Assembly (NCBI GenBank): GCA_963702005.1
Contig: OY969696.1
Location: forward strand, 1,120,001 to 1,184,000
Direction: 5' to 3'
DNA from: Candidatus Aminicenantes bacterium
GTDB lineage: Bacteria; Acidobacteriota; Aminicenantia; Aminicenantales; JAFGBC01
DNA: 64,000 nucleotides
Under the pieces are notes generated by a model, which was not told the origin of the DNA, did no database searches, and saw only the letters and a list, made by a program, of their open reading frames with translations. Shown here one piece after another: positions 1 through 64,000 of this stretch (position 1 is its first letter; each line of letters starts with the position of its first letter). The translations under genes and the position numbers were made by a program.

Positions 1-90
1 GCCTTCAGGCCGGGGAGTCGATGATTTGACAGCCGGGGCGGTATCTCTCCGGTCCGGCCCTGGAGCGCCGCGTCGTCCCTGAAGGCCGCC

Positions 91-120
91 TTGACAAACC
101 GCAGGGCCCGGCGGTATCCT
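91..120 (+). promoter_or_regulatory. putative sigma70 promoter for the 213..2447 gene
   Basis: TTGACA (91-96), 18-bp spacer, TATCCT (115-120). Confidence 0.45.
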
Positions 121-212
121 CGGCGCATAGACAACATCATGACCCCCAATCGACGGCCGGTGTCTCCGCGCTTGGGCCGCGGCCCGCGCGCGGGCGGGGG
201 AAGGGAGGTCGC

Positions 213-2447
213 TTGAACGATCGTCGAAGGATTATTGGCGCTTCTGTGCTAGTTGTTTTGCTATTGACCGCGACCGCGTTCGCTGACCAGGCCTTGACCT
301 GGAACAGAATCGGCCGCGGCGGACTCGACGGACCGTATAGTCCGATTCAATATGGCCCGGGAGCCTCATGCCTATTCAACGGCAAGCTGTATTACGGCAC
401 CGAGGGCGGTTGGTCGTTTGGCGGCCAAATCTGGTGCTATGACGGACATGACTGGGTCATAGTCCATAAGCCAAAAGCGGGCAAGCCGCGCATCACCTCC
501 GTTACGGCCCTGGCCGTCCTCGGAGATTATCTCTACGCCGGCATGAACCTCACCGACAACTCTTGCCAGGTCTGGCGCACAAAAGGGACGGGGAAGCCCC
601 CCTATCAATGGACAAAAGTCAGCGGTCCGGCGAATATCGAGAATGACGACGCCGAAGAAGTGCCTTCGATGACGGTCATCAAGAGCCTTCTTTATGTGGC
701 CGCACGAAGCAGCAACTATGGCTGCCAGGTCTGGGCGTACAACGGCAGCGCTTGGAGCCAGGTCGTCGGGCAAGGCCCCTCGGGGTCTCCCACCGGACCG
801 GGCTTCGGCACCAAGGATAATTACAATGCGCCGTCCATGGTCTCGTCAGCCGCCGGCGACCTCTATGTGGGGACGTCCAATTCCAAAGGCGCCGAGGTCT
901 GGCGCAAGAATAAATCGGGTTGGGCCAAGCTCAACAATCCGGGCTTCGGCACGTCCAAAAATTACATCGTTAATGTCTTGATCTTTTTCAAGAACAGCCT
1001 CTACGCGGGTACCAGGAATTGGGATCAAGGCTGCCAAATCTGGAAATACCTCGGGCCGAGCCCCTCGAACTGGAAAGCGGTCGTCAAGGGCGGCTTGGGC
1101 GATCCCAAAAATGAGACCGTGGCGTCCGCGGCCGTCTTCGGGACCCCCGGCTACCTTTTCTTCATAACGGAAAACAGAGAATCAGGCTGCCAGGTCCTGA
1201 GGACGAACGGAACAAAGTGGGAGAAGGCCAACAAGAGCGGATTCGGAGAGGGACACGCCAATCCCTGGGGGACCAATTTGATCGTCTTCAACGGCGAGCT
1301 CTATAGCGGCGTGGACAGCTGGTTCGGCGCCCGGATCTACGCGACGAGCGGCGGCTCCAAGCTCCCCTTCGCCTGGACCCTGGTGAACGAAAACGGCTTC
1401 TCCACCAACGACAACGAAGATGCCCCGTCCGCGGCCATCTTCGGCGGACGGCTCCACATCGGGACCTTCAACGGCCTGGGCTGCGAGGTCTGGCGCTATG
1501 AAGGGAACGGCTGGATCCAGGTCGCCTCGAGCGGTTTCGGAGATCTGAACAACTCTGAAGCGATGTCCATGGCCTCCGCCGGCGGCTTTCTCTATGTCGG
1601 GACCTACAACGGGGAAACGGGAGCCGAGATCTGGCGCTACGACGGGTCCAAATGGACCCAGGCCAATAAAAACGGATTCGGGGACGCGTCGACGGAAAAT
1701 GCGCAAGCGATGATCGTATATCAAGGAAAGCTCTATGTCGGGACCGAGAGCTATAAAACCAAGGGCAAGGTCTGGCGCTGCGACGGCCCCGGGGCCTCCC
1801 AATGGACGCAGGTCAACACGAACGGATTCGGCGTCTCCCACACCATCGGCGTCAATACGTTCGTCGTCTTCAACGACAAGCTCTACGCGGGGACCTACGA
1901 TTCCAACGATCCCTGCCGCGTCTGGAGATACGACGGCCCCGGCCCGACCGGTTGGACGGCGGTCAGCCTGGAAGGTTTCGGCAACAAGGACAACCACGAG
2001 GTCAATCAGCTGGCCGTCTATAAGGGAGCCCTCTATGCGTTAGTCTGGAACGCCGCCATGACCGGCTGCGAGGCATGGCGATACTCCGGAAGCGGAACGA
2101 TCTGGTCCAAGGTCAACGTCAGCGGATTCGGGAAGCAAAACAACAGCTCCGCCTACAGCATGCTCGCCTTCTCGAATAAGTTGTACGTCGGCACCGTGAA
2201 CGGGACGAACGGAGGCGAAATCTGGGCGTATGACGGGAGCGTCTGGAGCCAGGCGAATAAGAGCGGGTTCGGAACCAACAATAATAGGTCGATTTCCGTT
2301 CTCATCAGCGACGGCGGCAATCTCTATACCGGGACGAACAACAGCGCGACCGGCTGCGAGGTCTGGACGACCGGGGCGGGGAGCTCGAGCCCCCTGATCT
2401 GGCGGGCCAGCCCGTTTTCGGCCCCCCGGAAGCCCCGGCGGCGGTAG
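213..2447 (+). CDS. secreted beta-propeller repeat protein
   Basis: TTG start after GGAGG; signal peptide (…TATAFA); about a dozen repeats of GFG..N.....hhVF.GKLYVGT.N...GCEVWRYDG..W..V. Confidence 0.85.
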   Translation: MNDRRRIIGASVLVVLLLTATAFADQALTWNRIGRGGLDGPYSPIQYGPGASCLFNGKLYYGTEGGWSFGGQIWCYDGHDWVIVHKPKAGKPRITSVTALAVLGDYLYAGMNLTDNSCQVWRTKGTGKPPYQWTKVSGPANIENDDAEEVPSMTVIKSLLYVAARSSNYGCQVWAYNGSAWSQVVGQGPSGSPTGPGFGTKDNYNAPSMVSSAAGDLYVGTSNSKGAEVWRKNKSGWAKLNNPGFGTSKNYIVNVLIFFKNSLYAGTRNWDQGCQIWKYLGPSPSNWKAVVKGGLGDPKNETVASAAVFGTPGYLFFITENRESGCQVLRTNGTKWEKANKSGFGEGHANPWGTNLIVFNGELYSGVDSWFGARIYATSGGSKLPFAWTLVNENGFSTNDNEDAPSAAIFGGRLHIGTFNGLGCEVWRYEGNGWIQVASSGFGDLNNSEAMSMASAGGFLYVGTYNGETGAEIWRYDGSKWTQANKNGFGDASTENAQAMIVYQGKLYVGTESYKTKGKVWRCDGPGASQWTQVNTNGFGVSHTIGVNTFVVFNDKLYAGTYDSNDPCRVWRYDGPGPTGWTAVSLEGFGNKDNHEVNQLAVYKGALYALVWNAAMTGCEAWRYSGSGTIWSKVNVSGFGKQNNSSAYSMLAFSNKLYVGTVNGTNGGEIWAYDGSVWSQANKSGFGTNNNRSISVLISDGGNLYTGTNNSATGCEVWTTGAGSSSPLIWRASPFSAPRKPRRR

Positions 2448-2460
2448 CCCAAAAAAAAGC

Positions 2461-2489
2461 TTGAAATCCGGCTTGATTCCGGCTAAGAT
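2461..2489 (+). promoter_or_regulatory. putative sigma70 promoter for the RRM gene
   Basis: TTGAAA-17 bp-TAAGAT, preceded by an A-tract. Confidence 0.55.
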
Positions 2490-2619
2490 TGGGAAGCCTA
2501 AATAAAGGCAGAGGGCACGGGCCCTATCGGTGCATACTCCTCTCCTTTATTTGGACGATTTTTAGTGTGGGACCCCCGGGGTGCCTCCCGGGGATGATCC
2601 CTCGCCAAAGGAGACGAGT

Positions 2620-2910
2620 ATGAACATCTACGTAGGCAACCTTTCTTTCAGCGTGTCCGAGGCCGACCTTAAGGAGGCCTTCGGGGCCTTCGGCGCCGTC
2701 TCGAGCGCGTCGATCATCAAGGACAAGTTCAGCGGCGAATCCCGGGGTTTCGGCTTCGTCGAGATGCCCGCCAAGGAAGAGGCCGACAAGGCCATCGCCG
2801 CCCTCAACGGCAAGGATCTCAAGGGCCGCGCCCTCAAGGTCAACGAGGCGAAGCCTCGGACGGACCGGCCGCGGAGCGGCGGGTTCGGCGGCGGCGGCCG
2901 GCGCTACTGA
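2620..2910 (+). CDS. RRM (RNP-1) RNA-binding protein with Gly-rich tail
   Basis: MNIYVGNLS (RNP2), RGFGFVEM (RNP1), GGFGGGGRRY tail; AAGGAG RBS before ATG 2620. Confidence 0.95.
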   Translation: MNIYVGNLSFSVSEADLKEAFGAFGAVSSASIIKDKFSGESRGFGFVEMPAKEEADKAIAALNGKDLKGRALKVNEAKPRTDRPRSGGFGGGGRRY

Positions 2911-3011
2911 GCGACGGGTCTGGCCGCTTGCCCCGGGCCGCGCTCGGGCATCAGCGGAGCTTCGAGCGACGCGCGTATGCCCCGAGCGGGGCCGGGTAAG
3001 AAGGAGAGCCA

Positions 3012-3224
3012 TTGCCGAAGAGCAACAGAGCCTATAAAAGCGCCAAAAGGACTAAAGAGCTCAACCGCCAGAAGAAACGGGATGAAAAACGGCGGAAGCG
3101 TAAAGATCGGCAGTCTCCCGAAGGCGGGACCCCGGACGTCGGGCTTCCCGAAGGCGAAACCCCGGACGGGGCCACGGCCGAAACTCCGGAAGGAACCGAG
3201 ACGCCGAATCCTTCCGAAGGCTGA
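3012..3224 (+). CDS. small hypothetical protein, basic N-terminus and acidic Pro/Glu/Thr repeat tail
   Basis: AAGGAG RBS before TTG; K/R-rich helix followed by PEG(G/E)TPD repeats. Confidence 0.65.
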   Translation: MPKSNRAYKSAKRTKELNRQKKRDEKRRKRKDRQSPEGGTPDVGLPEGETPDGATAETPEGTETPNPSEG

Positions 3225-3257
3225 GGAGCCTCGGCCGGGCTCGGGGCCCGGCCGTCT

Positions 3258-3458
3258 TCAGCGTTTACGGCGTCCGACCTCCGTTCCGTCATCGCAGGGC
3301 TCATCCGCGTTGTAATTCCTGGCCATCTCCGGATTGGGAGCGACCGTGCAAAAGGGGAGAGGCTCCATTTCCTTCCCGCAACAGACGGGGACGGCAGCGC
3401 CGGCCTTGACCGTTACCTGTTTATCGCAGATCCGGCACACGTAGGTTTTATCGCTCAT
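3258..3458 (-). CDS. small Cys-rich protein with desulforedoxin-like metal site
   Basis: GGAGGAAGG RBS; YVCRIC…VCCGKEM (CxxC-x14-CC) plus a tail with two further Cys. Confidence 0.75.
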   Translation of the reverse strand: MSDKTYVCRICDKQVTVKAGAAVPVCCGKEMEPLPFCTVAPNPEMARNYNADEPCDDGTEVGRRKR

Positions 3459-3539
3459 ATCCTTCCTCCGCGGACGATCGCGATCCGATCGGCATATCCA
3501 CGATACCATGCCGGCGGGCTGCTATCAAGCGGCCGGGGG

Positions 3540-5681
3540 CTACTCAGTCCCCCCCTTTTTCGACGGGGAGGTGGCGCCGCGGAGCGAGAGCTTCGTGACG
3601 AAGGCGTCGCTCCAGCCTGCTTTGGCCTTTTGGTAAGCCCCCGGACTCGTCGGGAAGTCCTTGCTCAGGGTATAGCCCGTGACATAGACCGGGCCGTTCT
3701 CGTCCACGGCGACTCCGCGTCCGAAATCGTCCGAGGACCCGCCCAGATAGGTCGACCAGGCGAGGCTGTCTCCCCCGGCTTCGATCTTCGCTGCGAACGC
3801 CTCGTACCTGCCGTGCTTGTTTTCCTGGTAGGCGTATCGCAGGGGGAAATTCCCGCTGCCGGTATGGCCGGCAACGACGGCCTGGCCGTTGTCATCGACG
3901 GCGATATCATAGACGTAATCCTGGTCCGACCCTCCCAGGTAGGTCGAATAGACAAGGCTCTTTCCGCTCGCGTCCAGTTTCGTGATACAGGCATCGATAG
4001 TCCCATTCCGGACGGACTGGAAGGGGTGTTTGAGCGGATAATCCTTGCTGCTCGTATAGCCCGCGAGATAGGCCGCTTTTCCGCCGTCCACGGCTAAGCC
4101 GTAATTGGATTCGCCCCCGCTCCCGCCTAAGTACGTCGAGTAGATAAGAGATTTTCCGGACGCGGCGAGCTTGGCCAAGAAAATATCCGATGTGCCGCGG
4201 AGCTTGGCCTGATAGGCATTCTTGACGGGAAAATTGACGCTGATGGTTTCGCCCGAGATATAGGCGGCGCCGGCGCTGTCGACGGCGATAGCGTCCCCCC
4301 AATCGTCGGCCGATCCTCCGAGATATGTGGAATAGACAAGGCCTGCGCCGTTCGGGGCAAACTTGGTCGCGAAGGCTTCGTAGCCGCCCGGCCGCGTCTT
4401 CCGAAAGGCGTTCTTCGTCGGGAAATCCGGGCTGTTGGTGGTGCCCGTGATATAAACGGCCCCGGAGTGGTCGACGCAGATCCCATCGCAGACGTCGAAA
4501 TCGCTCCCCCCGAGGAAGGTCGAGAAGGCCAGGGCGTTTCCGGCCGATGAGAGCTTGGCCACGAAAAGATCCGAGGGGCCGGCCAGGGCTCCTTGGAAGG
4601 CATTTTTCACGGGGAAATCGGAGCTCTCCGTGTCTCCCGCCACATAAGCGGCCCCGGTCCCGTCGACAGCGATGGCGTTTCCCCATTCGCGCTTTTGCCC
4701 GCCCAGGTAGGTCGAATAGACGAGGCTCTTGCCGTTGGGCGCGATTTTGGTAACGAAAGCGTCCATAGCGCCCCCCGTTACGGCTTGGAAGGGGTTCTTC
4801 GTCGGGAGATTCTTGCTGTAGGTCTCGCCGACGATGTAGACGGATTTGTCGGGGCCGAGGGCGATGGCTTCTCCGTAGTCGTCGTAAGTCCCTCCGAGGT
4901 AGGTCGAATAGATGAGGACGACCGGGTCGATGACGAGCTCGTAAGCGGGATCATAGCCCTTTGTGCTGAAACCGTATTCGTTTTCCCCGATCTTCCGGAA
5001 GATCGCTTCAACCGGAACCCGCCGTCCCCCGATGACCTGAAAACTCGTCGGACGGAGGTGTCTGAACTCCCCGGCCCCCGTCCTGACCAGGATGTTCCCA
5101 TCCCGCTCGATCTCGCTGCCCTCAACGCCCTGATACCTGAATCGGATCTCCCGGAGCTCTCCGCCCGGCCTGACCAGCCAGTCGTATTCGATCCGGCCTT
5201 CCCGGCCGTAGACCTTGAGGTCGATATTCCTGTAGACGCTTCCATAAACGACGGCCGTGGAAGTGGGGATATCCGTCCGCCAAGCCGAGGGATCGTTGCC
5301 GGTCAGGTAGTTGACCCTGTAAGCGGACGGCTCGGCGGCCCTGACCTCGGCATTCGAATTCGCGCCGATAAAAAGGAGACGCGATACGCGCCGCTCGAAG
5401 TCAGGGTCCTCCGACGTCGGCCTGACCGCATCGAAGATAAGACCCGACTTCGTGACCCAGAGCGTGGTCCCCGAAGTTCTGGCATAGTAGAGGGCCTCGG
5501 CATCAGTCTGACCCCGGTTCGGGATAAAGTACAGCGGGAGCGCCCCGCAGTCCGCGTCAAGCCTTAGCGGCTCGGACGGCGCGCGTCCCGGTCCGGACGC
5601 GAGGTCGCCCGAGGCGGAGGCACACAGAATCATGAGCGCTAATCCCACGAATAAACTCAAGGCCGGGAAACACTTCCTCAT
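3540..5681 (-). CDS. secreted SBBP (seven-bladed beta-propeller) repeat protein
   Basis: signal peptide; LPLYFIPNRGQ…LVIDP N-domain; repeated YSTYLGG…D.G.AIAVD..G.AYV.G.T.S.DFP; start placed at the second Met after AAGGAGG. Confidence 0.9.
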   Translation of the reverse strand: MRKCFPALSLFVGLALMILCASASGDLASGPGRAPSEPLRLDADCGALPLYFIPNRGQTDAEALYYARTSGTTLWVTKSGLIFDAVRPTSEDPDFERRVSRLLFIGANSNAEVRAAEPSAYRVNYLTGNDPSAWRTDIPTSTAVVYGSVYRNIDLKVYGREGRIEYDWLVRPGGELREIRFRYQGVEGSEIERDGNILVRTGAGEFRHLRPTSFQVIGGRRVPVEAIFRKIGENEYGFSTKGYDPAYELVIDPVVLIYSTYLGGTYDDYGEAIALGPDKSVYIVGETYSKNLPTKNPFQAVTGGAMDAFVTKIAPNGKSLVYSTYLGGQKREWGNAIAVDGTGAAYVAGDTESSDFPVKNAFQGALAGPSDLFVAKLSSAGNALAFSTFLGGSDFDVCDGICVDHSGAVYITGTTNSPDFPTKNAFRKTRPGGYEAFATKFAPNGAGLVYSTYLGGSADDWGDAIAVDSAGAAYISGETISVNFPVKNAYQAKLRGTSDIFLAKLAASGKSLIYSTYLGGSGGESNYGLAVDGGKAAYLAGYTSSKDYPLKHPFQSVRNGTIDACITKLDASGKSLVYSTYLGGSDQDYVYDIAVDDNGQAVVAGHTGSGNFPLRYAYQENKHGRYEAFAAKIEAGGDSLAWSTYLGGSSDDFGRGVAVDENGPVYVTGYTLSKDFPTSPGAYQKAKAGWSDAFVTKLSLRGATSPSKKGGTE

Positions 5682-5825
5682 CGGTCCCTCCTTACGCATG
5701 ATCGGACTTTATTGCCTTAGCTGCATTATTTTCTATGGCCGTGCCGGTTGTCAAGCCGGCGCTAGCGACGGGGAGCGGTTCTTTTTTATCAAATCCTGGA
5801 ATTGCACTTAGCGAGCGGCGGAAAA

Positions 5826-5854
5826 TTGACATAAACCTTTAAATGTCCTATATT
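5826..5854 (+). promoter_or_regulatory. sigma70 promoter of the gdhA operon
   Basis: TTGACA-17 bp-TATATT in an AT-rich intergenic region. Confidence 0.7.
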
Positions 5855-5902
5855 TATAAACCATTATTCCGCCCCTAACATGCAATCCTGAGGAGGATCG
5901 AT

Positions 5903-7189
5903 ATGGAGAAGAGGCCTTTTAACGCCTTCGAAATGGCTCAGCAGCAGTTCGACGGCGTAGCCGAGAAGCTCGGCCTCGAACCCTCAGTCCGAGAGCTGCT
6001 TCGCAACCCCTTGCGCGAGTACCACTTCCTGATCCCGATCCGGATGGATGACGGCGGACGCCAGGTTTTCAAAGGATTCCGCGTTCAGCATAACGACGCC
6101 CGCGGCCCGTGCAAGGGCGGCATCCGCTTCCACCCCCACGAAACGGTCGACACGGTCCGCGCCCTGGCCATGTGGATGACCTGGAAAACGGCCGTCGTCG
6201 ACATCCCGCTCGGGGGCGGCAAGGGCGGCGTCATCTGCGACCCCCACAACCTGAGCGATCGCGAGCAAGAGGCCGTCTGCCGCGGCTGGGTTCGCCAGGT
6301 TGCCATGAACGTGGGCCATGAGCAGGACGTCCCCGCCCCGGATGTCATGACCCACGGCCAGCACATGCTCTGGATGCTCGACGAGTTCGAGCGGATCCGG
6401 GGAGGGAAGTTCCCCGGCTTCATCACCGGCAAGCCGGTCGGCATGGGCGGCTCGCTGGGCCGGACCGAAGCGACCGGCTACGGCGTCATGTACGCGGTTC
6501 GCGAGGCCATGAAGGAAATCGGGCTCGATATCAAGAAGGCGGTCGGAGCCTTCCAGGGTTTCGGGAACGTCTCCCAGTACGCCGTCCGGCTCTTCCGCGA
6601 GTACGGCGGGAAGCCCGTCTGCGTCTCCTGCTGGGACCAGGCCGACCAGACGTCCTACACCTTCCGGCGCGAGAGCGGGATCGATCCCGACGAGCTCATG
6701 GCCATCACCGACAAGTTCGGCACGATCGATAAAACCAAGGCCCGGAAGGCCGGCTACGAAATCCTGCCCGGCGAAGCCTGGATCGAGCAGGAGGCCGACC
6801 TCCTCGTTCCGGCCGCCCTCGAGAACCAAGTCAGCGGAGCCAACGCCGGCAAAATCCACAAGCGGGTCAGGGTCATCGCCGAGGGAGCCAACGGGCCGAC
6901 GACCCCCGAGGCCGACCTGGTCATCCGCGAGCGCGGGATCTTCATGATCCCCGATTTCCTGTGCAACGCCGGCGGCGTCACCTGCAGCTATTTTGAGCAG
7001 GTCCAGTGCAATATGAATTTCTACTGGGGGATGAACGAGGTCCTCTCCCGGCTGGACGAGAAGATGACGGCCGGTTTCAAGGCCGTCTCCGCGCTCGCCC
7101 GCAAGCAGAACGTTTATATGCGCGACGCCGCCTACATGATCGCGATTTCCCGGGTCGCCGAGGCCTGCCGCCTCCGCGGCTGGGTCTGA
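5903..7189 (+). CDS. gdhA: glutamate dehydrogenase (Glu/Leu/Phe/Val dehydrogenase family)
   Basis: RGPCKGGIRFHP, GGGKGG, DVPAPDV, GSLGRTEATGYG, QGFGNV, EGANGP, NAGGVTCSYFE. Confidence 0.95.
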   Translation: MEKRPFNAFEMAQQQFDGVAEKLGLEPSVRELLRNPLREYHFLIPIRMDDGGRQVFKGFRVQHNDARGPCKGGIRFHPHETVDTVRALAMWMTWKTAVVDIPLGGGKGGVICDPHNLSDREQEAVCRGWVRQVAMNVGHEQDVPAPDVMTHGQHMLWMLDEFERIRGGKFPGFITGKPVGMGGSLGRTEATGYGVMYAVREAMKEIGLDIKKAVGAFQGFGNVSQYAVRLFREYGGKPVCVSCWDQADQTSYTFRRESGIDPDELMAITDKFGTIDKTKARKAGYEILPGEAWIEQEADLLVPAALENQVSGANAGKIHKRVRVIAEGANGPTTPEADLVIRERGIFMIPDFLCNAGGVTCSYFEQVQCNMNFYWGMNEVLSRLDEKMTAGFKAVSALARKQNVYMRDAAYMIAISRVAEACRLRGWV

Positions 7190-7233
7190 GCCCGGGCCGC
7201 CGGCCGCGGCCGGCGGGGGCGGACGGCAAGGAC

Positions 7234-10014
7234 ATGAATAATAACAAAGGGCCCGTCCTCGTCCCGAGCGGACGACTCCGCGAGCGGGTCAAGGAGCTCG
7301 AGTGCCTCCAGGCCGTCGTGGAGATCATCGACACGCCCGGCCTGCGCTCCCATGAGGTCCTCCAGGGCGTCGTCGATATCATCCCCTCCGGCTGGCAGTA
7401 TCCGGAGCAGTGCCGGGCCCGCATCAAGTACCGGAAGGCTGTTTTCCATACGCCCGGCTTCGTCGAAACCCGCTGGATCCAGCGCGTTCCGCTGAAAGCC
7501 CACGGGGTTCCGGTCGGGGCCCTCGAGGTTTGCTACTTCGAGAACGTCTCGAACCGCGAGGACCCCTTCCTGCTCGAGGAGAAGAAGCTCATCGCCCTGA
7601 TCGGGAACCGCATCAGCCGGCTGATCGAGGACTGGGAAAGAGCGGCTCTGCCGGCCGCACCGGCCGCCGGGGCTGGTCCCTGTCCCAAGCGGAAGACCGA
7701 GTGGAACGTTATCATGGACCTCCTCAAGGAGACCGACGCCATCCTCTACAAGCGGATCCTGCGCCGGCTCATGAACCACCTCCACTGGCAGGGCGTCCCG
7801 GGCGTCCAGGGTCTTCTTCTCCATTTCGCGCCCGAATTCTATCCGGGGGAACCCGAGGCGCCCCGGGACGAAAACCAGCCGCTCCCCAAACGGAACGTCG
7901 AAACCCTGGAGAGGGTGTTCGAGGAGGCCCTCTGGATCGCCTCGCTGGCCATCCCCGACCGGGAGTTGTCCGACCTCCTCAAGCAGTGGATGCGCCAGGA
8001 CAAGCTCGGCGACTTCATGCTCGCGACCGAAAAGCGGGATATCTCCCTGGTCGAGCTCAAGGAGATCGTTAACCGCTTCACGCGGACGACGGCCGAGGAC
8101 GAGCAAGCCCTGTCCCGGGCCGACGACCTCCAGGCCCGGATCGCCCTCATCCGCCGCTTCCTGAGCGAACGGCTGCCCTTCATCCGGATCGCCAAGGAGT
8201 TCATCTCCATCCATAGTTTCGGCCGGGTCTTGGCCCGCGTCGCCGGCCCCAGCCAGGGGACGGGCCGGCTGGGAGGAAAGGCCGCCGGCATGGTCCTGGC
8301 CGATCACATCCTCCGCAAAAAATCCGGGGAGAATCCGGCCATCGGCGAATTCCGCGTCCCCGACACCTGGTTCATCGCTTCGGACGGGGTCATGGATTTC
8401 ATCCACTACAACTTCCTCGAGGACCTTCAAAGCTTCAAGTTCTCGCCGATCGAGGAGGTCCGCCATAACTATCCCTATCTCGAGCAGGTCTTCAAACACT
8501 CCTTCTTCTCGCCCGAGATCCACAGCCAGCTCAGGCTCATCCTGGACGACATGGGCGAGGGACCGCTCATCGTCCGCTCCTCGAGCCTTCTCGAAGACAG
8601 CAAGAACATGGCCTTTTCGGGGAAGTACAAAAGCTTGTTCCTGGCCAACACCGGCCCCAAGGAGGAGCGGCTGGCGGCTCTCCTCGACGCCGTGGCCGAG
8701 GTCTACGCCTCGCTCTTCAACCCGGACGCCATCCAGTACCGGGCCGAGCGCGGGCTCCTCGACTATTACGAGGAGATGGGCGTCCTCGTCCAGAGGGTCG
8801 TCGGGCGCCGCGTCGGCCGCTTCTTCTTCCCGGCCTTCGCCGGGGTCGCCTTCGGCAACAATGAATTCCGCTGGTCGCCCCGGGTCCAGCGCGAGGACGG
8901 AGTCCTCCGCCTGGTGGCCGGGCTGGGGACGCGGGCCGTCGACCGGGTCGGGAACGATTATCCCGTCCTGGTCAGCCCCGGCCAGCCCGGGATCCGGGTC
9001 AACGTGACGCCCGAGGAGGTCCTCCACTACGCCCAGAAGCACGTCGACGTCATCAACCTGGAAACGGGGCGTTTCGAGACGCACCCGATCGACGAGATCC
9101 TCAAGGAGGTCGGCGCCGACTTTCCGCTCTGGGACCGGATCCTATCCGTCAGCGACGGGAGCACGGTCCGCCGGGCGAATCGCGCCCTGGACCGCCCGGA
9201 CCGGGATGACATGGTGGTGACCTTCAACGGCCTCATCGAAGGGACGGGATTCATCAAGCAGATGCGGGAGCTGATGCGGGCTCTCCGGGACACCTTCGGG
9301 ATGCCGATGGACGTCGAGTTCGCCCACGACGGGGCCAGTCTTTATATCCTTCAGTGCCGGCCCCAGAGCCAAGTCGATGACGAGGGGCCGGTCGAGATCC
9401 CGGCCTGGGTTCCCGAGCGGCGAAAGCTTTTCTCCGCGAACCGCTACGTGACGAACGCCCTGGTTCGGGGGATCCGGACCATCGTCTACGTGGACCCGGA
9501 GCGATACGGCGAGATGTCTTCGCTTGCCGACATGATCGCCGTCGGCGAAGCCGTCAACCGGCTCAATGCCCTGCTCCCCCCCAAGTCGTTCATCCTGATG
9601 GGTCCGGGGCGGTGGGGGAGCCGCGGCGACATCAAGCTCGGGGTCCGGGTCACCTACTCGGACATCAACAACACGGCCATGCTCGTCGAGATCGCCCGCA
9701 AGGTCGGCAACTACGTCCCCGACCTGTCTTTCGGGACTCATTTCTTCCAGGACCTGGTTGAAGCCCGCATCCGCTACCTGGCCCTCTATCCCGACGAGGA
9801 GGGGGCGATTTTCGCCCAAGATTTCTTCAGCAAGACGCCGAACGCGCTGGCCAAGCTCCTTCCCGAGTACGAATATCTCTCGGACGTCGTCCGGGTGATC
9901 GACGTCGCCGAGGCGGCCGGCGGCTGCGAAGTTCAGATCGTCATGGACGCCGAGAGCGAACGAGCCCTCGGCTTCCTGGCCGACCAGAAGCCGGGGTCCT
10001 GCCAGGGGCCGTAG
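7234..10014 (+). CDS. PEP/pyruvate-binding (PPDK_N ATP-grasp) domain protein with N-terminal GAF-like domain
   Basis: LGGKAAG, IVRSSSLLEDS..AFSGKY, MDVEFA, LQCRPQ, GPGRWGS, LSFGTHFFQDL; start at ATG 7234 after AAGGA. Confidence 0.85.
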   Translation: MNNNKGPVLVPSGRLRERVKELECLQAVVEIIDTPGLRSHEVLQGVVDIIPSGWQYPEQCRARIKYRKAVFHTPGFVETRWIQRVPLKAHGVPVGALEVCYFENVSNREDPFLLEEKKLIALIGNRISRLIEDWERAALPAAPAAGAGPCPKRKTEWNVIMDLLKETDAILYKRILRRLMNHLHWQGVPGVQGLLLHFAPEFYPGEPEAPRDENQPLPKRNVETLERVFEEALWIASLAIPDRELSDLLKQWMRQDKLGDFMLATEKRDISLVELKEIVNRFTRTTAEDEQALSRADDLQARIALIRRFLSERLPFIRIAKEFISIHSFGRVLARVAGPSQGTGRLGGKAAGMVLADHILRKKSGENPAIGEFRVPDTWFIASDGVMDFIHYNFLEDLQSFKFSPIEEVRHNYPYLEQVFKHSFFSPEIHSQLRLILDDMGEGPLIVRSSSLLEDSKNMAFSGKYKSLFLANTGPKEERLAALLDAVAEVYASLFNPDAIQYRAERGLLDYYEEMGVLVQRVVGRRVGRFFFPAFAGVAFGNNEFRWSPRVQREDGVLRLVAGLGTRAVDRVGNDYPVLVSPGQPGIRVNVTPEEVLHYAQKHVDVINLETGRFETHPIDEILKEVGADFPLWDRILSVSDGSTVRRANRALDRPDRDDMVVTFNGLIEGTGFIKQMRELMRALRDTFGMPMDVEFAHDGASLYILQCRPQSQVDDEGPVEIPAWVPERRKLFSANRYVTNALVRGIRTIVYVDPERYGEMSSLADMIAVGEAVNRLNALLPPKSFILMGPGRWGSRGDIKLGVRVTYSDINNTAMLVEIARKVGNYVPDLSFGTHFFQDLVEARIRYLALYPDEEGAIFAQDFFSKTPNALAKLLPEYEYLSDVVRVIDVAEAAGGCEVQIVMDAESERALGFLADQKPGSCQGP

Positions 10015-10030
10015 CCGGCGCGGACGAGCG

Positions 10031-11830
10031 ATGGAGCGCCGCAAGACGATCTTTTTGGTCGAGGACGAAGCCTTAGTCGCTGCGGCTGAGGCGAAGAATC
10101 TCGAGAATGAAGGCTACGAAGTCCTCACGGCCAAGTCCGGCCGGGAGGCGGTCGAGACGTTCAGGGCGTCCGCGGAAGGGATCGACCTCGTTCTGATGGA
10201 CGTCAACCTGGGGCCGGGTCAGGACGGGATCGAGGCGGCCCGGGAAATCCTGGCCATCCGCGAAATCCCCGTCCTGTTTCTCTCTTCCCATGCGGAGCCG
10301 GAAATCGTCAAGAAAGCGGAATCGATCTCCTCCTACGGCTATGTCATGAAGGATACCGGGCCGGCCGTGCTGTCGGCGTCGATTAAAATGGCCTTCCGTC
10401 TTTACGACGCTCAGGAGGAGTTCCGGGCCAGGGCCCGGGAAGTCGAAGTCGTCAACAGAAAGCTGCGCGAGAGCGAGGACCTCTACCGGCAGTTGTTCGA
10501 GAGCGAATCGGATGCGCTGTTCCTGATCGATAACGAAACCGGATGGGTCCTGGAGGCCAATACGGCCGCCTCCGTCCTTTACGGCTACGGCCGGGACGAA
10601 CTTCTCGCCAAGAGAAACACCGATCTGTCCTCCGAGCCCGAACAAACACAGCAGGTGACGACAACGACTCCTCCCGATCCCGGCCAGGTTGTCTTCATCC
10701 CGCTCCGCTATCACCGCAAAAAAGACGGGACCGTTTTTCCGGTCGAAATAACGGGACGATTCTTTCTCTGGCGCGGCCGTTCCGTCCACATCGCCGCCAT
10801 CCGGGATATCTCCGAACGCCGGCGGGCGGAAGAAGCCCTCAAGCGGAGCGAGGAGAAATTCTTCAAGGCATTCCACTCCAGCCCGGACGCCATCCTCATC
10901 AGCCGGGCATCGGACGGCCGTCTCGTGGAGGTCAACGAGGGTTTTGTTCATCTATCGGGCTACTCTCGGGAGGAAGCGCTGGCCAGCTCCACGGTCATCC
11001 TGAATCTCTGGGCCGATCCCAAGGACAGGGAGCGGGTCCTAGCGGCGCTTAACCGGTCCAAGGGAGTCCGCGGGCTCATATTCCGGTTCCGGACCAAGTC
11101 GGGCGCGATCCTCGATTGCCTCTACTCGGCCGAAATCATCATGCTGAACGACGAAGCGCATGTTTTTTCCGTCGTCCATGACATCACCGAGCGCAAGAGA
11201 GCGGCCGACGCCTTGGCTCGCTCGCTCGCGGACAAAGAGGTCCTGATGAAGGAGCTCCAGCACAGGGTCAAGAACAGCCTCAGCGTCGTCGCGGGCTTGC
11301 TGGGCCTGGAGATGGAAAACCTTGACGAGGGGCGGACACGGAAGATGTTTGAAAGCTTGAGGTCCCGCATCAATTCCATGGGGGCCGTCTACGAACAGCT
11401 CTACCGCGGAGAAGGCCTCGGCCGGATCGACTTTCAAGCCTATGTCCGGAAGCTGACGGCGGCGCTGACCGCTTCCTACGCGCCGGATGGCAAGAGAATT
11501 CAAATTACGACCCGCCTAGCTGAAATGGAGCTGGATCTGAAACGGGCGGTGCCGTTGGGCCTGATTTTAAACGAGATCATCACGAACGCCTTGAAACATG
11601 CCTATCCGTCGGAACGAACGGGCGAGATCCGCATCGAGCTCGGCCGGACGGCCAAAGCGGTGGAGCTGCGTGTCTCCGACGACGGCGTCGGCATGGAAGA
11701 GGGAACGCGGCTGGCCGGAGAGCCGGGGGCGGGCCTGAAGCTGATCAAAATGCTGGTCGAGCAAATCGACGGACGCGTCACCTACAGCAGCGGGCCGGGG
11801 ACGACGGCGGTCGTCACCTTCCGGCTTTAG
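10031..11830 (+). CDS. receiver-PAS-PAS histidine kinase (HisKA_2 type)
   Basis: LVEDE…LMDVNL receiver; two PAS/PAC domains; ELQHRVKNSL; NEIITNALKHA; DDGVG. Confidence 0.92.
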   Translation: MERRKTIFLVEDEALVAAAEAKNLENEGYEVLTAKSGREAVETFRASAEGIDLVLMDVNLGPGQDGIEAAREILAIREIPVLFLSSHAEPEIVKKAESISSYGYVMKDTGPAVLSASIKMAFRLYDAQEEFRARAREVEVVNRKLRESEDLYRQLFESESDALFLIDNETGWVLEANTAASVLYGYGRDELLAKRNTDLSSEPEQTQQVTTTTPPDPGQVVFIPLRYHRKKDGTVFPVEITGRFFLWRGRSVHIAAIRDISERRRAEEALKRSEEKFFKAFHSSPDAILISRASDGRLVEVNEGFVHLSGYSREEALASSTVILNLWADPKDRERVLAALNRSKGVRGLIFRFRTKSGAILDCLYSAEIIMLNDEAHVFSVVHDITERKRAADALARSLADKEVLMKELQHRVKNSLSVVAGLLGLEMENLDEGRTRKMFESLRSRINSMGAVYEQLYRGEGLGRIDFQAYVRKLTAALTASYAPDGKRIQITTRLAEMELDLKRAVPLGLILNEIITNALKHAYPSERTGEIRIELGRTAKAVELRVSDDGVGMEEGTRLAGEPGAGLKLIKMLVEQIDGRVTYSSGPGTTAVVTFRL

Positions 11831-11856
11831 GCGCGACCGTCCAAAGGAGGTTTTGA

Positions 11857-13209
11857 GTGTTGAAACGTTTCGTCCTGGTCCTTAGCCTGGCCGCTCTGCT
11901 CCTGGCCGGGAGCGGGCTTGCCGCGAAGTCCGAGTCCGGCTATCCCTCGGTCCTGAGCATTCGGGAGAGGGCGGCCCTGGTCAACGCCGTCGCCCTGAAG
12001 CGCCTCGAGCGGCTCCTGCCCCGCCTCATGAGGGAGACCGGGTTCGACATGTGGATCGTCGCCTGCAACGAGGACAACCTCGACCCCGTCTTCGAGACCA
12101 TGATCCCCTACGAGAACTGGTGTCCGATAACCCAGATCCTCGTCTTCTACGACAAGGGCCCGGACAAGGGCGTCGAACGGCTGAACTGTTCGCGGACGGA
12201 CACGCAGGGTCTTTTCCAAAACGTTTGGGACGCCGCCGCCTGGGATTCCAAGAAAGGCGAGAGCCAGTGGGACTGCCTGGGGCGGATCGTCCGGGATCGG
12301 GACCCGCGCCGGATCGGGATCAACGAAGGCGAAGTCCAGTGGGCGGCCGGGGCGCTGACCTCCGTCCTCAAGAAGCGGCTCGTCGAAGCGATCGGGCCGA
12401 AATGCGCGGCCCGGCTCGTCTCGGCCGAGCCCCTCGTCACGCTCTGGTTGGAAACGCTCATCGACGAGGAGGTCGAGATCATGGAGCGGGCGGCGGCTCT
12501 CTCCCGGGCGATCATCGCCGAGATGTTCTCGAGCCGGGTCGTGACCCCGGGCGTCACCACGACAGACGACCTCCGCTATTTTTATTGGCAGACCGTCGCC
12601 GACCTCGGCCTCAAGGTCTCCTTCAGCCCCTTCGTCAGCATCCGGGGCCGCGACCCCAAGGTCCTCGAGGAGCGCGGGAAGGACGACAAGGTCCTCCGCC
12701 CCGGAGACCTCGTCCACTGCGACGTCGGGCTCAAATACATGCGTTGGAATTCGGACCACCAGGAGATGGCCTACCTGCTGAAACAGGGGGAGACGGAGGC
12801 GCCCGAGACGTTCCGCAAGCTCATGGCCGAAGCCAACCGGCTTCAGGATGTCTACTGCGGCGAGTTCAAGGCCGGGCTGACCGGGAACGAGCTTCTGGGC
12901 CGTATGCTCGGCAAGGCCCGCGAAATGGGAATCCCCGGGCCCAAAATCTATTCGCATTCTCTCGGGCTTTTCCTCCACGAGCCGGGACCGCTCATCGGAT
13001 TGCCCTGGGAGCAGGTCAACAACCAGGGCAGGGGAGACGTCAAGCTGGTTCCCAACAGCTGCTTCACCGCCGAGATGAGCGTCACCGCGCCCGTCCCGGA
13101 ATGGGGCGGGAAGGAGTTCCGGCTCCCGCTCGAGCAGGATGTCGTCTTTACGGAAGCAGGGGTCCGTTTCCTGGCGGGACGCCAGACGGCGTTCCACTTG
13201 ATCCGCTAG
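11857..13209 (+). CDS. exported M24 family (Xaa-Pro) metallopeptidase
   Basis: signal peptide; HCDVG…SDHQ…HSLG..LHE.GP…AEM…LEQD pita-bread fold ligands. Confidence 0.85.
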   Translation: MLKRFVLVLSLAALLLAGSGLAAKSESGYPSVLSIRERAALVNAVALKRLERLLPRLMRETGFDMWIVACNEDNLDPVFETMIPYENWCPITQILVFYDKGPDKGVERLNCSRTDTQGLFQNVWDAAAWDSKKGESQWDCLGRIVRDRDPRRIGINEGEVQWAAGALTSVLKKRLVEAIGPKCAARLVSAEPLVTLWLETLIDEEVEIMERAAALSRAIIAEMFSSRVVTPGVTTTDDLRYFYWQTVADLGLKVSFSPFVSIRGRDPKVLEERGKDDKVLRPGDLVHCDVGLKYMRWNSDHQEMAYLLKQGETEAPETFRKLMAEANRLQDVYCGEFKAGLTGNELLGRMLGKAREMGIPGPKIYSHSLGLFLHEPGPLIGLPWEQVNNQGRGDVKLVPNSCFTAEMSVTAPVPEWGGKEFRLPLEQDVVFTEAGVRFLAGRQTAFHLIR

Positions 13210-13254
13210 CGGACGGCCGCGGGCTTCCGCGTATCCGCGACGGACCCCGCGCGA

Positions 13255-15033
13255 TCAGTAGCTCAGTCCGGCCCCGATCGGATAGCGGTCGCTGACCGCG
13301 ACGGGAAGCCGCCCGGTCGGCTTGATCTCGCCTTTGAGAAGCTTGATGATCGAATCGAAATAGACCGCCTGATTTCCGAACCAGCCCCGCTCGCCGTACC
13401 CGACCAGGAAGGCGGGGGCGTTCTCGATCTTCCGCAGCAGGTGGGGATTGCCGTAAGACATGAGGAGGACCGCGCCGGGCTTGGCCGCGATGATCTTTTG
13501 GATGAAGGCCAGGTCCCCATCGCGCAGGGGCGCGGCCTCTCCCAGGCGATCCCGCTGGACGAACAAGGATACCATGACGAGACCGGCCTCGAAGGCGGCC
13601 TGCCGGGCTCGTTCGAGGACGGCGGGATCCAGGTCGGGACGAAACACGAAGTTCTGGGTTCCCGGGAAGGCCGCGGCCAGCTTCGCGGCCAGGGCGGCGG
13701 GCGCCGGGTCGTTATCGAGCTTCTGGATGCTGATGTTGACCAGGCTCGCCAAGCGTTCCGTCGGGACGGGCAGGACGCCCTCGTTCTTGAGAAGCGTGAG
13801 GGAGCGGTCGGCGACCTTCTGGGCGACCGCGAGATGCGCCGGCGTTCCGACCATGGCGTTGATGCGGTCTTCGTCGACGAACCTGTTTTGAGGAAGGCCC
13901 AGCCGCGCCTTCAAGGTCAGGAGCTTGCGCACGGAGGCGTCGATCCGGGCTTCCTTGAGCCGGCCGGAGCGGACGGCGTCCGCGAGGGCCGCGATCGCCG
14001 CCGCCGGGTCTTTGGGTTTGAGGACGATGTCATGGCCGGCCTCGACGGCCCTGACGGCAACTTCGGCCGCCCCAAACCTCTTGACGACCTGATCGTACCA
14101 GAGGTCGTCGCTGGTGAGGATGCCCTGAAATCCGAGCTTGTCTCTGAGCCAGCCCGAGGCCAGCTTCCCTTCGACGCTGGCCGGAAGCTCGGAGCCGTCC
14201 GTGACCGAAGGGACGGCGATGTGCTCGCTCATCACGTAGGCCACGCCGGCTTCGATCGCCTGCTTGAAGGCGCGGAATTCCTGTCCCTCGACGGCCGCCG
14301 CGGGCTTGTTAATCCAGCTCCACTCGGGCGTCGCGGGCATCCGCTCGACATCCCCGCGCCCCGGAAAGTGCTTGGCCGTCGTCAGCATGCCGCTGTCGCG
14401 ATAGCCGCGCACGTAGGCCCGGACCATCCGGCCCAGGAGGTCGAGGTCGCCCCCGAAGGAGCGGACGCTTTCGGCCGGGTTGTCGGGACGGACCGCGATG
14501 TCGACGACCGGGGAATAGGTCAGATAGATGCCCATGGCCCGTCCTTCGATCCCCCCGATCCGGGCCGCTTCATACATGAGGGATTCGTCGCCGGCCGCGG
14601 CGAAGGCCATGTTGGCCGGGAACTCGGTCGCGCCGGCGATCTGCTGGCCCGGCCCGCCCTCGAAATCGGCCGCCATCAGGATCGGGATCCGGGCTTCTTT
14701 CTGGAGACGGTTGAGTAGATGGGCCACGTCCTTCGGGGTGCCGCCGTAGAGGACGAACCCTCCGACGCCGGAATCGCGGGCGAGCTTGACCCAGGACGCG
14801 AGTCGGGGGTCGTCGTCCGCGATGTATCCGCCGGCGATATCGACGCAGATCATCTGGCCGATCTTTTGCTCCAAGGTCAGCGACGCCAGCGTGCGGGCCG
14901 CCCATTCCGCCGCTGCGTCCTCGGAAACGGGAAGGGAAGAAGGCCGGCCGCCGGCCGGCGACAGCGCCGCCAGGAGCAAAGCTAAAAGTCCGGCCGGGGC
15001 TGTTTTTTTTAAGGAGCGCGCTCGTTGTCTCAT
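13255..15033 (-). CDS. glycoside hydrolase family 3 (beta-N-acetylhexosaminidase-like), exported
   Basis: LTLEQKIGQM, AADFEGG, RSFG, AKHFPGRG, FQGILTSDDL, plus GH3 C-terminal domain. Confidence 0.9.
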   Translation of the reverse strand: MRQRARSLKKTAPAGLLALLLAALSPAGGRPSSLPVSEDAAAEWAARTLASLTLEQKIGQMICVDIAGGYIADDDPRLASWVKLARDSGVGGFVLYGGTPKDVAHLLNRLQKEARIPILMAADFEGGPGQQIAGATEFPANMAFAAAGDESLMYEAARIGGIEGRAMGIYLTYSPVVDIAVRPDNPAESVRSFGGDLDLLGRMVRAYVRGYRDSGMLTTAKHFPGRGDVERMPATPEWSWINKPAAAVEGQEFRAFKQAIEAGVAYVMSEHIAVPSVTDGSELPASVEGKLASGWLRDKLGFQGILTSDDLWYDQVVKRFGAAEVAVRAVEAGHDIVLKPKDPAAAIAALADAVRSGRLKEARIDASVRKLLTLKARLGLPQNRFVDEDRINAMVGTPAHLAVAQKVADRSLTLLKNEGVLPVPTERLASLVNISIQKLDNDPAPAALAAKLAAAFPGTQNFVFRPDLDPAVLERARQAAFEAGLVMVSLFVQRDRLGEAAPLRDGDLAFIQKIIAAKPGAVLLMSYGNPHLLRKIENAPAFLVGYGERGWFGNQAVYFDSIIKLLKGEIKPTGRLPVAVSDRYPIGAGLSY

Positions 15034-15111
15034 ATTCCTCCTTTGTCGCCGCCAAAGGTATCATGTTCCTGCGATTCCGATCAAGGGGCGCCGTTTTCCT
15101 CCGAGCCGCTA

Positions 15112-15305
15112 CTGAAGCTCCACGTGAAAGCCTGTGGAGCTTCAGCCCCGAACAAGCCCAGCCCTGCAGTACTCATACTAAGCCGTTTCCGGCTTAGTAT
15201 GGGTGCCGGCATTCATGCACTCATGAACCAGAAACGGTTCATGAGTACTGGCGCTCCAACGAGCATTAGTCCGTGGAGCTTCGGCCGGGGTGTCGAGGGG
15301 TTGAC
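15112..15305. repeat. composite cluster of REP-like palindromes (BIME/REPIN-like)
   Basis: hairpins ctgaagctccac/gtggagcttcag (15112-15145), catactaagccg/cggcttagtatg (within 15167-15206) and an inverted related unit actcatgaacc/ggttcatgagt (15217-15250); 15157-15205 matches 28590-28638 at 44 of 49 positions. Confidence 0.8.
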
Positions 15306-15371
15306 AACGTCCGCGGCCGGCCTCATCCTAAGAAGGAATTTTCGGAATCCCGCGAGGAGAAAGGAGTGCCG

Positions 15372-15482
15372 ATGCCGACCAGAGTCACGGCCAAGGCGAC
15401 CTATCTGGGCAAAATGAAATTTTCGGGATCGGCCCGGGACAACCCGGCCGTGCCCGTGGCGTCCACGATCAGGATCGAGTGA
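15372..15482 (+). pseudogene. probable internally deleted OsmC-family gene remnant (36 aa)
   Basis: strong RBS (GAGGAGAAAGGAG); MPTRVTAKATYLGKMKFSGSARDNPAVP resembles an OsmC/YhfA N-terminus, joined directly to a C-terminus-like VASTIRIE. Confidence 0.45.
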
Positions 15483-15486
15483 TCCG

Positions 15487-17253
15487 ATGTCCACGCCGAA
15501 AAACAAGCGTTTCCGGGGGGCGATGGCCGGGATCGTTCTTCTGGCCCTGTGCTGCGGGCTTTCTTGCCGGACGGCCGATTCGACTCCGGTCAAGGCCGAC
15601 CTCATCCTGACCAACGGCGCCGTCTACACGATGGACGCGGCGCGGAGCTGGGCCGAGGCCGTCGCCGTCGCGGACGGAAAAATCGTCTACGTCGGAGACG
15701 CGGCCGGGGCCGGACGATTCCGTTCGGAATCGACCCGCGTCGTCGACCTCGGCGGCGGGACGGTCCTTCCCGCCTTCCAGGATTCCCACATCCACCTGGT
15801 GAGCGGGGGGATGGATCTCAGCCAGTGTCTCCTCAACGAATTGACGACCCGGGACGAGGTGTTCGCCCGGATCCGCGAATACGCGGCCCGAAATCCCGGC
15901 ACGGCTTGGGTCGTCGGCAGAGGCTGGGAGCTGCCCGTCTTTCCCGCCGCCAATCCCTCCAAACAAGACCTCGACCACCTCGTCCCGGACCGGCCCGCCT
16001 GCATGACCGCCGCGGACGGACATTCGGCCTGGGTCAATTCGCGGGCCCTGGCCCTGGCCGGGATCACGCGGGCGACTCCCGATCCCAAGTACGGCCGCAT
16101 CGAGCGGGACCCGAAAACCAGCGAGCCCTCGGGGACGCTCCGGGAGGGCGCGGCCGGCATGGTCGAGCGCCTTATCCCCGAGCCGACGGCCGAGGAATAC
16201 CTCGAGGGCCTCCGAAAGGGGATGGCCCTGGCCAACCGGCTCGGCATCACGTCCATAATCGATGCCAGCGTCGACGATAAAATCCTCGAAGCCTACTGCG
16301 AGCTCGACCGCCGGAATGAACTTACGGTGCGGGTCCTGGCCTGCCTGGAGGTCGACCCCGAAAAGGATGTCGCCCAGATTCCGTCTTTGATCGAAAAACG
16401 AAGGACGAGCCAGGGCCGCTTCCTCAAGGCAACGGCCGCTAAAATATTCGCCGACGGCGTCATGGAGTCGGGCACGGCGGCTCTCCTCGAACCCTACCTC
16501 AACCGGCCGGGCGATCGGGGCCCGACCGACCTGGAGCAGGACTTGTTCAATCGCCTGGCCGTCGCCCTCGACAAGGAGGGTTTCCAAATCCACGTCCACG
16601 CGATAGGCGACCGGGCCGTTCGGATGACCCTCGACGCTTTGGAGGCCGCCCGCCTCGCCAACGGTCCCCGCGACGCCCGGCATCACATCGCCCATCTCGA
16701 GCTCATCGACCCCGCGGATATCGTCCGCTTCCGGCCGCTCGGCGTCGCGGCCAACTTCCAGGCGCTCTGGGCCTGGCCGGATTCCTACATCACGGATTTG
16801 ACCCTGCCGGTGCTTGGCCCGGCCCGCTCGCGCTGGCTCTACCCGATCGGGAGCGTGGCCCGAACCGGAGCCGTCATCGCCGGCGGCTCCGACTGGCCGG
16901 TGTCCTCGATGAACCCGCTCGAGGCCGTCCAGGTCGGCGTCACGCGAAGCCGGCCGGACGACGAAGGGGGTGCCCCCTGGATCCCCGACGAACGGGTCGA
17001 TCTGGCGACGATGCTGGCCGCCTACACGATCAGCGGCGCCTTCCTCAGCCGCGAGGAGGACGTCCGCGGCTCGATCGAACCCGGCAAGCTGGCGGACCTT
17101 GTCCTCCTAGACCGGAATCCGTTCGATGGTCCGCCGGTCCGAATCCATACCGCCAAGGTCTTAAAGACTTTTTTAAACGGCGTGGAGATCTATCGCAGCC
17201 AGGAGGAGAAAAGCGTCCTCGCCGGACTTAAAACGAAAATCCCTTTTCCGTGA
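15487..17253 (+). CDS. YtcJ-like amidohydrolase (amidohydro_3), probable lipoprotein
   Basis: [47 protein letters not shown]; signal peptide with Cys. Confidence 0.92.
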
Positions 17254-19432
17254 AGAGCCGGCGACAGGCGCCCGCGAACTCGGCGTCGTACTTGACGCCG
17301 GCGTGGCCGGCGATTTCGGCAAGGGCTTGGTCGAGGCTGTGGGCCGGCCGGTAAGGCCGGTGGGCGGTCATGGCCTCGACGACATCGGCGATCATGAGGA
17401 TGCGCGCCTCCGGGATAATGGCTTCCCCCCTCAGGCCGCTCGGATAGCCGGATCCGTCCAGCCGCTCATGGTGCTGATGGACGATGCGGTCCACCGGCCA
17501 GGGGAACTCGATGGCCTTGAGGATCTCGTAGCCGACCTGGGGGTGAATCCGGATGAGCATGAGCTCGGACTCGGTCAGGGCGGCCGTCTTGCACAGAATC
17601 TCGGCCGGGACCGAAATCTTTCCGAGATCGTGGATGGACCCGGCGATCCGGATCCCTTCGACCTTGTCGGGCGGAAAGCCCGCTTCGGCGGCGATAGCCG
17701 AGGCCAGGACGGCCACCCTCCGCTGGTGGCCGGCCGTGTAAGGATCCCGGACTTCGATCATGGCGATCATGGCCTGGATGGAGGCGTTGAGGGCCTTGTT
17801 GAGCTTATCGACACTGTTGCGGAGGGCTTCCTCGGCCCTCCAGAGTTCGCTGATGTCCTGGACCGTTCCCAGGGAACGGAAGGGACGGCCCTGGGCATCA
17901 CAGTAGGTGCGGCTCCTCTCCTGGACGACGCGGATCGTCCCGTCCGGGCGAACGATCCGATGGGTCGTTTGGTAGGACTTACGGTCCGCCGCGGACCCCT
18001 CGAAGGCGAGGCGCACGGCTTCCCGGTCCTCGGGATGGACGATCTCGAGGAAAGCCTCCCGCGTCGGGGAGAAGGCCTTGGGGGAGCGGCCGAAGATCCG
18101 GTAGACTTCTTCGGACCAGATCAGATAGCCCGTCCCGTGATCGATCTCCCAGTGGCCGATGTGGGCGACCTCCTGGGCTTCTTTGAGAAGGGCCTCGCTC
18201 CTCCGCAGGGCTTCGTCGGCGCGTTTGCGGTCCGTGATGTCGCGGGCGATCGAGACGACGCCCAGGATCTGGCCGTTGACGATGAGGGGAGCCCCGCTGG
18301 TCTCGCCGTAGCGGCGGGATCCGTCTTTGGCGATAAAGACGTATTCGACGGTGACTACTTCGCCGGACAAGACCCTCCGGGCGTGGGCGACGGCCGAGGC
18401 TAAGGATTCCGGGGCGAGAATGGCGGCCTCCGCGAACGTCTTGCCGACGAGCTCCTCGGGCCGATATCCAAGGACCTTCTCGACCGAAGGGGAGACGCTC
18501 AGGATCCGGAAATGGGCGTCGTAAGAAAAGATGACATCGATCGCGTTCTCGAAATTGAGGCGGTACATCGACTCGCTCGCCCGGAGAGCTTCCTCAACCC
18601 TTTTCCGTTCGGTGATGTCCATGGATACGGTCGCGAACCTGTCCGGAGCGGGGGAAAAAACGGAAATGCTGAAATGCTTCTGGAGCGGGGCGAAATAAGC
18701 CTCGAACTGTTCGGGGAGGCCCGTTCGGGCCACCCGGGCATAGGTTTCGAGGTAGGGGGGAACGCCCGATCCGTAGAGCCGGGAGGCCAGCGTTGCCGGG
18801 GCGTGGGGGCGAGGGATCCCCGTCGCCGCCGTAAAGGCGGGGTTGCAGTCGAGGATCCGGTAGTCGACGGGCCGGCCGTCCGGATCGTAGACCAGCTCGT
18901 GGAGGGCGACGAGCTCGCGCATGTTATCGAATAGGGCACGGAACTTCTCTTCGCTCTCCTTGAGGGCGTCTTCGGCGCGGCGGCGCGCGGTCACGTCGCG
19001 GAAGCTCCAGACGCGGCCCACGGTCTTGTCTCCGATGACCTGCGGCTTGGAATACCTTTCGAATACCCGGCCGTCCTTGAATTCGAGGACGTCGAAGCTT
19101 TCGGCCGAGGGCGACGCGTATAGCTCCCGGACCTTAGCCAGAAATTGTTCCGGGTCCCGAAGCTGGTCCAGGACGAACGACAAGGCCCGTTCGTCGCTGC
19201 GGCTGGCGGCGATGGAGTCGGGGATCCTCCACAGCTCCAGGAACTTTATGTTGTATTTCGTGATCCGTCCTTGGCCGTCGACGACGAGTATGCCGTCCGC
19301 CGTCGAGTCGAGGGTGGCCTCTAAAAGAGAGACGGTCTCTCGGATTTCCTCCGCCTCCGGGACCGAAGCGGGATTCGGCGTGGAGTCTTCCACGAGCGCG
19401 CGCTCCCTTTTCTTTTTTTGAGGGTGGATCAT
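17228..19432 (-). CDS. multi-PAS HD-GYP c-di-GMP phosphodiesterase
   Basis: four PAS domains; [27 protein letters not shown]. Confidence 0.92.
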
Positions 19433-19539
19433 CTTTTCTTAAGCTCAAGAATACTCGCCTCCCTCAAGGCTTGTCAATCGAAAGGGGTATTTCATTCGAG
19501 TCCCGACCGAAGACGGGTTGAGCATCCGGCCGACGAATT

Positions 19540-20874
19540 TCATGGGGTCCAAGACCCGATGACTCTGTTCCGTCCCTCCTTCTTGGCCCGGTAGAGGGCG
19601 TCGTCGGCCCGCTTGATGATGGCGTCGATATTCGGGTCGGAGGCGCTCATGGCCGCGACCCCGATGCTGACGGTCAGGGGGATGCCGTCCGGAGTTCCCT
19701 GGATCCGGATGCCTTTCCCGACGGCGGTCCGGATCCGTTCGGCCAGGTCGACCAGAGAGGCGAGCGGAGTCTCGGTGACGACGATCAAGAATTCTTCGCC
19801 GCCGTAGCGGCCGACGATGTCGTACTTCCGAACCTCGGCCGCCAGGGTCGCGCCGACCTGGCGGAGAACCCGATCTCCGGCCGGATGTCCGAACCGGTCG
19901 TTGACGGACTTGAAATGATCGAGGTCGAGGATCAAACATCCCAAAGGCCTGCCTTGGCGCTTGGCCCGCTGGAATTCCTCGGCGAAACGGTCCAGGAGAT
20001 GCCCTCGATTCCAGATGCCGGTCAGGATGTCCATCCGGGCCATGATCTGGAGCTGGCGGCGGGCTTCGTCGAGCCCCCGCTTGAGGCGGAGGACATAGAC
20101 GGTGATCATCCCGAACAGGAGGAAGCTGGTGAGGACGGCCACGATGGCGATCCCGATGATATTGTGCGTCAGCTTCTCCTGGACGCTTCCGAACTCAAAG
20201 CCGACGCTGATCCCGCCCCGGATGTCTCCCGTTTTGTATCCCTGCTTGGCGTGGCAGGCCAGACAGGATTTCTCTACGTGAAGGGGAGCCATGTATCGGT
20301 AGAAAAGCTTGTTGCCGTCCCGATAATCATCGAACGCCTCCAGGACGCCCGTCTCGAACAGACGGAGCGCCTTCGCCTCCCAGTCGCTCGGTTGGTTATC
20401 CGGGTTGAGAGGGTTGAGGCTCGTCAGGTGGAACTTGAAGAGGCCCTCGCTCGCCGCGACTTGGGAAATTTCCCGGGTCATGATCTCGGGCGTCCGATTG
20501 GTGAGGATCCGGCCGTCTTGGGCGAGGAGGTCGGGGTTATCCAGGAAGGGGCTCGATTGGACGCCTTCCGTCTTCACCACATAAACGCCGCCGTAGCGGG
20601 CATTCCATTTACGGACGAGGACGATGGAATTGAAATGGGACCGGGCCCGGGCTAAAAGCTCTTCGCGGATGAGGGCCCGCCCCTGGTAGGCGATCCCGAC
20701 GAAGATGGCGGCCAAGGAAAGCCCGAGGGTGGCGGCGACGGAGATGACGAAGCCCCGGTAGAAACGCGTTTCCTTGTTCCCGGGCGAAGCGACGCCCGCG
20801 ATCGGAGCGATGAGTCCTCTCGCTTCGAGGTCAAGTCCTTCTTTGGGGACCTGCCGAGAGCGGTTCCGTATCAT
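19540..20874 (-). CDS. membrane diguanylate cyclase with periplasmic DUF3365 (CxxCH heme-binding) sensor
   Basis: TM, then SLNPLNPDN…CLACH…GDIRGGISV, TM, DLDHFKSVND, RYGGEEF; start moved to ATG 20874. Confidence 0.88.
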   Translation of the reverse strand: MIRNRSRQVPKEGLDLEARGLIAPIAGVASPGNKETRFYRGFVISVAATLGLSLAAIFVGIAYQGRALIREELLARARSHFNSIVLVRKWNARYGGVYVVKTEGVQSSPFLDNPDLLAQDGRILTNRTPEIMTREISQVAASEGLFKFHLTSLNPLNPDNQPSDWEAKALRLFETGVLEAFDDYRDGNKLFYRYMAPLHVEKSCLACHAKQGYKTGDIRGGISVGFEFGSVQEKLTHNIIGIAIVAVLTSFLLFGMITVYVLRLKRGLDEARRQLQIMARMDILTGIWNRGHLLDRFAEEFQRAKRQGRPLGCLILDLDHFKSVNDRFGHPAGDRVLRQVGATLAAEVRKYDIVGRYGGEEFLIVVTETPLASLVDLAERIRTAVGKGIRIQGTPDGIPLTVSIGVAAMSASDPNIDAIIKRADDALYRAKKEGRNRVIGSWTP

Positions 20875-20938
20875 GATCCTCTTTTCTTGCCCCCATTCTA
20901 ATGCGATACCGTCCCTTGTTGCAAGAGGGGGATAAAGG

Positions 20939-20968
20939 TTGACGGGCGTCCTCGGCCGGCGATATAGT
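20939..20968 (+). promoter_or_regulatory. putative sigma70 promoter immediately before the helicase gene
   Basis: TTGACG-18 bp-TATAGT; in-frame GTG 6 nt downstream at 20975. Confidence 0.5.
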
Positions 20969-20974
20969 TTGGGC

Positions 20975-23900
20975 GTGCCTTCCAGGACGATCAAACCGGC
21001 GCCCGGGGGGACAGGCCGGGCTCCCCGCGTCCTGACCCCGGAAAAGGCCCTGCGCTTTCCCGAATTCGTCCTCCTCAAGGCGTCCGCGGGGTCGGGCAAG
21101 ACCCACGCCCTTTCCCTCCGCTTCGTTCAACTCCTCCTCGCGGACCGGGTCCGTACCCTCGCCCCGGCCGACCTGCGGAACATCCTGGCCATCACGTTCA
21201 CCCGGAACGCGGCCCGGGAAATGAAGGACCGGATCTTGGACTGGCTCAAACAATGCTACAGGGGCGACCGGGCCAAGAGCGAGGAAGTCCTGGACATCGT
21301 CTCCCTGGGCCGGGACGAGCTCCCCGGCCGGGCCGAGCGGACGATCGCGGCCATCTTGTCCCGGTACACGGACTTTCAGGTCGAGACGATCGACAGTTTC
21401 ATGGCCGCCGTCTTCAAAGCCTCGGCCGTCGACCTCGGCTATTCGCCGGACTTCGAGATCGTCCTCGACCCCTCGGAGCTCGTTGAATACGCTTTCTACC
21501 GCTACTTGCGGCGGGTCTCCGGCCGGAGCGGGGAGGGCGCCGTTTTTCGGGTCCTGCTCGAGGACATCCTCGCCAACCTGCCCCAAGACGCGGCCTTCAG
21601 TTGGGATCCGACCGAACTCGTCCTGAAAAAGCTGGTCGGGCTCCATGGGGCCCTGGCGGCCCGCCCCGAGGAGCTCATCGTCGAGGACAACCGGGAAGGG
21701 CGCTCCCGGCTTCAGGGGGCGATCGCGGGCGCGGCCGATGATCTCGCGGGGCGCATCGCGGATTCGGGCCTGGAACCGAACCCGAGGAGTCAGTGGCGAA
21801 CCCGGATCGAACCGGCCGTCCGCAAGGCCAGGTTCGCGGACCTCGTCGGCGCGAGCTTCAAGACGCTTCCCGTCAAGACGGCCCGGGGCGGCGGCGCTGC
21901 CGGCGCCGGCGAAGCGGTCGAGAGGTCCTGGCGTCGTCTCGAGGGCCTCGTCAATGAATATAAATTCCTGTTCGCGCGGGACTTCTTCCATCCCTATCTC
22001 ACCGCCTACCGGGCCTTCGCCGGCAGCCTGGACCGCGTCAAGCGGGAGCGCGGCACCGTCTTCCTCGATGACATCAACAAGCAGCTCGCCGGCTACATCG
22101 ACCGGGGTATCGTCCCCGACATCTATTTCCGGCTGGGGGACCGGATCGCCCATTTCCTCATCGACGAATTCCAGGACACCTCGCCCGTCCAGTGGCTGAA
22201 CCTGCGGCCGCTCGTCGAGAATTCCCTGGCCCAGAACGGAAGCTTGTTCATCGTCGGCGACACCAAACAGGCCATCTACGGATTCAGGGACGCCGATTAC
22301 CGGATCATGAGATGGCTCGAAGCCGGCCAAGACTCGTTCCCTTCGGTCGAGGTCGAGGTCCGGGAGCTCGCTCAAAGCCGGCGCTGCCACGAGGCCGTCC
22401 TGGACTTCGTGAAAGGGATTTTTTTGGATAAGGCCTCGCGCCACGAGAACTACGCCGGGATCGCGAGCCTCAGCGGCCTGACCGATTTTCGGCAGGAGGT
22501 TCTCGATCGCGACCGGAGGTCGGGTCACGTCGAGTACATCGTCCTCGAAAAATCCGCCTCCGGCGACGAAGCGGAGGACGAAGACGCCGGCGGGGCGGTC
22601 CGGCCGGGCGGCGGGCGGCCCGACATCGGGGAGTTTCCGGAGCGATTCGAGATTCAGGACAGGGTCCGCGACCTCAGGGCGCGCGGCTACGCTTACGCCG
22701 ATATCGCCATCCTGACTTACAAGAACGACAACGTCGTCCGGGTCGCCTCCTGGCTCAACGAGGTCGGCATCCCCTTCATCCCTTTCAGCAGTCTCGACAT
22801 CCGCAAGCGGGGGGTCATCCAGGAGGTCTTGAGCCTCCTTCTGTTCCTGGATTCCCCTCCCGACGATTTGTCCTTCGCTTCGTTCCTCCTGGGCCGGGTC
22901 CTGGCCGCCAAGACGGTTCGGGACGGGCCGGCCTTCGAGCCCGGACACTGGCACCGGTTCCTGTTCGCCTGCCGCCGGGCGAAGGAATCGCCGCTCTATG
23001 TCGCGTTCCGGAAACGGTATCCGGACCTATGGGACAAGGCCTTCGAGCGGCTCTTCAAGTCCGTCGGCTACTATCCTCTCTACGACCTGGTGACGCTGGC
23101 TTTTCGGGTCTTCGACGTCTTCGCCCTCTTCCCCGAGGAGGAAGCCGCCCTGGTCAAGCTCCTCGAGGCCATCAAGGATTTCGAAGGGAAGGGCCGAAAC
23201 GACCTGCGCGAGTTTCTCGCCTACGCCGGCCAGGGCGAAGGGGACGCCTCGGCCTGGACGATCGACGTCCCCTCCGAGATCGACGCCGTCAAGGTCATGA
23301 GCATCCACAAGGCCAAGGGGCTGGGGTTTCCGGCCGTCATCCTGCTCCTCTACGGCGAGCGGTTCATGCCGCCCGAGTTTTTCCTGGGGCGCGAGAGAGA
23401 CGGCGTCCGGGTCTACAAGATCAACAAGGACCTGGCCCTGGCCGACGAGCGGTTGAAGGGGATCTACGAAGAGGCGAAGACCAGGGAAAGCGTCAACCGC
23501 CTCAACACCCTCTATGTGGCCTTAACCCGGGCGCGGTCGGAGCTTCACGTCATCGGAGTCAAGGGGCGGACGGCGGGTTATCCGTTCGACCTCCTCGGGA
23601 CGGAGGGATTCGCGTCCTCGGGCTCCCGGCCGCCGGCCCCGAAAGCCGTGCCCCGGCCGGAGCCGCCCGCGGCGGAGACGCTCCGCTTCAACGAAGCCCC
23701 GGAGCCGACGGCGCGGCCGAGCGATGAGCCCGGCTGGGGACGGGGCGTCCGCAGAGGAGAGCTCATCCACGAGATCCTGGCCGGGCTCGAATTCCTGAAG
23801 GGCGGCTGGGAGGCGGACATCGGGAGGATCATCGAAGGGCTTCCTCTCGCCGCGCCGGACCGCCCCACGGCCGAAGAGGCCGGCCGGGTCCTTGTCCGCT

Positions 23901-24214
23901 ATTTCGGCGCCTTCCCGCGGCAGGAGCTGTTCACCGCCAAGGAAGGCCGGCGCGTCCTGCGGGAGTTCACCGTCTGCGACGCGGCCGGACGCGCCTTCCG
24001 GGTGGACCGGATCGTCCTTGACGGGGAACGGGCCACCGTCATCGATTTCAAGTCGGGGGACGAGGCCGACCCTTCCCGCCATGCCGAAAAAAAGCGGGCC
24101 GACCGGGATCAAGTCCGCGCCTACCAAAAGCTCGTCGAAGGGGCGATGCCGGGAACCAAGGCGACCGGTCTGCTGGCCTACATCGATCAAGGAGCTTGGG
24201 AGGACGTCGAGTGA
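20975..24214 (+). CDS. addA: UvrD/AddA-type helicase-nuclease
   Basis: KASAGSGKT, AITFT, IDEFQDTS, VGDTKQAIYGFR, MSIHKAKGLGF, LYVALTRA, C-terminal VD…IDFKSG…QV.AY nuclease; start uncertain. Confidence 0.88.
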   Translation: MPSRTIKPAPGGTGRAPRVLTPEKALRFPEFVLLKASAGSGKTHALSLRFVQLLLADRVRTLAPADLRNILAITFTRNAAREMKDRILDWLKQCYRGDRAKSEEVLDIVSLGRDELPGRAERTIAAILSRYTDFQVETIDSFMAAVFKASAVDLGYSPDFEIVLDPSELVEYAFYRYLRRVSGRSGEGAVFRVLLEDILANLPQDAAFSWDPTELVLKKLVGLHGALAARPEELIVEDNREGRSRLQGAIAGAADDLAGRIADSGLEPNPRSQWRTRIEPAVRKARFADLVGASFKTLPVKTARGGGAAGAGEAVERSWRRLEGLVNEYKFLFARDFFHPYLTAYRAFAGSLDRVKRERGTVFLDDINKQLAGYIDRGIVPDIYFRLGDRIAHFLIDEFQDTSPVQWLNLRPLVENSLAQNGSLFIVGDTKQAIYGFRDADYRIMRWLEAGQDSFPSVEVEVRELAQSRRCHEAVLDFVKGIFLDKASRHENYAGIASLSGLTDFRQEVLDRDRRSGHVEYIVLEKSASGDEAEDEDAGGAVRPGGGRPDIGEFPERFEIQDRVRDLRARGYAYADIAILTYKNDNVVRVASWLNEVGIPFIPFSSLDIRKRGVIQEVLSLLLFLDSPPDDLSFASFLLGRVLAAKTVRDGPAFEPGHWHRFLFACRRAKESPLYVAFRKRYPDLWDKAFERLFKSVGYYPLYDLVTLAFRVFDVFALFPEEEAALVKLLEAIKDFEGKGRNDLREFLAYAGQGEGDASAWTIDVPSEIDAVKVMSIHKAKGLGFPAVILLLYGERFMPPEFFLGRERDGVRVYKINKDLALADERLKGIYEEAKTRESVNRLNTLYVALTRARSELHVIGVKGRTAGYPFDLLGTEGFASSGSRPPAPKAVPRPEPPAAETLRFNEAPEPTARPSDEPGWGRGVRRGELIHEILAGLEFLKGGWEADIGRIIEGLPLAAPDRPTAEEAGRVLVRYFGAFPRQELFTAKEGRRVLREFTVCDAAGRAFRVDRIVLDGERATVIDFKSGDEADPSRHAEKKRADRDQVRAYQKLVEGAMPGTKATGLLAYIDQGAWEDVE

Positions 24215-27090
24215 AGGTCGAGATCCTCCCGCCCAAGGACGACCTTATCGCCATCCTGGCCGCCCGGCTGCGTCCGGAGGGCAAGGACTACTCCCGGAGC
24301 TGGGTCGTCTTTCCCGAGAAGCGGCCGGCCTTCTACCTTCGTAAGGCCCTGGCCGTGAGGGAGGGGACGGCGTTCGTCCCGCCCCGTATCTTTTCCATCG
24401 ACGGCTTCGTCGACGCCGTCTACGCGGAGAAGCTGGGCGTCCGCGACCGGCCGCTCGGCATCCTGGACGCGGTGGCTCTCCTCTTCGACATCCACCGGGC
24501 CGCTCCCGGCCGGCTGGGCGGGGCCCATTTCCTGTCGCCCGACGCTTTTTTTCCTCTCGGCGTCAAGCTCTTCAATGACCTGGAGGAGCTCCGGATGGCG
24601 GCCGTCCGGCCGGAGGACCTGCTCGGTCTCGACCGCTGGACCGAGGAAACCATCCCCCCCGAGACGCTGGGCCGGCTCCAGTCCCTGTCGTTCTTCTACG
24701 AACGGTTCTATGCGACGCTCAAGGACGCCGGGTTCTCGACCCAGGCTTCCCGCTTCCGGGAAGTCGCCGACGGGCTCGAGCCCGGGCTATTTCCCGATCT
24801 GGACCGCTTCCTCCTCGCCGGATTCTTTTCTCTGACCAAGACGGAGGCGGAGATCCTCAGGGAGCTCCTGGAATGGGACGAGGTTTCGCTTTTCCTCCTC
24901 AAGGGCGCGGGGCTCGAAACTCTCCTCGACACCCTCGGCGTTCGCGACCCCGCCCTTCGCGAAGGCTCGGCCGAACCGGAGGTCGTTCCTCCGGTCTCGT
25001 TCTCCCGGAGTCCGGACGGTCACGGCCAGATCTTCGCCCTCAACAGGGCCCTGGAGGAGACCCTCAAGGACCGCCGCCGCCTTAACGAGCGGCAGGTCAT
25101 CGTCCTCCCGGCCGCCGAGACGCTCTTTCCGCTCCACCAGCAGACGCTGGCCGGGCTGTCCGAGGAGGATTACAACATCTCGCTCGGCTATCCCCTGAGC
25201 CGGACGCCCGTTTACGGCTTCTTCAATACGCTCATGGAGCTCGTCCAGTCCGTCGATGAGGAGGGGCGGGTCTATGTTCCGAACTACCTCCGCTTCATCC
25301 TCCATCCCTACACGAAAAATATTTTCGGCCCCGGCGGAGACCGGCGGTCCGACTTGACCCGGATCCTCTTCCACGCCGTCGAGGAGGAGCTCGTCGCGAG
25401 GAGGACGAAGGTCTTCTGGTCGCTCGAGGAGCTCGAGACCGATCCCGGGATCCGGGCCGGCCTCGAGGCCCGGGTCCGGCGCCTCGAGGGCGCTCCCGAC
25501 GTCGCCGAGCTCCTCGACCATTACAGGGCCGTTCACGACCGCACGATCGGGCCGCTCCGCGACATCCGGGACGTGGCCGATTTCGTCGCCAAGCTGGATC
25601 GCGTCCTCGAGTACATCACCCTTCAAGGCACGGCCCGGCTCCATCCCTTTTTTCATCCCTATAGCGAAGCGCTCAAGGGCCAGCTCGACGCGATGGCCGG
25701 CTCTCTTCTCGGCGACGTCTCGTTCCAGGACAAGGCGAGCTATTTCAACCTGTTCCGCAAGGTCGTCGCGGCCGCCGCGGTCCCCTTCGTCGGGACCCCC
25801 CTGCGGGGACTCCAGGTCCTCGGATTTTGGGAGACCCGCTGCATCCGCTTCGACGAAATCTTCGTGTTGGACATGAACGAGGAAATCATCCCCCCTTACC
25901 GGCGCGGGGACTCGCTCCTTCCCTTCGGGGCCCGCCGGGCGCTGGGGCTGCCGACCTACCTGGACCACGAGCGCCGGATGGAGTACTACCTCGACACGCT
26001 CGTCAAGGGCGGCCGGAAGGTCCATTTCTTCTTCGTCGAGAACAGCGAAAAGGAGCGGAGCCGGTTCGTCGAGAAGCTTATCTGGGACCGGCAGAGGCGG
26101 GAGGGCGGGGCCGAGGAGCCGGTTCGAACCGTCCGTTACCGGGTGGCTCTTCAGTCGGAACGGCCGGCGCCGGTTCCCAAATCGGCGGCCATGGCGGAGT
26201 TCCTGGGCGAATTCAGATTCTCGGCGACCGCCCTGGATGCCTATCTCGCCTGCCCGCTCCGGTTCTACTACGCCTACGTCCTGAAGCTCGAGGAGAGGGA
26301 AGAGGTCACGGAGCGGATGGAGGGGAAAGACGTCGGGAGCCTCGTTCACTCCATCCTGGAAGAGTACTTCAGCCGGTTCGTGGGCAGGACCGTCCGGGCC
26401 GCCGAGTTCAAGACCGAGGACCTCGACGCCCTCATCGAACGCCGATTCCGGGGCCTTTACGGGCCGGACCCGGCCGGCAGCGCCTTCCTGATGAGCCTTC
26501 AGGTCCGGCGGCACCTGGCCGAATTTTTAGCGGAGTATCAGATTCCGAGAGTCCTCGACCTCGAGGGACGGGGGCAGACCCTGCGAATCCTCGGCCTCGA
26601 GCAGAAACTCGAAGCCGAGAAAGACGTCCGCGGCCGGAGCTTTCGCCTGGCCGCGAAAGTCGACCGCTCCGAAATGCGCGGCGACGTCCTGACCATCCTG
26701 GATTACAAGACGACGGCGACCACGGCCTTCCTGAATATTCGCTTCGACCGGCTGGACCCGCGCGCCCGGCCGACCTGGCCCGAGGCCGTCGCCAGCCTTC
26801 AGCTTCCCTTCTACACGCTGGTCTATGCCCAAAACCGCCGTGTGCCGGCCGCCGACGTTCACGGGCTGTTCCTGATGCTGGGAAAGACCCGCCTCGGCCC
26901 TCGGATTGAATTTTCCCCGTTTGATGAAGAAGACCGGGACGCGCGCCAAGGCCAGATGGGCGCCGTGGAAGCCGTCCTCGACGGCCTTCTGGCCGAGATC
27001 GCCGACCCGGCCGCCGCCTTCGATCCCGCCCTCGCCCGCAAAAACGCCTGCGAGCGCTGCGCCTACGCGGCGATCTGCGGGCGGATGTGA
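24211..27090 (+). CDS. addB: AddB-like PD-(D/E)XK nuclease with Fe-S staple
   Basis: GTGA overlap with the helicase stop; FSATALDAYLACP, KVDR…ILDYKT, LQLPFY, CERCAYAAIC. Confidence 0.82.
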   Translation: MKVEILPPKDDLIAILAARLRPEGKDYSRSWVVFPEKRPAFYLRKALAVREGTAFVPPRIFSIDGFVDAVYAEKLGVRDRPLGILDAVALLFDIHRAAPGRLGGAHFLSPDAFFPLGVKLFNDLEELRMAAVRPEDLLGLDRWTEETIPPETLGRLQSLSFFYERFYATLKDAGFSTQASRFREVADGLEPGLFPDLDRFLLAGFFSLTKTEAEILRELLEWDEVSLFLLKGAGLETLLDTLGVRDPALREGSAEPEVVPPVSFSRSPDGHGQIFALNRALEETLKDRRRLNERQVIVLPAAETLFPLHQQTLAGLSEEDYNISLGYPLSRTPVYGFFNTLMELVQSVDEEGRVYVPNYLRFILHPYTKNIFGPGGDRRSDLTRILFHAVEEELVARRTKVFWSLEELETDPGIRAGLEARVRRLEGAPDVAELLDHYRAVHDRTIGPLRDIRDVADFVAKLDRVLEYITLQGTARLHPFFHPYSEALKGQLDAMAGSLLGDVSFQDKASYFNLFRKVVAAAAVPFVGTPLRGLQVLGFWETRCIRFDEIFVLDMNEEIIPPYRRGDSLLPFGARRALGLPTYLDHERRMEYYLDTLVKGGRKVHFFFVENSEKERSRFVEKLIWDRQRREGGAEEPVRTVRYRVALQSERPAPVPKSAAMAEFLGEFRFSATALDAYLACPLRFYYAYVLKLEEREEVTERMEGKDVGSLVHSILEEYFSRFVGRTVRAAEFKTEDLDALIERRFRGLYGPDPAGSAFLMSLQVRRHLAEFLAEYQIPRVLDLEGRGQTLRILGLEQKLEAEKDVRGRSFRLAAKVDRSEMRGDVLTILDYKTTATTAFLNIRFDRLDPRARPTWPEAVASLQLPFYTLVYAQNRRVPAADVHGLFLMLGKTRLGPRIEFSPFDEEDRDARQGQMGAVEAVLDGLLAEIADPAAAFDPALARKNACERCAYAAICGRM

Positions 27091-27109
27091 TCCGGGAGCG
27101 GAACCGTCC

Positions 27110-28447
27110 TCATCGCGACGGAGCCGGCCTGAACCCGGAGTCGGGAAGGACAATGCGCTGGGCGCGGCCTTTTTGGAACGCGTCCAAACGGAGGAGGTAA
27201 AGCCCGATGCCGGCCGCTCCTTGCATGAGGCCCGTCTGAGCAATCAGCAAATCAGGGCGAACCCGGTGCTCGGCCTGGACCCATTTCATCCGGCCGTCCT
27301 CGACGGTCGCCGCGGCCAGCAACTTGTCCGTGACGCGATCGCAAAAAGCCCGGTCGGCGGGGTCGCGGCCGACTTCAAACAGGCTTAGGAAAAAATCGGC
27401 GACCCCGGCCAGGCCGCAGCAGAGCCCGGCGTTGTTCCAGAACCCGGCTGTCTGCGTCTCGGGAATACCGCTGGCCGTGATGCCGCGGGCGCTTTTACGG
27501 ACCCAATCCATCCAGGACGGATCTTTCGCGGCGAGCGACAGCCGGTAGAAGAGCTGGGCCGTTCCGACCGGGCCGTGGCACCAGCCCAAATAATAAAGAT
27601 CTTTGCCGTCCGGTTCGTGGTGGAAGATGAGGCAGACGTCCCCTTCGGTTTTGGCGACGGAGAGGAGATAGCGCGCCCCGGCCAAGGCCGCGTCGAGGAA
27701 CTCTTTTTGTCCCGTCCGCTCATAGAGGCGGGCCAGGAAAAAAGCGATCCCGGCCGTTCCGTGGGAGAAGTTCGGCATCAGGCGGGGGAATTCGGGATCC
27801 ATGGCCCAGTCCAGCCCTCCGCCCTTGGGCCGGCCCACTTCGACCAAACGACGCCCGGCCTTGATCGCGAGGTCGATTCCATTCGGGTCGCCGAGCTCTT
27901 CGGCGGCGTAGAGGAGGAACAACCCGGTCCCGGCGGTCCCGCTGATGATGTCCGTGACAGGACCCCATTGGACGCCCGCTCCGGCCGGAGCGGCCCCGGA
28001 CCGGATCTTGTCCAAGGCCCGCAGGAATCCGCGCCGATATCGTTCATCCCCGCTAGATTTAAAGACCTCTTCGAGAGTGAACCCGATCCCGGCCACGCCT
28101 TCATAGAGGCCGGCGCCCGTCTCGTCCTCGAGCCGGGCTAAAAGGTCGTCGGCGCCGGCCTTGGCTTTATCGAGAGCCGCCGGATCGCCCGTCGCCGCGT
28201 GGAGCTCGAGGAAGAATAGGATAACGCCCGGCGTGCCCGCGTAGAGAGAGGCGCCGACGGACTTCGGATCGGCCGGGTCCGATGGCCAAGCCAGGCCCTT
28301 TTCCGTCTTGACCTGGACGGAGTCCAGCCAGCGGGCCGCTTTAAGGGCGGCGTCCAGCGCGCGGGTTTCGGCCGCGGATAGGGCGGAGCCCACGACCGAA
28401 AAGAAAATCGCGGAGAGGATGATCTTGACAAGCGGCTTCGACGGCAT
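27110..28447 (-). CDS. exported LanC-like (lanthionine synthetase C family) protein
   Basis: GGAGGT RBS; signal peptide ending ALSA; repeated GxxG motifs (LYAGTPG, LYEGVAG, ISGTAG, FSHGTAG, WCHGPVG, LCCGLAG, MQGAAG). Confidence 0.85.
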   Translation of the reverse strand: MPSKPLVKIILSAIFFSVVGSALSAAETRALDAALKAARWLDSVQVKTEKGLAWPSDPADPKSVGASLYAGTPGVILFFLELHAATGDPAALDKAKAGADDLLARLEDETGAGLYEGVAGIGFTLEEVFKSSGDERYRRGFLRALDKIRSGAAPAGAGVQWGPVTDIISGTAGTGLFLLYAAEELGDPNGIDLAIKAGRRLVEVGRPKGGGLDWAMDPEFPRLMPNFSHGTAGIAFFLARLYERTGQKEFLDAALAGARYLLSVAKTEGDVCLIFHHEPDGKDLYYLGWCHGPVGTAQLFYRLSLAAKDPSWMDWVRKSARGITASGIPETQTAGFWNNAGLCCGLAGVADFFLSLFEVGRDPADRAFCDRVTDKLLAAATVEDGRMKWVQAEHRVRPDLLIAQTGLMQGAAGIGLYLLRLDAFQKGRAQRIVLPDSGFRPAPSR

Positions 28448-28564
28448 TGCGATTACCTCCGGCCTGGCCCGGCGTCCCCCGGCGAGACCGAGCCTGGGAA
28501 AGATCCGTCTCATGGGGAATATTTAATACCAACGGTCTCGGCAGATCAATAGGGGAACCGGGCC

Positions 28565-28651
28565 GGGCTTGACCCGTTCGCCGATGCTACCCAGCCTTGC
28601 AGTACTCATACTAAGCCGAAAACGGCTTAGTATGGGTGTCGAGGGCTTGAC
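28565..28651. repeat. second copy of the REP-like palindrome, flanked by a 9-bp direct repeat gggcttgac
   Basis: catactaagccg-aaaa-cggcttagtatg; direct repeats at 28565-28573 and 28643-28651. Confidence 0.8.
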
Positions 28652-28682
28652 TCGAGAACGGTCCGGCTATAAAACTATCGCA

Positions 28683-30161
28683 GTGAATACTATCAAGCCT
28701 CTCCCGGCGGCGCTGGGGGCGTTGGCCGTCGTCGTGGCCCTGTTCATGGGGTTTTTCAACCTCGGCGGCTGGCTTATGAACGACGATGAGGGGACGTATC
28801 TCTATGACGCCTGGCGGGTCAGCCTGGGCGAAATCCCTTACAGGGATTTCTTCGTGTCTCAAACGCCGCTGAGCTTCTATCCGGTCGCCGGGTTGTTCAA
28901 GGCCTTCGGCCCTTCCGTCTGGGCCGCGCGGGCGCTGAGCTATCTGTGCGTCCTGGGAGCGGCCGCCTTGCTTGTTCTTATGTCGCGGCGATTCCTGGCG
29001 ATCGATCCCCTGATTTCGATCGCCGCCGGGTTTATTTTTCTCTTCACCAAGCACGTCTATTTCCTGGGCCGGACGTTCATGCCCGATGACGCCATGCTGC
29101 TCTTGTCCATGGCCGCGCTTTATTTTGCCCTCAAGTCCGAATCGGACGGCGCCCCGGACACGCAGAGGCGGTCTGTCTTTCTCTTCGGCGTCTTCGCCGG
29201 GCTGGCCGCCCTGGCCAAGCTCAACGCGCTGCTCCTCGTCGTCGGCTATCTTTTGTTCCTTCTCATTAAAAGGATGAGGAAAGCTTCGCCGGCCGGGAAC
29301 GCCGCCGGCCGGGGCGCGCTCGCGCTTTCCGGATTTTTTCTGACGTTCGGGCTCCCCTATGCCGTCATGCTGATCGCGATTCCCGGGACGTTCCATGCCA
29401 CGATCGTATTTCACGCCGCCAAGGAGAAGGCCGCGGGCGCTTTGTTGACGCTCGCCCTTTCCCGGATCGTGCAATTCATCGGGAATCATAATTACGGCCT
29501 GATCCTGCCGGCGATCGCGGGTCTGCTCGTGGGCCCGATCTTCAAGAACATGAAACGCGGGCTTCTCTTGTGTCTGCTCTCGGCCGTCCTTCTCCAGGTT
29601 TTCCTTCCCGGAGAATTCTACATTCGGTACGTCGTATTCGTCTTCGCGCCCTTGGCCCTGCTGGCGGCGGGCGGCATTCAAGCCGTCTTCCGGATGAAGG
29701 AGATCCGTTTGGTCTTCCTTCCGGCCGCGGCCGCGCTCATTATTCTTTCGCTGGCGCCCTCGTTCAGCCCGAAAAAACTCATCGCTCGGGACGAGGGGAC
29801 GCGCGCCCTGGCCGCCCTTGTCGAACGGACGACCGGGCCGGGCGATTATGTCTTCGGGGACGATACCGGAATCAATTTTCTCGCCCGCCGCCCCTGCCCG
29901 CCGCGGCTGACCGATGTTTCGGCCGCCATGACCCGCAGCGGCCAGATCAGGGCCGAAGATATCCGGGCCGAGTGCGAGCGGTTCCGGGTCGCCCTCATCC
30001 TGGTCGAAACAGCCGGCCCCGCCCATCACCTGAAAAACCTCAGGGATTACGGCGCGTTCGAGGCCTATCTCAGGGAATCCTACCAGTTCGTGACCGCCGT
30101 CGACAGGGAATTCCTGCGGGTCGAGGTTTACCGGCGGCTGAGCTCCCGGACGGCCTTTTAA
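28683..30161 (+). CDS. ArnT/PMT-like GT-C glycosyltransferase (GT39/GT83-like)
   Basis: DDEGTYLY…G.IPYRDF…P; many TM helices; the ORF extension upstream runs through the repeat, so start placed at GTG 28683. Confidence 0.8.
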   Translation: MNTIKPLPAALGALAVVVALFMGFFNLGGWLMNDDEGTYLYDAWRVSLGEIPYRDFFVSQTPLSFYPVAGLFKAFGPSVWAARALSYLCVLGAAALLVLMSRRFLAIDPLISIAAGFIFLFTKHVYFLGRTFMPDDAMLLLSMAALYFALKSESDGAPDTQRRSVFLFGVFAGLAALAKLNALLLVVGYLLFLLIKRMRKASPAGNAAGRGALALSGFFLTFGLPYAVMLIAIPGTFHATIVFHAAKEKAAGALLTLALSRIVQFIGNHNYGLILPAIAGLLVGPIFKNMKRGLLLCLLSAVLLQVFLPGEFYIRYVVFVFAPLALLAAGGIQAVFRMKEIRLVFLPAAAALIILSLAPSFSPKKLIARDEGTRALAALVERTTGPGDYVFGDDTGINFLARRPCPPRLTDVSAAMTRSGQIRAEDIRAECERFRVALILVETAGPAHHLKNLRDYGAFEAYLRESYQFVTAVDREFLRVEVYRRLSSRTAF

Positions 30162-30237
30162 GCCTATCGGAATAATCTCCCATCGAATCGGCGCCCCCGC
30201 ATAGCATCCCTCTATTTGTCGTAGAATCATCAAGCTA

Positions 30238-30267
30238 TTGACAGACGTCCGCCAATTAGGCTAAAAT
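30238..30267 (+). promoter_or_regulatory. putative sigma70 promoter of the three-gene signalling cassette
   Basis: TTGACA-18 bp-TAAAAT. Confidence 0.6.
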
Positions 30268-30382
30268 AAATCGCAAGGGCAAAGGGCTTTGCTAAGGGAC
30301 ACGATCGAGAGAGGAGGTTTCCTCTGCCAAGAGAGGGAGTTTTCTTTCATTCCCGCCGAACGGAATTAGGGGAGAGTGATCT

Positions 30383-32920
30383 ATGAATCACAAACCCAAG
30401 CCATCTAAATCCACGGCTGTCGTCCGGGATCGGCGCGGCTCGGAACCCGGTAAGAATGCCAAGAACCCGGCGCGCATACCAGAGACAACAATCCGGTCGG
30501 CTCAGGAGTGGTTTCGCGCCACCCTGTACAGCATAGGCGACGCGGTTATCACCACGGATGAGGGCGGTAAAGTCCTGCAGATGAATCCCGTAGCGGAGCG
30601 TCTGACCGGCTGGAGCGAAGCCGAAGCCCGGGGAAAACTCGTGACCCGGATATTCCATATCGTCAATGAAGAGACGGGCCGCTTGGCTGGGGATCCGGTT
30701 AAACGTGTTCTGCGCGAGGGGGCGGTTGTCGGACTCGCCAACCATACGCTGCTCATCGCCCGGGATGGGATTGAGCGTCCCATCGCCGACAGCGGCGCCC
30801 CCATCCGAGACGAGAAAAACAGGATCACCGGTGTCGTCCTGGTCTTTCGCGACCAAACCGACGAGCGCGCCGCGCAGAAGGCCCTGAAGGAAAGCGAGCG
30901 CAAGTTACGCGATATCGTCAGATTCCTGGACGAGGGATATTACTGTTGCAGTCTTGACGGTTTGCTGCTCGAACACAACCTGGCATTCAATCGGATTCTC
31001 GGTTTTGGCCTTGACCGGGATTTAAAAGGGACGCGACTGCCCGACTTTTGGCAGAACCCGGACGAGCGACAGGAATACGTCCGCGAGCTGGCGGCCAGGG
31101 GCACGGTAACGAATTACCTGATAAGCGCGAAGACGGTCGACGGCGGGAAAATGGTTGTCATGGCGAATTCCCACCTCGTGAGAGATGAAAATAACAAACC
31201 GGTTAGGATCGAAGGGACATTTACGGATTTCACCGACCGGAGGCGGCTGGAGGAAAAGGTCGATCATCTCAACCTCGTGCTAAAGTCCATACGCAACGTC
31301 AACCAGCTCATCACCAAAGAGCAGGACCGCGGAAGGCTGATCAAGGGCGCCTGCGACAGCCTCATCGAGAACCGCGGCTATCACATCGCATGGGTCGTGC
31401 TGCTCGGCGAGAACGGGGCGCCTTGGCTTACGGCCGAGGCGGGTCTGGGCGGGGATTTCTCCCTTCTACTGGAACGGTTCAATCGGGGCGAGCTGCCCCG
31501 CTGCGTCAGGGGGGCGATGGCCAAAGACGGCGTGTTCACGATTGACGAAGTTTCCTCCGAATGCGCTGATTGTCCGCTTTCAGGGAAATATGGGGGTCGA
31601 GGAGCGTTAAGTTCCAGGCTGGAGTCCGGCGGAAAGGTCCATGGTTTCTTGACCGTAGCCCTGGCCTCCCATCTCGCGGCCGATAAGGAGGAGCGAACGC
31701 TGTTCCATGAAGCGGCCAATGATATAGCCTTCGCGCTGGGCGGCATCGAGGTCGAGGAAGGCCGGAGGAAGGCGGAGGAGGCGCTTCAAGAAAGCGTGCA
31801 GAAATTTCGGAATGTATTCAATAACTCGTCCCTGGGCATGTCCATTACTTCTATAGACGGCTCGGTGCATGTCAATCGAGCGTTGAGCGAGATGCTGGGA
31901 TATACGATGGAAGAATTATCTCACCTTAGATGGCAGGATTTGACGCATCCGGATGATATTGAATGGACTCAAAAGCATCTTGAGCAACTGCATTCGGGCG
32001 AGAAAAAGACCGTCAGGTTCATTAAAAGATACGTCAAAAAGGACGGTGCCCTTGTCTGGGGGGATCTGAATACCGTTTTGCAGCAGGATATTAACCGTCA
32101 GCCGCTCTATTACATCTCGGCCGTTATGGACATCACCGAACGCAAGCGGGCGGAGGAGGAAGTTCGCAAACTCAACGAAGAGCTCGAGCAGCGCGTCCGC
32201 GATCGCACCGCCGACCTCGAAGCGGCCAACAAGGAACTGGAAGCCTTTGCCTATTCGGTTTCCCACGACCTGCGCGCGCCTCTGCGCGCCATAGACGGCT
32301 ACGTGCGGATATTGACCGAGGACTTCGAGCCGCACCTCGGCGCCGAAGGCAAGCGCGTCTGCGGCGTCATCGGCGAGAGCGCCCGGAACATGGGCAAGCT
32401 GATCGATGACCTCCTATCGTTTTCCCGCCTCAGCCGGGCGGAGATACAGCCCTCGTCCATCGACATGGGAACGCTCGCTCATTCGGTTTACCACGAACTG
32501 ACGACAGCGGAGAGCCGGGAACGGATCGATTTTCAAGTCGGTTCCCTGCCGGGCGCGATCGGCGATCCGACCTTGATCCGTCAGGTCTGGATGAACTTGA
32601 TTTCCAATGCCATAAAGTTTTCCGCCCGGAAGGAACGGGCGGCCATTGCGGTTGTCGCGGAGCTTAGGGGGACGCAAGCTGTTTACTCCGTGAAGGACAA
32701 CGGCGCCGGTTTTGACATGCAGTACCGGGACAAGCTCTTCGGCGTTTTCCAGCGTTTGCACAGTCCGAGGGAATTCGAGGGCATCGGCGTAGGCTTGGCG
32801 ATCGTCCAACGCATCATTCACCGCCACGGGGGCCGCGTCTGGGCGGAAGGAGCGGTGGACAAAGGCGCGACGTTTTATTTTACTCTTCCCCTTAAGGAGA
32901 CCGATCATGGGGGTTGTTAA
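30383..32920 (+). CDS. PAS-PAS-GAF-PAS sensor histidine kinase (bacteriophytochrome-type HK core)
   Basis: [46 protein letters not shown]. Confidence 0.93.
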
Positions 32921-33350
32921 AAAGCTGGATATTCTCCTTGTCGAGGACAATCCTCAAGACATTGAACTTACGACAAGGGCGCTCAAAAAACACAACCTGG
33001 CCAACCGGCTTTTTGCGGTCGAAGACGGAGCCGAAGCGACGGACTTTATCTTCTGCCGCGGAAAGTACGCGGAAAGGGACATCTCCTTCCCTCCCAAAGT
33101 GATCCTGCTCGACCTGAAACTTCCCAAGGTTGACGGCTTCGAAGTCCTCAGGCTTCTTAAACAGGACAGTCGAACCCGGTCGATCCCCGTGGTCATCGTG
33201 ACTTCGTCCCGCGAAGATCCCGACATCAAGGCGGCCTACGACCTCGGCGCGAACAGCTATGTCGTCAAGCCGGTCGATTTTGAAGCCTTTGCCGACACGA
33301 TGAGCAAGCTCGGTCTGTTCTGGCTGCTGGTCAATCAACCGCCGGTTTGA
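32907..33350 (+). CDS. single-domain response regulator (Rcp1-like)
   Basis: [36 protein letters not shown]. Confidence 0.93.
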
Positions 33351-33357
33351 CGAAGGA

Positions 33358-34779
<1,422 letters not shown>

Positions 34780-34847
34780 GGCTGCGGCCCGCGATGGACG
34801 CGAGCGCGGCCCCCCCCGCTGAGAATCCTCTTTGTTGATGCCGGGGA

Positions 34848-35738
34848 TTAACGCGGAAACCGGCTGAGCTCCCGGACGACCTCGGCCACGAGGCGGTTGA
34901 ACTCGTCCGGCCGCTCCAGCATCGGGTAGTGACCCATGTGCTTCATGACGGCCACGTCGAAATCGGCCTTGACCTTCCTGACTCCGGCGACGTCGGTCGG
35001 ATACATGTCGCCGTTGATGGCCCGGAGGGGGACGGCCAGCTTGCGCGCCGAAGCGGCCGGAACGTAGCCGGCCATGGACATGAACATGGCGTAGGCGGCG
35101 TCGGGAGGGGTCCTCATCATCCGGCGTTCGGCGTCGGCGATCACGGCGGGGTCGGCGTCGGCATGGAAGAGCGCTTTCACCATCTGCTTCAGGCTGCCGG
35201 CATAATCGGCGCGGAAGGCCTCGGCCCTCGTGCGCGCCTCCTCCGGCGTGACCGAATAATCGAGGCTATGGAAGGTGTCGACGCCGACGACTCCCAGGAC
35301 TCGTCCCGGCAGGAGAAGGGCGGCTTCGATGGCCACCGGCCCCCCGAGCGAATTGCCGAAGAGGACTATCCGGTTCAGCTTCTCGGCGTCGACGACGGCT
35401 TTGACATCGGCCCCGAACTCGGGGAAGCCCCATTTCGTCCGGTTCGCCCCCGAATCTCCATGACCCGGAAGGTCGAGGGCGATGACGCGGTGGCTTCCGG
35501 CGAACGCCCTGAGCTGGGCGTCCCAGAAGGTGCGGTCGGCCAGCCCGCCGTGGATGAAGACAAGGGCCGGTTCGCCCGCGCCCGCGGCCGAATAGACGAT
35601 CGTGACGCCGTCGGGCGCCGAGCACGTCTTTCTCTCGATCGTTACCGACATTTGATCCTCCGCTTGGACCTTAAACATCGCGGCCGAGGCCGCGATGAGC
35701 AAGATTCCCCACATAATTGTGTAAATCCGGATTTTCAT
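34848..35738 (-). CDS. exported alpha/beta hydrolase
   Basis: FIHGG, DLPGHG, GNSLGG nucleophile elbow, GHYPMLE. Confidence 0.9.
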   Translation of the reverse strand: MKIRIYTIMWGILLIAASAAMFKVQAEDQMSVTIERKTCSAPDGVTIVYSAAGAGEPALVFIHGGLADRTFWDAQLRAFAGSHRVIALDLPGHGDSGANRTKWGFPEFGADVKAVVDAEKLNRIVLFGNSLGGPVAIEAALLLPGRVLGVVGVDTFHSLDYSVTPEEARTRAEAFRADYAGSLKQMVKALFHADADPAVIADAERRMMRTPPDAAYAMFMSMAGYVPAASARKLAVPLRAINGDMYPTDVAGVRKVKADFDVAVMKHMGHYPMLERPDEFNRLVAEVVRELSRFPR

Positions 35739-35862
35739 GTTTTTTTGACCCCGCGGTCATCTTAATCCCGGCGGACCGCCGAAGTCAAACCGCGGAGCTT
35801 GACGACGGTCCCGGTGGATATGCTATAGAAGGGAAGAAGACCGCTACCCGGGAGGAGCCGCG

Positions 35863-37062
35863 ATGAACAGGTCTCATAACATCACCATGCTCGGCGCCGG
35901 CCTAATCGGAACGTTCTACACGATGACGATCCAGGGCCGGAGAAGCCGCGACCGCGTCGGAGCCGTCTGCGCCCGGACCGAAGAGGAAGCCGGCGCCTTC
36001 GCCCGCAAATGGGGAATTCCGCGCTGGACGAGCGACCTCGCCCAAGCCGTCGAGGACTCGGCGACCGACCTCGTCGTCGTCGGGCTGCCCAACGACCTCC
36101 ACAAGGAGGCCGTCCTCCTGGCGGCCCGCGCCGGCAAGCCGGTCCTGTGCACCAAGCCCCTGGGCCGGACGGCGGCCGAAGCCCTGGAGATGCTCCAGGC
36201 CGTCCGGAAGGCCGGGGTGTTCGCGGGCTACCTGGAGGACCTCGTCTATACGCCCAAGACGCTCAAGTCGCTGGCGTCGGTACGGGCCGGCGCCCTGGGC
36301 CGGATTCTCTGGGTCCGCTCCCGCGAAACCCATCCCGGCCCCCACAGCGCCTGGTTCTGGGACAAGGCGATCGCGGGCGGCGGAGCGATCGTCGACATGG
36401 GCTGCCACTGCATCGAAATTATCCGGAGCTTCGTCGGGAAAGACGTCCGGCCGGTCGAGGTCCTCTGCACGGCGGACACGCTCGTCCACCCCATCGCGGC
36501 CGAGGACTCGGGGATCGGGCTGATTCGCTTCGAGAACAGGGCCATCGGCCAGTTCGAGGTCAGCTGGACCTTCCGGGGCGGCATGGACCTTCGCGACGAA
36601 GTCGCCGGCAGCGAGGGGACGATCTGGCTCGATCATTTCCTGAGGACGGGGTTCGAGATGTTCACGGCCGTCGGCTCGGGCGGTTATGTCGCCGAGAAGG
36701 CGGAGGGGGAGAAGGGGTGGCTGTTTCCGGTCGGGGACGAGGTCCACGAGCTCGGCTACGTCGACATGTTCGGCGACATGTTCGACGCCTTGGACGAGGG
36801 CCGGCCGCCCCGGGAAACCTTTTTCGACGGGTACGTCGTCAACGCCATTATCGACGCCTCTTACGCGTCGGCCGCTTCCAAGCGCTGGGAACCGGTTCGG
36901 CTCGACGAGTGGGACGCCGCCGCCGATAAGGCCGGGGTCGAAAGCATCCGCGGCGAGAAGCGGGGACCCATCCTCATCAAGAAGGAGCGCATGCCCGACG
37001 GGCGGACCAAGCTCATCTTCAAGGATCCCGCGACGGGCGCGATCACGGAGAAGATCGAGTAG
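35863..37062 (+). CDS. Gfo/Idh/MocA family oxidoreductase
   Basis: GAGLIG Rossmann motif, [16 protein letters not shown]. Confidence 0.92.
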
Positions 37063-40000
37063 CGAAGCGACAAGGATCTTCGCCCAGGATCTTATCGAGC
37101 GTTCCGACCAGGAGGTCGGCGTCGGATTCCGTGAAGGCGAGCGGCGGCTTGATCTTGAGGACGTTGCGGAAGGGGCCGTCCGTGCTCAGGAGGATCCCCT
37201 CCTCGCGCATCCGCTCGGCGACGTAGCCTGCCGCCGACGTCGCCCGGGCCCGGCTCTCCCGGTCAAGGACGAGCTCGACGCCCAGGAACAGGCCCAGCCC
37301 CCGCACGTCTCCGACGACGGCGTGCCTTCCCATGAGCCCTTCCAGCCCGGCCTTGAGACGGGCGCCGACCTTTTTAGCTTTGTCCTGGAGCTTCTCGTCT
37401 TCGATGACGTCCAGGACGGCCATCCCAGCGGCGCACGAGACGGGATTCCCGCCGTAGGTGTTGAAATATTCCATGCCGGTCACGAAGGCGTCCGCGATCT
37501 CGGGGGTCGTCACGACCGCGGCCAGCGGGAAGCCGTTCCCGATCGGCTTTCCCATGGTGATGATGTCGGGCACCACATCCTGGGTTTCGAAACCCCAGAA
37601 GCGATCCCCCACCCGTCCGAACCCGACCTGGACTTCGTCGGCAATGCAGATGCCGCCCGCCCTCCTGACATAGCGATAGGCGTCTTTGAGAAAGCCCGGG
37701 GGAAGGAGGATTTGGCCGCCGCAGCTCAGCAGGGATTCGTGGATGAACCCGGCGATCTCCCTCCCCTCGGCCCGGGCCCGCTCGATCGCTTCCCGGACAT
37801 GGGCCGCGTAGCGGGCGCCTGCGTCCGGGTCTCCGGTCCTGTACGGCCCCTGGTAGAGGTCGGGCATCGGGGCGACCTGGGTGTGCGGCGGCCTTCCGGG
37901 GCCGCCCGGTCCGTTGAATTTGTAGGGGCTGATCTCGATGAGCGAGGTCAGATGGCCGTGGTAGGCCCCGTCCAGGACGACCATGTCCCTCCGGCCCCTG
38001 AAGTTCCGGGCCAGCCGCAGCGCGAGGTCGTTGGCCTCGCTCCCCGAATTGACGATGAAGCAAACGCGAAGCGGCTCGGGGCAAAGCCCGGCGAGCCTCC
38101 GGGCGTAGCGGACCAGGTTGTCGTGGAGGTAACGTGAGTTCGTGTTCAGGACGGCCAGCTGGCGGTGGACCGCCTCCACGACGCGGGGATGGCTGTGGCC
38201 GACGTGGGGAACGTTGTTGACGCCGTCGAGGTAGACGCGGCCTTCGTGATCGTAGAGATACTCCATGAAGCCGCGGACGATCTTGAGGGGTGTCCGGTAG
38301 GAGATGCTCAGGGACCCGCCGAGGTGGCTCTTGCGCAGCCGGATGATCTCCTCGGGCTCGAGCCGGACGGGGCGGCTTTCCTCCGCGGGAAGGCCCAGGA
38401 TGGGGCCGGGATCCGGGCAGAGGCTGAGCCAGACCTCGCGCTGGGAGGGGCGGGCGACGCCCGGGTAGTTCCCCTCCAGCCCCAGCGGATCCAGGATGAC
38501 TTGAAAATGGAGATGGGGCGGCCAGTCGCCGTTCTCGGGAAAGGGACCGATCGCGCCGATCCGCTCTCCCTTGCGGACGAGCCGTCCCTTGCTGAGCCCC
38601 GCGATCGATTCCCGGCCCAGATGGCCGTAGAGGGTCTGGAAGCGAAGAGGCCCTTGGGCCGTTTCGACGTCGTGCCCGAGGATGACGGTCGGTCCGTAAT
38701 CCTGGCGGGCCGCGTTGTCCACGGCGCTGAGGACGACGCCGTCCAGGGGGGCCAGGACCGGCGTTCCGGGCTCCGCGAAGATATCGATCCCCAGGTGAAC
38801 GGTCCGCCCTTCGGCCAGGGGGCGGCCGGAGGGCCGGAAGGCCTTGGAGGTGTAAATGATGCGCGCCTCGTCGTAGCGCCCGATGCCGACCTCGCTCCCC
38901 TTCTTTCGCATCTCCCGGAATAGGAGCTCGCTGAAGGCTCGGGTGTCGTCGACGATCCGGGGATCCTCGACGAGAAGACTCCCGATGCTCAGGTCGAAGA
39001 CGGTCTTTCGGACATCTTTAAGCGGGACGGCCGTGACCGGACCGAACGAGGGGCGTCCGGATTCGAGCCAGGCCGAGAAGCGCGCTTCCTCGGGGCAGGG
39101 CGTCAAGCCGCAGGCGCGCCGGAACACGGCCCGGGCGAACCTGGGGTGTATTTCGCGGAGCCGATCGAGCAGCTCCCAGGCCTGGCGGTTGGAGATGAAG
39201 AGATAATCGTTGTCGGGCCGGAGCGACGTCTGATGGGCGCAGATCGCGACGCTCATGAGGAGGCGGAGGACGATCAGGGGAAAGAGCAGGTCCAGCTCGA
39301 GCTCGGACAGCGGCGCGACCGAATGGTAGCCCGCGACGATACGGCCGGCGGCGGCCAGCGGATCATCCTTGTCGAGCATTGCGTAGGCGCAGACGACGGC
39401 CGGCTCGGCCAGCCGATAGGAGCGGACCATGTCGCCGAAGTCGATGATCCCGGCGATCGAGCGCCGTCCGAACGCCTCGGGCCGAGTGTCCGGGGGAGTG
39501 ACGATGATGTTGTAGTCGTTTCCATCGTTGTGGACGGCGCCGAGGGCGAGGTCGCCGAGGCGCGGCCCGGCGGAGCTTTCGAACTCGGACAAGAAGCGAT
39601 CGACGAGGGCCCGCCGGACCGGGTCGTCGATGAGGGGTTTGTAGGCGCGAACGGTCTCAGGGCCGGATCGCAGGTCCCAATGGAAGTCCGGACGGAGGCA
39701 GGGCCGGTCGAAGCTCCCCAGGGCTTGGGCGAGGCGGGCCGTGAACGCGCCGAGCTCGAAGAGAAGCCCGGCCGAGTGGGGGCGGGCCGCGGCCAGGGGG
39801 ACGCCTTCAATATAGGAGAGAAGGCGGACGGCGTGGGCCGCGCCGTCGGGGCCGGCCGTCTCGGCGATCCAGCGGCCTTCGCGGTCGGCGATGAGACGAG
39901 GGGCGAGGGGAGGACCGCCCCCTCCGGCCAGATGGTAAAGGGCGGCGTTCTCGGCCTCGAGGTTCGCGACATCCTCGCCGGGGTTGGCAATCTTGAGGAC

Positions 40001-40150
40001 GAACTTGCCCCCGGCCGAGGTCCGGAGCAGGAAGTTTTGATCCCGCTCGCTGGGGAGCTCCTCGGCGCGGACGGATAGGCCGTAGAGTCTAAGGGCCAAT
40101 TCCTCGGCTTTATCCCGGCCCAGGCGGGGCGCGCGTTCGACGCTCGGCAT
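37043..40150 (-). CDS. fusion of APH-like kinase, M23 peptidase-like domain and class III aminotransferase/phospho-lyase
   Basis: [21 protein letters not shown]; HLGIDIF…LYGHL…PPHLHFQ; [32 protein letters not shown]; start ATG 40150 after AAGGAG. Confidence 0.9.
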
Positions 40151-40368
40151 CCGTATCGCCTTTCGCTCCTTGAGTCGCCTGTAAAGGTTAAACTCCGGGG
40201 CGAGATCTGTCAAGGCCGGTTGAAATCGCTCGGTTTTTTCGAGGCGGGCGCCGGCGGCGGAGACGAGGCTTGCATCGAAAATGAGACGGCCGTCGTAGAA
40301 GAGATGTCCGTTGTATTCGGCCGGCGTTTCCCTTACAATAAGCGGTCTTACAGGCGGAGAGATCGATC

Positions 40369-41955
40369 ATGAAGCGAACACAGAACCGCGGGCCGGTTCC
40401 GTTCTATCCTTTTCTATTCGCCCTTTATCCCGCCCTATTCCTCTACACCTACAACATCGAGGAGACCGGGTTCAGGACCGCGCTCGGCCCGCTGGCGGCC
40501 AGCCTGGCGCTCGTCACGGTCGTGTTCCTGATCGCCTGGCTCCTGGTCCGGCGGGTCCGGAAAGCGGCGCTCATCGCCTTCGTCTTCGGCCTGCTCTTTT
40601 TTTCTTACGGGCACGTCTTCAACCTCTTCAAGAGGCCTCCGGCCCCGCTCGCCTGGATCCAGACGGGCTTCTGGACGGCGCTGTTAATCGGCTTGATCGT
40701 CCTCATCGTCCGGCTCCGTAAAGATCCGCTTCCGGCGACCCGCCTGTTGAACGTCTTCAGCGCGGTTTTGGTCCTCCTGGCCGCGTCCCAGATCGCCTGG
40801 TCCGGCCTTGCGGCGCTGAGAGTGGGGCATAAACACCCGAGCTCTCCGGAGGATAAAGTCATCCTCGAAAACCGCGTCAAGCCGCCCCTCGGCTATCTTC
40901 CCGACATCTATTTTCTCATCTTCGACCGCTATTGCGGCCCGGTCGCCCTTAAGGACTATTACAAGTTCGACAATACTCCGTTCCTCAAGAAGCTCAAGAG
41001 CCGCCGCTTCTCGACGGCCTTCGACAGCCGCAGCGGCTACGCGGGGACCTATCTCTCCCTGACCAGCACCCTCAATATGGAATACATCGACAGCCTGTTC
41101 CCCAAGCTTCCCGTCCATAAGCGGTCGATCTACCATCTCCTCCAGGATCACCGCGTCGGGCGGCTCCTGAAAGCCCTCGGCTATACGTATTACCATATCG
41201 GGTCCTGGTACGAAGGGACCAAGCGGAACCCTTACGCAGACGACGAGTTCCGGCCCTCGGGGCTGACGACGCTGAACCAGGACTTCCTGATCAAGTTCGC
41301 CGATTCGACCTGGCTCAACCTCCTTCTCAGGGGGCATGGGATTGTTTCGCGGAACTATCAGCACCGGGAAGGAGTCAAGCAGCAGTTCGCCCGTATCGCC
41401 CAGATCGCGGTGAGGAGCGGACCCAAGTTCGTCTTCCTCCACATGCTGGTTCCCCACTTCCCCTTCGTCTTCGGCCCGAACGGCGAGGATGTCGTCCTGG
41501 ACCGCACGCGAAGCCCGGCCGTCTGCTACCTGGACCAAATCCGGTTTATCAACATGCGGATCCTCCGGCTCATCCGCACCATCCGGCTCAGCTCGCGCCG
41601 GCAGCCCGTCATCATCCTCCAGGCCGACGAGGGGGCGGCCGAGGAGGAGGCGCCCCGGGCCTCGTTCGCCCGGCTCAAAGGGAAGCTGCTCAAGATGGCG
41701 CGGGCCCAGGTCCGCTACAACATCCTCGACGCTTGGAGCTTTCCGAGCGGGATCATGAACAGGATGCCGCACGGCATGAGCCCCGTCAATACCTTCCGGA
41801 TAGTCTTCAACCGCTGCTTCGGGACGGCCTACCCGCTCCTGCCGGACCTGTCTTTCAAGTTTACGGACAATAAGACGGCCCTGAAGAGCGTGGAGGCTTT
41901 CCCCCGGTCCTATTTTCGGTTCACGAAGCGGATGAGCGACGAGCTGCGGGATTAG
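40369..41955 (+). CDS. membrane-anchored sulfatase/alkaline-phosphatase superfamily protein
   Basis: five N-terminal TM helices; PDIYFLIFDRY, PKFVFLHMLVPHFPFVF, IILQADEG, SPVNTFR. Confidence 0.75.
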   Translation: MKRTQNRGPVPFYPFLFALYPALFLYTYNIEETGFRTALGPLAASLALVTVVFLIAWLLVRRVRKAALIAFVFGLLFFSYGHVFNLFKRPPAPLAWIQTGFWTALLIGLIVLIVRLRKDPLPATRLLNVFSAVLVLLAASQIAWSGLAALRVGHKHPSSPEDKVILENRVKPPLGYLPDIYFLIFDRYCGPVALKDYYKFDNTPFLKKLKSRRFSTAFDSRSGYAGTYLSLTSTLNMEYIDSLFPKLPVHKRSIYHLLQDHRVGRLLKALGYTYYHIGSWYEGTKRNPYADDEFRPSGLTTLNQDFLIKFADSTWLNLLLRGHGIVSRNYQHREGVKQQFARIAQIAVRSGPKFVFLHMLVPHFPFVFGPNGEDVVLDRTRSPAVCYLDQIRFINMRILRLIRTIRLSSRRQPVIILQADEGAAEEEAPRASFARLKGKLLKMARAQVRYNILDAWSFPSGIMNRMPHGMSPVNTFRIVFNRCFGTAYPLLPDLSFKFTDNKTALKSVEAFPRSYFRFTKRMSDELRD

Positions 41956-41965
41956 GCCGGCTTGA

Positions 41966-42655
41966 ATGAGGATCACGCGCCTCCATGGCTGGCGGAAGAC
42001 GCCCAGGGAGGCGGCCATCCTCCAGTCCGAGCTCCGGGAGCGGCTGGCAAGGAAGCCATTAGTCAGGCCGGTCCGTTTGGTCGCCGGCGCCGACGCGGCC
42101 TATGACAAACGGACGAAACGGACCGCCGGCGCCGTTTGCGTCTTAAGCCTTCCCGATTTAGCCGTCGTCGAGGAGCGGATCGCAATCGCCGAGATACCTT
42201 TTCCCTATGTTCCCGGCCTCCTGACCTTCCGCGAAGGCCCCGTTCTTCTCGAATGCTTCGCCCGATTGGAGACCGTCCCCGACGCCGTTCTTTTCGACGG
42301 CCAGGGGATCCTCCATCCCAGGCGGATGGGGATCGCCGCACATCTCGGTCTGTTCCTCGACCTCCCGACGGCGGGATGCGCCAAGAGCCGCCTTTACGGG
42401 ATATGCGAGGAGCCCGGAGCCCGACAAGAATCCAGGTCGCCGGTCCTGGATCGGCGAGGCGAAATCCTCGGAGCCTGCCTGAGGACCCGGTCCAACGTCA
42501 AGCCGGTTTTCGTCTCTCCGGGTCACGCCATGGATGTGGACTCCGCTGTCGCCCTCGTCCTCGCTTCCTGCTCCCGCTACCGGATTCCCGAGCCGCTCCG
42601 CCGCGCACACCGGCTCGCGGAATCCGCGCTCAAGGGGAGGCCGGGGCCGAAATGA
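41966..42655 (+). CDS. nfi: endonuclease V (deoxyinosine 3' endonuclease)
   Basis: AGADAAY, FPYVPGLLTFREGP, FDGQGILHPRRMGIAAHLG, PVFVSPGH, YRIPEPLR. Confidence 0.95.
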   Translation: MRITRLHGWRKTPREAAILQSELRERLARKPLVRPVRLVAGADAAYDKRTKRTAGAVCVLSLPDLAVVEERIAIAEIPFPYVPGLLTFREGPVLLECFARLETVPDAVLFDGQGILHPRRMGIAAHLGLFLDLPTAGCAKSRLYGICEEPGARQESRSPVLDRRGEILGACLRTRSNVKPVFVSPGHAMDVDSAVALVLASCSRYRIPEPLRRAHRLAESALKGRPGPK

Positions 42656-43505
42656 ATTTCAAAAAGGCGGCGGGCGCCGAGCGGTCCGCTTTGAAGCGGA
42701 ATTCGTAGGCGGGAACCGAAGCGACCAGGTCCTTGCAGAGCAGGAGGATGCGGGGCGTCAACGCCTCCTCGTACCAGGGGATGGAACAGAGCGGAAGAAG
42801 ACGGTCCAGGGCGTCGCGCGGCGCGACCGGCAGTATGCGGTTGGCGCGTCCGTGCTTCAGGAAAACAATGGCCGCCAGCGGCGCGCTCCCGTTCCGGGCG
42901 ATGCCCGCGGTCCCGGCCCAGGGGGTGCCAAAGGCCTTGAAGCCCGACCCGGCCCGGCGAAGGACCATTCTCTCATCGCTCAGCACTTTTCCTTCCCGGC
43001 CGGCTTCGAACAGGCATGCCAACGTGCTTTTTCCGGCGCCCGAAGTGCCGGTGAAAATCACGGCCCGGCGGTCGAGGATGAGCCCCGCCGCATGGGCTAA
43101 AAGGCCGTCCCGGCCGGCCAGATGATACATCATCAGCAGCTGGTCGAGGGGATAGCCGAGAGGCCAGGGGTCGCCCCAGAGCCGGACCCGTCTCGCGCCG
43201 CGATCGAAGCGGGCGACCCAAAGCGGCTCGGGATGGCGGTCCGGATGGAGGCTGATCCAACGGCTTTCCCCCTCGCCGCGCATAGACCAGGATTCCTCGG
43301 TGTCGAATAGCTTGTTGAGATGATCGAGCTTGGGCAACGGACCACGGACCAAGCGGAGGCGGATATCGGCGGGCCGGTTGCCGGGGAAGCCGGTCCGGAA
43401 GAAGGGACGATAGAGCGGATCATGATTCCTGAACGAGACGGAAGGATTCGAGGAAACGGCGAAGGCGACCCCGGCGATCTCCAGACGCGGGCGATACGCC
43501 TTCAT
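42630..43505 (-). CDS. HPr kinase-related P-loop protein (ScmC / lasso-kinase-like)
   Basis: GLLAHAAG…IFTGTSGAGKST…LSDE…AFGTPWAG. Confidence 0.8.
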   Translation of the reverse strand: MKAYRPRLEIAGVAFAVSSNPSVSFRNHDPLYRPFFRTGFPGNRPADIRLRLVRGPLPKLDHLNKLFDTEESWSMRGEGESRWISLHPDRHPEPLWVARFDRGARRVRLWGDPWPLGYPLDQLLMMYHLAGRDGLLAHAAGLILDRRAVIFTGTSGAGKSTLACLFEAGREGKVLSDERMVLRRAGSGFKAFGTPWAGTAGIARNGSAPLAAIVFLKHGRANRILPVAPRDALDRLLPLCSIPWYEEALTPRILLLCKDLVASVPAYEFRFKADRSAPAAFLKFISAPASP

Positions 43506-43539
43506 CCGGACGGGCGGCCGGGAGGGGACGCCCAGCGGG

Positions 43540-43722
43540 TCAGCTCCCGGGCCGGGCGCAGTAGTTGCCGGGGTAGCAGGGGGTGACGCCCTTGCCCGTC
43601 GGCCCCCCCGAGCTCAGCTTGCATCCGATGCCCAGGGTCTGAGTGCCGTCGGCGATGGCCACGATCCGCATCGCGGGTTTTTCGTACGGCTTTTTATTCC
43701 GCAGGGGTTGAGTTGGGTTCAT
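43540..43722 (-). CDS. putative RiPP precursor peptide (60 aa)
   Basis: GGAGG RBS inside the rSAM 3' end, TGA-ATG junction; leader KKPYEKP; Gly-rich core with 3 Cys ending PGS. Confidence 0.8.
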   Translation of the reverse strand: MNPTQPLRNKKPYEKPAMRIVAIADGTQTLGIGCKLSSGGPTGKGVTPCYPGNYCARPGS

Positions 43723-44820
43723 TCATGCCTCCGTTATGTCTTGCTGGAGTCTTTCGTATCGAAGCCGGCCCAGGGCGCAAAGGAACTCCGAGGGCACTCG
43801 ATCGTCGCCGTTTTCAAGCTCGAAGAAGCCGGGGCAATATCCGCACACCAGTCTTTGCCGGCAGCCGGCGCACTTGAAGTCCGGGCCGGGCCCGGCTTCC
43901 CGGATCCGGGGCAGGACTTCGTCCCATCCCGTCCGGAATCGCCCGCTCCGAAGGGGGTAAGCGATCTTCCGGGCCATGAGGCAGGGATAGAGCTCCCCGC
44001 AGGGATCGATGTGGAAGGTCGTCAATCCCGCGCTGCAGGAGTACAGCTCTTCCGGGCCCGGAACGGCCCGGAAGCGGTCCAGGAACTCGCGCCATTCCCG
44101 GACCCGGGCCGGGTCGGCGAACTCCGCGGCAACCGCCTGTTCCGGGGAGATCCGATAGGCGAGGGGCGAGCGGTCGCCCGTCAACCGGGGAAAAACGGAG
44201 GCGTCGACGCGGAAATCGACGCCCATCCTCCCGGCCAGCTCCTCGACGGCGGGGAACTCATGGGCGTTCAACGTCATGATAACGCTTTTAACCGCTACTC
44301 GGATTCTGCGGCGTTTGAGCGTTTCGACCGCCTTCAGGGCGCGGGCGAAGGACCCCGCGACGCCCGTGATCCGATCATGGGTTTCCGCCGTGGCGCCGCA
44401 CAGGGTGATTTCGACCGCCCGGGGCGGGAGGTCCCCCAGCAGGGCCGCCGTTTCTTCCGTCAACAGCGTCCCGTTCGTGAACAGGGTGACGAAAAAGCCG
44501 TTCGTCTTGATGTGGGAGTAGATCTCGGCGAAATCCTCCCTGAGCAGAGGCTCCCCGCCGGTCAGCAGTAAAAACAGGCAGCCGGCGTCCTTGATTTCGT
44601 CGATGATCTCTTTCCAGCGGCCGGCGCTCAATTCCCGTCCCGCCGGCGCGCTGCGCGGATTCTTATCGCGGGCGTAGCAGTGGACGCAGCGGAGGTTGCA
44701 GCGATGGGTCAGGGCGATGCCGCCCGAAAAGGGAATCCGCATCCGGTCGATGGTCCGGGACAGGGAACTCCAGTATTCCTCGTCGCCCGTCCGGGAAAGG
44801 GGTCCGCAGTTCGAGCTCAT
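43723..44820 (-). CDS. radical SAM/SPASM domain peptide maturase
   Basis: CNLRCVHC, LTGGEPLL, FTNGT; SPASM CSAG…YPC…CAGC.....CGYC…C. Confidence 0.93.
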   Translation of the reverse strand: MSSNCGPLSRTGDEEYWSSLSRTIDRMRIPFSGGIALTHRCNLRCVHCYARDKNPRSAPAGRELSAGRWKEIIDEIKDAGCLFLLLTGGEPLLREDFAEIYSHIKTNGFFVTLFTNGTLLTEETAALLGDLPPRAVEITLCGATAETHDRITGVAGSFARALKAVETLKRRRIRVAVKSVIMTLNAHEFPAVEELAGRMGVDFRVDASVFPRLTGDRSPLAYRISPEQAVAAEFADPARVREWREFLDRFRAVPGPEELYSCSAGLTTFHIDPCGELYPCLMARKIAYPLRSGRFRTGWDEVLPRIREAGPGPDFKCAGCRQRLVCGYCPGFFELENGDDRVPSEFLCALGRLRYERLQQDITEA

Positions 44821-45107
44821 GGCCTTTCCTGAATCAGGTCGTTCTCCAGGAGCCGCCCGACGAATTCGGCCGCGTCTCTGCCCGCCCGCTCCCGGTCGAC
44901 CTCGAAACGGTCCAGGACGGCGGCGATGAGCTCGTCGAGCGTCGGCTCTCCGTCCAGACGCTGCCAGATGAATTCGGCCAGCTCGTTCAGGATGAAGACG
45001 TTCTGCATCTGGCTGGGCCGGCCGCAGACCGGGACCAGGAAGGTCTCGTCGGCGATCCGGCGGACCGTGACGGTATCCTTTTTCCGTAAGCGGCGGGCGT
45101 CCGTCAT
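44817..45107 (-). CDS. PqqD family RiPP recognition element
   Basis: RRIADETFLVP…LNELAEFIWQRLDG…L..RFEVD…D...FV..L....LI; ATGA overlaps at both ends. Confidence 0.92.
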   Translation of the reverse strand: MTDARRLRKKDTVTVRRIADETFLVPVCGRPSQMQNVFILNELAEFIWQRLDGEPTLDELIAAVLDRFEVDRERAGRDAAEFVGRLLENDLIQERP

Positions 45108-48100
45108 TTAAACCTCAGCGCGGGATCTCCGATCAGGTTGAAGATATTCAGCAGATAGAGCCTTCCGCCCATGGATATGTAGTTCTTCATCGCCCTGAGC
45201 CAGGCTTTCCCCAAGCCTCTCTCGTTGGCGCCGTAGACGGCCTTGTACAACTCTTCGGCCAGCTGCCGGGTCTGAATGTAGGTCGAGGCGCCGGTGGGGG
45301 CTACGGCCGCGGCGATTCCGCCGCCGTCCTTCAAAGCCAGCCCCTCCGCCAGGCTCAGCGATCCCGGGACCTCGAAGCGGCCCGCGACGCAGGTCAGAAG
45401 GACCATGATCGGCAGCCTGGTTCCGTTCCGGAGGGAGGGGAGGTCGCTGACGTTGAGAATGTTTTCGCCGGCCAGCTGGTCGATGCCGCCGTGACCCAGA
45501 TAGTTGACCAGGGCCGGGTTGGCGTTGAGTCCGGCGATGATCTGCGATCGGACCTCATCCGCGTGGAAGCCGTTGAGAAGATAGATCCGCTGCAAGGAAT
45601 AGCCGCTGATCTGCTTGATCAGGATTTCGCTCCCCTGGCGGAAATTTCCGGCATCGTCGGGATTGTCCGCGATCATGATCGCCCGTTTCGGCCAGGAACT
45701 GTTGTCGCTCTCGTAGGCCTTGATTTTCTTGACCGCGACGGCGAGCTCCTCCCCGGAGACGACCGGCAGCCGTCCGACCACGATTTCGGGAACGCCGTCC
45801 TCGCCCTTAACATCGCCGAACGCCCTGTCCGCGGCGAACAGGCCGTCCGGCGTCTTGGCCAGAATGGGGGGAATAAGGTTGTCGCCGAAGCCGAGGTAGT
45901 TTTTATAGTCGTAGGTGCCTTTGCCGGCCAGGACGACGGTTTCGGGCCGGTTCCCCGCGCCCTTCGCGTAGGCGAAGGCCAAGAAGTCCTTGATGGCCAG
46001 CGGACTCTGCAAACCCCAGTTGAAAGCGTCGTAGATTTCCTCGACGGTCACGACCTGGCTTTCAAGGCCTTTTTCCTTGCGATAATTCGCCAGACTCCGG
46101 GCGGCGGCCTTGAACTCCTCGGGGGCGATGACCAGGTATTCGGCGAAATGGTCGGCCTGTTTCAGCGTCGGCGCCGCGGCTGCGGTCATCGAGAAGGGCT
46201 GAAGGGCGGCGGACAGGCCGGAGATCAGGTAGCGGTTTTGGGAGGAGGCCGGGACGAAGGCGAGCCGGCCGCGGTTGTCGACGACGATCCCGACGCAGAC
46301 TTTCGGACGGTCGGGTTTGGTCACGTCCAGCACCAGAGCTTGGGCGTCGGTCAATCCCTCGACGGAGATGACGGGATTGCCGTCTCCGCGGCAAAGTAGG
46401 CGATTGTCCTTGGTCCGGTAATATCTCGGGTAGCTCAGGTCGAAGGAGTTCACGTAGAAGACGCTGTAGGGGGCGCCGACGTCCAGCAGCCCCTTGACGG
46501 TGATCGTGTTTTTCCCGTCCTTGAGCAGGGAGGGGACGACGGACATTTGGAATGTATACGATTCGGTTCCGTTCCACCAGCCGCTGCCGACCTCGATCTT
46601 GTTCAAGGAGACCTTGGCGTGGTGGTCCTGGACGGATGCGGTATCCGTCGCGCCCCTCAGGAGCGCCGTCAACGTGGCCGCGCCGGTCGTGGCCCGGCCG
46701 GGCACATCGACGGCGAAGGATTTGTCGTCGGTCCCGGCCACGATGTAATTCCAGAACCAGAAGTCCTCCTGGGCATTCTTGGCCAAGGCGGTCGCCGCGT
46801 ATCGGTTGTCCTCGAAATGGGCCGAATCCTGGAAGGTCGGGTGGGACTCGGTCGGAGTCGCGGCGCCCAGCCGGACGGCCTCCATGACGAGGCCGTTCCC
46901 TTCCTCCAGCCAGTAGACGTTCCGGTCCGTGTAGGCGCTGTCGGGCGCTTGGCCGTAAAAATAGATGCCGGCGCCGCCGGCTTCGGCCAGCCAGGCGACG
47001 GGTTCTCCCCGGCTGGTCAAGCTCAGCCTTTGATTGAGGATGAGCCACTGGACCTGCTGGGCCGATTGAGCCAGGCTGTTGGCGATGGAAGCGGCGTCGA
47101 GACGAACCAGCCCTTCGGTCTTGACGGCGATCCGGATCCGGTCATGGGATCCGGCCGCCGGGGCCGGCACGCCCTGTTGGAGCACCCTGAGCCGGTCCTG
47201 GACGCGCTTGGTTTCGAGCTCCGAGGGGCGATAAGTCCACTTCCGGAAGCCGGGAATCGAGCTGGGGACTTCCGCGCCTTTTGGAGCGGCGAAGGCGATC
47301 GGCCGCTGGGATGGCGCGGTCGAGTCGCCGAAAGTCACCTTGTAGGGGCCGTAGATGCGCGTCCGCCCGCTCGCGTCGACTTCGGTCAGCCGGTAGACCA
47401 CGGGCCTTCCGATGGGAACCCCGGGGTCCTCCAAGCGGTAGATGCCGCCTAGCGGCGATTCGTAGAGGGCCGGCAGGAAGGAGGGATTCACCAGCTCGAA
47501 TTGAGCCGTCTCCGGGTTCTGACGCCAGAGGAAAAAGCCGGCCGTTCCGATTTCGGTGCCGGTCCGCCACTCGACCGTCGGCCGCCCGCCGTCCATGTTC
47601 GATTCGAGAGAGGTCACGGCGATCCAGGTCGGAACATCGCCCCCGGCCCCTTCGGTCGCGGCCAGCTCGCAGAGCGGTCCGTAGTTAAAGGTGGCGACGC
47701 CCGTTTCGTCGGTGAAACTGGCCCTCGTGCCGTTCGACGAGGGCATCCCGGTCACGGGAAGGCGCTGGCCGCTGTAGGTCGGCGTGACGTCGACGGCATA
47801 GGACATCGTGGCGTCTGCGTTAGAGCCGCCGACCGTCCCCGGGTTCCAAACGATGTCCCCGGTGCCGCCCAAGGCCGGCTCGCCGACGAGCGACCCCTGG
47901 GATGCGACCCAATGTTGAGCATAGACGACCCCTCCGCCCGGCACGTTAGCGGTGATCGGGCTGATGCTCGAGAACGTGATGGCGCGCGGGGTCGGGTTGA
48001 AGATAGTGACTTCGACCCGGACGCGGGTCGTGGCGCCCGCGGTGGGAGGGTTGGGGCCGGAAATGTAGCTGAGATTCTGGGTCAAGAACGGCTTGGGCGG

Positions 48101-49105
48101 CGCTCCCATGCCGTCCGTCGGCAAGTAAATTCGCTGGGTGTATGCCTGGGGCTGAGAAGTGGGCGGCGGGCTGGCGGCGTTGAAGTCCCCCACATAGAAG
48201 ATGCCGTAGTTAGAGCCGCCCGAGCTGGTTTCGGTGTAAAGGAGGGTCGCTCTCCAGACGCCGGTATCGGAGGCCATCGAGTTGGACTCGTAGCCGGTGA
48301 TGGGCCTGTTCTGCCAGACCGTGGATCCCGAGCCGCCGTAGCTGCCGGTAAAGGTCCGTGTTCGGCTGGCGTAGGTAATCGTGCAAACGCCCGGGGTTGG
48401 ATTATCGCCGTCCCAGTCGTTCCAATCGACGACGCAGCCGGATGTGACGTAAGGGTAAAGGGTCGTCGTTACCGTATTGACCCCGCCATAGGTTCGTTCT
48501 CCGACCGGGACGAACGTGTAACCATAGATGTTGATTTCGGTCCCGCCGGAGGTCTCATCGCCGTCATCGGCGCTGATCCCGTAGCCGTTGCAGTCGTCGC
48601 CGGTGGTTACGGCCGATGACGTGTCGACGACCAGCCGCCAATGTCCGGCAACGGGCGAGGGGATGGGAGCAGGAGTAGTGCCGGGACCGAGAATCTGCCA
48701 GCCGTTGTTTGTGCCCGCGGTAGCGCTCCCCGTGAAGGTCGCCACCGAGGTTCCGCTGGGGTTGTATAGCGTGTATCTGCAGGAAGTGTTCCACGATCCT
48801 CCGCTTTGCCAATCGAACCGGTTGGTGGTGCCCCTCCCTACATCGGCGTCGAAAAGGCGCACGCGCAATTGGCTCAGCCCGGGAGGCACCTCGATATAAT
48901 ATTGGTGGTAAGTGTTCATCCCCCCGGCCTGGGCCGAGCTGATGTAATCGCCGTAGCTGGTGGGGGCCCCGGACCCGAGCTGCTGCAGCACCGCGGTGGT
49001 GCCGGTTGTGGCGGCGCGCCCCGGATCGGGAAAGAATAAAAGGAAAAGGATCGGTACGCCGAGAAGCGCTCTAAACCTCACCTGGGATATTCGAATTTTT
49101 TTCAA
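45104..49105 (-). CDS. large exported C25 (gingipain/PorU family) cysteine peptidase
   Basis: GGAGG RBS with TTG start, signal peptide; EYLVIAP, VVLAGKGTYDY, VGRLPV, catalytic NYLGHG and LTCVAG, NLIGDPAL C-terminus. Confidence 0.9.
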   Translation of the reverse strand: MKKIRISQVRFRALLGVPILFLLFFPDPGRAATTGTTAVLQQLGSGAPTSYGDYISSAQAGGMNTYHQYYIEVPPGLSQLRVRLFDADVGRGTTNRFDWQSGGSWNTSCRYTLYNPSGTSVATFTGSATAGTNNGWQILGPGTTPAPIPSPVAGHWRLVVDTSSAVTTGDDCNGYGISADDGDETSGGTEINIYGYTFVPVGERTYGGVNTVTTTLYPYVTSGCVVDWNDWDGDNPTPGVCTITYASRTRTFTGSYGGSGSTVWQNRPITGYESNSMASDTGVWRATLLYTETSSGGSNYGIFYVGDFNAASPPPTSQPQAYTQRIYLPTDGMGAPPKPFLTQNLSYISGPNPPTAGATTRVRVEVTIFNPTPRAITFSSISPITANVPGGGVVYAQHWVASQGSLVGEPALGGTGDIVWNPGTVGGSNADATMSYAVDVTPTYSGQRLPVTGMPSSNGTRASFTDETGVATFNYGPLCELAATEGAGGDVPTWIAVTSLESNMDGGRPTVEWRTGTEIGTAGFFLWRQNPETAQFELVNPSFLPALYESPLGGIYRLEDPGVPIGRPVVYRLTEVDASGRTRIYGPYKVTFGDSTAPSQRPIAFAAPKGAEVPSSIPGFRKWTYRPSELETKRVQDRLRVLQQGVPAPAAGSHDRIRIAVKTEGLVRLDAASIANSLAQSAQQVQWLILNQRLSLTSRGEPVAWLAEAGGAGIYFYGQAPDSAYTDRNVYWLEEGNGLVMEAVRLGAATPTESHPTFQDSAHFEDNRYAATALAKNAQEDFWFWNYIVAGTDDKSFAVDVPGRATTGAATLTALLRGATDTASVQDHHAKVSLNKIEVGSGWWNGTESYTFQMSVVPSLLKDGKNTITVKGLLDVGAPYSVFYVNSFDLSYPRYYRTKDNRLLCRGDGNPVISVEGLTDAQALVLDVTKPDRPKVCVGIVVDNRGRLAFVPASSQNRYLISGLSAALQPFSMTAAAAPTLKQADHFAEYLVIAPEEFKAAARSLANYRKEKGLESQVVTVEEIYDAFNWGLQSPLAIKDFLAFAYAKGAGNRPETVVLAGKGTYDYKNYLGFGDNLIPPILAKTPDGLFAADRAFGDVKGEDGVPEIVVGRLPVVSGEELAVAVKKIKAYESDNSSWPKRAIMIADNPDDAGNFRQGSEILIKQISGYSLQRIYLLNGFHADEVRSQIIAGLNANPALVNYLGHGGIDQLAGENILNVSDLPSLRNGTRLPIMVLLTCVAGRFEVPGSLSLAEGLALKDGGGIAAAVAPTGASTYIQTRQLAEELYKAVYGANERGLGKAWLRAMKNYISMGGRLYLLNIFNLIGDPALRFK

Positions 49106-49228
49106 TTTTTCCTCCTGCCCGCCGAGTTTATTTGTCTGTTCGCATGGGATGAACAGACAAGTTTGCGGGCTCCCCGCCGTTGCGGAGACGCAACTCGATT
49201 AAAGTTCATCCTTAGCCGCCTTAATAAT

Positions 49229-49245
49229 AGCAAGAGCCGTGCCAA
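49229..49245 (-). promoter_or_regulatory. sigma54 (-24/-12) promoter of the C25/RiPP operon
   Basis: minus strand reads TTGGCACGGCTCTTGCT, matching TGGCAC-N5-TTGC(A/T); about 125 bp upstream of the start codon in an AT-rich region. Confidence 0.8.
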
Positions 49246-49335
49246 AAATAAAGGAGTTTTTTCGGCAAAACGAAGGTATTTATCAAAATGGAGGATCTGC
49301 CGGATACAGAAAAGAACAAAAAACCGTAAAAATAA

Positions 49336-49350
49336 TGCCAATAATTGTCA
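49336..49350. promoter_or_regulatory. candidate enhancer-binding-protein site (near-perfect palindrome)
   Basis: TGCCAATAATTGTCA (reverse complement TGACAATTATTGGCA), about 90-105 bp upstream of the sigma54 box. Confidence 0.4.
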
Positions 49351-49465
49351 TTCTCTTAATATTTAAAAAAATCATCCCTTACATGTTATAATGACCGGGC
49401 TCGTTCGCCAGGACGGGCCCGGGTGGCGCAGCGACCGTTCCGGATCGAAACGAGGAGGACTCAGG

Positions 49466-51850
49466 ATGCGACGGTTCGGGATCATAATAAGCTTCGGGTT
49501 TCTCGTTTTAGCCTCATTTTTGTTGAGAGCGGGCTTCCATCCATTGCCCGCCGCCGCCGAGGAAATGGCCGCTCCGGCCAATCCCGTTCCCAATCCGTCT
49601 TTCGAGGACGTCAAGGACGACAATCCGATCGGCTGGACTCGTGAGACTTGGCAGCCCAAGGCAGAGTTCGGGCTGGAGGCGGCGGCCCATTCCGGGCAGA
49701 AGAGCGTCCGCATCTCATCCAAGGAAGGCGCCGACGCGTCTTGGGCGGCCGTCGTCCCGATCAAGCCTTTCGCCCGATACAAGTTGAGCGGCTGGATCAA
49801 AATCAAGGACCTGGACCCGGCCACGGGCCGGGGAGCGCTCTTTAACATCCAGGGCATGGATGTGGCGACCAAGCCCCTTCGCGGGACTCAGGTTTGGACC
49901 CGGGTCGCGGTCGAGTTCGACTCCGGCGCCAACGACGCGGTATTAGTCAATTGCCTGTTCGGCGGATGGGGAAAGTCGACCGGAACGGCTTGGTACGACG
50001 ACGTCAGGCTCGAACTCCTTTCCGTGCGGGCGCTCAAGCCCGAGGCGACGATCGACGCATCCCTTATCCTCGCTCCCCTTTCGCCCCTGATATACGGCCA
50101 GTTCATCGAGCACTTGGGCCGCTGCATCTACCAGGGAATCTGGGCCGAGATGCTCGAGGACCGCAAGTTCTATTACCCGGTAGGGAGCCAGGACTCGCCC
50201 TGGAAAGCCGTCGGGGACGCCGCCAACGTCAGGATGAATCCGATCCTTCCTTACACGGGCGTCCAAGCCCCCGATGTCCGGCTCAAAGGAAACGGCGAGA
50301 CGGGCGGCATCGCCCAAGAAGGGTTGGCCGTCATCAAGGGAAAACCCTATACGGGCCGCATCGTCCTGGCGGGCGACCCGGGCGCCGCGCCGGTCGAGGT
50401 CAGTCTCGTCTGGGGAAGCGCCCCCGAAGCCCGCCAGACGGTCGCGATCATGGACTTCAAGACCGATTATAAGACCTATCCGCTCGCCTTCACGGCCGGC
50501 GAATCGAGCGAAAACGCCCGGCTCGAAATCACGAGCCGCGGAATCGAGGCCTTCCGGGTCGGGACGGTCTCGCTCATGCCGTCCGACAACGTCGAGGGCT
50601 TCCGGCCCGAAGTCCTGAGCGTTCTGCGCGAGCTCAACGCCCCCATCTACCGCTGGCCGGGCGGCAATTTCGTCAGCGGCTATAGCTGGAAGGACGGGAT
50701 CGGCGACCGGGACCGCCGGCCGCCCCGCAAGAACCCGGCCTGGCAGGGCGTCGAGCACAACGACGTCGGGATCCACGAGTTCATGGATTTCTGCCGCCTT
50801 CTCAAGACCCAGCCCTACATCACGGTCAACAGCGGGCAGGGGAACGAGACGCTGGCCGCCGAGATGGTCGAATACGCGAACGGCGCGGCTTCGGCGCCGA
50901 TGGGCGCGCTCCGGGCGCGCAACGGCCGGGCCGAACCCTGGGGCGTTTCCTGGTGGTCGATCGGGAACGAGATGTACGGCGACTGGCAGCTCGGCCACAT
51001 GCCCGTCCAGGACTATGTCTTCAAGCACAACCGGTTCGCCGCGGCGATGCGGGCCAAGGACCCTTCGATCAAGCTCGTCGGCGTCGGCGCGGTCGGCGAG
51101 TGGAGCGAGCGCATGCTGGCTTTCTGCCGGGACTCGATGAACGCCATCAGCGAGCACTTCTACGTCGGCGAGCGGCCCGGCCTGCTCAGCCACGTCAACC
51201 AAGTCCCGGCCCAGATCAAGCGGATCGCGGACGCCCATCGCCGCTACCGTCTGACGATCGGAGCCCTGGAGGGCAAGGCCGTCCCGATCGCCCTCGACGA
51301 GTGGAATTACTGGTACGGCCCGGACCTCTACGGAGAGATCGGGACCCGCTATTTCCTCAAGGACGCGCTGGGGATCGCGGCCGGCATTCACGAGTACGCC
51401 CGGCAAAGCGACATGTTCGTCATGGCCAACTACGCCCAGACGGTCAACGTCATCGGGGCGGTCAAGACGACAAAGACGGCGGCCGCCTTCGACACGACCG
51501 GCCTCGTCCTCAAGCTCTACCGGGCCGAGTTCGGATCGCTCCCGGTCAAGGTCACGGGCGCCCCGGCCCCGCTCGACGTCGCGGCGGCCTGGCGGGAGGG
51601 CCGCAAAGTCCTGACCGTGGCCGTCGTCAACCCGACCAAGCAGAGCCAGACCCTGCCGATTTCGTTCAAGGAGATCAAGGTCCCGGCGACGGCCCGGCTG
51701 TTCCTGATCACGGGTCCGGACGAGGGCGCCTACAACGAGCCCGGGAAGGATCCCGCGGTCAAGATCGAGACGACGGAGAATGCCCCCTTCGGCTCGAAGC
51801 TGACCTTGCCGCCCCTGAGCATTTCCCTCTACGTGATCGAACCGAAATAA
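49466..51850 (+). CDS. GH51 alpha-L-arabinofuranosidase with N-terminal CBM-like domain, exported
   Basis: GAGGAG RBS; NPSFE…WYDDV CBM-like domain; YGQFIEHLGRCIY, RWPGGNF, IGNEMYG, LDEWN, AQTVNV. Confidence 0.92.
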   Translation: MRRFGIIISFGFLVLASFLLRAGFHPLPAAAEEMAAPANPVPNPSFEDVKDDNPIGWTRETWQPKAEFGLEAAAHSGQKSVRISSKEGADASWAAVVPIKPFARYKLSGWIKIKDLDPATGRGALFNIQGMDVATKPLRGTQVWTRVAVEFDSGANDAVLVNCLFGGWGKSTGTAWYDDVRLELLSVRALKPEATIDASLILAPLSPLIYGQFIEHLGRCIYQGIWAEMLEDRKFYYPVGSQDSPWKAVGDAANVRMNPILPYTGVQAPDVRLKGNGETGGIAQEGLAVIKGKPYTGRIVLAGDPGAAPVEVSLVWGSAPEARQTVAIMDFKTDYKTYPLAFTAGESSENARLEITSRGIEAFRVGTVSLMPSDNVEGFRPEVLSVLRELNAPIYRWPGGNFVSGYSWKDGIGDRDRRPPRKNPAWQGVEHNDVGIHEFMDFCRLLKTQPYITVNSGQGNETLAAEMVEYANGAASAPMGALRARNGRAEPWGVSWWSIGNEMYGDWQLGHMPVQDYVFKHNRFAAAMRAKDPSIKLVGVGAVGEWSERMLAFCRDSMNAISEHFYVGERPGLLSHVNQVPAQIKRIADAHRRYRLTIGALEGKAVPIALDEWNYWYGPDLYGEIGTRYFLKDALGIAAGIHEYARQSDMFVMANYAQTVNVIGAVKTTKTAAAFDTTGLVLKLYRAEFGSLPVKVTGAPAPLDVAAAWREGRKVLTVAVVNPTKQSQTLPISFKEIKVPATARLFLITGPDEGAYNEPGKDPAVKIETTENAPFGSKLTLPPLSISLYVIEPK

Positions 51851-51874
51851 TTCGGGGGACACACGACTTAATTA
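51842..51874 (+). repeat. left copy of an inverted repeat (core ggggacacacgacttaatta)
   Basis: 51855-51874 is the exact reverse complement of 54080-54099; preceded by hairpin ccgaa-ataa-ttcgg containing the GH51 stop. Confidence 0.85.
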
Positions 51875-51887
51875 AAGGACATCGAAG

Positions 51888-53297
51888 ATGCTTAAAGACA
51901 TCATTAAAAAGGAAATCGTGGAGACGATCACCAGCCCGAAATTCGTCTTCACCTTCCTGCTTTGCGCGGTCCTGATCCTCCTTTCGGTCTATACAGGCGT
52001 CGCCACATATCGCGCCGAGCTTAAGGAGTATGGCGCGGCGGTGGCCCTCAACAAGAAGAACCTCGAGAGCCAGCCCAGCTTCGCCGCCCTGGCCGGGCTG
52101 GGAACGAAGATTAGCCGGCCGCCCCAGGTCCTGAGCGCGATCGCCTCGGGCATCGACGAGGCGGTGGGCCGGGTGGCCACGGTCAACATCGCCTACGACC
52201 CGAACCTGGTCGATTCCAAGTACGAGAGCAACCCCGTCTTTTCCGTTTTCGGGGCCCTCGACCTGACCTTCATCGTCAAGATCGTCTTGAGCTTGTTCGC
52301 CATCCTCTTCACCTATGACGCCGTCGTCGGGGAAAAAGAGAATGGAACCCTCAAGCTGACCCTGTCCAACCGGGTCCCGCGCGACCGGCTCATCCTGGGC
52401 AAGGTCATCGGCGGCTACCTCAGCCTGCTCATCCCCCTCATCATCCCGCTCCTCCTGAGCTTGCTTTTCCTCCTGGTCATGCCGAACATCTCGCTGAACG
52501 GCGAGGCCTGGGGGCGGCTCTTGCTCATGTTTCTGATTTTCTTCCTCTATCTTTCGGTCTTCTTCACGCTCGGGCTGTTCGTCTCGGCCCGGACCAGCAA
52601 GAGCTCGACGAGCTTCCTCATCCTCCTCTTCATCTGGGTGACGTTCGTCACGGTCATCCCCAAGGTTTCGGTCCTGGCCGCCGCCCAGATCAAGCCCATC
52701 CCCTCGGTCCACGAGATCACGGCCCAGAAGGACGCGTTCCTCCAGCAGATCCAGGGCGGTTCTCAAAGAAAGATATTGGGCTGGATCAAGGAAAATTCGC
52801 CCAAGCCGGGCGAGGACCAGAAGGCCTTCCAGGAGAAGTTTCGCAAATGGCTCGAGGACTACCAGCAGGAGATGACGGCGAAGATCGACGAGAACAACGC
52901 CGCCCTGGAACGCGACTACCAGGTTAAGAAACGCGCCCAACAAAATCTGGCCATCAACCTGTCCCGCGTCTCGCCGGCCTCGGCTTTGACCTTCTCGACC
53001 ATGAGCCTGGCCCGGACCGGTCTCGACGAGTACGATCGGTTCCTGGCCTCGATCCGGACCTACAAGCCCATCTTCACCAAATGGGCCAACGCCAAGATGA
53101 TGCGGAACCTCAACATGCAGACGGGGGAGATGGGCGCCAAGGTCGTCCTGGACGATATGCCCCAGCACGCGTTCGTTCCGGAGACGCTCGGCAAATCGTT
53201 CGCCCGGACGCTCGCCGACATCGGCCTGATGCTCGTCCTGATCATCGTCTTTTTCACCGGGGCCTACGTCTCCTTCCTGAAGTACGACGTCCGCTGA
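51888..53297 (+). CDS. ABC-2 type transporter permease
   Basis: IIKKEI, YDAVVGEKENGTLKL.LS..V.R..LILGK, multiple TM helices, FLKYDVR end. Confidence 0.9.
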   Translation: MLKDIIKKEIVETITSPKFVFTFLLCAVLILLSVYTGVATYRAELKEYGAAVALNKKNLESQPSFAALAGLGTKISRPPQVLSAIASGIDEAVGRVATVNIAYDPNLVDSKYESNPVFSVFGALDLTFIVKIVLSLFAILFTYDAVVGEKENGTLKLTLSNRVPRDRLILGKVIGGYLSLLIPLIIPLLLSLLFLLVMPNISLNGEAWGRLLLMFLIFFLYLSVFFTLGLFVSARTSKSSTSFLILLFIWVTFVTVIPKVSVLAAAQIKPIPSVHEITAQKDAFLQQIQGGSQRKILGWIKENSPKPGEDQKAFQEKFRKWLEDYQQEMTAKIDENNAALERDYQVKKRAQQNLAINLSRVSPASALTFSTMSLARTGLDEYDRFLASIRTYKPIFTKWANAKMMRNLNMQTGEMGAKVVLDDMPQHAFVPETLGKSFARTLADIGLMLVLIIVFFTGAYVSFLKYDVR

Positions 53298-53307
53298 GGA
53301 GAGAACC

Positions 53308-54018
53308 ATGATCGAAACCGTCAACCTGACCAAGCGCTACGAGGACGGCCAGTTGGCTCTCGACCATCTCAGCCTCAAGGTCGAGCCCGGCGAAATCTTC
53401 TGCATGTTCGGAGCCAACGGGGCCGGGAAGACCACGACCATCAACCTCCTCCTGAATTTCATCCCGCCGAGCGAGGGCACGGCGTTCATCGAGGGCATCG
53501 ACGTGACCAAGGAGCCCCTCCGCTCCAAGGACTATATATCCTTCGTTTCTGAGAATGTCATGCTCTACGGGAACTTCAGCGCTTACCAGAATCTCGACTA
53601 CTTCAGCAAGCTGGCCGGCAAGCGCGGCCTGACCAAGTCCGATTACGCCAAGGCCCTGCGGAGCGTCGGACTGCAGGATGACGCCTTCGAGGCCCGGGCC
53701 AAGACCTACTCCAAGGGCATGCGGCAGAAGCTCGGCCTGGCCATCGCCTTCATCAAGGACGCCCCCAACATCCTGCTCGATGAGCCGACCTCGGGACTCG
53801 ACCCAAAATCGGGCCAGGAGTTCCTGACCCTGCTCACCGAGATGCGAAACAAAGGCAAGTCCGTCTTCATGTCGACGCACGATATCTTCCGGGCCAAGCT
53901 CATCGCCGACCGCGTCGGCTTCATGAAGAAAGGCCGGCTGGTGATGCTGAAAACGCGGCGGGAGCTCCAAGGCGAGGACTTGACCGAGCTCTATATCCAG
54001 TACATGGAAGAGCGCTGA
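53308..54018 (+). CDS. ABC transporter ATP-binding protein
   Basis: GANGAGKT, YSKGMRQK, LLDEPTSGLDP, STH. Confidence 0.95.
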   Translation: MIETVNLTKRYEDGQLALDHLSLKVEPGEIFCMFGANGAGKTTTINLLLNFIPPSEGTAFIEGIDVTKEPLRSKDYISFVSENVMLYGNFSAYQNLDYFSKLAGKRGLTKSDYAKALRSVGLQDDAFEARAKTYSKGMRQKLGLAIAFIKDAPNILLDEPTSGLDPKSGQEFLTLLTEMRNKGKSVFMSTHDIFRAKLIADRVGFMKKGRLVMLKTRRELQGEDLTELYIQYMEER

Positions 54019-54079
54019 CTGTCCGCGTTTGGGCAGCGAATGGGCGCCGTCCCTTCGGGAAATCAACGAATAATCTTAA

Positions 54080-54114
54080 TAATTAAGTCGTGTGTCCCCG
54101 AAATTATTTTTCGG
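54080..54114 (-). repeat. right copy of the inverted repeat
   Basis: taattaagtcgtgtgtccccgaaattatttttcgg; contains the CDF gene stop codon. Confidence 0.85.
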
Positions 54115-55564
54115 GGGGTTCGATGTGGATTAGGACCCGGCCGACGCGGGGAACGCCCGACTTCAGGGCGAGCTCGAAGCGCTCCGTCAACCGGTGGGCC
54201 GCGTTGAGGTCCATGGCCGGGTCGACCGAGCAGTGGAAGGTGACGGCCAGCTCGCCCGCGGCGTCCTCGACGTCGATTTCGTGGGGATCGCAACTGACCC
54301 CGGCCGCCTCCGCGATGTCCAGCACGATCTTCTGAATCAGACCCCGGTCCGCCTCCGCCTCTTCTTCCGTGACGGGGGCGTTCTCCGCCCGGACGGGCTC
54401 GAGGTGGGTCACGACGCTGTCCAGTCCCGGGACGATCTGGCGGAGAACTTCCTCGAATTCCGAGGCTCTGGCGTGGGCCTCGGCGACATCGCGGGCGCCG
54501 CGGATCTCGAGGTGGAGCTCGAGGCAGGGCCGGCCTTTCTTCTCGAAGAGGCAGATGTCGTGGGCGGCCAGGTTATGGCGGGCGGCCAAAGACCGGACAT
54601 CGGCCACGATGTCTTCGGCCTCCTCCCGGCTGGGCTCGACGTGGACGATGATGTCGGCGTTGGGACTGTTGAGGGCGCGGCGGACGGCGTCCCTGGCGTC
54701 GTTCGAGATATCGTGGGCGTGCTCGAAGGCCTCGTGGCGGCTGACGATGAGGACGACATCCACGAAGAAATCGGGCCCGGCCCGGCGGATGCGGGCGTTG
54801 CGGACCTCAAGGACGCCCGGGACGTGGGCGGCCCGGATCATGTCTTCGCGGAGATTGGCCGGGACGCCGTCCAGGAGGTCCGCGATCGTCTTCCTGCCGA
54901 GCGCCAGCGAGACATAGACGACGATACCCGAGACGCCCAGCGCGGCCACCGCGTCCGCCTTGACCAGCCAGGGGATGCCGGCGGCTTTGGAGATTCCGAC
55001 GAAGGCGAGGCCTCCGATGACGACGAGCGAGGACCAGATGTCGGTCGAAAAGTGCAAGGCGTCCGCCTCCAAAGCCTGGCTGTGATGTTTCTGGGCGGCC
55101 CGCTTTAGGATCCGCGAGCGCGAGAAGTCGATGACGATCGAAACGACCATGACCACGAAGGCCCAGGCCGACGCTTCGACCACCACGGAGTGGAAGAAGA
55201 GCCGGCGGACGGCCTCGTAAATGATCCAGACGCAGGTCAGGAGGAGAAGGGCCGTCTCGAACATGGCCGAGAGGTTTTCGACTTTGCCGTGACCGTAGGT
55301 GTGGGTCGGGTCGGCAGGGCGGCTCGAGACCCGGACGGCGATGAGGGTCATGGCGGCGGCGATCAGGTCGAGGCCGGAATGGGCCGCTTCGGCCAGTATG
55401 CCCAGGGAGCCGGTCAGGATCCCGACCACGATCTTCATTCCGGTCAGGAAGACGGCCGCGATGACGGAGCTCAGGGCCGCGGAAGTTTTTTCGCGCTTGG
55501 CTTCGGCCGAGTCCCCGCCGCGGGGAGTCTCCACCGTCTTGGAGAGGTCAAGATGTTCCGCCAT
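54104..55564 (-). CDS. cation diffusion facilitator transporter with three C-terminal dimerisation domains
   Basis: SLGILAEAAHSGLD, HTYGHGKVEN, ALEADALHFSTD; three repeats ending HVEP/HLEP/HIEP. Confidence 0.92.
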   Translation of the reverse strand: MAEHLDLSKTVETPRGGDSAEAKREKTSAALSSVIAAVFLTGMKIVVGILTGSLGILAEAAHSGLDLIAAAMTLIAVRVSSRPADPTHTYGHGKVENLSAMFETALLLLTCVWIIYEAVRRLFFHSVVVEASAWAFVVMVVSIVIDFSRSRILKRAAQKHHSQALEADALHFSTDIWSSLVVIGGLAFVGISKAAGIPWLVKADAVAALGVSGIVVYVSLALGRKTIADLLDGVPANLREDMIRAAHVPGVLEVRNARIRRAGPDFFVDVVLIVSRHEAFEHAHDISNDARDAVRRALNSPNADIIVHVEPSREEAEDIVADVRSLAARHNLAAHDICLFEKKGRPCLELHLEIRGARDVAEAHARASEFEEVLRQIVPGLDSVVTHLEPVRAENAPVTEEEAEADRGLIQKIVLDIAEAAGVSCDPHEIDVEDAAGELAVTFHCSVDPAMDLNAAHRLTERFELALKSGVPRVGRVLIHIEPPEK

Positions 55565-55642
55565 GGGTCATCACGCGTCGCCGAATCAATTTAGCACAGA
55601 AATTTCCCCCTGTCGACTGACGGGCGTGGGCGGCGCGGACTC

Positions 55643-55735
55643 TCAGCTCTTCTTGGAAAAGTGGGCATAGAGGGCCAGGGTCAGGCCCGTCGACAGGATG
55701 AGGATGGCCAAGGGGACCAGGATGCTGATAAACAT
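55643..55735 (-). CDS. 30-aa single-TM microprotein (not in ORF track)
   Basis: MFISILVPLAILILSTGLTLALYAHFSKKS; AAGGAGAAGG RBS; starts 2 nt after the upstream stop. Confidence 0.65.
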   Translation of the reverse strand: MFISILVPLAILILSTGLTLALYAHFSKKS

Positions 55736-55737
55736 GG

Positions 55738-55869
55738 CTAATCCTTCTCCTTGCCTTTGGGTTCGCCCTTGCATTTCTTCCGGTAGGAGACGTAAGCCAG
55801 GATGAGGCCCAGGAACGAGCAGATATAAGCGATCGACATGCCGATGACGACGGCCAGGTTCTGTTTCAT
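55738..55869 (-). CDS. 43-aa single-TM microprotein (not in ORF track)
   Basis: MKQNLAVVIGMSIAYICSFLGLILAYVSYRKKCKGEPKGKEKD; GGAGG RBS; starts 1 nt after the upstream stop. Confidence 0.7.
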   Translation of the reverse strand: MKQNLAVVIGMSIAYICSFLGLILAYVSYRKKCKGEPKGKEKD

Positions 55870-55870
55870 A

Positions 55871-56161
55871 TCAGGCCTCCCAGCGCGCGATTTTTTCGAG
55901 GTCCTCGAGGTATTTCTTCTGCTTGTGCTCGTAGTCCGTGGAGATCGCCTTGAGCTTGGGGTCGATGACGCGGAACATGACGATGAGGAGGATGACGTCG
56001 ACGGCGAGCAAAACGAACCCGTACCAGCGGAGGAGAAGGATAAAAGCGGTGCTGAGAGCCGTCAGGAAATAGGTCAGGGGGGAGAGGATCCAGGTGATGA
56101 CGTCTTCCTTGGACCAGTTGTCCGCCTCGGCAGCCGTCCAGGTTCTTTTGATCCAGGCCAT
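55871..56161 (-). CDS. 96-aa two-TM membrane protein
   Basis: AAGGAGG RBS; coupled to the symporter stop; two hydrophobic helices. Confidence 0.8.
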   Translation of the reverse strand: MAWIKRTWTAAEADNWSKEDVITWILSPLTYFLTALSTAFILLLRWYGFVLLAVDVILLIVMFRVIDPKLKAISTDYEHKQKKYLEDLEKIARWEA

Positions 56162-56162
56162 G

Positions 56163-57762
56163 TTACTTCCCTCCTTTCGGCGCGGCCGCTTCCGCGGGGA
56201 GCAGCCCTCTCCGGACCGCCTCGCGGTGGACCGGTTTCCACCAGCCGTAGGGGCGGCTCATGACGTAGTACTTGACGAGACGGTCCATGTCTTCGGGCTT
56301 GGTCAGGAAGGTGATCGGGAAATAGATCAGGGCGCCCAGGACCATCATGATCCAGAATTGGAGGTAGTCGGGCAGGACCGGGATGAGCTTATTCGCGGGC
56401 AGGACCCAGACGATGAGCCAGCTCAGCCCCAGGTTGGCGATCCAGGAGGAGAGGTACCCCCAGGCGTTGAAGCGCCACCAGACGACCTGGAGGATCGAGG
56501 GGAGCCAGATCCCGGCGGCCATGATCCACAGGGCGAAGATGAGCCACTGGGTGATCTGCTGCATCATCGAGCCGTAGATGAAGGACCCGACCAGAAGGAT
56601 CAGCGTCGAGATGCGCCCGACCCAGATGAGCTCCTTTTCGCCGGCCTTGGGGCGCATGTAATGATGGTAGAGGTCGCGCGTCGCGTAGGAGGCGCCCAGG
56701 TTGAGATGGGTTGCGATCGTCGAGATATGGATGGCGACGATGGCCGCGAAGAAGAAGCCCAGCATCCCGACCGGCAGGATCTGGAAGCCGTACTTGTACC
56801 AGGCCATCTCATACTCGGCCACGTTCTGGATCCCGGGGGTGAGGGAGAAAAAGGCCAGGATGGCGACGGCCCACAGCGAGTTCCTCGATGACGATGAGCC
56901 CGGTCCCGGCCCAGATCGAGTAGCTCGAGTCGCGGACGGTCTTGGCCGATTGGATCCGCTGGGCCTCGGGATACCAGTCGATGGCCGTTCCCATTCCAAA
57001 CCCGCCGATGACGGCGATGACGAGCATGGTCAGGAACCAGATGAGCGGGAAATCGCCCGAGGTGAATCCGGTGAAGGCGAAGGGGTTGAGCCGCCAACCC
57101 TGGCCCAGGGCATGGATCTTACCGATGATCGCCGAAGGGCCGCCGGCCGCGACGACCTGCCAGACTGAGACGATCAGGATGACCGAGAAGGCGATGACGC
57201 CCTGCTGGAAGTCGGCCATGATGACGCCCCAGTAGCCCGCGGCCAGGACATAGATCGCGCACAGCACGGAGAAGACGACCAGCCCGAGCCAGGTCGGCCA
57301 GTTGAAGAGGTAGTGGCAGACCTTGCCCATGGCGATCCCGACCCAGCCCAGGATGAACATGTTCATGAAGACCTGCCAGCCGGCGATCCAGCCCCGGAGG
57401 AGCTCGGCGCCCAGCCCCGAGAAGCGCAGCGTCTGCCATTCGGCGTGGGTGTAGGCGAGCGAGCGCCGGAAGATCCGCGTCGAGGCGAAGGCCGAGATGG
57501 CGCACCAGGCCGAAAAAAACGTGTACCAGATTCCGCGCAGGCCGTGCTGATAGATGACGCCGCTGACCCACATCGGCGTGTCGGTCGCGGTATGGGTCGC
57601 GTAAACGGACGAGGCGGGCAGCCACCAGGGGAGCCCGCGCCCGGCCAGGAAGAAGTCGGCCATCGAGCGTTTGCCCAGCTTGTAGAAGAGAATCCCGCAG
57701 CCGACCATGATGGCGACGTAGGCGACCAGCCAGAACCAATCTAAGAACTGGAAAGTGACCAT
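56163..57762 (-). pseudogene. sodium:solute symporter split by a frameshift near 56886 (pseudogene or sequence error)
   Basis: N-half DFFLAGRGLPWW…YWGVIMADFQQG…AQRI in ORF 56809..57762; C-half RNSLWAVAILA…ISTIATHLNLGASY.TRDLY in ORF 56163..56999. Confidence 0.85.
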
Positions 57763-57933
57763 CAGTGACCTCTCTTCCTCGAACGGTCCCCCAAACTATA
57801 TCAACGCCCTCGGAGCGCTGTCAACCCCTCAATACCCAGCCATATGGCAGGGGTTATTCAGGGTGACACTGAGGCTCGGCGAATGTGTCAACCCGAAAAA
57901 GAGGCTCGGTCCGCGCTTCCCGGAAAGGTTTCG

Positions 57934-59088
57934 CTAATCTTTCGGCCGGCAGAGCAGGGCGGCGCCGACCAGGCCGGCCGCGTCCGAAGCCAGGAGTTCG
58001 CGGACCCCGGTCACCTCATCGGCGGCGACGGTCAGGAGAGGATGGCCCGACCGGTGGATCCAATCCTTCATGGTCGGCCAGGCGTGGTCCTTGGCGGGAC
58101 GGCTCATGAGCCAGCCGCCCAGGATGAAGACGCGAGTTCCCTTGACGTTCGCCCAGAACTCCGTTTCCAGCCCGGGAGGATCGTTGACGACGGCTTTACC
58201 CGAGCCGACCGGCGGGCCGCCTTCGAAGGTCAGGATCATCGCTTCGGCCAGGGCTTGTCCGGCCCGGCGATAGAGGCTGCGGGCTGCTTCACGGATAGGC
58301 GCCTCCCCGTGCTCGGCCAGTACGGCCAGCGCATCGCCGGTCAGTTCCTCCGGCCTAAAGCGGCGGCTCAAGACGTCGTCCCGGATCGCTTGGAGCCAGA
58401 GCCCCTCTCCGGTCGCCAGATCCTCGGGCGTCACGACGCCCGGCCGGATCCGGCCGTTTCCTTCTTCCAAAATAAGGTCGAAGAACTGCTGAGGACCGGG
58501 AACCGGGACGAGGCGGCCGCCTTCGACCCACAAGGCTCCCGCTCCGAATCCCGTCCCCGGGATGAAGCCGGCGATCCGGCCGCAATCCGCCAGCGCGTCC
58601 CGGACCTGCGGGAATTTGTCCCGCTGGGCGACGAGAGCATGGGCGATGGCCAGGACGTTGGCGACCCCGTCGTTGGCGACGACGGCCGTCCAGTCCTCCC
58701 CCATGAACCGGGGAAATTCTTCGGCCAGCCGGAAGCCTTCCAGGCCGGGCAGGTTGGGAACCGTTCCCTTGTAGGGAACGCCCTCCGCGAGCCAGGCGCC
58801 GGGGGCGCAGATCCCGACCGTCTTCAGAACCGCCTTCCGCTCCTTGATGGGAATGTCCCGGAAGATGTCCTTGAGCCCGCGGGCGGCCCTTTCCAGAGTC
58901 AGTTCGAGGTCGGTCACGTAGCCCTTGGGATGATCCGGAGCGGGTTTGGTCGGGTTGAGGAATTTTTTGCTCCGCTCGGGCAGGAGGAGCCTGGGAAGGC
59001 TATAAATTCCTTCTTCCTCGACACGGAAGTGGACCAGCCCTTTCCGGGTGTGAGTCGCGCCCAAGTCGACGGCAGGTATCGTCAACAT
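57934..59088 (-). CDS. divergent ROK/glucokinase-like sugar kinase
   Basis: AVDLGATHTR, VGICAPG, VANDG, PGTGFGAG, ILGGW, AGLVGAA. Confidence 0.7.
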   Translation of the reverse strand: MLTIPAVDLGATHTRKGLVHFRVEEEGIYSLPRLLLPERSKKFLNPTKPAPDHPKGYVTDLELTLERAARGLKDIFRDIPIKERKAVLKTVGICAPGAWLAEGVPYKGTVPNLPGLEGFRLAEEFPRFMGEDWTAVVANDGVANVLAIAHALVAQRDKFPQVRDALADCGRIAGFIPGTGFGAGALWVEGGRLVPVPGPQQFFDLILEEGNGRIRPGVVTPEDLATGEGLWLQAIRDDVLSRRFRPEELTGDALAVLAEHGEAPIREAARSLYRRAGQALAEAMILTFEGGPPVGSGKAVVNDPPGLETEFWANVKGTRVFILGGWLMSRPAKDHAWPTMKDWIHRSGHPLLTVAADEVTGVRELLASDAAGLVGAALLCRPKD

Positions 59089-62000
59089 TAGAAATAAACC
59101 TTGATGACGGCCAGGGCGTTCTTCCCGGTCCGCAGCCGGACCGTGTTCCCCTGGACCGGAATAGGCCGTCCATCTCCCTCCATGATGTCGGAGACGGCGG
59201 CCCGGCGGGGCGCCCGCGGAAGCGTGATAACGGCTTCGGATTCAACTCCTTTGGCGTCATACCATTGGAGGATCCAGGCGTCCGAGTCCTCGGCTTTCTT
59301 GATCGTGGTCAGGACGAGGTTGGCTGGTTCGATTTGAATGAAAGATTGGGCGGGGGGCAGGCTTCCTTTGCGGCCGTTCGTCCGGACGGTCAGCAGCGGA
59401 TAGTTGAATTCGTAGCCGCGCTCGACCGTCGCGGCCTGGGTCCAGGGTCCGGCGTGGGGGTAGAGCGCGTATTCGATCGAATGCTTGCCGCGGTCGGCGG
59501 TCGGGTCGGGCCAGATCGGGGAGCGGAGGAGAGAGAGCCGGATCGTCGACCCCTTGACGTCGTAGCCGTATTTCGAATTGTTGATGAGGCTCGCGCCGTA
59601 GTCCGGCCCGGACAGGTCCGCCCAGCGCAGGGCCGGCACCTCGACCTTGGCCTTGTCCCAGGACGTCGCCGTCCCCGTCGAGCGGCGGATCGAGCCGAAT
59701 GGAATCTCGAAGCTGGCCGCGTCGCTCGCGACGGCGAGGGGGAAGGCGACCTTGAGCATGGTCCGCTCCTCCCACCAGTCCACGTCCGTCCTGAAGTCGA
59801 TGCGGTCCAGGCCGGGATAGAGGATGATGTCTTGGGTCAGGAATGTCGACGGGAAGTCCTCGGTCGGAAAATCCTTCTTAACGCCGGGCTTCAGATAGTC
59901 CCGGGTCAGCCGGAGGACGATCCGGACCGGCCCCGGCTCGACGACCTCGGCCGTCCGGAAGGTCGAGGGGAATTCGACGCCGGTTAGGCCGACGTTCCAG
60001 GCGTCCCACTGGGCCGGCTTGTCCTCGAGGAGCTGGAGCCTGTTGGCCGGGCCGCTCAGGATTTCCCTGCCGTTCCGCTTGTCGATGATGCTCCGGATCC
60101 ATCCCGTGGCCGGATCGATCGAGACCTTGAATAATTCATTCTCGATCACGTCCTGCATGGCGCGCAGCGCCGGGCCCGATGCGGACGGCGCTTCGTTCTT
60201 GAGGACGTAGGTTTTATACCCCAGGCTCGGGACCTTGCCGGCGATGAACAGGATATCCCGGGCGTATCTGCCGGCCGTCACGATTTGGGAAGGGACCTCA
60301 TTCCCGGCAAGGTCGCAGATCCGGTGGGCTCCGTCCCCTTCGGGGAGGGCGGCCCGGACGAGATCGGTCCGCTCCCAGGAGAGAGGGTTGAAGACAAGGA
60401 GCGGCGTTCCGTCCTTGACGGACGATGTGTCGGCTTGCCCGGCGATGGCGTCGAGGGCCTTGCCGAGTTCGTGCTTCCCGATGGCTTGGGCGTCCCGGTA
60501 CTCCTCGGCCGAATCGAGATAGACCTCCCGGATGCCCGATCCGGGCAGGATGTCGTGGAATTGATTGAAGAGGACGGTCTTCCAGGCTTCTGCGAGGGCG
60601 GCGTTTCGCGGCTCGGCTCCGAGCGCCGTCGCCAATGTCGAGAACCTTTCAGCCTCGGTCAGCAGGACCTCGCTCGAGCGGTTGAAGGCCTTGTTTTTGG
60701 CTTGGGTCGTATAGGTCCCTTGGTGGTACTCGAGATAGAGCTCGTCCTTCCAGACCGGGAGCCCGGCCGTTCCCTGGGCTTTGATCCAGTCCAGATAGCG
60801 GCCGGCCGTCCCGTGCTCGATGGCCGGGTAGATGTCGAGGGACTTGAGGCGGTCGATCCGGGCCAGCATCTCGAGGGAAGGGCCCCCGCCGTGGTCGCCG
60901 ACCCCGAACAGGATCATCATCTTGGTCAGGCCCGTGTTGGCCTCGAACTGGCGCGTCCAATCCGCGAACCGCAACGGGTCTTCGACGGTGTCGACGTAGT
61001 CGAAGGGAAAATAGGTCAGGATCCGGGTTCCGTCCGGACCCTCCCACCAGAACAGCCGGTAGGGGAAGACGTTCGTCTCGTTCCAGCCGATCTTCTGGGT
61101 GATGAACGCCCCGATCCCGGCCCGGCCGTAGAGTTGGGGCATGTTCCAGTTGTAGCCGAAGGAGTCCGGGTTCCAGCCGATCGTGACGTCCGTCCCAAGC
61201 TTGGAGCGGAAATAGCGCTTTCCGTAGAGGAGGTGCCGCATCCAGGACTCGCCGCTCGGAAGGTTGCAGTCGGGTTCGACCCACATCCCGCCCACGATCT
61301 CCCAGCGGCCGTCCTTGACGCGCTCCCGGATGCCCTTGAAGATGTCGGGGTAGAGTCGTTCCATCCAGTCGTAGAGGGCGGCCTGGCTTTGGGTGTAGCT
61401 GAAGTCGGGGCGGACCGACATCATCCGGAGGACCGAGTCGAAGGTGTTATGAGCGACCTGGACGGTCTCCTTCGCCCGCCAGAGCCAGGCGGCGTCGATG
61501 TGGGCGTTGGCGTCGAAGTAGAGCGTGAAGCGCTTGGCGAAGGCGGCGATCGGCTTGAGCTTGGCGCGGACGCGCGCGACCGAGGCTTTGAACGCGGCCA
61601 GGTCGCCGGCCTCGAGGGCCGCGACGTCGACCTCGGCGGCCAGCTTCTGGAGGAGCGCGTCGAGCTTGATCTTTTCCGCCCGGGCCATTTTGGATTTATC
61701 GATGCCGGGGTCTACTCTTTTATTGGAGCTGGTCTGGTAGGTGTCGAAGCTCAGGAGCTTCTGGCCGACCCGGACGCTCAAGGCCAGGTCGAGGAGCGAT
61801 TGACGATCGTCTTGGGACACCTCCGGCTCGAGCGCGGCCCGGAGAAGCCGGAGCGGGCCGCCGGTATTGACGGCCTTGATGACGACGACGAAGCGGTCGC
61901 CCGGCTTGGCGTTGGGGGTCAGCTCGAAGGAAGCCTCCCAGGGAATGTGTCCCTTTTTCTCGCCGTTGACCCAAAGGTCGCCGTAGTCGTCGACGGCGAC

Positions 62001-62336
62001 GAGAATTTTGACGGACCCGCTCAAGGGCTTGCCCAGGTAGCGGTCGGGGATGACGATGACCTTCCTCAGCCAGCAGGAGTCCAGACTGTAGCGGGCGTGG
62101 AGCTTCATGACGGCCCAGGCCGAATCGTCGTAGTCGGTCCGGCTGAGGGCCGCGGCCCGCGAATCGTCCAGGCCGAGGGACGGGTTGTATCTCCAGTCGT
62201 CGTAGGAAAGCGAGGCCAAGGCATCCAGCTTGCCGGTGAGCTTGTCGACGCCGGTCTGGGCGGCAAGATAAAAGGGGAGAGATCCGATAACGAGCGCTAC
62301 GAAGGCGATAATTTTTGTGTTCGTTTTTTTCTTCAT
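59088..62336 (-). CDS. GH38 alpha-mannosidase, exported
   Basis: signal peptide; AHIDAAWLW, GGMWVEPDCN, WNPDSFG, GDHGGGP, ELYLEYHQGTYT, NQFHDILPGS, LSLLRSP. Confidence 0.95.
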   Translation of the reverse strand: MKKKTNTKIIAFVALVIGSLPFYLAAQTGVDKLTGKLDALASLSYDDWRYNPSLGLDDSRAAALSRTDYDDSAWAVMKLHARYSLDSCWLRKVIVIPDRYLGKPLSGSVKILVAVDDYGDLWVNGEKKGHIPWEASFELTPNAKPGDRFVVVIKAVNTGGPLRLLRAALEPEVSQDDRQSLLDLALSVRVGQKLLSFDTYQTSSNKRVDPGIDKSKMARAEKIKLDALLQKLAAEVDVAALEAGDLAAFKASVARVRAKLKPIAAFAKRFTLYFDANAHIDAAWLWRAKETVQVAHNTFDSVLRMMSVRPDFSYTQSQAALYDWMERLYPDIFKGIRERVKDGRWEIVGGMWVEPDCNLPSGESWMRHLLYGKRYFRSKLGTDVTIGWNPDSFGYNWNMPQLYGRAGIGAFITQKIGWNETNVFPYRLFWWEGPDGTRILTYFPFDYVDTVEDPLRFADWTRQFEANTGLTKMMILFGVGDHGGGPSLEMLARIDRLKSLDIYPAIEHGTAGRYLDWIKAQGTAGLPVWKDELYLEYHQGTYTTQAKNKAFNRSSEVLLTEAERFSTLATALGAEPRNAALAEAWKTVLFNQFHDILPGSGIREVYLDSAEEYRDAQAIGKHELGKALDAIAGQADTSSVKDGTPLLVFNPLSWERTDLVRAALPEGDGAHRICDLAGNEVPSQIVTAGRYARDILFIAGKVPSLGYKTYVLKNEAPSASGPALRAMQDVIENELFKVSIDPATGWIRSIIDKRNGREILSGPANRLQLLEDKPAQWDAWNVGLTGVEFPSTFRTAEVVEPGPVRIVLRLTRDYLKPGVKKDFPTEDFPSTFLTQDIILYPGLDRIDFRTDVDWWEERTMLKVAFPLAVASDAASFEIPFGSIRRSTGTATSWDKAKVEVPALRWADLSGPDYGASLINNSKYGYDVKGSTIRLSLLRSPIWPDPTADRGKHSIEYALYPHAGPWTQAATVERGYEFNYPLLTVRTNGRKGSLPPAQSFIQIEPANLVLTTIKKAEDSDAWILQWYDAKGVESEAVITLPRAPRRAAVSDIMEGDGRPIPVQGNTVRLRTGKNALAVIKVYF

Positions 62337-62534
62337 TGTCTGTTTCCTCGTCAGGGCGTTCTGTCTCTACTTGAATTATATATAATAATTCAGCCTAGAA
62401 ATAAATAATCGGCAGGAAAGAAATTTTGTTCCGGGAAGGGGGGGAAGATAATTTCCAATATAAGGTCTTTTCGTCCGACTAAAACTATGGCCTGTCGATT
62501 CAATCCGCCTCCGGGCGGAGGGAGAAAGACTGCG

Positions 62535-62666
62535 ATGAATGAGATCATGACCTATTTCCAAAATCTTCCCAATGGCGATCTCGCTCTCTGGGCCGTCATC
62601 CTCTTCCTCCTGATCGTGGAGCTGGTCATCCATAATAACGCGACCAGGAAACGCCCCCTTATTTAG
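62535..62666 (+). CDS. 43-aa single-TM microprotein (not in ORF track)
   Basis: GGAGGGAG RBS; MNEIMTYFQNLPNGDLALWAVILFLLIVELVIHNNATRKRPLI. Confidence 0.5.
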   Translation: MNEIMTYFQNLPNGDLALWAVILFLLIVELVIHNNATRKRPLI

Positions 62667-62723
62667 GCCGGATCGCCCCTGCCCTAGCCCGCGCCCTGCC
62701 GACCGTTTTGGGAATCGGTCCGC

Positions 62724-64000
62724 TCAGAGCCCGCTCGACCGTCCGCAGTAATAATCGATCATCCGCTGGATGGCCCGCCTGCAAACCAGGCAGAACTCCT
62801 GCTTGGGACTCGAAATCATCAGGCAGTAGATCTGGGGCCTGTACAAGCCCTTGGCCGCGTAGCCGGCGCCCTCGAAAACCCCGACCTTGTCCTCCAACTG
62901 GGAGTATTGTTTCCGTATATCCGCGACCTTTTTCATGATCTCCTGGTCCAGCTTGCGATACTTCTCGTCGATCTTCTTGACCTGGGAGCCGGAAAGCTTA
63001 TTCTGTTTCGCCCGCTCGGCTTCGTCCTTCTGGGCCTCGCGGTTCTTGGTCCTCTCGGCGAATAGGGCTTCGATCTTGTCTTTCCCGTACTCGGTCGGGA
63101 TCGGAATCCCGGGCGAGAGGAGGTCCTTCCACTTCACGTTGGCGGGGTCGAGCAGGGCCGTTATGTTGGGCTCGAGCGGCTCGACGCCCTTGGGGTAGAA
63201 GTCGTTGTAGCTGACTTCGGAGGCGTAATACTCATCGGCCAGCCCGGCGAAGGAGTGGCCGAATTCGTGGATGAAGACGCCCCGGCTGGCCGGGCTGTCG
63301 ACGGTCGTGACGGCGTAGTCGTTGTAGATGCCGCCGCCGCCGTAGCGGGGGCTGTTGACGAGGACGACGATCGTGTCGTAGGGGACCTGGCCGGCCATGG
63401 CCCTCAGCCGGTGGCCCTGCTCGATGAGCATATAGCGGTCGAGGTCGAAGGCGTTGAAGGAGGCGTCGAGCCCGGTCCGCTTGAAAGCGCCCTGGCGCGG
63501 CTCGTCCATGCCCCGCTCCGGCGAAGGCCGGAAGACGCCGGTCACGTTGAACGAGGTCTTGGCGCTCTTGTAGGGCTCGAACTCGAAGAGATGGCCCGTG
63601 AAGCGGTCGACGTCAGCCTTGAACTTGTCCTTGTCCTCGAGCGTGTAGCCCTCGGCCAGGAAGACGAGGTCGGCCTTGTCGTGGGGATCGCCGTTCTTGA
63701 GAGCTTCGTAGATGAAATCTCCGGTCGCGGCCGTTTCTTTGACGATGTGGTAGTCGGAGGGATCGATCGTCGTCGTGAAGATGGGATGGGGGATGTTCGT
63801 CCGGTCGCGCGACTCGATCACGAGGAGGACCGGCCGCTTGGGGCAGGGGATGCGGACCGAGCGGGGATAGACGCGCTTGACGCCGTTGAGGGCGGGGGTC
63901 GTCGTCTTATACTCGCCGTACATCGTGTCGAAGCCGCGCTTGTAGATGAGGCGGTTCGAGGCGATCTCGTAAACTTTGACGATAGAGCGTCCGAGCTCGA
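62724..64000 (-). CDS. M64 family (IgA peptidase-like) metallopeptidase, 5' end outside window
   Basis: LAEGYT, YGGGGIYN, HEFGHSFAGLADEY, EPNIT, FEGAGY…YRP..YCLM…FC.VC; frame stays open to the window edge. Confidence 0.92.
   Translation of the reverse strand, partial: ELGRSIVKVYEIASNRLIYKRGFDTMYGEYKTTTPALNGVKRVYPRSVRIPCPKRPVLLVIESRDRTNIPHPIFTTTIDPSDYHIVKETAATGDFIYEALKNGDPHDKADLVFLAEGYTLEDKDKFKADVDRFTGHLFEFEPYKSAKTSFNVTGVFRPSPERGMDEPRQGAFKRTGLDASFNAFDLDRYMLIEQGHRLRAMAGQVPYDTIVVLVNSPRYGGGGIYNDYAVTTVDSPASRGVFIHEFGHSFAGLADEYYASEVSYNDFYPKGVEPLEPNITALLDPANVKWKDLLSPGIPIPTEYGKDKIEALFAERTKNREAQKDEAERAKQNKLSGSQVKKIDEKYRKLDQEIMKKVADIRKQYSQLEDKVGVFEGAGYAAKGLYRPQIYCLMISSPKQEFCLVCRRAIQRMIDYYCGRSSGL

Follow-up and report, generated by a model that had tools for sequence, protein, structure and literature searches.

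A candidate RRE-dependent radical-SAM peptide family ending in serine, encoded beside a putative HprK/ScmC-like kinase

Lasso precursors share a conserved leader motif, YxxPxL (PMC10368454). A reading frame of 60 codons in a genome of Candidatus Aminicenantes opens with a closely similar leader, and its core holds three Cys residues and ends in Gly-Ser. The question raised by this locus is what kind of peptide it encodes, which enzymes act on it and why it should end in Ser. The window, meaning the whole stretch of DNA that was analysed, spans 64,000 nucleotides (contig OY969696.1, positions 1,120,001 to 1,184,000). An earlier note on this DNA had described the frame as an RRE-dependent, radical-SAM-modified precursor. 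The reading preferred here, and considered reasonably probable, is that the frame encodes the precursor of a new RRE-dependent radical-SAM RiPP family, whose near-invariant C-terminal Ser would be the target of the kinase encoded next to it.

The peptide gene and its operon

The peptide gene is the fourth of a tightly packed operon of five minus-strand genes, which encode, in order, a secreted C25 (PorU-like) peptidase, a PqqD-type RRE, a radical-SAM/SPASM enzyme, the peptide and an HprK/ScmC-like P-loop kinase. The features are as follows.

49391-51850, strand opposite to the operon: arabinofuranosidase-like gene, flanking
45104..49105, minus strand: secreted protein of 1333 aa with a C-terminal peptidase C25 domain (PF01364, 257 bits, residues 990-1331)
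44817..45107, minus strand: PqqD-family protein of 96 aa, a stand-alone RRE (PF05402, 61 bits)
43723..44820, minus strand: radical-SAM/SPASM maturase of 365 aa (PF04055, 97.9 bits)
43728..43732, minus strand: GGAGG ribosome-binding site of the peptide gene, within the end of the radical-SAM gene
43540..43722, minus strand: putative precursor peptide gene, 60 aa plus TGA (translation and 74-sequence alignment)
43686-43669, minus strand: leader motif Y13-E-K-P16-A-M18 (translation)
43626-43618, minus strand: G33-C34-K35, with Cys and Lys invariant (74-sequence alignment)
43578-43576 and 43560-43558, minus strand: C49 and C55 (74-sequence alignment)
43548-43543, minus strand: C-terminal G59-S60 (translation)
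42630..43505, minus strand: HprK/PEPCK-fold P-loop protein of 291 aa, ScmC-like, a putative peptide Ser kinase (weak NCBIfam matches and fold)
41966-42655, strand opposite to the operon: endonuclease V gene, flanking

Translation of the minus strand from 43540 to 43722 reproduces exactly the peptide sequence that had been reported, 60 residues followed by TGA; the strand has to be given as minus. The ribosome-binding site claimed for the gene is likewise present (43732-43728), 5 nt before the ATG. Throughout the operon, stops and starts overlap or abut. The stop codon of the C25 gene overlaps the PqqD start, the TGA of the radical-SAM gene (43725-43723) directly abuts the peptide ATG (43722-43720) in the same frame on the minus strand, which suggests translational coupling, and the kinase start lies 34 nt after the peptide stop. 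Both flanking genes are on the opposite strand, which delimits the operon to five genes. Scans for promoters and terminators across the operon returned background levels. A LanC-like gene lies elsewhere in the window, at a distance of 15 kb, and related loci show no synteny for it. None of the five operon products passes a curated NCBIfam cutoff, and since the scores of the radical-SAM enzyme, the PqqD protein and the kinase fall far below those cutoffs, function is not transferable by equivalence.

The peptide itself has a Lys-rich N-terminus, carries its three Cys residues at positions 34, 49 and 55, the last two as C-x5-C, and contains no Asp or Glu beyond residue 25. It matches no NCBIfam or Pfam model. 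Other family members likewise lack a family model (six compared with NCBIfam, five with Pfam), save for a sub-threshold hit of one of the six to QH_gamma, the QH gamma subunit, which was rejected (E=0.062, 13.2 bits against a cutoff of 50). A frame of 60 residues is in itself unremarkable in this GC-rich DNA, where 16 kb contain 105 ORFs of at least 40 aa, and the reality of the gene is therefore argued from conservation. Comparison of related peptide copies in 10 gapless pairs (12 were taken and 2 left out, as indels misaligned them) gave 121 synonymous against 85 non-synonymous codon differences, an excess that indicates purifying selection on the protein sequence. A profile of the peptide run over the window has a single match, this ORF (E=1.2e-19), and thus no second precursor copy in the window. 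Together with the family described below, the ORF is a real, conserved and syntenic gene.

The peptide family and its conserved neighbourhood

A word-index protein search with the peptide returned only two relatives, of 79% and 55% identity. A profile of three peptides, compared exhaustively with 1.84 billion cluster representatives, recovered 60 at E<=1e-3, including 10 at E<=1e-10. Among these 60 metagenome representatives, which form a set independent of the loci below, YxxP is present in 58 and GCK in 56, and the C-terminal residue is Ser in 55 (Gly-Ser in 46) and Thr in 2. The remaining three comprise two sequences that diverge after GCK in a frameshift-like manner and one unrelated protein of 1530 aa; in all intact members of the family the final residue carries a hydroxyl group.

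Synteny was assessed with the kinase-like protein as anchor, for which a search gave at least 562 homologues (E<=1e-3). An alignment of 22 homologues was used to scan one genome per GTDB species; 191 stretches match the pattern, 165 of which encode a kinase relative, and the best 80 of these 165 form the locus set. The kinase is thus present at every locus by construction. In these 80 loci, tblastn with the window proteins located relatives of the radical-SAM enzyme in 70, of PqqD in 66 and of the C25 protein in 61, nearly always in the gene order of the window and on the kinase strand. The exceptions in order are two loci with C25 downstream and one with both PqqD and the radical-SAM gene downstream. 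A motif search identified a homologous small ORF in 73 of the 80, mostly ending 13-150 nt upstream of the kinase start, which bears out the prediction that homologous ORFs would occur at syntenic loci. In the other seven, three have no upstream DNA, two run into a contig end that leaves only the C-terminal half of the peptide, and two carry copies that look degraded. According to depositors' labels, the 80 loci belong to Nitrospirota/Thermodesulfovibrionales (32), Aminicenantes (14), Desulfobacterota-type (14), Planctomycetota (6), other Acidobacteriota (5), ‘Clostridia’ (3) and Chloroflexota (2), with four single labels; all but one are labelled MAGs. By these labels the cassette spans at least 10 bacterial lineages, mostly of uncultured anaerobes.

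The family alignment comprises 74 peptides of 55-65 residues, including that of the window. Six residues are invariant in all 74 (Y13, P16, C34, K35, C49 and C55) and a further five are conserved in at least 90% (K15, L30, G33, G59 and S60). Conservation of YxKP, GCK and a terminal GS had been predicted and is what the alignment displays. The N-terminus is 26% Lys across the family and leads into the leader consensus Y-E-K-P-x-L-R-x-I-E-L-A-A-E-E-V-L-A-V-G-C-K. The leader motif lies 21-22 residues before Cys34-Lys35, the stretch from Tyr to the Cys-Lys motif measuring 22 residues in 58 of 74 and 23 in 16. After Cys-Lys follows a variable stretch of 10-18 residues rich in Gly, Ser, Ala, Pro and Thr, and then a tail in which exactly two Cys residues occur in all 74. 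A conserved C-x5-C had also been predicted: the Cys pair is invariant, but its spacing is C-x4-C in 60 of 74, with x5 confined to 11 (the window copy included), x6 to 2 and x2 to 1. Beyond the last Cys there are five residues in 47 peptides and six in 24. Ser closes 73 of the peptides and Thr a single one, and Gly-Ser is the final pair in 69. Some Asp or Glu is present in 34 of the 74 cores at positions that are not conserved, and no acceptor-like residue is conserved beside any Cys among the 74.

Enzymes of the cassette and the proposed maturation

The adjoining genes for a PqqD-type RRE and a SPASM radical-SAM enzyme agree with the claim of an RRE-dependent, radical-SAM-modified precursor, and the peptide is very probably a genuine substrate of the two. 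What follows on radical-SAM chemistry, on phosphorylation and on where the leader is cut is put forward as a proposal.

The PqqD protein, encoded two genes upstream of the peptide and beyond the radical-SAM gene, has weak NCBIfam matches, none reaching its cutoff, to ScmD, lasso PqqD chaperones and PqqD. Binding of the leader by the RRE, which the earlier note had offered as a check, was addressed by complex prediction: PqqD with leader residues 1-36 scored 0.54, against 0.02 for the best control, with at least 79% contact agreement between runs and a partner pLDDT of at least 60. The value falls in the weak band of the tool. Of 80 solved complexes 58 attain the 0.54 mark, as do 2 of 110 mismatched pairs, yet scores of 0.60 or lower account for only 7 of those 80 and for both mismatches that passed. 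Solved RRE-leader complexes exist, and the pass may therefore reflect likeness to them. PqqD would probably bind the leader through its Y-x-K-P-x-L motif and present the peptide to the partner enzymes.

The radical-SAM enzyme carries CxxxCxxC at C41/C45/C48, has no fused N-terminal RRE, and possesses SPASM cysteines (C262, C280, C317, C320, C326, C329 and C348) that are invariant in 52 sequences. Its AF2 model (pLDDT 91.7) lies closest in Foldseek to the RiPP maturases SkfB (2.5e-16), SuiB and CteB (3.9e-14), then to BlsE of blasticidin S biosynthesis, PqqE and anSME; this comparison settles the type of enzyme, though not its chemistry. The enzyme would modify the core, rich in small residues, and cross-links formed by the invariant cysteines are the likeliest outcome. 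Products that are specifically sacti- or ranthi-like thioethers are conceivable and are proposed only tentatively.

The kinase-like protein has weak NCBIfam matches, all below cutoff, to HprK_rel_A (25.8 bits against a cutoff of 200), HprK_rel_B and ScmC. An alignment of 22 sequences exhibits an invariant His, the P-loop GxSGAGKS and an Asp/Arg pair some 17 residues further on (D177/R179). Its AF2 model (pLDDT 90.6) matches PEP carboxykinases and HPr kinase/phosphorylases in Foldseek, including 1knx, 1ko7, 1kkl and 1jb1, at E-values from 7e-7 to 5e-4 with modest TM-scores of 0.23-0.50, while the sequence profile aligns with PDB sequences in the P-loop region only (E=0.04 to 1jb1). PF27840, named ScmC in the Atlas, is precomputed on nearly all of the 120 matches listed, one of which is 96% identical to the window kinase, and on 22-51% of the members of the look-alike clusters of the kinase in the Atlas. 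The window kinase itself has sub-threshold P-loop matches in Pfam and none to PF27840, and the Pfam copy used probably predates that model. As the likeness to HprK is confined to the fold and the P-loop, another substrate or an ATPase role is possible.

In lasso clusters, HPr-kinase homologues place a phosphate on the Ser that ends the still linear precursor, and the rest of the peptide matters little to them (PMC8498205); a lasso B1 RRE speeds up such a kinase (PMC10368454). The adjoining kinase gene and this lasso precedent provide the best explanation of a core that ends in Ser. The terminal Ser had been seen at the outset; the kinase gene that explains it and the upstream C25 peptidase were absent from that first description. 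By analogy with the lasso systems, the kinase would, on balance, phosphorylate the Ser60 side chain on the linear precursor, and the phosphate could be either a final decoration or a leaving group.

Removal of the leader is expected near G33|C34-K35, any specific site being doubtful. The C25 protein begins with a signal-peptide-like segment, followed by approximately 990 residues without a Pfam match; the PorU model gives it 242.8 bits, under the cutoff of 420, and its catalytic His1205 and Cys1239 are each kept in 54 of 55 homologues. Its relatives in other loci reach lengths above 2000 residues and bear SdrD-B, DUF11 and CarboxypepD_reg repeats, and the gene is on the same strand in 61 of the 80 loci. 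All-against-all clustering of neighbourhood ORFs revealed a sixth gene, for a signal peptidase I of the SipW/archaeal type, directly after the kinase in 51-52 loci. Four of these peptidases were tested with TIGR02228 (cutoff 51.85), two scoring above it (72.5 and 57.3) and two below (47.7 and 43.1). Its occurrence follows the type of leader: the gene occurs in 48 of the 53 loci with an ‘AAEEVL-x-x-G-C-K’ leader and room downstream, and in none of the 15 such loci with a ‘G-x-Q-T-L-G-x-G-C-K’ leader. The window belongs to the latter clade, and neither tblastn nor a profile at E<=1 found a SipW-type peptidase in it. Shared ancestry alone may explain this split. In the family, the residues ahead of Cys34 are Ala, Gly or Ser at -3 and Gly at -1, which fits the signal-peptidase rule and makes G33|C34 a candidate cleavage site in the majority clade, where the co-encoded SipW-type signal peptidase I would fit these small residues. 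In the clade of the window, a housekeeping protease might do the cutting instead, or the C25 peptidase might, with the invariant Lys35 as one site after which it could cut. The cassette has no exporter and yet the C25 protein looks secreted, which leaves a direct encounter of peptide and C25 protein unexplained.

A wider claim would make this the founding family of a new class of RiPP or peptide cofactor, in which the SPASM enzyme and the HprK-like kinase build a Cys-cross-linked, C-terminally phosphorylated peptide functionally tied to a giant secreted PorU-like C25 ‘sortase’. The peptide could be processed by the C25 protein, be ligated by it to a surface acceptor, or regulate it. The wider claim is regarded as unlikely. 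If it were true, RiPP chemistry would be linked to a surface-protein sorting or protease system, a link with no described precedent.

Three other accounts of the operon have to be weighed. The stand-alone PqqD and SPASM radical-SAM enzyme reproduce the architecture of PQQ and mycofactocin, which raises a cofactor-type pathway as an alternative. The peptide would then be a sacrificial scaffold, the SPASM enzyme acting on its near-invariant C-terminal residues, peptidases excising the fragment and the kinase adding a phosphate handle, with a small phosphorylated intracellular molecule as product. In line with this, the mycofactocin maturase model is among the NCBIfam matches of longest coverage (residues 36-285, and 17-313 in the homologue of locus L018), conservation outside the leader is strictest at the extreme C-terminus, and clustering of neighbourhood genes in the 80 loci identified no conserved exporter or immunity gene in the cassette. 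However, that model scores only 104 bits against a cutoff of 265, three invariant Cys residues over 22 residues with a conserved C-x4-C-x3-GS are in excess of what a C-terminal dipeptide scaffold would need, and the conserved partner is a secreted surface protein rather than a dehydrogenase. A cofactor pathway is accordingly held to be rather improbable.

The kinase might alternatively activate Ser60, whose phosphate would be eliminated to give dehydroalanine, followed either by attack of Cys55, closing a C-terminal lanthionine-like ring of 5-6 residues, or by hydrolysis to a C-terminal Gly-amide; the radical-SAM enzyme would then act otherwise on the other cysteines. Class III/IV lanthipeptides are known to be phosphorylated and then to undergo elimination, and the spacing of the terminal Ser from the last Cys varies little, at the five or six residues already given. 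Against this route, the conserved genes of the cassette include no lyase or cyclase, the LanC-like gene of the window is distant and without synteny, and the sole experimental precedent for HprK-like RiPP kinases yields a stable phospho-Ser (PMC8498205). Activation of this kind appears quite improbable.

An unmodified product, either a secreted or lipoprotein-like small protein or a non-functional ORF between two real genes, is most improbable: the Lys-rich N-terminus and invariant Gly-Cys bear only a superficial resemblance to a lipoprotein signal peptide with its lipobox, and short ORFs are common in this GC-rich DNA, but the would-be hydrophobic core is charged (R19 and D25 in the window copy, three or four acidic residues of the AAEEVL motif in 57 of 74), and the invariant positions, the synonymous excess and the strict placement beside the PqqD and radical-SAM genes all oppose it. 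The charged segment between the Lys-rich N-terminus and Gly-Cys led to rejection of a signal or lipoprotein peptide.

Novelty and relation to known systems

For the preferred reading of a radical-SAM-modified and C-terminally phosphorylated RiPP, each type of component is already known, and the kinase family is represented in Pfam; the precursor family is represented neither there nor in NCBIfam. In the CC-licensed PMC/bioRxiv literature, no description was found of the cassette, of its peptide or of any RiPP cluster combining a SPASM radical-SAM enzyme, an HprK-like kinase and a C25 peptidase. The same literature gave lasso clusters only for an HPr kinase with a radical-SAM enzyme and precursor peptide, nothing on ranthipeptides with an HPr kinase or on radical-SAM RiPPs of Aminicenantes, no mention of SynChlorMet, and, among the matches listed, only unrelated acronyms for an HprK-related kinase, ScmC or PF27840. 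A 2025 survey of RREs does not mention kinase, Scm, C25 or HprK (PMC12710340). Cassettes of PqqD, SPASM and ScmC type appear in family databases as ‘probable peptide modification systems’, and no experimental work on them was found.

The cassette presents a candidate new RiPP family that is clearly defined and directly testable. To our knowledge, no substrate has been identified for the SCM cassette of the TIGRFAMs description. For a large sister group, the peptides provide a very probable substrate family, in which six residues are invariant and the architecture is fixed, and it is the supply of this family that renders the cassette, of four small genes, open to direct testing. The locus set also indicates a strongly conserved partnership between a RiPP pathway and a very large secreted C25 protein across Nitrospirota, Desulfobacterota, Aminicenantes/Acidobacteriota, Planctomycetota and others.

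Sacti- and ranthipeptides and the QhpC/QhpD system share with the window a SPASM radical-SAM enzyme, for which SkfB, SuiB and CteB are the nearest models, a Cys-bearing core and an RRE-dependent leader. They differ in that the RRE of the window is a separate protein and that its peptide has no repeated Cys motif. Many ranthipeptides have a conserved acceptor residue, which the window family lacks, and neither the C-terminal Gly-Ser nor the kinase has a counterpart in these systems.

The SynChlorMet cassette (ScmC, ScmD, ScmE and ScmF) comes nearer in composition, sharing a PqqD-like chaperone, a SPASM radical-SAM enzyme and an ScmC-like P-loop protein. It contains two radical-SAM genes where the window cassette has one, and the NCBIfam scores remain far under the cutoffs (ScmC 15.8 of 125 bits, ScmD 30 of 100, ScmE 107 of 400 and ScmF 82.3 of 400). 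On these two grounds, equivalence to the NCBIfam SynChlorMet families (TIGR04248-04251) was rejected. Unlike SynChlorMet, cassettes of the window type include a C25 peptidase, mostly a SipW-type peptidase as well, and a clear precursor family.

A lasso peptide proper was also rejected. The cyclase, the B2 protease and an acidic acceptor residue are all absent: Pfam scans of 30 window ORFs detected neither an asparagine-synthetase-like lasso cyclase nor a transglutaminase-like B2, and neither is among the gene families recurring in at least 6 of the 80 loci. The earlier statement that the core offers no Asp or Glu for a lasso macrolactam is upheld by the composition of the peptide beyond residue 25. 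The phosphorylated lasso peptides (paeninodin, pseudomycoidin and proteobacterial relatives, and BsfA of Bradymonas) have the YxxPxL-type leader and a PqqD-like RRE (B1) in common with the window system. Their clusters likewise encode an HPr-kinase homologue and a precursor that ends in Ser and is phosphorylated while linear (PMC8498205, PMC10368454). With HprK-phosphorylated RiPPs in general, the window cassette shares a P-loop kinase of predicted HprK fold and the terminal Ser. It departs from the phosphorylated lasso systems in having a SPASM radical-SAM enzyme and three invariant Cys residues, and in the absence of Asp or Glu at core positions 7-9. Should the proposed phosphorylation be borne out, C-terminal Ser phosphorylation of the HprK type would reach beyond lasso peptides.

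Junctions and hairpin of the peptide gene

In the window, the stop codon of the radical-SAM (rSAM) gene and the ATG of the putative precursor peptide are separated by no gap and share one frame, as they do in seven related loci (L001, L003, L006, L008, L016, L022 and L068). This is the arrangement of the window's own leader clade, 'GxQTLG', whereas in the other clade, 'AAEEVL', the two genes overlap among the loci whose coordinates were compared; at locus L018 the overlap is 11 nt (rSAM end 7780, peptide start 7770). Abutting or overlapping, each junction would be compatible with enzyme and substrate being translationally coupled. The opposite end of the peptide gene carries a hairpin.

Window 43510-43559, minus strand: GC-rich hairpin that takes in the peptide stop codon together with the 34 nt separating it from the kinase gene

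Its 101-nt fold reaches -48.2 kcal/mol (z=-2.17), with 7 of 200 shuffles folding equally well. Placed behind the precursor gene, the hairpin may serve to stabilise or attenuate the transcript, though the evidence is weak.

Clade-specific and variant cassettes

The region downstream of the kinase, and the peptide itself, vary between loci.

L018:8854-9396: SipW/archaeal-type signal peptidase I gene, directly 3' of the kinase gene
L067:8966-10390: second maturase (475 aa) downstream of the kinase, a PqqD-like domain fused to a radical-SAM enzyme
L026:966-1088, L027:3256-3402 and metagenome proteins P0140 and P0141: peptide copies that are degraded or look frameshifted

The signal peptidase position is occupied in 51-52 of the best 80 kinase-anchored loci; the gene follows the kinase immediately in 48 of the 53 'AAEEVL' loci with room for it and in none of the 15 'GxQTLG' loci with such room, the window likewise being without it. 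The enzyme has no obvious N-terminal membrane anchor; it could cleave the leader of the peptide, or it could act as a signal peptidase dedicated to the giant C25 protein. The second maturase 3' of the kinase is carried by one locus, L067. Among the irregular peptide copies, that of L026 has lost the YxxP part of the leader, that of L027 ends prematurely, and P0140 and P0141 diverge immediately after GCK; these may represent decaying cassettes or assembly errors.

Other genes of the window and the C25 protein

Window 20939-27087, plus strand: UvrD-type helicase (1091 aa) adjoining a PD-(D/E)XK nuclease (964 aa)
Window 27113-28513, minus strand: LanC-like (lanthionine synthetase C-like) protein, 467 aa (PF05147, 137 bits)
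Window 37043-40213, minus strand: three-domain fusion of 1056 aa (APH-type phosphotransferase, M23 peptidase and class-III aminotransferase)
Window 45104-49105, minus strand: N-terminal part of the C25 protein (residues 1-989), ahead of the C25 domain

The LanC-like gene, 15 kb from the cassette, is probably unrelated to it, because it is absent from the set of gene families that recur in at least six of the 80 related loci. The helicase and nuclease resemble an AddAB pair. In the C25 protein, nothing in Pfam matched the ~990 residues N-terminal to the C25 domain at E<=0.01. At other loci its homologues span 1300 to >2100 aa, with repeats of the SdrD-B, DUF11, CarboxypepD_reg and disaggregatase types. 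A small-peptide pathway is here partnered by a very large, surface-protein-like C25 protein.
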